A stretch of 56,443 nucleotides of DNA from Dimorphilus gyrociliatus (GCA_904063045.1 CAJFCJ010000106.1:60472-116914), one strand, 5' to 3'. Positions 1 through 56,443 are shown, counted from the first letter of the stretch. A program made the numbers and translations. The notes: generated from the sequence alone by a model not told the origin.

Positions 1-19
1 AAAATTTACTTTTACACAA

Positions 20-440
20 AAATTGTTCATATTCTGTAAAAAGAAACACTGAATGTTCCATTGCCTGGGGATGCACTCAAAGATATGCTAAAGCTCCTTG
101 TCCTGTACACATATTACAAAAAAGTACACTTTTAATGAGTTTCATCTCAGTGTTCTTGTGGTCTGGCACAGTATTATCTTGCTGGAAGATGTACTTCCTC
201 CACATTTTAGCTGATATTTCTTCTGTTACTGGAAGAACATCTTCCCCAATAAAGCAGCTATAATTGCTAGCATTAAGTTTTTTCTTTATCCTCCATACTT
301 TGAACATCGCCTAAGAGGTTATCAGTCAGTAAACCATTACTTCCCCCATGCTCATACAGTATATTTCATCACCTAAAGTCTCTTTCACCATCATTTGGCC
401 ATAATCTTGAACTCATCTGACCCACTCAGCGAGAAAAACA
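20..440 (-). mobile_element. Degenerate Tc1/mariner transposase remnant
   Basis: ORF 77-307 (FKVWRIKKKLNASNY...YIFQQDN) matches the transposase at 28999-29550. Further eroded similarity runs to ~440. Boundaries approximate. Confidence 0.8.
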
Positions 441-1132
441 GATGTTGCTGTTGCTCATAATTCTCCTACTTCTTGTAAACTGTATAAATGTTAAAAGTGA
501 AAATGTTCGGAGAATCTTTTTGCAGTAGATGGTGTTGTTGCAGTTTCCATTTCATCTTCAATTGCAGATTGTTGAGGGATATCGTTGTTTCTTGCTGTTT
601 CTTCAATTATGTTTGAAGCATGGCAGTTATTATAAAACTTTAACAATTCCATCTTCCAATTGGTGAATACTTTATCACTTCTTTCTCCGAAGTTTTTCAA
701 ATTCTTTTTTAGTATATTTAAAAAATTTTCTTGTTCATCACATCAGTATTAATCCCTTCCCATCATTTACCAATTCATCAATTGAACTAATTTCAATTTA
801 GGTTGATAAATTAATAGATTAATCAACTGTAATAATAAAGTTAAAAAATGTAGTAGATATTCTGAGCTTATACTTCAAAGCAAGGAACTAGAAATCTAAG
901 CTAGCCACTATTAAAATTTGTGTCAGGTGCGCACAATAAAATGTACAAACTGGTACTTGTGAGACAGCAAAGGAAAACTAAAGGTTGAAAAAGACTTTTA
1001 CCAATACATGGTGGTGTAGAGAGAAAGTGCAGGGTAAATACCAAAGGAAGGCAACCACCAGTGACATTGAAGACGACTGCCAACAAGAGTTAAGGTAAAA
1101 ACATTAATTTGTATAAAAACACAAAATATTTG

Positions 1133-4100
1133 TTAAGTTTCAAACGGTTTATTTTGAAAAAATACAAGTTTAAAATTTTTATAATTTGATTTTAAATTCC
1201 CAGATTTAAACATTAATTTTTTTGATGAAAATGATTTTTGTAATATTTTTCTTAATGTATCTCCAAAGGCAAAGATATCTTGCATTTCAACTCTGTCTTC
1301 AAATCTGTAGATTCTATTTATCAATAATGAACACTGTTTTTTTTCTTTCTCTAAATCCTTTTGTAAGAGAAAATTGATAAAAATTATTTGAGAGATGGAA
1401 AATGTCCCCAAATGTTTGGATTTATTAAAAGCCTACAAAGTTTTTGTGTAGGTTTAAATCTTTTTCATAAGTGATATAAATCCGCTAAATACAATTAAAA
1501 TTAGCTGCTGTATTCATCAAAACCACTTTTTTTAAACTTAAAAAATGTTGCCTTCAAATATATCATTTAGGGACATTCTATTTGAATTCTGAAAACTCAC
1601 ATTACATATTATTGTGTTAAATGATATATTTCCTTTGCATGATAAATGGAAATTATGACAAAAAGCAATTGCTGTTATTATAGATTTTGATATAATCAAA
1701 ATATTGTTAACATTGAATATATATGGATTAGTTTTAAAAAGATCAAGAATATTTGGAGATGTATGATCAAATGAAAGAAAATAACTGTGAATACCATTTA
1801 CAAATTTACAATCTGTTTTTAATTATTAATACAAAATTGAAAAATTTGAAATGAAAAATATTTTACTTCTTTCCAGATATTCTTCTTTTAGGGATTGTAG
1901 TTTTTTCTCACTGTGAATTTTAGTTATAAAATAATTCTTGTTGTTATTAAGCCTATATTTCTATGACAAACATTGTTTGTTTTTTTATCCTTTTAGAATT
2001 TTTCAAATGGTTCCTGTAATCATTTAAAGTGTACAAAAATGGATTTATAACTGAATTGATTGGTAGATTAAAAATAACAAGTGCAGTATAAATTTCATTT
2101 GAAACAATTAATTCAAAAAAAGTTGAGTATATTCCTGTAAAAAGAAGATAAATTAGCAAAAAAGAACAATATAAAGAAGACATTTAAAATACCTAAAAGT
2201 GAAATTGGCAGCCAACATAAAATGTTTGTTACAACAACTAAAAATGATCTAATTTTAAATCTTGTTTGTTGTTGTTTAAACACATTTTTTTTAACAAGAC
2301 TTTTAGATTCTAAAGTTCTTTTCCATATTTTATAATACAATAGAAAAATTACAAAACATACCAATCCAACAAAACATCCAAAAAATATAAATGAATAGAA
2401 CCATCCTTCCTTCTTAATACTAGAGATATGTAATGTAAAACAAACTGAACTTTTAGAGTAGTAATCCTAGTTAATATTTCATAAAAAATATTATTTTATT
2501 GTTTTTTTTTTAGAATGATAAATTATTTTAATACATTATATATGAACAGTGGAAGAATGGAAGAAACAAGTGACCAGAGCCAAATGAAGATTAAAAAACT
2601 CACTAATGAGTAAGATTTAAAAACTTTTTTCAATGGATAAATAATTACTTGAAATCTTTCAATTGTTATAAATAATATGCTCAATGTAGATAATTGAATT
2701 GAAAAACTTGCAAAACATCCAATTAATGAACATATTGAACTATTTCTCCATTTAAAATCATTTTCCACATATTGTCCTCTAAACATTATATCAACTATTC
2801 CAATAGAAATGAAATATATTGAAATATTCAAATCTGCACATATCAGACTTAGAAGAAGGAAATTTTTTTGCTTTTTTGAAAACATAACATAAAATATCAA
2901 TGAAGAAAAATTTTCAATAAATGATGTCACATTTATAATCCATAAAATTGCACGTCTTAACTTTGATTGTAACAAATCAGCACATGAATTAAATAATGAT
3001 TTGTTGGGTTTACAATGTTTAATTCGATTTGAATATTTCCATGAAAAACAACATAATTCAAAATATTCACTTGATAAGTTTACTAACTTTCTTAAATGTT
3101 GAATAATAAATTTACCATTTTTCATGTTAATCAAAGATTTTTCCAGTAAAAAAGATTTCAATGACACTAAATGTGAAAAACAGTTGTGTTCAATCTGTTT
3201 AATTTGACATTTGCTCATGTCAAGGTATACAAGTTTTCTACAGTTTCTAAAAAGGTCAAATGTTAATGTAGATAAATTAGTTTTAGATAGAATAAGCTTT
3301 CTTAAATTTGAAAAAAGGGAAAATGAAAAATCTCCCAAAATAATAACATTGTCATAAAGATTTAAAATTTGAATTTTAGTAAAAGAAGTTCTTGGTAATT
3401 TATTTAAATGTATTAAGTTATTTTTTTGAATAGTCAAAAAGAATACATTGGGAAAAGTATTTGCAATTTCTTTGATATTTATACTACTTATAGTTATTGT
3501 TAAATAAGTTACAGTTACATATTGATGTTTAAAAAACTTTTTAAAATTTAATTTGAATCTTGAAATATTCACATTCTTCCAAAAATAGATTTCACTGTTT
3601 ATCAACCAATTGGAAATTGTGTACTTGAAATTACAATTTAAATTATAGAAAGACTGACAAATACAATTTTTTGGACATTCTTTAAAACTGTTGCAGTACA
3701 GTTCATCACTTCCTTGAAGACAATCTACAATTCCATTGCATGTTTCTGAAAGGTCAATATAAAATTTCTCATTTCTACATTTAAAAAATCCTTTTGGTTG
3801 GAAAAATTCTGTGTTTTTTTTTTTATTCAATGATTATCTTTTGATATGAAAATAATTTATCAACTAACCACAATGGCTTTCATCATCATATTCAGGACAA
3901 TGAATAATGCCATCACAAACTTGTTTAATTGAAATACAATAAGTATTTGTCTTGCAGAGATATTCACCTTTGTTACACTTTTGTAGATGACAGTCATATA
4001 ATTGAAGATATGGATAATGAACTTTTGTCAGTAGATTTCCCATTGAGTCATATTTTACATGACAATTTTGTTTAAGACTTTCTAAGCCACTAATTTCATC

Positions 4101-7100
4101 ACATAATTCATTTGTGAATAGAGCTGGTCGTTTGTTAATGCAGTATTCTAGATCTTCATCACTTATATCATTACAGTCCTTTTGAAAATCACATACTTTT
4201 TCCATGGGAATACATTTGTTGTCACAAAGAAATAGATCTTTATTATTGCAGTCTATATTAAAGAAAAAGTGATAGTGACTTAAATGCAGATAAAAACTTT
4301 AAATAATCTTACACTTGTCAGCAGTATTTGAACAAATTTCATCAGTTGCATCAAAACAGTTTATTTCTCCATTGCAGTGTTGATTTTTGTCAATACACTG
4401 TTGATTTGTGCATCTTGAAATAAAAATCGCATTGTATTTTTCACAATAAAAAAAAATGTTTAAGATTTATTTCTTTTTCTTATAAAACCTTTGATTTGAA
4501 GGACAATACTGCCAATCTAAAATCAAATTAAAAGTATTATTTAAGAGAGATTTTCAACTGCTCAATTTCTTACAGCAGTCTTTTTCATCTTCCATATTTG
4601 GACAATCAGGAATATGATCACAAACTTGTTTATAATTTATATATTGTTCATTATTACAATAGAAATTATTGTAATTAGAGCAATTTTCTTCATCTTCCCC
4701 TGAGAAACAATCACTTTTACCATCACATAGATTGATGGTATTAATAAAGATTGAATCCTTTAAGCATAAAAATATGTTTTTTAAAAGAGTATCATTTGAT
4801 GAAGGTACAATTGATAATTGTTCATTATGTAATTGTTTACTGTAGTATTTGCTTTCAACTTTAAAAATAGAATAAAGTTTTGGTATTACAAAAATGTTTA
4901 TTTTATACAAAAGTAACTTGAATAGTACAAATGTATTCTTTGTAAGCCTAGCATTTGTTCAATAAAACAATGATATCTAATTAAATTTTTTCATATTGTC
5001 AGAAGGAAAATCTCTCTTAAATTTTCTGTAAAATATCTAAGAACATTGTCCTATCCAGTCACTTTTGTACAGTATAGTATGACATTTTTTTTAAGTATAT
5101 GAAATCATTTACTTGCTAAATCTATACATGAAATTGTTGAAATTTGAACAGTTTGGCATTCTGCTGATTCAGTTTCGTACGGTTTAGAAGTTAAGCGCTT
5201 TGTTTCAGAGATGCTTTGAAGGTCGTATATGTTAAATGATTGCAATGTTCTTGAATTTTTGTATATGAAACAAAGGGATAACTTTGAAGGTGAATTCAGT
5301 TTTGGATCTAGTTGAAAAAATGCCTGACATACATCCATATAACTGAAAAATTGCATTTGATCAATAACTTGAATGGTGAAAAGAGAATTTGCTTATTATA
5401 TACTTGTAATAATTATTCATAAATGATGTAAAATCATAGGGTATATTATTTAAGTGAACAGTTGTTGTTCTATTTCTTCTGTCTTTTATCAATTTCATTC
5501 CTATTAATGAAAATATTTATAAAACAACCAAATAGATAAAAATTGGTACAAGAATTATATTCATACTTCCTGGTAACATAAACTTGTATTTAAGCATTGC
5601 AGGTGAACTTCCAAATTGACTTATTAAGGATTGTAATCTTATATTTTCCAATAACCATAAGAACTCATAACTTTCAAATGATATATATGTCATAGTACTA
5701 TTTCTTTCATTGCAAAACTTTTCATTGTTTTGAATTGATAGTTTTCTTTTAAGTTTTAAATATAGATAACATAACTTTTTGTAGAGAAATGTATCTTCAT
5801 TCTGGCAAACTATAGTTTGTGAAGAAATAGTGATTTTTCTATCTGTAATAATGCCTAGCTAGCATTACCTACTCCATTATTGCTACATTCAATAAATAAA
5901 GCTGATCTTCCAAAAAATTCCACTGTTTCCTTTATTTTGGTATGAAATATTGCAATTAGATCATCATTCATTATTTCGAAAGAACAAGGTGACTGTTCAA
6001 AGGATTTTGAACAATACATTTTTGCATTATAGAACTTTGTAATAGTAATATTATTTAAAAAACCATAAAGGCTTCCATACTTAAAACCAAAAGTACGGCA
6101 TAAATTCATTATATTTTTAAATTTGAAAGATTCAAAAGTTGGTTGAAACCAACTATTTTTATAAAATATTTGTAAATTCCCAATAAAATGAGTATAATTA
6201 TGATTTTGTCCAAAGTTTAGAATATTCCCCATGGTGTTGAAAAGTCTATATTGAAATTCTGTAGCACAATGTTCAGATAATTATTTATTAATTAATTGCA
6301 TTTTTCCCTACTAAGGGAACCAAACCTGTAAAGTTATTTTTCTCACATGTTAGGTATAATACAAAGGCATTATGAAGTTTAAAATATAGTTTACAAGATG
6401 AGATGCCATTCAAAGTCATATTACATTCACTTATGTAGTATAGGTGTTTTAGCTTAATCTGATATTCCTTGTCATGGCATAGCTCTTCAGCAAACTTTGA
6501 TGTTATTTATTCTTTACTTAAGACTATATATATATATTTTGATAAGATGAATAATCACCACATCTCCCAGATTATACACTTGAAATATTGGATTGAGAAT
6601 TCCATTTTGATTCATACATACAGACATGGCAAGTTTTTCCCAATTCTGATTAAAATCAACCAATAATGGTGTAATACCCAATGTTTTTGAATTTATTACA
6701 AATGGTGTAGTAGAAGTTATAATATTCTTAAAAAATGTATTTTTCAAATAATTTGGTGCTCTTTCTATTATATAATCTATACAATTGAACAGAGAAATTA
6801 CAAAGAATTATCACTATTTTTTATCACTAATTTTTTTTCTTGAAGTTTATTACCCATTATCTCACTAACACTGCATGTAAAGTCTGTATAATTATTGAAA
6901 ATATATTGATTTCTTCTATTTTTTCTTTTCAAACCAACAGTATAATTATTGAAAATAACAGCAAAGTAATCTTTGGCACCATCAATTTGTTTAGTAGAAT
7001 AGAATTGTAATTTGGGACACCATTTATATTTTAGTTCTTCTTTCTCCAGATATAATTTAAATGATTTCTTTTGTTTTCTCAAATAGACAAATTGTTGTTC

Positions 7101-7813
7101 TTCAGTGTCAATTTGATATCTATATGATTGCACACCAGCAAACATAACTGTATTTTATACGAGAAATTAAAGTAATTTGAGAAAGAGATAGATTCTCAAA
7201 ACAAAAAAACTTACATGGTTCAGTATACTTGTAACATTTTAAACAGATAAGATTTGTTCTACTTTCTAAATATTTAACTTTATATCTATAGAATTTGTTT
7301 GATTTAAAATGTATTTTATGAGAAATTCAGAGTAAAGCTATAGAAATTTTTACACACATTTTCAGAATTTTCTTGTTCTGAAGTAGATAAGCAGTGGAAT
7401 TAAGTCCTGTAAAGATAAAAAAAAAGTATTGTTTCTAATTCCATTATCTATCATTTTTGTTCTATCATTTTATCAATAACCAACTTACCTTGATACCTAC
7501 AAATTTTTGTCATACTATGTATACCATCATAATCCATCCATTGGCAAATATCATGCAAAGGGTTTTCTAAAATTTCAAGTGAATGTCCAATTATTTCTGT
7601 TTGATTTTCAAATATTAATTTTAAAATTCCATAAATGGAAATATTATCTTCCTGAAGGGACTGTATAAAAAATTTTGTGTTTTTTTCATTGAGAATATTT
7701 TTTGCAAAAATTTGTCTATTTTCACATCTTTCAGCAGAAGAAAATCTTAAGAATTGAATGGTAAAAATACATAAATAGAGAAAGCAACTTGTGTAGAAAT
7801 ATAAAAGAACCAT
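1133..7813 (-). CDS. GRL101/LGR-like receptor paralogue 1 (multi-exon): SP, SRCR-like, C-type lectin, LDLa repeats, LRR, 7TM, plus putative pseudokinase exons
   Basis: ATG 7813 with hydrophobic leader. SRCR-like exon 5855-6232 (GNLQIFYKNSW...NLCRTFGF). CTL-like ~5590-5815 (LCYLY...EKFCNERN). LDLa motifs (CDG..DC..GEDE) at 3864-4910. LDLa+LRR+TM1-4 in ORF 2523-3830 (ERF). TM6/TM7 joined by a ~60 nt GT-AG intron (CWLPISLL|GIYS...LPINSVINPFLY). The TM7 frame stops at 1953; downstream exons 1867-1952, 1601-1812 and 1133-1357 are kinase-like. Exact exon model incomplete. Confidence 0.85.
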
Positions 7814-8270
7814 AATTTTGTAAAAATGTACGATAATTGTATAATTTTTTATTTTATATAAATGTAAATGAGATGAGAGAAAATTACTGAATTTCCTTTA
7901 ATTAGAATATTCAAGATATCAAATTTGGTTTTTTATAGAGAAAATAATATAGAGAATTAAATATAGATTTTTGATGTATCTGATTCAGACCAGGAATCAG
8001 TCATTATTATAGATTGATCTGAAGAAGAGACTGACACCACATCTGAAACATTGAGTAGTTTAAAAAGCTACCTTTTATTATAGCAGAGGTGAATGGATTT
8101 ATTGTATCAAAATAGTGAATAAAAAATAGAAACTCTTTTATGAAAGTTGTGCTCTTTTTGTAAAAAGACAAATTGAGCTTTTGGGCTTTCATTTTTTCTT
8201 TGTCATTGCATCCATAAGTTCTGTGAACAATAAAAGTTCTATTATCTTACTTTGACTTGAATATTCCATT

Positions 8271-8750
8271 TTGTCAGAAAAATTATTAGATCAGGGATAT
8301 TTTAAAATTAATGCCTTCAATATACTCAATTCAAAAGATCATACAGAATTATATTATACATTAGCCATATATTTCCGAGTACCAAAACGCATTGTTGAAT
8401 ATAAAGTTGGAGAATATCATCAGTTTTTTCTTCCTTCTGATTCATATCTAAAAAATTTGGATATTACTGAAGATATATTCACATTTCTATCTGAAATTGG
8501 ATTTCTTTTAGCATGGCATGCAAAACTTCCACCAAATAAGATCAAGTTATTTTTGGATAAATTGTCAAAAAAGTATGGTGAAAACTGGTTAAGTTATCTA
8601 GATCCTTTCGGTATGCTGGGTATTCAAAAATACAAAATGGCTGCAAAAGTTAATAGTAGATTGGCAAATTCATTTTTAAGTATGAACTTCATATTCCTAT
8701 ACAAAAAAGTGTCTCTTAATAAACTCTTCTTTTTCAAATTTAGATGTTAA
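8271..8750 (+). CDS. Unknown 159-aa ORF or exon, weak death-fold-like resemblance
   Basis: Long open frame for such AT-rich DNA; no ATG start (possible acceptor near 8277). Helical pattern LAIYFRVPKRIVEY...FLLAWHAKLPPNKIKLFLDKL. Similarity is impressionistic only. Confidence 0.3.
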   Translation: MSEKLLDQGYFKINAFNILNSKDHTELYYTLAIYFRVPKRIVEYKVGEYHQFFLPSDSYLKNLDITEDIFTFLSEIGFLLAWHAKLPPNKIKLFLDKLSKKYGENWLSYLDPFGMLGIQKYKMAAKVNSRLANSFLSMNFIFLYKKVSLNKLFFFKFRC

Positions 8751-9074
8751 GAATGATGAAGAATTATTGACCAATACAAATATTGTTAATAGGCCTATAT
8801 TTAGAAATATATTAATGAATATAAGATATATCATTCTAAAAGTTATTCCCATGATTTGGAAATATTCAAACAAACTTGGCAGACAACCGAAATTTTTGAT
8901 CATTTCAATGCTTTTTTTAACTTATTAGGAATTAGATCTATTCAAAACTCAAGATTTGTCCATCAATTTTGAAAATAAAATACAGAAATTTCAAAATTGG
9001 TTGACTAATAAGTACAATTTTTTTTGTCATTTAATTTATTTTGACTCAAGACAAGACAAAAATTTCTATTCAAT

Positions 9075-10157
9075 TCATTTTTTCAGAGAGCTATTTGTTT
9101 GAATACGTTTTTTACAACCAATCAATTTAAATAATTCATTCCTAAATGTTTCGCCGCATGCACAGTAAAATATAAAATTGATCACGTGATTCAAGCTATT
9201 AAGTATTAATAGAAATTCATAAGTTAGGATTACAATTTCAGATTGATAAAGGTGTGGTGCAAATTTTAAAACATGAATATTAATGACAGAAACTGGAAAT
9301 GTTGTGATAATAAATGATGTTGATAGTAGAAGAGTTAAGGTAGTTAGTTTCTTTGTTGTTCTTTTAAGTTTAGTATCATTAGTATGAGTAGTTTTTTCAG
9401 TCAAATCGTCCATTTTTTTAGTATGAACTTTCAATTTATAAAGAATAAGTATATTTAATATTCCCATACAAATTGATGGAAATATTGAATAAATCACATT
9501 GTAATTGAGGTAAAAGTAATTGTCAAGAAAATCATTGACACCTGGATCATCTGGAGCGCAATGAACTACTGTTGGAGTATATCTAGTAGGTGTTTCTTTC
9601 GCAACCAATTTGACTAAATTCATTCCAATTCCATAGATAATTATACATGCAACTACTATGTTACAAACTTTGAGTGTAGACCAAACTTTTGCCTTTGTAG
9701 GAAATGCAATACACAAAAATCTATCAAAAGTTATAGCTATAAGTGTTAAAGATGAAATTTGAGCGAAAGAAAAGTAAATGAATCTATAAATTTTACAATC
9801 AACCCAAAGAGCAACTGTCTCATCAACAATTCTTACATTTAGAAAATATACACCTCTAATCACATTACCAACTATTACCATGAGATCAGCAAATGTGACA
9901 ATTAGCATGTACCTGAAAAAGGTAGTTTTCCATAGACTACCTTTTATTATTGTAATTATTGATATCAGATTAAATGGAATTCCAAAAATAATACCAACTG
10001 ATAAATAAATTATTGGTGTTATTAGTATTGCAAATTTCTCTATAATAGTAAAATTATAAATAGTGCTGTTACTGTTTTTGGTGTCAAAATCATTAGGATC
10101 CAATGTCACATTCATCATCTTTGTCTTTCTTCTTGTACAAGTATTTTTCATGTACAA
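9075..10157 (-). CDS. Intronless class A peptide-type GPCR (FMRFamide/TRH-receptor-like)
   Basis: 360-aa ORF with 7 hydrophobic segments, N-glycosylation sites at the N terminus, TM2 ADL, TM3 DRF, TM6 FP, TM7 NHVINFIFY. Confidence 0.92.
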   Translation of the reverse strand: MYMKNTCTRRKTKMMNVTLDPNDFDTKNSNSTIYNFTIIEKFAILITPIIYLSVGIIFGIPFNLISIITIIKGSLWKTTFFRYMLIVTFADLMVIVGNVIRGVYFLNVRIVDETVALWVDCKIYRFIYFSFAQISSLTLIAITFDRFLCIAFPTKAKVWSTLKVCNIVVACIIIYGIGMNLVKLVAKETPTRYTPTVVHCAPDDPGVNDFLDNYFYLNYNVIYSIFPSICMGILNILILYKLKVHTKKMDDLTEKTTHTNDTKLKRTTKKLTTLTLLLSTSFIITTFPVSVINIHVLKFAPHLYQSEIVILTYEFLLILNSLNHVINFIFYCACGETFRNELFKLIGCKKRIQTNSSLKK

Positions 10158-10546
10158 TTACTAAAAAACAGTATTCTCTTTTATATAATTTTAAGGTTGA
10201 AGATAAGATGAAACTAATTGGCAAAAGTAACCGTACTAATTGCGATAGTTATCCAATTATTTTATTTGTTTGCAGTACATTTTTACACAATGAACATGAA
10301 AAGAAACATTAATATCATTAAAAGTTGTGTGTATCTGGTTTAGAGATCAAGGAAACCTTGCTTAAATTACAGAAAAGGCAATAAGAAAGATAAGTGCAAA
10401 GGTTTCTATTTTAATATTTAGTGAGTTATTCTTAATTAGGACAGGCCCAGGAAGGAAAGAGTTTATTCAATTCAGTCCTATTCCATTCAAAATACCCAAA
10501 TCCAATTGTTCACAATCATTCTATAACCCAGAATGTTATTTTCAAA

Positions 10547-11518
10547 TTATACTGTACTCTGAACAGTACGTTTAATAGTAGATACTTTACTGTTTGTAGC
10601 TGAATGGACACTATTAGATTGATTGTATTTAGGAAAGAAGGACTTTATTAGATTTTTCCTAAATGAAACTTGAAATATAATATAAAAAAAAATATTTGTA
10701 GAATTAGTAATGAAAAAAAAATAATGTATAAAAATATTTGATGGTAATACACCAACAAATTCAAATGAAATTGTAAACCAACCCACTAAATAAAAGGAGG
10801 TAACACCAAAAAGCATTGTTACAGTTCTAAAAGTTTTACCAAGACTTTCAGATTCTAAAAATCTCTTTCCATTTTTATCAATTCTAACCTTCTTCTTCAT
10901 ATTTCTTAAATAGATAACTCTATAAATTAGGCCATAGATTGAATACAATAGTATCACAAGTCCAACATAGAGGAATATTATATAAAATTTTTGCAGTTCA
11001 AATAATCTACTAGGTGTAGGAAAACAATTCTTCAATATTCGACCATCATATCTCTTACCAATCGAAATTTCATGTGATGAAGCATTAAGTGAACCACCAA
11101 ACAAACCAACCAAAACAATTACTATTAACATAATTTTTATATGTTTTTCATTCAATTTTTTCAATGGTTTACAAATTGCAAACCATCTTTCAACTGCAAT
11201 GAATATAAAGATAAGACTTGAAATAACTATGATGAACTGGTAGAAAAATTTAGTTATCTTACAAATTGGAACATTTTCAATCAAACCAATTTGTAAGACA
11301 ACACTATAAGGACCGCAAAGTCCACATATTAAAATATCAGCAATTGCCATCAGTTTAATAAAAATATCATTTGGGTTAAAGGTTTTTTTGAACTCGTAGA
11401 AAAATAAGATAAAGAAATTTGAAGGTACACCAACTGCAAAGATAATTGACATATAGATAAAAAATGGAGTAAAAAATTTAAAATCAATGTTATCAGTTGA
11501 AACAGTATAATTCTCCAT
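10547..11518 (-). CDS. Intronless class A GPCR (orphan neuropeptide-receptor-like)
   Basis: 323-aa ORF, 7 TM, TM2 MAIADIL, TM3 ERW.AIC.P, TM7 NSTNIFFY. Confidence 0.9.
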   Translation of the reverse strand: MENYTVSTDNIDFKFFTPFFIYMSIIFAVGVPSNFFILFFYEFKKTFNPNDIFIKLMAIADILICGLCGPYSVVLQIGLIENVPICKITKFFYQFIIVISSLIFIFIAVERWFAICKPLKKLNEKHIKIMLIVIVLVGLFGGSLNASSHEISIGKRYDGRILKNCFPTPSRLFELQKFYIIFLYVGLVILLYSIYGLIYRVIYLRNMKKKVRIDKNGKRFLESESLGKTFRTVTMLFGVTSFYLVGWFTISFEFVGVLPSNIFIHYFFFITNSTNIFFYIIFQVSFRKNLIKSFFPKYNQSNSVHSATNSKVSTIKRTVQSTV

Positions 11519-11654
11519 TTGAAATTACCTGGTGTGTGCTACAGGTTGTTTAATGATATTGAACTTGTCACTCAATATAAGGCAAGAATTCTAAATTAAT
11601 TATGATCTTCCAGTCCAATTGAATTGGAAATTTAATTAAATGAAATTGAAAAAA

Positions 11655-11790
11655 TTGTTTTGAAGGGAGAAAATGTCCTGGTGGCAGGAAAAAACATCCT
11701 AAGGTGGGGGAAAAGTTGTCCTTATTGTTAGAAAAAAATCCTAGGGCTAGGAAAAATTGTCCTAATAGTGAGAAAAAGCCTCCTAGCGTT
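11655..11790. repeat. Short interspersed repeat remnant with recurring gaaaa-tgtcct/atcct motifs
   Basis: Several degenerate copies of (g)gaaaa(a/g)ttgtcct and cctag, typical of eroded non-autonomous DNA elements. No TIR or TSD resolved. Confidence 0.35.
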
Positions 11791-12169
11791 AATATTGGGA
11801 ATATAATAATTAAAAATGAAAACATATCTTGACAAGAAAGCAGGTGAAATGGTACTCACTAGGTAGTATGGATCTTCGGTAGAATATTGAAATATCTTAA
11901 TAAAGAATACCAAACAAATCAGTTTTGGATAAACTTGCTTATTATTCATTATATAGTTTTTCATACTGAACATTTGAAAAAAGGGTCTCCTTCCTCAGAA
12001 AAGTACTGAAACAACTCAAAAAGTTATTGGAGAATTCTCTTTGAAACTATTTCGAAATATAATATTTTCATGTATTGTAATGTAGACTGTCATAAATCAT
12101 TTGTTTTTGGTGAGGTGCGACAGGTTCTCAACTGGACTAAGGTTGGGTCTCTTTGTGGGCCAATTAAAG

Positions 12170-12320
12170 GGATCGACGCCATTCATCTCAAAGGCTCTTT
12201 TAGTTCAGTTAGCATTATCTTGCTGGCAGGTGTACTTCCTCCTCAATTTAGCTCATATCTTTCACATTAAACAGCTTATAATTGTCAGCATTTAGTTTTT
12301 TCTTCATCCTTTAAATTTCA
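12170..12320 (-). mobile_element. Tc1-family transposase remnant
   Basis: gcattatcttgctggcaggtgtac matches the antisense YIFQQDNA region of the element at 29290-29320. Confidence 0.7.
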
Positions 12321-12460
12321 CAAATATGATGATCTTCTCAAATTTAAAAAAAAGCGTCTAATCAACTGTTATCAATTCATTTACAAATAGGATCTACGGA
12401 AATCAACAAATATACAAAGTGTTTATAAATAGTTTACAAACTCTCTGGTTAAGCAGGACT

Positions 12461-13359
12461 TTATGGTAAATTTTCTCCTGAAGTGGCATTGATCTTTGAT
12501 CCTGTAATATTCTTTCCAGTTTCATCATCAGCAAGAAAAAATGCTATTGCAGCAATTTCATCACTGTTGGGAAGCCTTCCCAATAGTAAATGACTTTCTT
12601 CGAATTGAAATAATTTATCACTTTCTTCCTTGTTTGCAGCATTACCAGAAGTAATGAAAATTTGAAGATTAAGGCAAAACCTTTTCCTTCACTAACCCTT
12701 GTTGCAAATGCTACTAACCTTTTGCAGCCAGTTCTGTTGCTATATTCAATCCTGCTTTAGCAACCGCATAAGGAGAGAGATCTGATCTCTAGATAAAAGA
12801 GGGAAAACAGTTATTGATGTAATATATTACAATATATTTGAAATATATACAGGAGTCAATTCAGATGCTCCGCTGGTGATATTAATAATGTTTCCTTGAG
12901 TCTTCTTTAGAAAAGGATAAGCTAATTGCATAAACTTGATTGGTGCTCTTGTATGTATTCTATACATAGCATCAAAATCCTCTATATCTGAATGGTTAAA
13001 ATGCTTTCCTATTGCATATCCAGCATTGTTAACCGAGATGTCTATTCTTTCAAATTTCTGCATAGTCTTATTGAAAACATCCTCAATTTGGCTATCAATT
13101 AATACATCACATGACTGGATAAGAATCTGTTGAAAAGAGAAAAGGCATTACATACTTAAATTCAAATTATATTTCTATCAACACTAACATCTTCCTTCTG
13201 TAAGCCTTCTTTGTAGCATAATTGTGCAGTTTCTTCTAATCTGTTCACTCTCCTCCCTAAGATTACTAATCTATAGCCGTGTTTGGCAAACTTTACAGCA
13301 ATAGAACATCCAATTCCACTACCAGCGCCTGTAATGATTGCTACCCTTGAAGGTTTCAT
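12461..13359 (-). CDS. Classical short-chain dehydrogenase/reductase (FabG-like), 3' part possibly disrupted
   Basis: TGAGSGIG nucleotide-binding motif (13162-13359), NNAG and NITS (12827-13130), catalytic YAVAK (~12750-12780), C-terminal GRLP..DEIA...FLA...NITG. The helix after YxxxK looks shortened and the RVNSV.PG segment was not found in frame. Confidence 0.8.
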
Positions 13360-14526
13360 GATAAATCTTTGAATTGAAGAGAATGGAATACCCTTGACTT
13401 TATATACATATGCTAATCAAAGATAAGCTTCAATAAATGATATATGTTCTCGTTAGAAAATTAATATTTCTTATCATGTAGAAAAAATTGATAAGCTTAC
13501 TTACTAATTTAGTTGCAAATTTGATATCTACTTTCATCAAGAAACACTTGTGTCTTTGTTTGATAAAAAAATGAGAGTGTAAGTTTTAGAAAGCTTCGCT
13601 TCCAACAAATTTGGTCCCAGTTTTTGAAATAATAAAAAAAAATTCAAGTTTTGTGTTTTGATTGAACAAACAAATGCTAATTATAGATTGTTTTCTACCA
13701 TTCTCCTAGATCTTCAATTTGGAGGAAAATATTGATTATTTGATTTACCCTGAACCTAACTTTGTGACATTGAACAGAGACAACACTTTGAAGGTTATAA
13801 ATCCTCTCTCTCATTGGGATATCTTGTTGGAGGATATAAACATTTTCCTTCAAATTCTTTTTTTTTGCAGGTAATTTGTATATTGAAAGAGTCTTTAATA
13901 TTCTTGTTTTGCTGATATGCAAATTTTAAAAGGAATTTTAAAATACGTACTTTAATTAGTATTTTATGACAATAATCTTCTAAAGTGTTTGATAACATTA
14001 TTGAGTAGAAAGGCCAAAAAAAAATTCAGAATCAGAAAGTGTGCTATTTAAATATTTCATATTATCAGTTTGTGATTAATTACTATCTCTTTGATTAACA
14101 ACTATTAATCTCATGGTACTGCTTTTGTTTGCACAATTATGTATTTGCAAGTAACAGCAGTACTGCTTCTACTCCAAACTTTAAACAACATATTTAATTT
14201 TAAATGATTTATTGAAAACAAAATACTTAAGCAGCCAATAGAGTAGATAGTTTAAAATTGCAAGTTGCCAAATTTCCAAACCAGCATCCAACAGTAGTGT
14301 GTAAAAGGCTTATTTCATCTGAGGCTGTTTCCAGATGACCTTCATCAATTATTAGATTCCTTAGAAGATCCATTGAGTTAAAGGTTGGCCACGTCTTTAG
14401 AGGGCTATTTGAGTTATAACTTGGCCACACTTTATCCATAATAAAAGTTGAGTATCTAGATTGACTAATTGAAATATAATAGACTAAATCTTATTGTGTT
14501 TTCCTCCCTAGGTTAGATAGTCAAAT

Positions 14527-15005
14527 TGTTATAAGTTATGTAGAGTAATATAGTTTGCATAGAACGTTGCATATTATGTGTCAGCACGAGTCATTGAATG
14601 TATGAAAGGTTGAATGTTTGTCAGAGAAAGTGTATTCATCATGTCACAGTGATGTGTGACTTAGCGTCACGTTCCCAGAGATCAGTTTGATCTGAGAACA
14701 AGTCAAACCACAGATATGGCACAATCAATGGGAAGAAGTAGAGGTAAGAAACCCCATAGAATGACACAATGAACACTCAAGCGATATATAAAAGAGAGTG
14801 AATGTAACAGAACGGTGTGAGAGAAAGAAAGGATTACAAAATAAAATTACAACTAAATTATCAAGTAATTTCGTCATACAAGTGACCTAGATCTTGTAAA
14901 TAGTTTAACCTTGTGAATTATCAAATGAATTACAATGAAGAAATAATAAATTAAAAATTTTATCAGTAAAACAGAATAGTGATATAAAAAAATACACTAC
15001 TCACA
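14527..15005 (+). mobile_element. Candidate solo LTR
   Basis: ~480 bp block less AT-rich than flanks, starts TGT, ends ACA, contains gatatataaaag (TATA-like) and AATAAA. No convincing TSD; right end uncertain. Confidence 0.3.
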
Positions 15006-15019
15006 TTGAAATTTAACAT

Positions 15020-16110
15020 CATACAGAATCTTATCACTCTCACCATTAACTTTCTTGTAGTGTTCCGACTTTTATCAATTGTATTGAAATTGAAGATTAG
15101 ACTATAATAGATAATTTGATAGCCAAGGATAATTACACAACAACTGCTTGAGCAAAAGTAGCACTAGCATAAAAGCAGTATGGCACCCAGCATTGTCTTG
15201 CTGGAAGATGTACTGCCTCCCCATTTTTGCTGATATATCTTCTATTACAGGCAGAACATCTTCCACAGTAAAACTGCTATAGTTGTCAGCATTCAGTTTC
15301 TTATTTATCCTCCATATCTCAAATATTCCATCCAATGTAATGAGTCCCCAAACCATTACTCCACCTCTATACATATTTTTCGTCACCCTGAATGCTTTTT
15401 CACCATGATTAGTCCATGTTCTGAAGTCATCAGGGTCACTCAGTGAGTATCTAGCCTAGTCAGTGAAAATTACTTTAGACCAGTCTAGATTATCACTCAT
15501 CATCTTAAGGCAATATGTTTTTCTTCTTTTGCAATTGTTGGATGTGAGGTCAGGTCTTTGTCTTACTCATTTATACTTGAAATTTTGTCTTTTCAGTTCT
15601 CTCTGTGCTTACATCTACTTTTAATTCCTGGAAATTTTTCCCACTATCACCCTTTCCTTATTTCTTTTCAATTTCTTTATTATTCTTTTCATCCTGCCTA
15701 TGTCTCTCTCTCTCTCTGTAAGTCTCTTTGGATGACCCCTATTCTCCTGTTCTGGTGGATTGTATTGTAGAATATTGCTAACTGATGTTGGTGCCATCCC
15801 CAAAACCCTTGCTGTTGCTCTTACTTTTCCTGTTTCCTTATATTTCCTTAATACAAGATCCCTAATGTCTTTACTCCACGTCATAGTTAAATAAATACAA
15901 GAAAAATTAACTAATATAATTAAAATTGATAATAATAGATAAACTTAACTTGGAGAATTGAATAAGTCAAAAAAATTTCAGTTTACAACATTTTTTTAAA
16001 TGACAAACCAGAAATCAAGTGTCTGTACCAATAATTATGAAGCGCAGCCAAATAAAGAAAAACTTCATGAAAATTTGGTAAAATATTTAGCTAATAATAT
16101 TCCCGAATAT
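15020..16110 (-). mobile_element. Degenerate Tc1-family element, older copy
   Basis: ORFs 15621-15884 (MTWSKDIRDLV...HTH) and 15102-15386 (GGVMVWG...YIFQQDNAGCH) parallel the 28743-30358 element. Subterminal cagccaaataaagaaaaa motif at ~16046. Confidence 0.88.
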
Positions 16111-16199
16111 CATCATTTTCTCAAATTTTTTTTCAAAATTACATAAATATTACTCTTTATCTATATAACTTTTGACAAAAAAAACTATTATCTCTCTCA

Positions 16200-19100
16200 G
16201 TCATACTTAAAGTTGTCGTTAGGGATATTTTGCTTATGTTAAACGGTCAGCTTTTTCATTTTCCTTTAATGAATTAGATAATTTACTAATTCTTTAACTG
16301 GGCTCCATTTTGCCATTTCTTTTCTTAACAAGTCCATTGATTACTATGCTTTTATTATGAAAGGTTACATGGTTATAAAATGGGTACAAATATATGTTTT
16401 ATGGTTATAATAGTAGTTTTAAAGATAGTTTTTGAGAGCTTTTTAGTTGGAAAATGTTGAAGTTCAATTGTTGAATAAAAACATGAGAATATTTTTGGTT
16501 TTCATTAGACTTAAAAAACCTTTTCCCATATTTAAATTTCCTTCAAAACCCAAAATATTGCCAAAGCCTTGAATTTGTAGGAAATCACTGATTGGGAGAA
16601 GGGATATGAAAAGATAATGATTGATTTTAAAACATCAGAAAGATATCTTCAACCTCTGTCAATAAATGAAGAGATAAAATGACAAATATAAATATGAATA
16701 TTTCGGTAATCATTTGTTTATCAAAATTGGGAAAAGAAAAGAAAAATCTCCTGAAAATCAAGTGTATTCCTATAAATATGTTATGAAATAGGTCGAAATG
16801 TATAATCTTATCAATTGAGTATATTACGTAAATCGAAACATTGTCTAAATGATACGAAAGACAACAGATAACACAAATAAATTGTTTTTCTTTACTTAAG
16901 AAAATTTTTGAAGGTAGAATAAGATATTTGTTTTTCTTTTGAAGAACACAATATCATTCGTTAGAATTCGAATATCAAAATCAAACCGATGAAGACATTC
17001 TAGCCTTTTTGTTAATTGCTTGAAAGATTTGAATAGACAAACTACATTGTTAATGCAAGATAAATATAATATAAAACTAAAATCTGAAAAGACTAATGAT
17101 AAGTCCAGCAATTGATGGGGTTTTGAAATGTTTTTTAATTTCAAAATGGCCGCCATAACATTACCAACTATTCCAAAAAATGATATGAAATATAGTGAAA
17201 CTAGATAAAAAAAAAGTTATTGATTTATTGATTTATTCATTTGAATTTGACAAAAAATGTTACTTTTTTGAATATTTGAACCCAAAAGATTTCTGCAAGA
17301 ATTTAAATCATTCTGCTTTGGTAAGCATTCAACCAATTTATTGATCCTTTTCGCAAAGCAACATAACGTAAAATATTCACTTTTTAAGATTTGTAAATTT
17401 TTTACTTTTTTAAATTGAAAATTTCTAATTTGCTTTCCATCATTAAGATAAGTTTTGAGTAGATTCAATTCAATCAATTTTTCAAGATTATCAAATATTC
17501 CTTTTGCTATTCTTTCAATTTTTGAATGTTTTATATGTAAAACTTGTAAATTGTTTGAGGAATGAAACCAGTCTTTTGATAAATTGACAAAATTTAGATA
17601 AGAAATCTCTAGATGGACTAAAAATTTTAAATGTTTGAATGTAGATGATTCAATGGTGTGAATATCATTTCTATTGAGTATTAGAATTTCAAGAAATTTA
17701 ATTGGGTCAAATGTGCTACTGTCTAACATTTTAATAGTATTTTGTGTTAAATTTAAATATTATAAATTTTCAAAAGGAGTAATTATCTTTTCATCAAAAC
17801 CGGCTCCATTTTGAATTACTAAGCTGGAAGTTTTCATAACATTTTGACTGCTTAGATAGCCAATAACTTTTGAAATATTGCTCACATCTTCTAGGTAGAT
17901 AGTTTTAAAGATATATTCAATTCCCATTTCAAATTTGACACTTCCTTTACAATATAATTGTATTGATGACAAACATTTACAACCAATAGAACATTTGAAA
18001 TTTCTGCATACTTCATTCATCTCATCATCGCCAATGGGGCATTGTATATAAGGACAAATGTTATAATTCGTACAAACTTCACTCTTATTGCAAACGTGTT
18101 CAAAATTTAGAAATTTCCTATAGAATCTACATTTGTTCATGTATGGTATTATGTGTTTGTCTATATATGAGTAAAAGAGGAAGTATTAATAAGAAAACAA
18201 CCAATAAATCATCCTAAATGGAACAGACTGCAATTCTCTTCATCATCTTTTAGATAGCAGTCGTATTCACCATCGCATACTTTTTCTGATGATATACAAT
18301 GTTGATATGTATTGCACTGATACATTCCAGTTGGACAAGGTTTTTTGCAGAATTGCAGATCGTTATACGGCGCATGGGACCATACACCATACGGAAAGAG
18401 TATATTTTCACTCATGATACAGTGGACTGTGTGTATTATTTTTAGTAGTAGAAACAGTTTTCTATAGATATCTTTTAATTTAAATATACTTAATTCTGTA
18501 TAGAAAAGTATGTTTTCCATTTCATCTAGAGAGAGAGAGAGAGCAAGTGGGAATAAAAAGAGAATATAACATAGTTTGTATTCATTTTATCTTTAAGAAA
18601 TTACTGTAAGATTTTGCTTGTGGAGTTGCAGATTGAGATGGCTTCCACTGCAAATTAAGATCCCCTTTCTGACATTTGTAGTTTAATGTAGTAAATTCAT
18701 TATCTGTAATTTGAATAGATGAATATATAGAGTTATAAATTACTATTTATATTCTTAGCTGATTGGACAGAAAACTTCCTAACAATAGGTTTCTAATACA
18801 CAAAATCAATCCCTTGTTGTTTTCTGTCAACTCAAAGTATTTAAACTTACTATCACAAGTTATTAAAGTTGGTCCATCAATTCCATCTGGACAATCTTTC
18901 CTCTTGTTACACAATTCATAGGAAAATAATAACTTATCAGTATCACAGTGAGATATTAGACTTCTATACCTCATTAGTTGCTCTGAAAATAAAAAATTTT
19001 CAAAAAGATATAGAAAGACACAAAAAAAATTTTTAGTAAGTAAATGTCTATGAGGAGATATGGAGTTAGTTAATTTATAAACTATTATTAAAGAAGAAGA

Positions 19101-20916
19101 TTTAATCAAAGAGTTATTATCACAATATCTATCTAAAATTTTTTCTCATAGTCATTTGCCTTACTTTTTCTATAGAAAAAACACTTTTTGAGCAATTCTC
19201 TTCGTCAGAATTATCTGCACAATTTTTGATAAGGTTGCACACATCCTTCTTCATGATACATTGTCCATCTTTGCATTGAAATCTTTTTGTTTTGTTTTAA
19301 AGATATATTGTATCTTGTATGGAAGGAAATTCTACTTACTGTTTTAATGACTTACCATCATCACCAGTATTGTTGCATGGTTTGGAAACTTTAAAAGAGC
19401 AAATGAAAGAAAAGGGAAGAAGAATCAAAGCAGATTTGAAAAATTAAGTTTATTTACAGCAATTTCTTTCGTCGGATTCGTCTTTGCAGTCATTAAATTT
19501 ATCACAAATTAGAACATAATTCAATGATTTTGTCGGTTCAAATCCATTGTACTCACAACTGTTTATTTTGTTTTTGAATAACAAACAATAGAATGCACAA
19601 AATAGAGAGAAAGAAACAAACTAAAGACTATCGTATTCCAATGCCCACATTCTAATTAAATTCAAAGAGATATTATCGCTATTGTATAAACTTTTCTTCT
19701 TCCAGTTATATTTTGCACCTATACCAGTTTTCATTTTGAAATTTTTTTTTAACTACATATTTATTACTCACCAAATGGAAATTTTGTTTTTGATGGTGAT
19801 GATTGTTTTGAAATGATAGAAAATGGGTTGTATTGTTGAGTTGTTTTTTTTAAAAGTTCATTTGTTAAATGCATAGACTTTAGAAATCTTGCTTCATCTC
19901 TTGTGCTTATTCCAACTAGTCTCAATCCGTGTTTCTTACAAACTTTTTCAGAATTTTCATAATTCAACATTTCGCCAAATGAAAAATAATAGTAGCAGCT
20001 CCTTTGAAAGGTAAACACGTGACCAATGCTACTTATACCAGTATTCTTACATGAAACATTCTGTTTGAAACATTTCAGTTGAACAGCTGAATTTTTTTCA
20101 ACATTTAATCAGTATTCTCCAAAATCAGTTACAATGCATTCTTCCAATATTTTGGAATGATTACAATTCAACATAAATTGACATTTATTGTCAATTTTTC
20201 GTTCAATAGTGCATTGATGAGTATAGTTTTTGTAATGGCAATAGGCCTTAGCTTCATTTGAAATTCTTTTATAGATTATTGTCAAATTATTTATTTGGGA
20301 TGAGTCAAGAGTAAAAAAGTCTAAAAAATATGGTAAAAGGAAATCAATTGGGGTGTTAGGCTTAGAAAAATTTCAAAAGTATTCTCTACATGAAACATTC
20401 ATTTTAAAACACTTTATACAAATGTTAGACGCAGTGCTGCAATGAATATCACATTCAGCTATCTTCATTGACTGACATCGAAACAATAATGCAGAGTCTG
20501 TTGCTGAAATGAATGAAAAAAGTTGATGATAAGCATTTCATTCCAAATTACAAAGATAAGATGATGATCTTTTGTTATTGTTTGTTAAATTTTGAATATC
20601 TCTACCTTTGCAAGTGTAAACATTAGCTCTTAAATTGTCATATCCCATAATTTGAGCATATTAGGCGAGCTGATAGGCTAGCCAAACGATTTCTACCTAA
20701 AACAATACTATAATTTTGTCCAATCTTCTCTATCATTCCCTTAACTATTCCTTGACAAAATACCTTTGTACAAGTTGAATGATCTTTGTTAAATTTAAAT
20801 TCAATATCCTGTATTTTCACCTTTCTTGCAATTGTCATTGTATCACATTTGGAAACTACTCTAAAAATTTGATGCAAAATTATTAGAGAGATGATGAAAT
20901 TGTTGATATTTTTCAT
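16200..20916 (-). pseudogene. GRL101/LGR-like paralogue 2 (SP, SRCR-like, CTL, LDLa, LRR, eroded TM region); pseudogene or assembly indels
   Basis: ATG 20916 with leader. CTL at 19764-20018 (SCYYY...SEKVCKKHGLRLVGIST..E..FL). LDLa exons 17760-19600. LRR 17217-17729 ending SEYFTLCC...C..LL. TM1-2 (GIVGNVM...LVFSDF). One-base frameshift near 20650 (ICSNYGI* versus MGYDNLRANVYTCK in the next frame). TM3-7 are not recoverable in one frame. Confidence 0.75.
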
Positions 20917-21111
20917 TAAGTGATTGAATGAGCGAATAGATGAAGAATGTTTTGTTAAATCAATTGCCCTGTCTGTATTTAAACAATTATTTTTGTCACA
21001 AATTAATTTTAAATTTAATTTTTTATTTTTTAAATTTTAAATAAATTGCTTTTTTTGTAGTTTTATTAATTTTTATTTTAAAACAAAAAACAATTTCATA
21101 ATTAAAATAAT

Positions 21112-21693
21112 TCAATCCTTTTTCATATTATATGTTTGAATATGATAGGATTGCAATTGTTTCTTTAGTAGGCAACCAAGATCTTTAACATTCCCTTTAG
21201 GCTCAAATTCATAGTTTATTATTGCTAAATGATCAACTATCATTTCTCTACTCTGAAAAGGTGGAAAATAATTATATCTTTTACATCTATATCAATGTCA
21301 ATCCTCACCATTTTCAATATGGAGGTTCTATCAAGATTTCCCTTATAAAAACAATTAAAATTGTGTAGAGAGTCAATGAAATTAACATAGTTTTGCATAT
21401 CATAAAATATTGAATAAAGATTTTTCTTATTGGTAGGGTGAAAAACATTAGATTGGAATTGTTGAAGAAAGAGTATAGCTGGAGATAGAAGTGTATTTGT
21501 TAAATATTTTAAGAGATAGAAGGAAGAGAGAGTGGAACACACAAAAAAAAATGGGTGTACTTATGAAATTATATCGATAATTAATTACCTGGATAGATAC
21601 TCTGCTCAAAAAATTCCCTTTTGAATATATTCCTATCAAAAGAATATAATACAATTTTTATTAATATTAAACTATTTGAGAGTGTGGGAGAGC

Positions 21694-21725
<32 letters not shown>

Positions 21726-23595
21726 AACAGACATATACATAAACAGACAGATGGGCAAGCACAAAATCAAATAAGACTCACATCATTTATATATAAAAAA
21801 AAGTTATCTACCTTTCATTATCTTCCTTCTGTTTCATTCTTTCAAGTACAGTTCGGAATGTAACATAAAATGGAAAAGAGTAGGAAACCAATGGTAATAA
21901 AAATAACGTCCACCATTCACTCAGTAGCCTGAAATTGTTGGATGAAGATTCTAGGCTTAACCCTAACAAATTTTCAAATTAAAAGAAAGGCAGTTTTTGA
22001 ATATTTATTTCATTTACACAAAAAAGAGATAAAGGTTAAAAATGTTCTAATATGAGTAGGGAGACAATACATCCAATGATGTGATCCTCTTTTAAGGAAA
22101 TTAATAATGCAAAGAATAATTGAAAAGATTGAAATAATTGGAACATAAACATAAAAAATAGCTTTTATTGAAGTATGTGTCACTTGATTCAACAACAGAA
22201 TTGAACAGGTATTGAATTTTTTCATTTTCTTTTAGTTTTGTGAAATTGAAGTTTTTTTTTACTTTTTCAAATTAAACATCACCTACCTGTGAAAAATTGA
22301 CTAGAAAACCAACTAGGCCCGATACAATGAATGATAAGGAATAGATAAATTCCCAAAATGAAGTTTTGTTACGAATTTTATTAAAGATTTTACAACTGAT
22401 TCTCAATTCAGTGACAAAAATATTCAAGATAGAATTTTGAATGAAAATAACAAAGAGAAGATTTGAAAGAGAACACAAGTTATCTTCATTGATATTTGTT
22501 AATTTTTCAGAAATGATAAAATTATAAAAGATATTTGAAATTAGAAATGTTAATATAAAATAATCATTGAGTTTTCTTGTAATAAACATAATTGATAATC
22601 CAAAAGTGAATTTAATCAAAAAAATCAATTCAAAAAAGAGATAAATGATTGATAAAATGATAAGTGAAATTATTGAAAAATAAAGTAAATTTGATGGAAA
22701 TATTTTTAAACAGTGAAATAATATTCTCATTTCAAAATTACAAGAAAAATTTGATGGTGAAAATTTCTTTAAATAGCAACAGAATTTAAAAAATGATAGA
22801 TTAGCTTTCTCAATTGAAATTAATGATTTAAAGTAAAAAGTTTTATGAGAGAAATGAAGATTTATTGATAGAATATTCAACTTTTTCAAAGGTTTCAATG
22901 TATTTGGTGATATTTTTATAAAACTGTTGGTCATCTTTATTATCAATTCTCTTAATTCAATCAGACCATCAAAAGCTTTGGAAGGAATTTTTTTAAATTT
23001 ATTAAATGATAGATTTAATATTAATAAATGTTGAAAATCTTTAAACATTGAATTTGAAAGTTTTTCTATTTCATTACTACTCAAATTTAATATTTGTAAA
23101 ATTTGTTTATTTTCAATTTTTAAACTAGAAAATTCAACAAGAAAATTACAACTTAAATCTAAAATTACTAGATTTTTAAAGTTTGAAAAGAAATTTTCAA
23201 CTGTTGAAAAATTTCTTGTATATTTTAAACTAAGATAAGAAGCATAATGATAGGATGACATTTCATGATCATCTTTTCTAGCATAAGATATATTATATAA
23301 TTCAATCATTTTGAAATATTTTAAAAGTTCTAAATTGCCATTAATCCATATTTTACATTCAATTTTATTTGAATATTCACACAAACATTCTTCTCTTTCT
23401 TTTACTTTTGGACAATTAAATATTTTACAATTTAATTCATCTCTGCCATCTTCGCAATTGTAAATTCCATCACAAACTTGAGATATTTTTATAAAATGTT
23501 TTCCTTTATTTTTACATTTGAAAAATCCTCTAGGTAGGAAATTGTCTAATAAAAGCAAATATGTAGATTATAGTATGGGAAAAGAAGGTGTGAGT

Positions 23596-23639
<44 letters not shown>

Positions 23640-26600
23640 AAGAGAGAAAGAAAGAGAACATTGGATCTCAACTAAGGTTCAGGGAAAACACTTTAAATTC
23701 AAGGACATTTTCTGTCTCTCTACTAACAACTTACCACATCCTACTTCATCATCTCCATATAAACAATGGGAAATTCCATCACAAACATTTTCCACTGATA
23801 TACAATACTTGTTCATTTTACACTGATATTCGCCACATTGGCAAATTTTGGAACATTCACGTAATTGGTTGAAAGGTGGTTGTGGTTTTGTAATTAAATA
23901 TTCAGCAGTTGTAAATTCAAGTTTGCATGTAACAGGTGAATATTTTGAAAAGAATGATGTTTCTCTCCTTTCTCTATAAATAGAGCTTTCTAATAAAATG
24001 ATTATTTTTTTTATTAAAAAAATCTACTGAAATTGACCTATTAAGAGATTTTTTTGTTTCTAGTTGTTGTTATTTGTGTTTGTGTGTGTTTGTTTGTCTC
24101 ACTGATAGGGTTAGGAATGTTAAGTTTATAAAAGTATTGGTTTATTTAACTAGCAGAATGTTTTTATTTTTTGTAAACAACAACTAGCCAATAAGATCTC
24201 CCATGATTTATTGCAATGGAAAATCACTTTCAGGATCTAGGCCAGAATAGATTGCCGGCATCTTGTTTCTAGAACAGATATTAGTTAAATCATCTTCATC
24301 ATTTCTTCTTAAACAATCACTTTTGAAATCACATACATGAAAATCAGGAATGCATTTATCTAGGCAAGAATACTGATCTTTTCCACATTGAATCCCTTTG
24401 TGTTTCAAAAAGAAAAAAATTGTTTCAAGTTATCCCGATAGGTAGCGCCTCTTTAAGAAAATTTGGGTTATTAAAAATCTGTCTATCAGACAATTAAAAA
24501 TATTTGAAACCGTTCTTTTCCAACCCAAATTTTATAACAAAATTAAATTTTAGATCAAACCTGTACAGAATTCATCCGAATAATCAATACAATCTCTATA
24601 ATTATCGCATCTTTTCGTTCCCTCTATACATTCACCATGTTTACATTGTCTATTAGAAGCTCTCTCTTAATAATTGTTTAATTTTTTTTGTTTTAACATT
24701 CCTCACATTTCTGATAATGAACAGTTTGAATATGCTGACAATAAAAATGGAACAAATTAAATTATAATATTGAAAAACATGATAATATTTTTTTTTTATT
24801 ACAACAAAAATTTTCATCATTTCCATTTGGACAATCTTCCACTTGGTTGCAAACTAGAGATATGGAAACAGTTTGTGATGGATATGAGCAGAAAAATACA
24901 TCAATTTCTTTATAAGTGCAATTTGCTTCATCTGAACCATCAATACAGTCCAACCAATGATCGCATACAGAAATACTTGATATGCATATTGATTCATTAA
25001 TACAGAGAAATTGCCCAAAGTTACAGGTAAAATTGAATTGATTACAACTTTCTATAGATGGAATTATATGAAAATCAGCTGAAAAGATTCATTGATTATT
25101 TTTTTAAATGATTATAGAAAAAGTGGGATCAAATGTAAAATGGCTTCAAAGTAGTAGATTTGAGGATGGAAAATTTTTGGGTGGAGATAGAAATTGGTTA
25201 GGGATTAAAACAAAAATGCATTTATTGATTTGTTGTTTGAAAAGGGGAGTTGGTTAAGGAACAAAGGTTAGGGATACACAAGGGCTAGGTTAGGTTTAGG
25301 GTAAAAATAATCACATGCATTTTTGGGGCCACGTTCTTATATATAAATATATTACGTAATTTGATTTCGCAAACAACATTGGAAAAGGTGATTTTCTCTT
25401 TAGGAATTGTAGTAATAATAGTATTATAATAGGCATCCATGACAGAAAACAGTCTTCTCTTGATAAATGGCCAAATACTGATTATATTGTCACCTTCATT
25501 TATATTCTGATCAGGTTCCGGTCTATAAACGTAGTCTCCTTTAGGCCTATAAATAAAAGAATAGACAGAATGTTTTACCAGTTGAAAAATAGGCAAAAAA
25601 TAATTATCACTCTAAAAAAATTGACCAAAGACCAATTAAATTGTAGGGAACATTATGATAATTAACAAGGATAGTTTGATTATTTTTCAATTTTATTCTC
25701 TTGCTACCTGGAATTGATTATATATGAAAAATATATACAATTTAGAGAAAGAAACGCCCAAAACCTAATGGAAGTGTTTTACGAATTGTAATCTGATTTT
25801 TCTCAAAGTAAAAACCAAATTTAATTAAAGCCATATGAGATAATGATGAAAGGCTTAACAATTGTAAATTGTTTTTAATACAAAATTCATTAGCCCTATC
25901 CCATTCCAAGGCATCACTAAAGTAGAAATAGTAATAGCAAATATTTTCGTACGATGCTGAATGAAAACTTTTTGAAATTTGGGGACAAACTACTCCAAAA
26001 GAAAATTTGTTTTTTAATGTAATTTTATCTCAAACAATTGACAAACTTTTTGTTTCTATATCATTTCTGCATTCCAATAGAATATCCATCTTATTCACAT
26101 TTAATAGATTGTCGCTAAGCCAATCTCTTATTTCGCAATCACTCAATACAGTTGTATTAGACTGGCATTCAATTGAGTAGAGTACCCTTTGTATTTGAGA
26201 AAATGAATTAAAATTGAGTTTGTTTATACCAGTTTTATAATTAAAAAATTGGCAAACAATCTGAAAAAAAAACAAAGTCTTTTTATTTTCTTTCTTTAGC
26301 TTTATAAATTTTTATATCAACATTTGATTTGTGTTTATTCCATCCTTTATTTGATATATAAAATATTTCATTCATATATTCAACTTCTAAAATACCAAGT
26401 ACACCATTTGAATTTTTGTAGCCATTTTGATAATTAATAATTAATTTTTCACCAAAATTATCAAATCCATCTTTTAATAGAACATTTTGTTCTTTAGAAA
26501 CATTTCTCTCTTCTCTACAACTGTAAAAGTAGACTTTAAGATAATTATTTTTGTATATTGGAAATTGAATTTTGCAATCATCAATTGATTGAGAATTTAA

Positions 26601-27726
26601 TTGGCAGGTAATATCAGGAATCAGTTTCCTGATTTCTCTATCCATCCACATTCCAATAGTAATTGAGTTTAGTGTGCCAATGAATTTCATATTTGGAATT
26701 TTTCCTTCATGCTTACAAAAAGTTCTTATATTGTTGAACATTTTATGTTTGTCATACTGTTTTAATATGTATTTAACAGGTAGACGTAATCCATTGATGT
26801 TTGTTACAAAATGCAGTTTATTATAATTCATGAGTAGTTTATCATTAGTAAAAATAGATGATGGATAAGTGGAAAATGTTAATTTTTCATTCTTGCATTT
26901 AATATCGCAAATAGTAGTAATATTATTAGTTTGATTTAGTGAAATAATATGGCCATTATTATTGATAATTAACAAAGTTTCATTTGAAATTTTCTCTGTT
27001 TTTTCCAATTTATAATATTCATTTAAAACTATTGACATTTTGCAGATTTTCTTTATAAAATTCTCATCATTAAAGGTAGTATTACGGTTCATTTTAGCGC
27101 AAAATTGAAAAGAACTATCATGTTTCCGTAAGTATAAAATCCCTTTTTTGTGATTTTTATCACCAGAATTTTTCCAATAGAAATCTTTGATTAAGGAATA
27201 AAAAAATAATTATTGAATTGTTATTATAATCCATTGATTTTTTACAATGTTGTTTTCTCTTGAAACATTGAATGCAATAAACTTCCTTTTCAGTGTAGGT
27301 TAAAGTTCTACAGTTTTTTCTATAACTGCAAACTACAATTGCCACTTTAATTTCTTTGTCTTTTTTTTATGTTTTAGATGAAAGGAACAATTAAGAAACA
27401 ATTAAATTTTTCTCCCAATTTTTTCTATTATATAAACCTCTTATTCCACATTGCAGTCCAACACTATAGAGTCGATCATATCCCAATCGAATGCAAATTT
27501 CTCTAATCACTCTTTTCTCAATATTAAGGGCACGCAATTGAATTGGATAATCCCTATTATCAATAGTTGTTGTAATTGGACCAAAACAAAAATATTCATT
27601 GCATTCTGTATGATTTTTAAAGTATTTTAAATTTTTCAATTTTGATATAACAGACATTGCTTGAATATTTAATGTTATTCTTATAAAAATTTCTGATAAA
27701 ACTAATAGTAAAATTTTATTCTCCAT
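21112..27726 (-). CDS. GRL101/LGR-like paralogue 3: SP, SRCR-like, LDLa repeats, LRR, divergent 7TM, in-frame C-terminal pseudokinase
   Basis: ATG 27726. SRCR motifs (ICIRLGY; GILEVEY...KGWN...VCQFFNY...ECQSN..VLSDC). LDLa exons 23700-25050. 428-aa LDLa-LRR-TM1-4 ORF 22272-23558. Canonical introns then link 22010-22225, the TM7 exon (ends 21812) and exons 21589-21671, 21309-21478 and 21112-21252 in frame. The 5' exon model is approximate. Confidence 0.85.
21688..21720. repeat. (GA)n microsatellite in intron
   Basis: Direct reading; lies in the 21672-21811 intron. Confidence 0.95.
23596..23658. repeat. (GA)n/(GAAA) microsatellite in intron
   Basis: Direct reading; produces the spurious ERERER ORFs 23518+ and 23594+. 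Confidence 0.95.
25160..25336. mobile_element. Eroded MITE with ttaggg-like interior
   Basis: ggttagggatacacaagggctaggttaggtttagggtaaaa...atgcatttttgggg resembles the 45734-45932 copy; termini decayed. Confidence 0.5.
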
Positions 27727-28487
27727 AGCCAATATTGAAAATAAGAATAATCAACAGCATTATTTTCATTTCTCCTCTCCCCAGATATTATCACTCTCTT
27801 TCAATTAATTTAATGTTATTTTTCTACATTTTATTATTAATGGAAAATTCCTTCTTCTGTCTCTTTTATTTAAATATATAACCTATATAAATTTATTACA
27901 TGTAATTTGTGTGTCACATCTTCAGACTGATATTTTTAACATAAAAAACTGTTTGGATCAACAGCAGTATTTTAATGGTTTAATTAAACTTACTATTTTG
28001 AATTACAATTTTTTCGAATGAGCCACTCAAATCTAGTGAATTTTTTGTTTAGTATAATGTAAAAATTGACCCTTATGGGTCAAGCAAGATAAACATCAGG
28101 TTGTTTACCAGATCATTACACAATATAATAACTTGACAAAACTGAGGGTTTAACTTTTGTTGCTAACACCTTATACAGAAACAACTTAAAAGAAATTGTG
28201 TAAAAGCTTGAGCGTAGGTAATAGTAAACATTCAGACCTACATGTCAGTATAAAGTAAATCTTTGATTTCCAGTATCTATCATAATTGATTTAAGGGAAT
28301 TGTGAATTGAAAACATTCACTTGAATGGCTGATTGACAATTTTAAAGGTTCCAGGTACAGTTGGTAACTTATTGGGTTATTTTCCCTAATTGAATTTATA
28401 CATCAATCTCTGGTCCAAGTATAGAACAGTGACACTGGCATGTAAATTTGGCTTGTATTTGTTCTTGAGATATTTTTCTCTCTTGTA

Positions 28488-28585
28488 AATGCAGTTGAAT
28501 GTGTACAAAAATGGGAATTATGTGATAAATTTATCAAATGTATAGATTTAAGTGATGAAAATCAAGATAAATGCTTTAATCTGGG
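28488..28585 (+). other. Isolated LDLa-domain exon (mirrored at ~39089-39186 on minus)
   Basis: Translates ECVQKWELCDKFIKCIDLSDENQDKCFNL, followed by a gtgagt donor. Rest of the gene not resolved. Confidence 0.55.
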
Positions 28586-28742
28586 TGAGTAGTTTAAAGG
28601 AATGTTAAAATGAATAGTATAATGAACTTCTAAAATATAAATTTTAAAAAGAATATAAAATTATTGTCACATTTATTGAATAATAAAAACTTAAGACTTC
28701 ATAAAAAAATTAACTCTAGTTATAAAGTGAAGGTCTAAAATA

Positions 28743-30358
28743 CCCGGACACCGTAAATTTTGATAGGCCAAAGATTAAAAATCTTTTTCTTGATCAAAAA
28801 AGATTTTTTTTTCTATTTTTTAGCAATGAAATATTAGGCGAAACTTGGATCTACATAGAAATTTCTATCAAATAGTATTTAGATAAGTTTTTACATAATT
28901 TTTTTCATTTTTATATAGTGTATATTTTCATAAGTTTTTTTCTTATTTGGCTGTGAGTCACATTATTCTGGACAATGGTCTGGGGACTAATATTTTTACT
29001 ACTTCTGTATTTGGTGACCTTCTTTCTCAATGCACGTAATGATCCTACCCCCCATTCCAGCATACAGATTTGGTAGCAAGTCAGGATTTTTGTTTATAAG
29101 TTTGTAGGAACAGTTTTTAATTTTCTCCCATAGTTCATCTTCTGATGTGAATTGTGCCCCATTGTAAACCAAATTTTTGGTCAGGTGCCACACATTTTCT
29201 ATTGGGCTAAGATCAGGGCTCTTAGCTGGCCAATCAATTGAATGTATGCCGTTCATCCTGAATGCCCTGCTGGTAACTCTTGCAGTATGGCACCCAGCAT
29301 TATCCTGCTGGAAGATATAATCTCTCCCCATTTTATCTGAGATTTCTTCTATAACTGGGAGAACATCTTCGACCACAAATGTAGCATAGTTTTGGGCATT
29401 CAATCTTTTGCTTACTCTCCATACCTCAAACACACCATCCGAGGTTATCAGTCCCCAAACCATTACTCCACCTCTGCCCATATTTTTTGTTAATCTCATC
29501 TCTTTTACCCTGTCATTTGTCCAGGTCCTGAAGTTGTCAGGACCACTCAATGAAACCTTGCCTCATCCGTAAATATGACTCTTGACCAATCTAAGTTATC
29601 TCGAATAGTTTTTAAACAATACTGTTTCCTTCTTTTGCAGTCATTGCTTGTGAGATCAACTCTTTGTCGAATTCGTTTATAACAAAAATTTTGCAATTTC
29701 AACTCTCTCTGAATTGTCTTCAGGCCTACATCTACCTCTAATTCATTTAAAATCTTCCTAGCAGTTACCCTTTCCTTGTTTCTTTTAAGTCTCTTCACAA
29801 TCCTATTCATTCTTGCTACATCTCTTTCTGTGAGTCTCTTTGGACGACCCCTTGTTTGGGTGGCTTATACCTTAAAATGTTGCTAACTGTAGATGATGCC
29901 ATTCCCAAAGCCCTTGCAGTTTCCCTTACTTTCCCCAATTCTTCATATTTCTGGATTACCAGGTTCCTAACCTCTTTTCCCCATGCCATAATGAAATAAA
30001 TGATATAAAAATTAACTAAAGTAGGTAAAATAGATAATAAGTAATCAACTTAACTTGGAAATTAATTTTGTTGAAAAAAATATCAGTTTAAGATGTCTAT
30101 TTAAACGCAAAACTGGATGTAATCCGGATGTACGGTTAATTTGGACTTACAGCCAAATAAAGAAAAAAACAATAAAAATTAATAAAAAAATTTTGCTAAT
30201 AATTTTCACAAATATGATAATTTTCTATAATTTTTTTCAGTATTACATAAATATAACTCTTTCTTCATGGAAATTTAGACAAAAAAACCAATTGAAAACA
30301 AAGATAACATTTCTGGGGTGTTTTCAAAATTGGCCTATCAAAATTTATAGTGTCCGAG
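28743..30358 (-). mobile_element. Full-length Tc1/Tc3-like DD34E element (left-arm copy)
   Basis: ~27-bp TIRs (c[c/t]cggacac...aaattttgataggcc) with TA on both sides. Transposase motifs FTDEARF, QQDNA, WPAKSPDLSPIENVW, with 34 residues between the second D and E. Two frameshifts. Confidence 0.95.
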
Positions 30359-30777
30359 TATTTTAGGCCTTGACTTTATACAACATCTACTTTGGAGTAA
30401 ACAGGTCTATGTGGCGATTACAAAGACCTATAGCTAATAATTGCTTGTGTTTGTTTTTTTGTTTGGTCCTATACACGTAAGAGAGGAAAACACAAATGGA
30501 ATCTGTAGTATGATACGCAGCGACCTCTGTGTCCTAGTTTCGTATGTTGTGAAGAGAAATGTGAAAGAATGATTGTGTGTTGGAATTTAGTTTATTGTTG
30601 ATTGGTATTGTTTGTTTTGAAGTGTTTATTATCAGTGAGGTGAGAACAGCAATGACTGCATTGAAATAAATCATTAAAAGTTGTAATTTATTTGTAATAA
30701 TTGGTTAGGAAACTTTCATCAAAATCTAGCCATTAAAAACCATTCAAGAGAAATGCCACTTATCCGTAATTCTAGCC

Positions 30778-31432
30778 TTATTGAGCTGCCAGCGCATTTA
30801 TTGCTCTTGATTGAAGCAACTTTATATCATTTCCCTTTTCGACAATGTTTAAGAAGATTTTCCTATATTTCGGTGGTGGTTACCTTATTTGGAGCAAGGC
30901 ATCTTAAGACTGGGTAGAGTACTTTTACAACGGGTTCTGCAGCTCCGTATGTTCTGGAACTAACCTCTCCTATCGGTTTTATAACTGCTAAACGAAAAAC
31001 ATATCCTTTTTCCCAGAATGAATGATATAATTTTCAGTTTTCCCCCTAGCATCTTTCCAAAAAGACCCACTACTTTCTGTAGGATCACTGCCCTCTGCTG
31101 ATATATATAAAAACGTCAGATCCGGATTTTGCTGCCAGAGACGTCGGCAAACAATTTTGTAAGACCAAACGTCATTTTGTGATAATATTCTTCCTTTGCC
31201 CGAAAAGCAGTAATACCAATTGAAAAGAAGCAAGCATCGTAGCCCTTCAACTCCTCCTTAATGGAATCCAATTCGAACATATCCGTCAATAAATTTCCTT
31301 CACCTTCGGATGGTTAAAACCAATGCTCTTTCGGTTGATTATTAACACTTCTTCCACTCTACTGTCTTTGACGCATTGCAGCAATGCTCCTTTTCCCATT
31401 AAGCCAGATGATCCTGTAATCACTACTTTCAT
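30778..31432 (-). pseudogene. Left-arm mirror of the NAD(P)-dependent epimerase, broken by 1-nt homopolymer deletions
   Basis: Reverse complement of 36233-36892 with missing bases at ~31273 and ~31010; probably sequencing error. Confidence 0.85.
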
Positions 31433-31949
31433 ACCTTTCTGTTTGAACACCATCAATCTAAGTAATGATAGATATAACATTGTACTAAAATCATGTAATT
31501 TTGATAAAAATTAAAATTACAAAGACACAAGTTCAATATTTACCGGCTTTGTAAATCAAAATGAAGGTAATCTTAACGAAATATGGCAGGGAGGAAGCAC
31601 CATCTCATGTTAAAGCGCCATCTGTAGTTTGTTAAATATTAATAAACAAGCATAATTGTCCTACTTTTGCAACTTTGTTCTGCTCTATATGCAACAGAGT
31701 AATAGTAGTAGTATAGCAGCTGACACAGAGGTTTTCTATAATAGCTGAAAGCATGACATTCAGGTTGATAAACAACATTATTTGCTGCCACAAAACTTTT
31801 TTCTAGCAGCTGATTTGAATTCTTTGCGTTCTATTTTTATAAATTAATTATATTTTAATAATATTTGTTCATATTTATTGTATTTATTCAACAAAGATAT
31901 GAGAGATCTTGTGACCAAGAAATATAAAAAAGTAAGAAAGTTATAAGCA

Positions 31950-32140
31950 ATAGGCAGAATCTAGACTAGCATAAAGCATCTTTAGCTGATGAGGCTAGAT
32001 TCTCACTAAGATGACTTCAGGATGTGGACAAATGATGGTGAAAAAGACTTTAGGGCGACGAAAAATATGGGCAGGGATGGAGTAATGGTTCGGAGACTAA
32101 TAACCTCTGATGGGTTATTCAAAGTAGGGAGGATAAGGAA
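31950..32140 (+). mobile_element. Tc1-family remnant (left-arm mirror of 35525-35715)
   Basis: gatgaggctagattctc...gacttcaggatgtggacaaatgat...ggagtaatggtt matches DEARF...DNFRTW...GVMVW. Confidence 0.75.
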
Positions 32141-32226
32141 ACAGCTTGTGCTGACAAACATAGCTGCTGATATTATGTTCATTTGGTTATGAAATTAATT
32201 AATTATTTATTAATTAAATATATCAG

Positions 32227-33025
32227 TCATTTTCTTCGATATTGTCTATAATTTCGGAAGGGGAGGGGTTTTCTATAATTTTGAGGACGTTTTCTGTCCT
32301 TTTGGAACCATTTTCTGTCATCTTCAAACTTCTTGCGATAACTAGTGAAGGTTCTTAGAGTTGTTCTTGTCCCATTCTGAAGGTTGAGGTTTGATCCAGA
32401 AAGACTAAACCTTGGAAAGTCTAGATGGACTGGAAAATTAATAAATTTAAGGTTACAGAGCTTTAAACCAAGAGAATTTAGGGGACATTCCCAAATTTTG
32501 AATATTCCTCCATCCAGCTTTATATCTTTAAATAGAATAAATCTTTCATTTTGGCAGCCATGTTTTAAAATATATTCAATCTCAGTAGTAAGTTTCTCAT
32601 TGAAATCACAAAAACGTAAATCTAGTTTCTTCAAAGTGTCCAATGACATTTGAAGTCCTTCACAAATATTCTTCACTCCACCACCCAATTCTTTATTCTC
32701 GCATAGAATAATGGATTCAATATGGGAGCAATGCTGTAGCAAATTTCCAAAATCTGTCTACTTTGTTTTTCATTTAAATTACAAGAATGAAAAGTTAAAT
32801 TTTCAAAGTGCTTGATGACATTCGAAGTCCTCGACAAATATCCGCTTTTCCTTTACCTATTTTTCTATTGCCAGTTAGATTTGTTTTTTCAACCATTTTA
32901 TAATTGCTCATCAAATCTAGGAGTTGAAATAGGTCTCTATCAATCAAAGGGCAAGTTTTCAAAAAGATACATTCACGAGATCAGGAATCTATTCCCTAAC
33001 ATCTCTTTCTGCTCAACCTTTCGTT
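32227..33025 (-). pseudogene. RI/NLR-type LRR fragment (left-arm mirror of 34640-35438)
   Basis: Identical 171-aa ORF to 34923-35438. Confidence 0.7.
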
Positions 33026-33067
33026 GAGTTCAATTTTCAAACTGTAGCCGTAAGTAGTGAATATGGG

Positions 33068-33718
33068 TTGGAAACATCCTGGTCAGGCTTTATGTATGAA
33101 GGAAACAATGTATTCTTTGTTGGTAGAAACTCTCCTTTTTTAGAAACAGGATACCAAATACCATTTACTCAAATTGTTGCACTGAGGGGTGCTGCTCTAA
33201 TCATGCAGAATAGAGAGATTCAAGTCTTTTCAACTGGATGGTATTATGTTAATTTTGGCATTGGATTTTTAGGTAGATTATCTTGTTTGGTAAGCCTCGT
33301 GAAAAATGTAGAATCTAGATCTTTTGAAAGATCTATAGCAAAAAACCACATAGATTCAATAGCCACTCAAGCATCTAGAGGAATTATTGTTAAATTGAAT
33401 GAAAATGACAGGATATCATTAAAATTGCATGCTGGTGCATCAACATCAAGTAAAATGTCTACTTACATATCTGGATTTAAATTAAATTTAACTGTGGAAA
33501 GGCCAGCATTCTATGCCTATAGAACTGACAATGTGCTAGGATCATCAAGGGTAAAGATAGCCTATGATGCATGTGTCATTGACACTAATTCTGGTTGGAA
33601 TTCCTCAGAAAATGTTTTAACTAGTGGATTTAATTCAATGCTTGAAAAGAAATTGATATTTGAAAAGCACCATCAAAAGTTCTCTAAAAACTTTTATTTT
33701 GATGTATTATCCACTTAA
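33068..33718 (+). CDS. Truncated mirror copy of the tandem C1q gene, running into spacer sequence
   Basis: Identical to 33977-34597 up to NSSENVLT (33621), then an unrelated tail SGFNSMLEKK... Confidence 0.6.
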   Translation: METSWSGFMYEGNNVFFVGRNSPFLETGYQIPFTQIVALRGAALIMQNREIQVFSTGWYYVNFGIGFLGRLSCLVSLVKNVESRSFERSIAKNHIDSIATQASRGIIVKLNENDRISLKLHAGASTSSKMSTYISGFKLNLTVERPAFYAYRTDNVLGSSRVKIAYDACVIDTNSGWNSSENVLTSGFNSMLEKKLIFEKHHQKFSKNFYFDVLST

Positions 33719-33776
33719 GCTTTGGTAAAAGACAGAATAAATAATCAACTCCACTGGTATTTAAAATACAATTTAA

Positions 33777-34614
33777 TCATGCAACAGTACATAATGCCAA
33801 ATTATAAAGGAGAAATGTAAAACAAAGCCAATGATGTAAATTAGTACTTGTCTCTACCGATACTCTATCATTAACTTGCAATTTTAATAAACCTGCCCTG
33901 CTCATTGTTTCATAGCCTGGTCTTGGTCTTGCTCTTCTCATACCCAATCTTTGTTCATTGTTCACCATAATATATATTATTGATTGTGAATTTGGCCATG
34001 TGCCAACAGACACATCAATATAATATAAACCGGAAATTGCAACGTTAAAACATTTTCTGAGGAATTCCAACCAGAATTAGTGTCAATGACACATGCATCA
34101 TAGGCTATCTTTACCCTTGATGATCCTAGCACATTGTCAGTTCTATAGGCATAGAATGCTGGCCTTTCCACAGTTAAATTTAATTTAAATCCAGATATGT
34201 AAGTAGACATTTTACTTGATGTTGATGCACCAGCATGCAATTTTAATGATATCCTGTCATTTTCATTCAATTTAACAATAATTCCTCTAGATGCTTGAGT
34301 GGCTATTGAATCTATGTGGTTTTTTGCTATAGATCTTTCAAAAGATCTAGATTCTACATTTTTCACGAGGCTTACCAAACAAGATAATCTACCTAAAAAT
34401 CCAATGCCAAAATTAACATAATACCATCCAGTTGAAAAGACTTGAATCTCTCTATTCTGCATGATTAGAGCAGCACCCCTCAGTGCAACAATTTGAGTAA
34501 ATGGTATTTGGTATCCTGTTTCTAAAAAAGGAGAGTTTCTACCAACAAAGAATACATTGTTTCCTTCATACATAAAGCCTGACCAGGATGTTTCCAACCC
34601 ATATTCACTACTTA
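33777..34614 (-). CDS. Tandem (multi-)C1q domain gene, 3' portion; one frameshift
   Basis: End of one C1q domain (ETSWSGF), a full domain (F.V...GWYYVNF...ASRGIIVKLNENDRI...TYISGF) and a third (PAFYAY...YD..VIDTNSGWN...; AISGLYYIDV...LKLQVNDRVSV). The third domain needs one extra T in the run near 34047. Confidence 0.8.
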
Positions 34615-34639
34615 CGGCTACAGTTTGAAAATTGAACTC

Positions 34640-35438
34640 AACGAAAGGTTGAGCAGAAAGAGATGTTAGGGAATAGATTCCTGATCTCGTGAATGTATCT
34701 TTTTGAAAACTTGCCCTTTGATTGATAGAGACCTATTTCAACTCCTAGATTTGATGAGCAATTATAAAATGGTTGAAAAAACAAATCTAACTGGCAATAG
34801 AAAAATAGGTAAAGGAAAAGCGGATATTTGTCGAGGACTTCGAATGTCATCAAGCACTTTGAAAATTTAACTTTTCATTCTTGTAATTTAAATGAAAAAC
34901 AAAGTAGACAGATTTTGGAAATTTGCTACAGCATTGCTCCCATATTGAATCCATTATTCTATGCGAGAATAAAGAATTGGGTGGTGGAGTGAAGAATATT
35001 TGTGAAGGACTTCAAATGTCATTGGACACTTTGAAGAAACTAGATTTACGTTTTTGTGATTTCAATGAGAAACTTACTACTGAGATTGAATATATTTTAA
35101 AACATGGCTGCCAAAATGAAAGATTTATTCTATTTAAAGATATAAAGCTGGATGGAGGAATATTCAAAATTTGGGAATGTCCCCTAAATTCTCTTGGTTT
35201 AAAGCTCTGTAACCTTAAATTTATTAATTTTCCAGTCCATCTAGACTTTCCAAGGTTTAGTCTTTCTGGATCAAACCTCAACCTTCAGAATGGGACAAGA
35301 ACAACTCTAAGAACCTTCACTAGTTATCGCAAGAAGTTTGAAGATGACAGAAAATGGTTCCAAAAGGACAGAAAACGTCCTCAAAATTATAGAAAACCCC
35401 TCCCCTTCCGAAATTATAGACAATATCGAAGAAAATGA
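34640..35438 (+). pseudogene. RI/NLR-type LRR fragment
   Basis: Repeating unit L..C..I..I.L..N..LG.G...IC.GL..S..TLKKLDL..C. The upstream repeat (NLTGNRKIGKG.ADICRGLRMSSSTLK) is frameshifted. Confidence 0.75.
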
Positions 35439-35524
35439 CTGATATATTTAATTAATAAATAATTAATTAATTTCATAACCAAATGAACATAATATCAGCA
35501 GCTATGTTTGTCAGCACAAGCTGT

Positions 35525-35715
35525 TTCCTTATCCTCCCTACTTTGAATAACCCATCAGAGGTTATTAGTCTCCGAACCATTACTCCATCCCTGCCCATAT
35601 TTTTCGTCGCCCTAAAGTCTTTTTCACCATCATTTGTCCACATCCTGAAGTCATCTTAGTGAGAATCTAGCCTCATCAGCTAAAGATGCTTTATGCTAGT
35701 CTAGATTCTGCCTAT
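35525..35715 (-). mobile_element. Tc1-family remnant
   Basis: Eroded antisense match to the DEARF-GVMVW region of the transposase. Confidence 0.75.
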
Positions 35716-36232
35716 TGCTTATAACTTTCTTACTTTTTTATATTTCTTGGTCACAAGATCTCTCATATCTTTGTTGAATAAATACAATAAATATGAACAA
35801 ATATTATTAAAATATAATTAATTTATAAAAATAGAACGCAAAGAATTCAAATCAGCTGCTAGAAAAAAGTTTTGTGGCAGCAAATAATGTTGTTTATCAA
35901 CCTGAATGTCATGCTTTCAGCTATTATAGAAAACCTCTGTGTCAGCTGCTATACTACTACTATTACTCTGTTGCATATAGAGCAGAACAAAGTTGCAAAA
36001 GTAGGACAATTATGCTTGTTTATTAATATTTAACAAACTACAGATGGCGCTTTAACATGAGATGGTGCTTCCTCCCTGCCATATTTCGTTAAGATTACCT
36101 TCATTTTGATTTACAAAGCCGGTAAATATTGAACTTGTGTCTTTGTAATTTTAATTTTTATCAAAATTACATGATTTTAGTACAATGTTATATCTATCAT
36201 TACTTAGATTGATGGTGTTCAAACAGAAAGGT

Positions 36233-36892
36233 ATGAAAGTAGTGATTACAGGATCATCTGGCTTAATGGGAAAAGGAGCATTGCTGCAATGCGTCAAAGA
36301 CAGTAGAGTGGAAGAAGTGTTAATAATCAACCGAAAGAGCATTGGTTTTAACCATCCGAAGGTGAAGGAAATTTTATTGACGGATATGTTCGAATTGGAT
36401 TCCATTAAGGAGGAGTTGAAGGGCTACGATGCTTGCTTCTTTTCAATTGGTATTACTGCTTTTCGGGCAAAGGAAGAATATTATCACAAAATGACGTTTG
36501 GTCTTACAAAATTGTTTGCCGACGTTCTCTGGCAGCAAAATCCGGATCTGACGTTTTTATATATATCAGCAGAGGGCAGTGATCCTACAGAAAGTAGTGG
36601 GTCTTTTTGGAAAGATGCTAGGGGGAAAACTGAAAATTATATCATTCATTCTGGGAAAAAAGGATATGTTTTTCGTTTAGCAGTTATAAAACCGATAGGA
36701 GAGGTTAGTTCCAGAACATACGGAGCTGCAGAACCCGTTGTAAAAGTACTCTACCCAGTCTTAAGATGCCTTGCTCCAAATAAGGTAACCACCACCGAAA
36801 ATATAGGAAAATCCTTCTTAAACATTGTCGAAAAGGGAAATGATATAAAGTTGCTTCAATCAAGAGCAATAAATGCGCTGGCAGCTCAATAA
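36233..36892 (+). CDS. Intronless NAD(P)-dependent epimerase/dehydratase (atypical SDR), bacterial-like
   Basis: 219 aa from MKVVITGSSGLMG (Rossmann GxxGxxG). Also VLIINRK...HPKVKEI, GYDACFFSIG, NPDLTF.YISAEG.D, GKTEN. No intron; less AT-rich than flanks. Confidence 0.88.
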   Translation: MKVVITGSSGLMGKGALLQCVKDSRVEEVLIINRKSIGFNHPKVKEILLTDMFELDSIKEELKGYDACFFSIGITAFRAKEEYYHKMTFGLTKLFADVLWQQNPDLTFLYISAEGSDPTESSGSFWKDARGKTENYIIHSGKKGYVFRLAVIKPIGEVSSRTYGAAEPVVKVLYPVLRCLAPNKVTTTENIGKSFLNIVEKGNDIKLLQSRAINALAAQ

Positions 36893-37315
36893 GGCCTAGA
36901 ATTACGGATAAGTGGCATTTCTCTTGAATGGTTTTTAATGGCTAGATTTTGATGAAAGTTTCCTAACCAATTATTACAAATAAATTACAACTTTTAATGA
37001 TTTATTTCAATGCAGTCATTGCTGTTCTCACCTCACTGATAATAAACACTTCAAAACAAACAATACCAATCAACAATAAACTAAATTCCAACACACCAAT
37101 CATTCTTTCACATTTCTCTTTCACAACATACGAAACTAGGACACAGAGGTCGCTGCGTATCATACTACAGATTCCATTTGTGTTTTCCTCTCTTACGTGT
37201 ATAGGACCAAACAAAAAAAACAAACACAAGCAATTATTAGCTATAGGTCTTTGTAATCGCCACATAGACCTGTTTACTCCAAAGTAGATGTTGTATAAAG
37301 TCAAGGCCTAAAATA

Positions 37316-38932
37316 CTCGGACACTATAAATTTTGATAGGCCAATTTTGAAAACACCCCAGAAATGTTATCTTTGTTTTCAATTGGTTTTTTTGTCTAAA
37401 TTTCCATGAAGAAAGAGTTATATTTATGTAATACTGAAAAAAATTATAGAAAATTATCATATTGTGAAAATTATTAGCAAAATTTTTTTATTAATTTTTA
37501 TTGTTTTTTTCTTTATTTGGCTGTAAGTCCAAATTAACCGTACATCCGGATTACATCCAGTTTTGCGTTTAAATAGACATCTTAAACTGATATTTTTTTC
37601 AACAAAATTAATTTTCCAAGTTAAGTTGATTACTTATTATCTATTTTACCTACTTTAGTTAATTTTTATATCATTTATTTCATTATGGCATGGGGAAAAG
37701 AGGTTAGGAACCTGGTAATCCAGAAATATGAAGAATTGGGGAAAGTAAGGGAAACTGCAAGGGCTTTGGGAATGGCATCATCTACAGTTAGCAACATTTT
37801 AAGGTATAAGCCACCCAAACAAGGGGTCGTCCAAAGAGACTCACAGAAAGAGATGTAGCAAGAATGAATAGGATTGTGAAGAGACTTAAAAGAAACAAGG
37901 AAAGGGTAACTGCTAGGAAGATTTTAAATGAATTAGAGGTAGATGTAGGCCTGAAGACAATTCAGAGAGAGTTGAAATTGCAAAATTTTTGTTATAAACG
38001 AATTCGACAAAGAGTTGATCTCACAAGCAATGACTGCAAAAGAAGGAAACAGTATTGTTTAAAAACTATTCGAGATAACTTAGATTGGTCAAGAGTCATA
38101 TTTACGGATGAGGCAAGGTTTTCATTGAGTGGTCCTGACAACTTCAGGACCTGGACAAATGACAGGGTAAAAGAGATGAGATTAACAAAAAATATGGGCA
38201 GAGGTGGAGTAATGGTTTGGGACTGATAACCTCGGATGGTGTGTTTGAGGTATGGAGAGTAAGCAAAAGATTGAATGCCCAAAACTATGCTACATTTGTG
38301 GTCGAAGATGTTCTCCCAGTTATAGAAGAAATCTCAGATAAAATGGGGAGAGATTATATCTTCCAGCAGGATAATGCTGGGTGCCATACTGCAAGAGTTA
38401 CCAGCAGGGCATTCAGGATGAACGGCATACATTCAATTGATTGGCCAGCTAAGAGCCCTGATCTTAGCCCAATAGAAAATGTGTGGCACCTGACCAAAAA
38501 TTTGGTTTACAATGGGGCACAATTCACATCAGAAGATGAACTATGGGAGAAAATTAAAAACTGTTCCTACAAACTTATAAACAAAAATCCTGACTTGCTA
38601 CCAAATCTGTATGCTGGAATGGGGGGTAGGATCATTACGTGCATTGAGAAAGAAGGTCACCAAATACAGAAGTAGTAAAAATATTAGTCCCCAGACCATT
38701 GTCCAGAATAATGTGACTCACAGCCAAATAAGAAAAAAACTTATGAAAATATACACTATATAAAAATGAAAAAAATTATGTAAAAACTTATCTAAATACT
38801 ATTTGATAGAAATTTCTATGTAGATCCAAGTTTCGCCTAATATTTCATTGCTAAAAAATAGAAAAAAAAATCTTTTTTGATCAAGAAAAAGATTTTTAAT
38901 CTTTGGCCTATCAAAATTTACGGTGTCCGCGG
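37316..38932 (+). mobile_element. Full-length Tc1/Tc3-like DD34E element (right-arm copy)
   Basis: TA-flanked TIRs; ORFs 37864-38226 and 38217-38675; mirror of 28743-30358. Confidence 0.95.
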
Positions 38933-39355
38933 TATTTTAGACCTTCACTTTATAACTAGAGTTAATTTTTTTATGAAGTCTTAAGTTTTTATTATTCAAT
39001 AAATGTGACAATAATTTTATATTCTTTTTAAAATTTATATTTTAGAAGTTCATTATACTATTCATTTTAACATTCCTTTAAACTACTCACCCAGATTAAA
39101 GCATTTATCTTGATTTTCATCACTTAAATCTATACATTTGATAAATTTATCACATAATTCCCATTTTTGTACACATTCAACTGCATTTACAAGAGAGAAA
39201 AATATCTCAAGAACAAATACAAGCCAAATTTACATGCCAGTGTCACTGTTCTATACTTGGACCAGAGATTGATGTATAAATTCAATTAGGAAAATAACCC
39301 AATAAGTTACCAACTGTACCTGGAACCTTTAAAATTGTCAATCAGCCATTCAAGT

Positions 39356-39356
39356 N
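39356..39356. other. Single N: probable contig join
   Basis: Only ambiguous base seen; unrelated sequence on each side. Confidence 0.85.
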
Positions 39357-41439
39357 AAATTCTTCCATATTGAAAACCAAAAGTATGGCATAAATTCATT
39401 ATATTTCGGAATCTTAGTGATTCATAAGATGGCTGATACCAAATATTTTTGTAAAATATTTGTAAATTTCCAATAAAATTAGTATAATTATGATTTTCCC
39501 CAAAATCTAAAATATTTGGTTCAGTGTTGAAAATTCTGTATTGATAATCTATATAAACAAATATAATAATAATAATACTCTATCTATATATCAAAATTAG
39601 AGAAACAAGTAAAACCTGTGAAGTTTTTCTCTTCACACCTTACTGCTAATCCATAAAAACCAGAGCCACGAAGCATTGTTTCACAGCTGCCCAAATCATT
39701 TATAGATAGACTGCAATCTTTTAAACTATACAATACATTTTTTTGTTTCAGAAGATTAACATCAGAGCAAATTTCAGGTGACTATAAAATTCAAAGGATA
39801 TATCAATATTTACGTAATTACCATTTGATATGTAATTACTGTATCCGGTACTGGGAAAACTTGAAATATAGGATTGAGTATTTTATTTTGATGCCAACAC
39901 ACAAGTAAAGCTACTTTTTCAATATTTTCAGAAAGGTCAAATCCTAAAGCAGTAGTACCAAATGATTTGGATTTTGCTATAAAAGTCGTGTCAGAATGAA
40001 TCACATTTTTATAAAATATTTTATGCAAGAAATCTGGTGCTTGTTCAATCTTAAAATCTGAAATTTATGATAAAAACAATATTACCAAAGCTTCTACTAT
40101 GATTTTTAAGAGTGATTTACCATTAATTTCTGGAAAAAAGCATGTAAATCGTTTAATATTCATGCTAGAGCTACTTCTTAGATTATATGTATAATTTTTA
40201 TAGATTATAACTATATATTTAGCATTGTATGTAGTTGAATCTTTTGTGAAAAAGAGTACTTTTGTACATAAACTACTCTTCATTTCCATACTCTCTGGAT
40301 ACAATTTAAATGTTGTTTTCAATTTTCTCATGAATATTGTCAATTGCAATCTTTGAAAGTAAAAATCAATCAAATTTATCACACCAGCAAACATAACTGT
40401 AGGGGGTTTAAACAAATAATGATTTAAAATCCATGCTAAAATCATAACAAATTGAAATAATAGTTAATGGGATTGAGAGAAAATGTGTCAATAGATTCAA
40501 GTGTAAGATCAAATTTGGAGCATTTTAGGGGATTAGGAAAGTTAAATTTTAATTTGTTTCGGGTCATGTTGGGGTTGAAATGAAAACAATCTTGTTAACT
40601 ATTGAGTACTGGTAAAGGTGAGACTTCAAAAAAGACAACATTTTCTCCCCAATCCAAAATTAACTTACAAGGTTCAGTATATTTGTAACATTTTAAACAA
40701 ATAAGATTTTCACTACTTGTTAAAGAATCAATTGTATATCTATGGATATTACTCATTCAAAAAATATATTTTATTACATATTTTGTTTATATCGATGAGA
40801 AATTAGAAAAAAGTTGATATTTCAGACGAAAACTACTTTTGAAAAAGTGTTTAATGATAGAATTTATTCAATTCAGCAGTGAGTTATGAATTCCTTTAAG
40901 AATATTCTTAAAAATTTTTCTAATTTTAAAAAACAAAAAACTGTTTGCTCACTTACACTTGAATATCAAGTTTTTCTTTATGCCTGAGATAAACTGTTCC
41001 CCTTGTTCCTGAATGAAAATTTTTAGACTTTATAATCTATTGATTTAGCCAACAGTACATCCACGTATACAAAATGTAGTAAAACTGTACCTGAGTGTAA
41101 CCCCCCTAATGATTATGGCTTCACCTGCTATCTATACATACCTTGATGTTGGCAGATTTGTGTAATACTGTGTATTTCATCGTAGTTCATTGAATTGCAA
41201 ACATGATTCAAATTGTTTTCAAAAATATCAGATGAATATCCAATAGCTTCTGTCCAATTTTTGAAATTTAGTTTTAATATTCCATATATAGAATATTTGT
41301 CTTCTGTTAATGGTTTTATCAAAAATCTTGCTTGTTTCTCATTCAATAGACTTTTTGATAAAATATGTTTACTTGGGCATTTTTCCAGAGAAGTAATGAT
41401 GAAAAAATGAAAGATAAAAATAGAGGACAGAGTTAGCAT
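39357..41439 (-). CDS. GRL101/LGR-like paralogue 4, 5' half only (close relative of paralogue 1), truncated at the N
   Basis: Exon-by-exon match to 5855-7813: SIYGILKL.F (41128-41439), MFAGV (40065-40445), VC..QN.ILNPIFQV (39810-40028) and NHNYTNFIGNLQIFYKN...NLCRTFGF (~39360-39520). Confidence 0.85.
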
Positions 41440-42039
41440 TATTCAAAAGATATTTCTTTATTAATTACATATTTTTAGATTTATATTTGCATAAAATAGA
41501 GATGGGCAATATTAGAAAATATGTTCATTAACAATCTTCATTTCATATCAAATTTTACATGTTTTTACTATCAAATTTCATGTTGTCTATTTTATAATAA
41601 AAGAAAACTTGGACAAAACGTCCAACAGTCATACAACTATTATATAATGAGAACTGGAGGGTGATTAATCAATTCATTGCCAACATTGGACAAATCAAGG
41701 AAGAGAATCTTACTGAATTCATCTGCTCTAGTTGTGATGTCCATGGACGGCGTAACCTTGGAATTTATGGAGAATTATCAAGTCCCTCTACAAAGAGTTA
41801 TGAGTGGAGGTCTTGGGAACTATTAAAGATACCATTGTTTGCAATTAATTTTTTACCTTTTACTTTTAAATATATCAATTTTGTGGAATGTTCACAACAG
41901 TAGCCAATTAATATATTGGAAGGAACTTAGAATTGATCTAGGTTTTCATGTGGCACATGTTATAACAGTACTGATTGATTTAAACCTGGAATACCACGCG
42001 GCAGTACTAAAAATTCATAATATTTGCTTGTGAACAATT

Positions 42040-42300
42040 TTTGAAGTTCTTCACAAATCTTCAATTTTCCATCACATGATTATAAATAAAGCCATTCCAA
42101 TGTATTTTTAGAGTTTTGAAGTGCCTCAATATTTCACTCCCCATTTCTACATTTCCTCTCAAATCTCTTATTTTTATATTTGAACATTATTTTAGTAAAT
42201 CTCCAATTGCTTTAGTTTGTTTGACATTTAAATTGCAGAGCTGTGAATAGAGCTCTTCCAGATAAATAGTTTAGTAGTTGAATGCTATAAAAAAGACTTG
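42040..42300 (-). pseudogene. Eroded RI/NLR-type LRR fragment
   Basis: Manual translation HSCNLNVKQTKAIGDLLK*CSNIKIRDLRGNVEMG and EALQNSKNTLEWLYL*SC, same unit as 34923 and 46576, with stops. Confidence 0.6.
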
Positions 42301-43306
42301 ACCCAAAATGAGAAGCAAATTTCTCACATTTGAAGATTGATTGCTACTCTGTCCAATACAACCTAAAGAAGTGAATGAAACATTATCCGATGAGAGACAG
42401 ATGCAAATCTGATCACTCCAAAAAGATAGCCAATTTTTCTGCAAAGAAGATTCAATGCAAGTATGGTCAGAAAATTTAAACGATGAAAAAAGGTCACTGA
42501 ATTGGCAAAGCTAGCGTCCAACAGAAGGGCGCGCCACTAATTACATTATGAAGTTGATCAACCTCCCACTGCATGAAGTGTATTAATTCCTTCAGTTAGG
42601 CTTATTTCTTTTAAAATTATGCTTATTGTAATCTATATTAAGGCAGCATTTCTTAACAGGGTTTAATTTTAGGGTGAAATGTAGTTTACATTTTATTCTA
42701 TTGAAGATGCCAATTGAAAACAAAACACTAGATAAGATCGTTTAACAACTGGCAATTTTGAATTTAACTTATAACTTTCAACCTCTCATTTTACCAAAGA
42801 CAAGTTCAAAAGTCATTCAGATAATCATTATCTTTAATATACTTTCAGTTTTTCTACAATCATTCGATGTGTAATTTTGAGAGTCTAAAGGCTAAATTAC
42901 CGCTTAATTCTGTGATTTTTGTCAAGTAATTTTCTCTCTGTTTGTTTGTAATCATTTGTGATTTTTAATAGTGTTCTAATTAGGAATTACAGGAAACATT
43001 TAAAATCTACTTTACTAATAGGTCTCAGCAGATCTGAAAAAAGATATAGAATTGTTAATGGCTGTATACACCAACCTCTTTTCATTATGAAATTGTTGAC
43101 ATTGCTAAGAAATAAAATATACTACATTTGCCTCTGTTCATTAATTATAGACGATTTAGATAATGCTTTCCATTACTCCTACTTCAGCATGCATGATAAA
43201 ACTGGAATGCTTAATTAGATATTGTATCATAAATATTAATAATAAACTCTGCCATCTTTTGCTTTCATAAGATTCTTTATGCAAAGAAGAGAAATAAATT
43301 TGAAAG

Positions 43307-44248
43307 ATGAATATATCTGAAATTGGTTTTCTTGTTTTAGCTGATCTAAATAAGTTTCAAGAAACTGCTTGCATGACACTACTTATGGTTATATTAATAT
43401 TTGGCTTGATACTCTCCAGTATAGTTATCTTCTTATTCCTAAAATTCGAATCTGTTAGAAAGTCATGTGGTTATTTTATATTTTGTACAATGATAAATCA
43501 TGTTTTATTAACATTGTGGTTTCTTTTCATTCATCTTAGTATGTTTCTTGGAAGTTTTAAAAGAATATCACCAGTTTTTTGTGTACTTATGATTACAATT
43601 CCTAGTTGTGCAAATATTCTAGCTCAGGTTAATTTGTTAGGCGTATTTGTAACAAGATATTTTTCCATACGTTTTCCATTTAAATTCAATTACTTTTGTT
43701 TTTCAAAGATACAGATTTTTGCAACAATTTGTGTAAATATATTTGGTCTTGTTGGTTCATCCATGCCTTTATTGTTACCAAGTGAGAAATCCCATATATG
43801 TTTTGGTTATATTTCAACAGAAAGCACCCCTTTGATTATATTACTCGTATTCTATTTTGGGCCAATTATACCATCTTTAATATTTCATTTTCTTTTGTTA
43901 AAGTTAGCTAGGAAGCATGCAAGATCTATGCAAATGCAGATGAATACTGTTCAATCTGTATCAGCATCTTCAAAAGCTACACTATATAAACTAATGTTAG
44001 TTTTCATATTATGGTCGTGTTATCTATATCTACTTAAGGATATTACTTTAAATCAATATGTAATATCTGGTAGAAAAGCAGTTTTGGTAGAGCTTTGTAT
44101 AATTTCTCCAACAGTTATTAATTCACTTATAGTACTCATAAGCAATTCTCATATAAAGCTAATCTTCAAGAACCATTTCAAGTTAAAGATATTTCCTAAA
44201 ACTGATAATAGCTTCTCCAATAATAGAAATAGAGCTATTTTAATGTGA
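43307..44248 (+). CDS. Intronless divergent class A-like 7TM receptor
   Basis: 313 aa, 7 hydrophobic segments, TM3 C...TRYFSIRFP (DRY variant), TM5 proline, no NPxxY. Confidence 0.8.
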   Translation: MNISEIGFLVLADLNKFQETACMTLLMVILIFGLILSSIVIFLFLKFESVRKSCGYFIFCTMINHVLLTLWFLFIHLSMFLGSFKRISPVFCVLMITIPSCANILAQVNLLGVFVTRYFSIRFPFKFNYFCFSKIQIFATICVNIFGLVGSSMPLLLPSEKSHICFGYISTESTPLIILLVFYFGPIIPSLIFHFLLLKLARKHARSMQMQMNTVQSVSASSKATLYKLMLVFILWSCYLYLLKDITLNQYVISGRKAVLVELCIISPTVINSLIVLISNSHIKLIFKNHFKLKIFPKTDNSFSNNRNRAILM

Positions 44249-45733
44249 ACACAAGGCTAGATTTAATCATCGCTAAGTATATCTATAAATCTTTATTTTT
44301 TTTTGCTCTAACTATCACTGCCAACCAAGAATAAATACTATAAATACGGCTGTTTTTCAAGAGTTCTTTATATGTCTTTGCATATTGTTTAAACTCTAAT
44401 TGTATTGGATTTAAATTAATTTTAAGTCAGCTGAACCAAAGTGGAGATTGTTTGAATTTGTTGTACTCAATAACTTGGACATGTTCTTTTAATGAACAAT
44501 ACCTGTATATACTTTCTAGATTCTTACATATGGATTTTTTTCAATTGTCTTTTAAATATTTATTTATGTTTGTGTGAATATTTAAATTTGGTGAATTTTC
44601 AATCTGGAATTATATTTCCCAGTTTGGTTAGAAGATTTTTCAAACATTTTCGCTATTTTTCCTATAGATAACAAAAAAACACATTCTACACATACACTTG
44701 TTCTCCTCTGGTAAGTATAGTAGTTAAGAAAGCCAAATTATATTTCAATCAGTCCTGATAAATTTATTAAAATATTCACCTTCTGATACACAGAGAACAA
44801 ACCAGCTGTGAAGCATCTAATTTGTTAAAATTGCTCACCTAAAGAAGGGGTAATTATAGCACCCCGAAAATGTGTCTAGTGACTTTAAAATGTTCTGCAG
44901 TCTAAAATTAATCAAGTAAAGTGAACATTCAATAAATACAATAAAACATCATTATTAATATATATTGCTATATTTACAGGAAGGTAATGTTCTCAACCAT
45001 ATCTCTTATCATTTGTTCTTGTCGTTCACATGGATAATGATAGCGCATTCGATAAATTCGTTTTTAAGCCTAAGCTCCAATATCTCACACAACTAAAACA
45101 TTGGGCAGTCTAAAAGTCTATTACACTTTAAAAATACAGTATGTTGATTGCTGAAAATGTTATTTTTTATGATATTACTAGTATAACAATACTAATAGAG
45201 TTATATTGAACAAAAGTAATTTTCAATCCACCTCTATTTGAACAAGTAAGACTTGTAACTGCATTTTTTTATTATCTGTGATGATATTTGATATCCAACC
45301 CTTATCTAATATGTTATTGGATGTGTAAAAACCATTTAGTTCATTTTATCAATTCATGTTTTATAAAATATGCAGACAATTAAGCTAGCAATATCCTATC
45401 ATTAATTGGTTAATTATTCTAATTTGCCAAATTAGTCATCTAATTTCATGTCCACTTTTTTCATAAGCTAACTTGATATTCTAATGTCTGCGAAACACAA
45501 AAACTGCTGTAGTATTGTTTATAAACATCGAACTGACTTATATCCTAAACATTTTCAACAATCTACCTGGCTTCCTTTACAATTTTTTTATTATTTTAAA
45601 TTTAGAAATTACAGTTATAGACTCTGATAGTTGTCTTTTTGAAATTTTATATGAAATATTTTGATATTTCTCTTCAATAAAAGAAAACCATTGGAGAAAA
45701 CAGGATTTTTGAATGAATGGAATCCTTTTCAAA

Positions 45734-45932
45734 GGGGCCGACAGAAAACGTGCCCAAGTAAGATTTTTGAAAGCAACATTTCGGAATTATTAAAAAGAGT
45801 AAAGTAGGTATTGATTGGTAGTTAAGGGGTTCCGTCTAAAGGTTAGGGGTAAGTTAAGAAGTTAGGGAGAGACAAGGGCTTGGATAGGGTAAGGGTTAAA
45901 CTATGCATTTGGGGACGTTTTTTGTTATATCC
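45734..45932 (-). mobile_element. MITE (Mutator-type signature), 199 bp
   Basis: TIR ggggccgacagaaaacg.../...cgttttttgttatatcc; perfect 9-bp TSD cttttcaaa at 45725-45733 and 45933-45941; ttaggg-like interior. Confidence 0.9.
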
Positions 45933-45941
45933 CTTTTCAAA

Positions 45942-46861
45942 AGTTTTAATGCTGTAGGGGCTAAATCTTTAGTAGAAACTTTTCAAGTTTGTTCTTCTTT
46001 AGAAAATGTTAATTTATCGTCAAATAAGAAAATGGAAAACGAATTTGAAATGATTTGCAAAGGACTGAAATCTTCAAAAACATTGAAGAAAATTAACCTT
46101 TGTTCCTGTGCGATAGATGCTGAAAAAGCCAAATGTTTAAGAGAAACCCTTCAACTTTGTTCTTCTTCGAAAAGCATTCATTTATCTATAAATTAAAAAA
46201 TTGAAAGTAACTTGTGAAAGGTTAAAATTCTCTTCAAATGCTTTGAAGACGTGGTTTCAAAATGATTTGTGAAGGACTAAAATCCTCTTCAAAAACTTTA
46301 AAGCAAATTGAATTTCAATACTGAGATATAAATCCTGAACAAGCTAAATGGTTCATCGAAATTTTTATGTTTTGCTCTTCCTTAGAAAGAATTCATTTGG
46401 CTTCAAAAAGATATTTGGAAAATGGCTTTGAAATGATGACTGACATCATCCTCACAATCTTAGAAGGAAATTGATTTTTATGATTGATTTAAATGCGGGG
46501 AAAGCTGAATATTCAGGAAGACTATTTTAACTGTGTTCCTGCTTAGAAAACATTAATTTCACCAAGAATAATAGAATGGGAAACGGATTTAAAACAATTT
46601 GTGAAGGACTAACATCGTCTTTGAAAACTTTGAAGCAAATTTCTTATCATACTTGTGGTCTAGAAGCTGAAAAAGCCGAATGTTTAGGAGAACTATCTCA
46701 AGCTTACCCTTCTCTAGATAATATTGATTCATCTTCAAATAGATATATGGAAGAAGGATTCAAAAGAATTTCTGAAAGGCTGAAATTCTCTTCAAAAACT
46801 TTAAAACAAATTGATGTTCATTCCTGTAATTTAAATACTGAGCAAGCTCAATGGTTAGAAG
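45942..46861 (+). pseudogene. Tandem RI/NLR-type LRR repeats, frameshifted
   Basis: About five ~56-aa units (ENINLSSNK.MGNGF..IC.GL.SS.KTLK.I....CNL..E.A..L) spread over ORFs 45903-46196 and 46576-46935 and broken frames between them. Confidence 0.8.
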
Positions 46862-46907
46862 ATGTTGCTTTCAAAAATCTCACTTGGGGACGTTTTCTGT
46901 CGGCCCC
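46862..46907 (+). mobile_element. Isolated MITE terminus
   Basis: 46 bp identical to the right end of the 48742-48948 copy. Confidence 0.85.
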
Positions 46908-47612
46908 GAGGTTCTTTCTGATGGTTGCTACATAACCATAAGATTTTTCTATTGTTTATTTATGATCAATTATTTTAGCAATTGTTTCCAATAAAGAGAG
47001 ATAACTATCTCAGGGCTATTCATTTTTCTTCCATGTTTTTAGCTGTAATTGCTCAATGGAATCTTGTCCTTTCTTACTTTTAAAGATAATCAATGGAATT
47101 GACGTATAAAAGAGAATAGCATACATTATAGCCAAATAGGCTGAACATTCTGTAATAAATTTTTTTCCTTCTTCACTTTCAATTGGAACCTTCCAGTTAA
47201 TACTTTAATGATTTTCAGGTAGATGCCACCCCGACACGACAAAAAAATATATATTTTTATTTAACAATTTGTTATAAAAAGCTTTAAACCGACCTGATCG
47301 TTCTCAACGTTTAAAGACTCTATAACATATCTTCAAAAACTAGCAATTTACATCTTTAAATCATATTAGGCTTCAACTGGTATACTGTGAAATACTATCC
47401 AATAATAATACATGTTACTAATACTTGTGGTCAGGCTATCTTAACTATAATAAAGAGAGAAAAGATTGTTTTAAAAGCATTTCAGAAGGTTTCTATTTTG
47501 ACAAATCAACTTAGTTATATCTGTGATTTTATCATCTCCTTCTAATTTCATTGTAGGAATTGGATTTAAGTGAGGATTAAGTGTTCTTAAATTCCGTTTA
47601 GCAGCTTGTAAT

Positions 47613-47818
47613 GGATGCGACAGAAAACGTTCACAAATGCATGGTTTTACCCTAATCCTAACCTAACCCTTGTCTTTTCCTAACATCTTTAGTTACCCCT
47701 AACCCTTTGATGAAACCCCCCTGACTACAAATGAATAGCTACTTCAGTCCTCCTAGCCATTTTTCAATCCGAAATATTGCTTTTAAATATCTGACTTGGG
47801 ACGTTTTCTGTCGACCCC
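47613..47818 (+). mobile_element. MITE, same family
   Basis: ggatgcgacagaaaacg...cgttttctgtcgacccc; ccctaa-type interior; flanks gcttgtaat/acgtgtaat (7 of 9 match). Confidence 0.85.
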
Positions 47819-48741
47819 ACGTGTAATAAGTCATTTATATTTAACGTTATACATTTGCCAGGATGTGCTTCTTTAAATTTCAATATTTTAATGATCTTTT
47901 TGAAAAATTAATTTTACGCGTTTGTAAATGGGATAAAATATATAAAAATGACTGGGAGAAAGCTCTTAGTCCTAGCAGAACTATAAACCTATGCATTGAA
48001 CTATTTAAGGTAGAAGGTAGCAAGTAAAAACTAAATCAGAAAGCAAAACGAGAGAATCTTTTTATTTTTTAATCAAAAATTCTAAAAAAGACTTTGCTAA
48101 ATTCACAGCTTGAATAAATATTTTAGCTAACAATGAAACCTTGTTTTAGTGAATCCCGCTTAAATATCGTAAAATGCTTGATTTGTTGTGTCTATAACAC
48201 TGTAAACTAGAAATAATAGAAGAGAATTTGTTAAAGAAAAATTGTTTTACTATATTTATTGATAAAAAGAAGGTAGAATAATATTTCCCCTTGAATTCAT
48301 ATCAAATATTTCTCCTTCAAAATGTTCACCATTGGAATAATTTATTTTTTTATCAATCTTTGTTTGCTTAAGCCTTTTCATTCAGGTAAACGTTTACAGT
48401 TTTAACACTTGTAAAAATGTACTTGCTTTAATGAAGAGTTAGGGTTTTTTATGAATATTTTTGAAATCAGTTCAAATTCTCCTAGAATGATTCAAACTTT
48501 AAATGAAACATTGGTATTTTTATATTAAAATAATAGCATTATCAGAAGAGAGCCAAAATGCTCTTTTATCTATATGAAAACAAAACACTGCTTCCCAAGT
48601 TCATTAAATTACGCCAAAATAGTAGAGATTCCTTTTATCATTAATATTGCTTAATTAGATTGTCCATTTTTAACATATTCAAATTTCCCAACATAATATA
48701 TTTGCTCTTTTCAACATTTTATAAAAAATAATAAAAATAAC

Positions 48742-48948
48742 GGATACGACAGAAAACGTCCCCAAATTCATGGTTTAACCCTAACCCTAACCTAGCCCTT
48801 GTCTCTCTCTAACCTTTTTGATTACCCCTAACCCTTAGATGGAACACCCCTAACTACAAATCAAAAGGTACTTTACCCCTGCTAACCATTATTCAATCCG
48901 AAATGTTGCTTTCAAAAATCTCACTTGGGGACGTTTTCTGTCGGCCCC
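48742..48948 (+). mobile_element. MITE, same family
   Basis: ggatacgacagaaaacgtccccaa...ttggggacgttttctgtcggcccc; perfect 9-bp TSD aaaaataac (48733-48741, 48949-48957). Confidence 0.92.
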
Positions 48949-49521
48949 AAAAATAACAAATTCCATGCTTTTAAACGTAAAAGAAATATGGCAATTGATT
49001 GGAAATAGTCAAAATATAGAAACTGTCTATTTTTAGAATCAAATTTTCAGCTGTGGAACAAAGTTCATGTGAATAATGATTCAGAGTTAAAAAAGTAAAA
49101 TTCTATTGCAGTTAATTAAATTATTCATAAGATATTGTTTACATACCACTACAATGTCACCTTGTTGAAGTTACATTTTGAAAGAATGGACATTCTCCAA
49201 GATTTTCTTTGTTCTCAGCAATTAGCTAACTTTGTCTTAGAATGTATAAGTAATCTTATAAAGAGATCAATAAATGTTGATCAATAACTACATTATTTGT
49301 CTGGAATTAAATATACAGTAATGCTATATTGCCTAAAATGATCTGAAATATAATTTTGTAAGTACTCTGAAAATATGGTAGGCCTAAAATTTATTTATTA
49401 TAGTAGTTTCTTGTTTTTAATGATGTTATTTTTGATGAAATGAGATGCAACAGAAAGTATGCACAAATGTGTTTCTTTTTTATCATAATCTAGCATTTTT
49501 CTCTGCCTTTCTCATACTTAC

Positions 49522-50305
49522 ATTTGTTACAGTTATTTTCTTTATCATAATAATCATATGTAGAATTAATCAAAGCTTCATCTTTTCGTGACATATAATT
49601 AGTACGACAACTTTTAGATTTAGAATTATAGTTCACTGATCTGTGTTTGTTTAGTGGAATGTTATTTTTCTAATTAAGTATTAAGTATGTTTTAAGTTTT
49701 TAAATACCTGCAAAGTTCGCTATTGTCACATAATTTGAGACAATCTTGCAATGTCTTATCATTAAAATCACCTAATTGCTGATCATATATTTCCTTATGT
49801 TGTATTTTTTCATAGAAGCAATCTAATATTTTTAATATATATTATAGGATATTCAAATTAAACAATGTTCCGAACTTGCCACAATTTTCCTCTTTTCTGT
49901 GAATGTAATATGAAGAAGCAAAGATTAATGAACTATTTCCACTAGCAACATTTAGAAAAATGCACTTAGTATGAAGTTTGTTTTGAAGAAATGATCTTTG
50001 AAGAGAAAAAATTAGAAATTAAAATGAATAAATCAATTGAAAGTAGAACTTGACAAATACTTGCAATTTCTCAAATGATTACAAATTCTAACACATACCT
50101 CCACATTTATATTAACCTGTGAAATTGTATACTTTACTAAATCTGATGCTTCCAATGATCTATCAGAAATAACTTGATATGAGCAGCCTATTTTAGGAGG
50201 AAAATTGTTGTAAATATTTGCATATTTAACATTTGATCACTACAAACCTTTACTTTTCAAATAGTATATTTTAATCAAGAGAAATAATAAAAATAAAAAA
50301 TTCAT
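49522..50305 (-). CDS. Secreted PAN/Apple-domain protein (at least two domains), absent from the ORF track; 3' end unresolved
   Basis: Manual splicing gives leader MNFLFLLFLLIKIYYLKS (exon 50254-50305), PAN1 CSYQ...VCVRICNHLRNCKS...KCIF...YYIHRKEENC, and PAN2 CFYE...QDCLKLCDNSELCRSVNYNSKSKSCRTN...YDYYDKENNC. Intron phases are consistent. Confidence 0.75.
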
Positions 50306-51798
50306 TCTTTTCCCAATTCGGCAGATTTTTCGACAAAATGTGTACTGCTAAAACTGAGTTGAATATAACATTTAAATACTTTTTTGGTTTCAAAGACATG
50401 CATTTTTAATTATCATTTTAAATGCCACTTACTTTTTTATTGTTAAAAAAATAAAGAATAATGAAAGAATTCCTTTAAAACAAAATTACTGTTAGTTGAG
50501 TAAAATTTACTGAATTATTAATTGATGGATTTTCCCAAGAATTGCAAAATTGCAGATTAGAAAACAATAGAAGATATAGTAGAGCGAAAATTTTTTACAG
50601 CAGCCATATTTAATTTAAATAATAAACATCAAGAATATTGTTCCGCTAAGTAGAGGTTATCAATATGAAATCAATAGAACATGCGATGATGATTATGGAA
50701 ATTTCGTTGCTCCTTTTTGCATTGTTCATGAAATTGGACTAACACTCAATAAAAAACTATGAGCATATGTAAACATTATTCATTCTCAACTGGTGAAATT
50801 AATAACAAAGCTCTCCCATCTAAATGACAATAGCCCTAGATATTGATCTATAAGTGTTCACAATTTTATAATTAAAACAGTGTCTTAATTTTCTATATTA
50901 TCGATATTATTATCGAGATATTGATTAAGAATAATAATTGACAATCAAATATTTATTAAATATCATCATAGAAGTCAATCATTATTTAATACAGTCAGAA
51001 TAACACTTCCTAGACATTTTCTGTAGATTCAATTATAAGATAATTTGGCTTTTGCTATCAAATGAGTATGTCAGTCGAAAAACTTGTTGTTGGACATTAA
51101 TCTTAAGCCTATACACTGTGACAAGCTTATTAGAACTGAGTTTAAAAATAAATTTAACTTATTCAATACAGATCTTTATATGGAGAAGGGTACAATATTT
51201 TTTGGATTCTCACAGACAAAAAAAACATTAAAGTGGATTGAATTATTAAGTGACAATGCAACAGCTTCCTTGGATGGCTAGTGCCCTATTATAATACTGT
51301 ATATCTGCCTTATAAAACTACACATACATTTGCTATTTCTAGTCTACATTGCATTCACCAAGCGGAGCAAAAAAAGGTGACTGCATTACAGCCAAATATA
51401 TAGCATAATCCAAACCTCTGGCATCGGTGGTTGGCAAACTCAAACGCAAACTATCTGAACCAATCTCTAATATGATGAAACACACTAAAAATAATCCAGT
51501 ATATAATTATCTATCAAAAGTTGCCCCTAAGGAACTAACACAGCAGCAAATAAACATCTGATTAATAAGAATGAAAACAATTGTCATCATCTAGACACTC
51601 TTGTATCATATCGTCTGAATATTGTAACATTTCATGGTTAGAGAGGTGGCTCCATATAACACAACAACACATTGAAGCACAAAAAATAGACTCGTAAAGT
51701 GAGAAACATCACACATCAACCCTGCTCCAAAAAAAAGAACATTCTGGAATTTTACCCTGTGCTATGAGGAAATTTGAAAAGATGTCCCTGTAGATGAA

Positions 51799-52007
51799 GG
51801 CATGAGAACAGAAAACGTCTCCAAATTCCTGCTTTTACCCTAACCCAACCCAGCCATTGGCTGTACGTAACCTTTTCCATTACCTCTAACTCTTGGAGGA
51901 AACCATTCTAAGTACAAATCAATTGCTATCTTCTTCTTCCTAACCATTTTTCATTCCACAATCTAGCCTAGAAATTTCTCATTTGTGGACATTTTCTGTC
52001 GAGAGCC
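51799..52007 (+). mobile_element. MITE, diverged family member
   Basis: acagaaaacgtctccaa...ccctaacccaaccc...tttgtggacattttctgtcga; TSD not found; ends approximate. Confidence 0.7.
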
Positions 52008-52746
52008 TCATCTCCATTGCCCAGCCAAGATGACTTATTATATTAGCCTCATTATGTATTATATTCTTTTTTCTGACAGATGTATGGTTTTACTCTAACT
52101 TTCAAGTGGTGTATTAGGCTTCAAGTACAAATTAATTGAACCTTTTTGTCTCCTATACATTTTTCAACACAATTTTTTCCTTGAAGGTTCCATGCTCTTC
52201 CTTAAGTTGTACTGCAATGAGCTCTTTTGATATTTCTACTTGGTTTAGACCATTGCTGAATACATTTAAGGAAGGAAAGAACTTTTAAGAAAGCTTTTTG
52301 TGCTCCTATGTATAATAATAAGCCCAGACGTTTATGAAAAGCACATTAATGTATAGTATGAAATTGAATATATAATCCGTATTGCACTTGCACGTCAAAG
52401 TTGTTTACGCAATCAGAATCATAATTTATTTAGTATTTTCCTAATAAATTTTCCAAATATCTTTGCATGAACCGTTAAAACTGTGCTTGCTTTTTTAAGC
52501 CCATTTGAATTGAGCGGACTACGTTTAATCTTTTACATATTGCAGCAGCTATTTTCAAAATGTTATAAACATTTATAATTCTCTTTTCGTCTGTCTCCAA
52601 TCCTCTGCATTTCTGTATGACGTCGAATAAAATCCATTTTCTTCCATTCTAACTAGAAACATTCTTTTTACTGTTGGATTGTAAAAGTCAAATTGTTCGA
52701 TGACAAAAGATTTCGTCCATACCAAGAGTGAGTTTATGTCCCATTT

Positions 52747-52894
52747 CTGGAGATTTCGTCCAAATTTTAAAAATTTCATAAAATATACCATTCTAACCCT
52801 ATCCCTAATCCCAAGATTTTACCTAACCCTAGCCTAAACTAGCCTATCCTAACCCTAAAACTAACCAAGGCCTAAAATTGAACGAAATCTCCAG
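52747..52894 (+). mobile_element. Second MITE-like family with telomere-like interior
   Basis: TIR ctggagatttcgtccaa/ttgaacgaaatctccag around ccctaa/cctaac repeats; another related end at ~53041-53059. Confidence 0.65.
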
Positions 52895-53324
52895 CTTTCA
52901 AAAATCAATTTTTCTGTTGTCTTATGCTAAAGGAAGACAAAAGCAAGCATTTAATATCATATTTGGGAGCTGAACAATAATTTTCCATCAAATTACATAC
53001 AAAATTTCAATCAATAAGTTTAGAAATTAAGCAACAAATATTTGGGACGAAATTTCCAGACACCAGATTGTTCTACTTTCTCAGTGAAAGTTAACAATTT
53101 GATCTTCTGTTTCTTGTAAAGATATCATCATTATCATCATAATTAAAAGTAGGGTTAACCCGCTTACATTTTATCGACCTTTAACAGCCTATTTTTCATT
53201 GTATTTCTCAAGAATGTGGCTGTGCAATATAAATATTTAGTAGTGAATTTAGTAAGTGAAATAATATAATAATCCAAGGATAGTAATTCATAGGATAATA
53301 GGATAATAATGTAATTCAAATATA

Positions 53325-53760
53325 GAAATATGATTTCAATAAATTCTCCAATTTTCCTAATTCCCTTACAATATTAATTTATATAAATTTACAACTGGCA
53401 ATCTTCAATGGTTGCAAATTGGTTAGAGATTTAAATAATTCATTGTTAATTGTCTTTAAATTCATTCTACTTAAATTCAAATTATCAATTTGAAAGAAGA
53501 GAGAAAATATATTTTTCGGCTTTGTTGCAAATGGATTGTGACTAAAATCAAAGTATTAAACCATTAAGAAGCTTCTGATAGATTGACATTAGTCAAATAA
53601 AGAACAAGGTAAAATTTGGGGGACTTTGAAAAATGAAGCTTTGTAATAATGATGTTGTAGCTGTTCTATATTTTTTAGGTTAGTCAAAGACAACTGTGCT
53701 ATAAATATAAAATTTTGCATGTAACAGCATTTTTGCCAACATTTAGAGCAAATGTCCACA
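53325..53760 (-). pseudogene. Remnant of an LGR-type LRR ectodomain (paralogue 5)
   Basis: Manual translation YFDFSHNPF..KPKNIFSLFFQIDNLNLSRMNLKTINNELFKSLTNLQPLKIASC* then LGKLENL.KSYF, comparable to the LRR block of 2523-3830; stops present. Confidence 0.5.
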
Positions 53761-53896
53761 AATTCAGTTTTCTCTTAGTGGTAAAATAGAAAACCCCATA
53801 CATGGCACAAACATTATGACCTTGTGATTTTTTTTTTACACTTTGACAGATAGACTAAATTTCTTATATAAACATTATTTAATACAGTGTTCAGAA

Positions 53897-54103
53897 GGGG
53901 GTTGATGGAAAACGTCCACAAACCAGATTTTTTGAGGTTAGGTTTTGGGTTAAAAAATGGTTAGGAGGAAAAAGATAGCCATTGATTTGTAGTTAGGGGC
54001 ATACCATCTCAGGATTAGGGCTATTCAGAATGGTTAGGCAAACCCAATGGGTAGGCTAGGGCTAGGGTAAAAGCACAGTTTTGTGGACGTTCTCCATGAC
54101 AGG
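53897..54103 (-). mobile_element. MITE, same family
   Basis: tgatggaaaacgtccacaaa...tttgtggacgttctccatga; flanks tgttcagaa/cgttcagaa (8 of 9 match); ttaggg-like interior. Confidence 0.85.
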
Positions 54104-55519
54104 CGTTCAGAATGCCATCTGTTTCATATAGTTACGAAAGGTTTTGCTGTAGTTTTAAATAATTTATGATTCAAGAAATACCATTTCAGTTGTCATTCAA
54201 AATGTAAAATTGTGATTCTCATCTCAGAGTTTACATTCACACACAGGAAAAATTAGGAGGGGAAATTGATGAAATGAAAATTGACAAACTGTCCCTTAAA
54301 GGAGACCAAACTGCCACTGAACCATTAAAAGTGATGAAAAACAATTTTCTAAAGCTTGATCAAAACAAAATACCATGCAACTCTAAAATTACGATTATAA
54401 CAGTTGTTAGCTTGGTTTTCTAACGTTTTGTTTGTAAGTAATGACTCAGAAATAATCAATGCATATTCAATTGTATCAAAAGCACTGCCATTTTGCAGAT
54501 AGTTTTCATATAAAACTTTGGACAAATTCATGTAAACCTCAGATTGGAGGTTCTATATGGACAAGTTCTTTAGTCAACTGATTAAATGTTTTTGGGTAAT
54601 AAGGGGTGATTATTTAACAAGTTACAAACAGTTGCTGGGTTTGTAAATAATCAATCACCTGGCGAGTTCTTTAGATTTCCATATAAAACCGCATATTCTC
54701 CTTTCTTTTTTAAATTCTTATAATATCCTATTGGGATAGTTCAAAATGTTTTAGGGACATTTACAGATAATTTTTTGATGTATTTTTCATAAACTAATCT
54801 ATTATTATCATTTTGAGTCTTCATATAGAAAATCTAAAATAGTTGAAATGATATGGATATATGAAAAGAATGAATTGATTTAGTGTAGTAGTAGTTCATA
54901 TAAAAGAGGCCACCTTACTCCGTTTCCCTTTTAATTCACTTTTAATTGAACAGAGATATAATCTTACCAATAATATCTTGCAAGTCGCAAACAACCCTCC
55001 AACTATAATTCATAGAATTTAACATTTGAAAATTGATATTATCGCGGTTATTAATATAACTAAAATGCTTTGTCGAAACGGTAAATTGTACAATGTTAAT
55101 TTTGAAAAATTGCGAGTTTTAGGAAAGTACTAAGACATATCGAATCCCTTAATTGAGTATTATACATCTGCAAAAGTCAATACTGTTACGCAAAAATTAT
55201 GATTTACGATTTACCAAATAATGAATATTGCGTAATATAATACAAAATTTTCACTCAAGACAATAACTAGTTTTACAAGAGATTCCTTTACCACTGTCTC
55301 AAACTTCACCTAACCTTTTTCAATAGCCCTAAGCTTTAGATGTACAAATTATTAGGTTTCCTATTCTTCTCCGCCATTTTTCGGTTAAAACTCTAACCTT
55401 CAAATATCCTATAATCAACATCTCAAACCTCTCATAACTTAATAATTTTTTCTAGAAACTAAAGTAGGAGAGAGAAAGACAGATAGCTTAATTCAAAGAT
55501 AAACTTATTAAAAAGTCAT

Positions 55520-56443
55520 TTATAGCAACAAAGTTGCTTGTTTTCTGAATACTTTTATATTTAAAAATAATTTCAATTTAAAAGTCTTTTTTTCAAATTC
55601 AAAATACATTGAATAAATTTACCAAAAGCGTAAATATCAATAATTTCAGTTGAATCAGAAAAAATTCTAAAACTTTTCCAACAAACATAGAATTTTCTTT
55701 TATTTTCCTAACAAAAAAGTAAGTTAGATTATAATAAAATATTTAAGAGAGGAAGAGAGCTGTTATCTTATTTTACATTATAAATAATATTTTCCAAGGA
55801 TAATAATCCTCTAAATGTTATGAAGTTTGAGTGTAAAAAGCAACAGGCAATCGAAACTGCTTTGATACATTGAAAGTAGTTCAGTTCTTTAAATAAATAA
55901 TTTTCAACTAAAGAAGATGATGATGCTTGATAGTTTTGTAAATAGCATATATGATAATCATCATAATCATTTAAACAGGAAATAACTTGTTTAAAGATAA
56001 ATAAATAGAAATTTGTACATATTTTATGTAGATATTTTATGGTCTACTTACATTTTTTTCTTGTCGAATATTCAATTTCCAGTTTATTCCTTTTCCTGTG
56101 ACAAGCAGCAACTTGAACATCAAGGCGGAGAAAAAAAGAAATCTTACCCTCTCTGTAATAGCTGATTTATTTGCTTATGTAATAGCTATAGATAGAAGAT
56201 AAGGTAAAGATTAATGGATTTAACACCGAATTATTTGGAATAAAAAATATAACAAGTAGAATTTTGACATTAGCTTGTACTGTAAGTTCTTTAAATGTTG
56301 AAAATATTACTGAAAACAGATGAAAAATGGTTGTGTTCAAGAATGAAATTTTAAAAACAACTCTTATTTAACCTAAAAGTGAAAGTGGAAACCAACAAAT
56401 TACATTTGTAGAAATGGTTAGAAGAAATGATTTTTTAATTCTT
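55520..56443 (-). CDS. 3' end of GRL101/LGR-like paralogue 6 (TM6-TM7 plus pseudokinase exons); gene continues beyond the window; absent from the ORF track
   Basis: TNVICWFPLSLL|VIFSTFKEL...FFIPNNSVLNPLIFTL with a 63-nt intron (56310-56372) at the same position as in paralogue 1. The TM7 frame stops at 56167. Downstream exons give FLHSNFITFRGLLSLENII (~55780-55840) and DIYAFG (55621-55638). Confidence 0.8.

Follow-up and report, generated by a model that had tools for sequence, protein, structure and literature searches.

A spliced C-terminal tail of probable protein-kinase origin on a divergent LDLa-LRR-seven-helix receptor of Dimorphilus gyrociliatus

Fusions between a GPCR (G protein–coupled receptor) and a kinase have been described in oomycetes and amoebozoans, as GPCR-bigrams (PMC6033456, PMC5784254). 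Others are the GPCR-TKL/K proteins of acanthoecid choanoflagellates and the GPCR-TK proteins of choanoflagellates and sponges (PMC12716839). Among animals, GPCR-kinase fusions are reported from sponges only; fusions of this kind are said to have originated repeatedly, and none has been characterised or has a known function (PMC12716839). On the receptor side, the nearest described proteins are GRL101 and the type-C LGRs, such as Lymnaea GRL101 and arthropod LGR5 (PMC8286064), which share with the receptors studied here LDLa repeats, LRRs, and a 7TM part of rhodopsin type. The GRL101 and LGR literature that was found makes no mention of a kinase-like tail.

The DNA analysed, called the window in what follows, is a stretch of 56,443 nucleotides from Dimorphilus gyrociliatus. 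It is AT-rich (24–34% GC), and its minus strand carries tandem paralogues of an LDLa-LRR-seven-helix receptor. Paralogues 1, 2, and 3 are referred to as P1, P2, and P3, and a further receptor at the window edge as the edge copy. An earlier note on this DNA had proposed that P3 runs in frame from its last membrane helix into a dead kinase resembling the kinase-homology domain (KHD) of receptor guanylyl cyclases. The exons of P3, and those of the corresponding tails in the other copies, are collected in Table 1.

In P3, LDLa repeats and LRRs stand ahead of the membrane part, which is the arrangement that marks LGR/GRL101 receptors, and upstream open reading frames hold more cysteine patterns of the LDLa kind. 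P1 carries the same two domains (Pfam LRR_8 33.1 bits, Ldl_recept_a 24.5 bits). The membrane part of P3 lacks the motifs of the rhodopsin family, reading ELR for DRY and SFPFY for NPxxY, and a search with Pfam 7tm_1 found no match in P3, nor in P0017, one of the relatives introduced below. P1 matches 7tm_1 at 37.2 bits (cut-off 30.5) and has the motifs ERF and NPFLY; the related locus L006 matches at 35.7 bits and has ERY and NPYIY.

Read without splicing, the TM7 exon of P3 ends in ...EDNER and meets a TAG just after 21812; both this stop and the donor at 21812 are as the earlier note had described them. The course of the transcript beyond this point was obtained from a public 384-nt contig of run X1, which aligns to 21176–21252, 21309–21478, and 21589–21638. 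It omits exactly 21253–21308 (56 nt) and 21479–21588 (110 nt), and both omitted parts read CT..AC on the plus strand, that is, GT..AG on the minus strand. Since two DNA runs, X2 and X3, cross the same parts uninterrupted, X1 represents spliced cDNA. The last two exons have the GT-AG borders and the frames that had been claimed for them, and their joints are seen in the contig.

Table 1. Features of the receptor and tail regions. Positions of P3, P1, and the edge copy are those of the window; a slash marks an exon border.
Locus	Feature	Position	Strand	Remarks
P3	Exon with last LDLa repeat, LRRs, TM1–4	22272–23558	-	Pfam LRR_8 43.8 bits; Ldl_recept_a 22.2 bits (cut-off 24.1)
P3	TM7 exon	21812–21990	-	Ends at phase-2 donor GAAAG/GTAGAT; upstream border putative; X1 contig covers 21812–21904
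P3	Intron 1	21633–21811	-	179 nt, GT..AG; contains (CT)n run
P3	Exon 2	21589–21632	-	Mini-exon of 44 nt, entered in phase 2 and left in phase 1; encodes R-NIFKREFFEQSIYP; in X1 contig, with joint 21478^21589
P3	Exon 3	21309–21478	-	170 nt; ...SLHNFNCFYKGNLDRTSILKM in the position of the alphaE/catalytic-loop remnant; both borders are joints in X1 contig
P3	Exon 4	21112–21252	-	141 nt including TGA stop; joint 21252^21309 in X1; contig cover down to 21176
P3	Poly(A) signals, two AATAAA	21062–21077	-	35–45 nt past stop codon
P1	Tail	1133–1972	-	Donor AT/GTTTGT at 1972/1971; 61-nt intron; exon 2 1867–1910 (44 nt); exon 3 1601–1812; exon 4 1133–1333
Edge copy	Tail	55573–56095	-	Exon 2 56052–56095 (44 nt); exon 3 55777–55985; exon 4 55573–55707; all open, mutually in frame
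L002	Tail	Exon 2 9447–9490; exon 3 9557–9744; exon 4 10022–10147		TM7 donor AG/GCAAGT (GC donor); exon 2 44 nt
L004	Tail	Exon 2 4957–5000; exon 3 5061–5236; exon 4 5298–5426		Exon 2 44 nt
L006	Tail	Exon 2 11036–11079; exon 3 11158–11369; exon 4 11422–11568		TM7 donor CT/GTTATT; exon 2 44 nt

The contig had been aligned to 21105–21692 of the window, and its TM7 side was placed through the letters left unaligned. It extends 87 letters past 21638, and the 30 unaligned letters that were compared fall on a single site in the window, 21818–21847, within the P3 TM7 exon. A modelled junction, 21812^21632, gives exactly the result of the aligner, namely a lone mismatch at 21635 followed by the same 30 unaligned letters, and it therefore fixes the limits of intron 1 and exon 2. 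The acceptor is the AG at 21634–21633, behind a T-rich tract. A non-canonical junction at 21638 was considered and rejected, as the canonical one accounts for the single mismatch. A mini first exon, ATGAT/GTGAGT (21782–21786), was likewise rejected as a separate start of the tail; the contig comes from the TM7 exon instead.

These results change the second exon, which the earlier note had drawn as 21589–21671 (83 nt) and which the contig and the modelled junction shorten to 21589–21632 (44 nt). With an exon of 44 nt, the LILIK stretch is intronic: the 39 nt (SLILIKIVLYSF) that had been counted as coding, and whose product LILIKIV had been taken as the equivalent of the kinase VAIK motif, are part of the intron. 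The frame is intact with either form of the exon because the two differ by 39 nt. The junction 21812/21671, which had been put forward for a check against transcript data, proved right on the donor side, where a splice from 21812 was found, and wrong on the acceptor side, which is 21632 rather than 21671.

The mRNA of P3 reads ...KQKEDNE-R-NIFKREFFEQSIYP-A-ILFLQQ... and gives a cytoplasmic tail of 117 residues that ends at a TGA at 21112–21114. The in-frame fusion of the P3 7TM gene to a three-exon tail, the central claim of the earlier note, is therefore real in RNA, as the contig and the junction 21812^21632 establish; this support consists of one contig (word depth 6) that comes from a run of unrecorded kind and covers 93 nt of the TM7 exon. 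The same note had stated that nothing cyclase-like follows the tail, and indeed the stop codon and the poly(A) signals come directly after it and no cyclase match was found. The open frames, too, are more than would be expected by chance. In each of the three tail exons, and in all three window copies, 0 stops are found only in the frame that is used, and up to 9 occur in the others. By our own arithmetic, the chance of 117 open codons is about 5e-5 at 29% GC, where some 8% of random codons are stops.

Two further observations concern the DNA runs over this region. In X2, a second contig covers window positions 21112–21268; it is 94% identical to the window over exon 4, differs from it beyond 21112, and has TGA in place of GGG, in frame, at codon 20. 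This variant may be another haplotype or a decaying or paralogous copy, and its in-frame TGA is a hint of relaxed constraint. In X3, over window positions 21254–21692, C is replaced by T at 41 places of the plus strand, the CpG at 21575 included. By this pattern, X3 appears to be a bisulfite library, and the locus to be unmethylated in it.

The same module was found behind other receptors of the window. P1 runs in frame from TM7 to its stop through canonical GT-AG introns; a reading that left its TM7 exon with GA as the sole possible donor was wrong, as a canonical donor exists (Table 1). In the edge copy, the intron GAGG/GTAAGA...CACAG/G is good, and the TM7 frame hits a TAA 22 nt ahead of the donor, off by one base; this break comes from either a recent frameshift or an error in the assembly. 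A common layout is seen in P1, P3, and the edge copy, with three exons after TM7, a 44-nt exon 2, and phases 2/1/0, and their tails are 16–24% identical (23% between P1 and the edge copy). P2 (14300–17729, minus strand) is a pseudogene: its LRR exon meets a stop at 17217, and its 7TM region is split into small ORFs. A tail module was looked for behind P2 and none was found; a Tc1/mariner remnant (15102–15884) follows instead.

The rest of the window holds several other elements. Between the large receptor genes lie three rhodopsin-like receptor ORFs without introns, at 9075–10157 (360 aa), 10547–11518 (323 aa), and 43307–44248 (313 aa). Two near-identical Tc1/mariner copies, at 28999–29990 and 37864–38675 (DDE_3, 44 bits), are accompanied by a third, degraded one, the remnant behind P2; these copies suggest recent transposon activity. 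An inverted duplication at 32227–35438 carries identical 171-aa ORFs at 32227–32742 (minus) and 34923–35438 (plus) and encloses two C1q-domain ORFs, 33068–33718 (plus) and 33977–34597 (minus), with 29 bits for Pfam C1q. At a limit of E 0.001, a Pfam search matched a 235-aa ORF at 36185–36892 to no family, and an Rfam scan of the window returned nothing.

Relatives were sought outside the window. An exhaustive protein search with a 428-aa ORF returned mostly giant LRR proteins, with P0017 and P0108 as useful relatives; P0151 and P0164 came from a word search that started from P0017. The contigs of the relatives are from Logan assemblies of SRR23372229/31 and ERR14224705, the latter a Tara Pacific reef long-read metagenome (PMC13083261). 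A search for homologous proteins with a 100-aa ORF over exon 3 gave nothing, one with a 435-aa ORF of P1 gave nothing at 1e-5, and a tblastn search with the tail, run on the window and on the relatives' loci, was dominated by noise, with no usable result. All three of the relatives' loci with enough downstream sequence (L002, L004, and L006), which come from a Logan assembly of a different sequencing run, have the tail module. L006 has three introns (50, 78, and 52 nt), across which the frame stays open from TM7 to the stop; together with P1, it provides canonical in-frame links between TM7 and tail. At 9310–9320 of L002, the TM7 exon seems to use a GC donor, AAAAG/GCAAGT, in the phase of the GT donor of P3. 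Six loci, three of the window (P1, P3, and the edge copy) and the three fetched ones (L002, L004, and L006), thus have the layout of a 44-nt exon 2 followed by exon 3 and by exon 4 as the last, with equal phases, and the window copies are about 30% identical to the fetched loci.

A receptor tree built on the LRR-to-TM parts of P1, P2, P3, L001, L002, L004, and L006 separated a clade A (P1, P2, L006) from a clade B (P3, L001, L002, L004) with support of 99/94; the tails of P1, the edge copy, and L006 were treated as clade-A tails. Because both clades carry the same layout, the tail module appears to be older than their split and to have been kept open in both, and we infer that it was attached to the receptors, with a common origin, before the two clades separated. 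A C-terminal motif, [LI][LI][KR]K[QS]LQx[YF]H, is shared by clade B and takes the form LLKKQLQSYH in exon 4 of P3, and an exon-4 profile made without L004 retrieves exon 4 of L004 at E 7e-9. Judged by sequence, clade B is divergent in both the receptor and the tail halves, and the tail of P3 is of the most eroded kind among the copies.

The question of what the tail derives from was addressed by several comparisons. By language-model features, exon 3 of P1 and exon 3 of the edge copy fell into clusters of protein-kinase fragments, at 0.96 (73 of 100 matches) and 0.95 (66 of 100 matches), respectively; shuffled proteins reach such scores in about 1 case in 100, and the two results are not fully independent because the sequences are homologous. 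The tail of P3 reached 0.82, in unnamed clusters. When a three-sequence exon-3 profile was compared with the PDB, the best match was STK33 (E 0.036), with the alignment falling on the last part of alphaE and on the HRD loop. A profile of three clade-A sequences gave nine PDB matches, eight of which were CDPK/CaMK kinase domains (E 0.2–1.7), in one register along the alphaD/E-to-HRD stretch, with no other part aligned. None of the kinase matches is significant alone (E 0.036–1.7). They were obtained solely through the profile of the sister clade of P3, and they are Ser/Thr kinases of the CaMK group, so that the proposed likeness to a guanylyl-cyclase KHD was not borne out; no features specific to guanylyl cyclases were found in the tails.

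The remaining comparisons gave no kinase. Pfam searches with single tail exons returned chance matches only (GeBP-like, Enhancer of rudimentary), exon-4 profiles matched no kinase in the PDB, and the clade-B exon-3 profile found there only weak matches to Enhancer of rudimentary. Neither of the clade-A and clade-B HMMs retrieves the other. In hhalign, the alignment of the two clades picked the expected alphaE/loop stretch with a score of 13.95, which is not above the controls (11.3 +/- 2.1 with shuffled columns). AlphaFold gave a pLDDT of 54 on a 70-residue exon-3 fragment.

The motifs of the tails were then compared with those of a kinase core. The Gly-loop, the VAIK Lys, the HRD Asp, and an intact DFG are absent from every tail; for the P3 tail, the lack of a Gly-loop and of DFG had already been remarked in the earlier note. 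A trace of DFG, an SDF remnant, occurs in L006 only. At the catalytic-loop position, P3 has YKGNLDRTS, P1 has CKGNISFN, and the edge copy has FRGLLSLEN. An altered catalytic loop together with a missing DFG would be compatible with a dead kinase and is no proof of one by itself. The motifs follow one another as an acidic, alphaC-like helix in the mini-exon (LKEEYLER), the helix end ..AIAFCHNF.., xKG/xRG with an N where HRD..N would stand (..CKGN..N), the SDF remnant (L006), and DI[FY]AFG, and this order agrees with a kinase core minus the activation segment. The alphaC-like stretch lies about 10–20 residues from TM7 in P1, P3, and L006, each tail terminates soon past the alphaF-like DI[FY]AFG, and tail lengths range from about 115 to 150 residues across the copies.

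A whole kinase fold is impossible at 117–151 residues. Since there is no room for the N-lobe strands and the tails end soon after the alphaF-like motif, the term stripped kinase core is nearer to the facts than pseudokinase fold. The dead kinase fold that had been proposed for P3 therefore survives in part: the catalytic residues are gone, as claimed, but the P3 tail gave no kinase signal in any test, and its 117 residues amount to at most an alphaC-to-alphaF remnant. Kinase descent appears highly probable for the clade-A tails. For the tail of P3 it is probable to a lesser degree, and the link there is made through the position of the tail, through its 44-nt exon and phases, which are identical to those of clade A, and through the receptors' sister relation.

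The best overall explanation, which we hold to be reasonably probable as a whole, joins these results as follows. P3 encodes a divergent LDLa-LRR-7TM receptor-like protein, and its mRNA continues from TM7 through a mini-exon and two further exons. Its tail would belong to a lineage-specific C-terminal module of these receptors, of presumed common origin and older than the split of the clades. Probably, the module descends from a protein kinase, namely from the alphaC-to-alphaF core of the catalytic domain, and the activation segment, the strands of the N-lobe, the far C-lobe, and all catalytic residues would have been lost. With every catalytic residue lost, the tail could not phosphorylate and, if working, may serve as a docking or regulatory piece that the receptor anchors at the membrane. 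In clade B, P3 included, the kinase remnant and the G-protein-coupling motifs DRY and NPxxY would both have eroded, the frame and the short C-terminal motif alone being kept.

Other explanations differ from this one in the origin of the tail, in its function, or in its connection to the receptor. The tail might be a real, conserved, lineage-specific domain with no kinship to kinases, its likeness to them arising from AT-rich composition and short hydrophobic and His motifs. The lack of any significant Pfam or PDB match, kinase E-values of 0.036–1.7 at best, the unrecognised tail of P3, and the confinement of the alignments to the alphaE/HRD stretch all speak for such a domain. It is nevertheless unlikely, as two paralogues of 23% identity both fall into kinase-fragment clusters at scores that shuffled proteins seldom reach, eight of the nine PDB matches are kinase domains in one register, and DI[FY]AFG stands at the distance expected for alphaF when the activation segment is missing. 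Somewhat less likely still is that P3 is a transcribed, decaying copy, in which receptor and tail are drifting with no role to play and the in-frame splice is a remnant. P3 has no 7tm_1 match though P1 and L006 do, its DRY and NPxxY positions read ELR and SFPFY, the kinase-like motifs are gone from its tail, and its RNA depth is low; X2 contains a near copy of its exon 4 that carries a TGA, and its neighbour P2 is clearly broken. Every exon of P3 that was inspected is open, however, and receptors of the clade-B type with open tails and a common C-terminal motif recur in L002 and L004 at about 30% receptor identity, which would be unexpected without selection.

A very improbable alternative is that the tail exons form a separate small gene and that the X1 contig is a read-through or chimeric artefact. 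The link in P3 does come from a single contig, and the TM7 frame of the edge copy is not joined to its tail. Against this, the junction is a canonical GT..AG that keeps the frame, the 44-nt exon lacks its own start codon and begins in phase 2, canonical in-frame links exist also in P1 and L006, and a k-mer assembler joins exons only if reads cross the junction. Collectively, the fusion of the receptor with its tail is real and conserved, and the origin of that tail from a kinase is unproven and likely. For annotation, this means that genes of this type run past the stop just after TM7 and that the 44-nt mini-exon must be modelled.

Compared to GRL101 and the type-C LGRs, P3 fails to match 7tm_1 and is without DRY and NPxxY, whereas P1 and L006 pass 7tm_1. 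The KHD of receptor guanylyl cyclases comprises about 250 residues in two full lobes; it sits in a receptor that crosses the membrane once, and a dimerisation helix and the cyclase come after it. The tail resembles it as a dead kinase-like module beside the membrane, with the catalytic-loop Asp replaced and an xGN after a YLH-like helix end. However, the bilobal domain, the single membrane pass, the dimerisation helix, and the cyclase are all missing here; the protein has seven helices, and the weak PDB matches are to the CaMK group. The nearest solved sequences are those of the CaMK-group Ser/Thr kinases (STK33 and the apicomplexan CDPKs), whose stretch from alphaD/alphaE to HRD aligns with clade-A exon 3 at E 0.036–1.7; in contrast to these enzymes, the tails have their catalytic residues replaced, and the rest does not align.

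Like the known GPCR-kinase fusions, the proteins studied here are seven-helix receptors with a module of putative kinase type on the cytoplasmic C-terminus. The GPCR-TK, GPCR-TKL/K, and GPCR-bigram proteins carry complete kinase domains, recognised by domain searches, on unrelated 7TM families. The 7TM part here is, in contrast, of a rhodopsin-class, LGR/GRL101-like kind with an LDLa and LRR ectodomain, and the module is cut at both ends, lacks catalytic residues, and gives no Pfam kinase match in any tail exon. If it is true that a hormone-receptor-like, rhodopsin-class family of the LGR/GRL101 kind bears a conserved kinase-derived tail, this would be a further independent case of GPCR-kinase fusion, and its copies, from better-kept to near-erased remnants, would form a natural series for asking what role a dead piece of a kinase has in a receptor and how receptor output changes. 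A bolder proposal, which we regard as tentative and rather doubtful, is that an animal lineage, independently of protists and sponges, built a large LGR-type family with a long-kept, kinase-derived pseudo-enzyme tail, retained even where the motifs for G-protein coupling were lost. If so, the tail, and not a G protein, would be the output device of these receptors.
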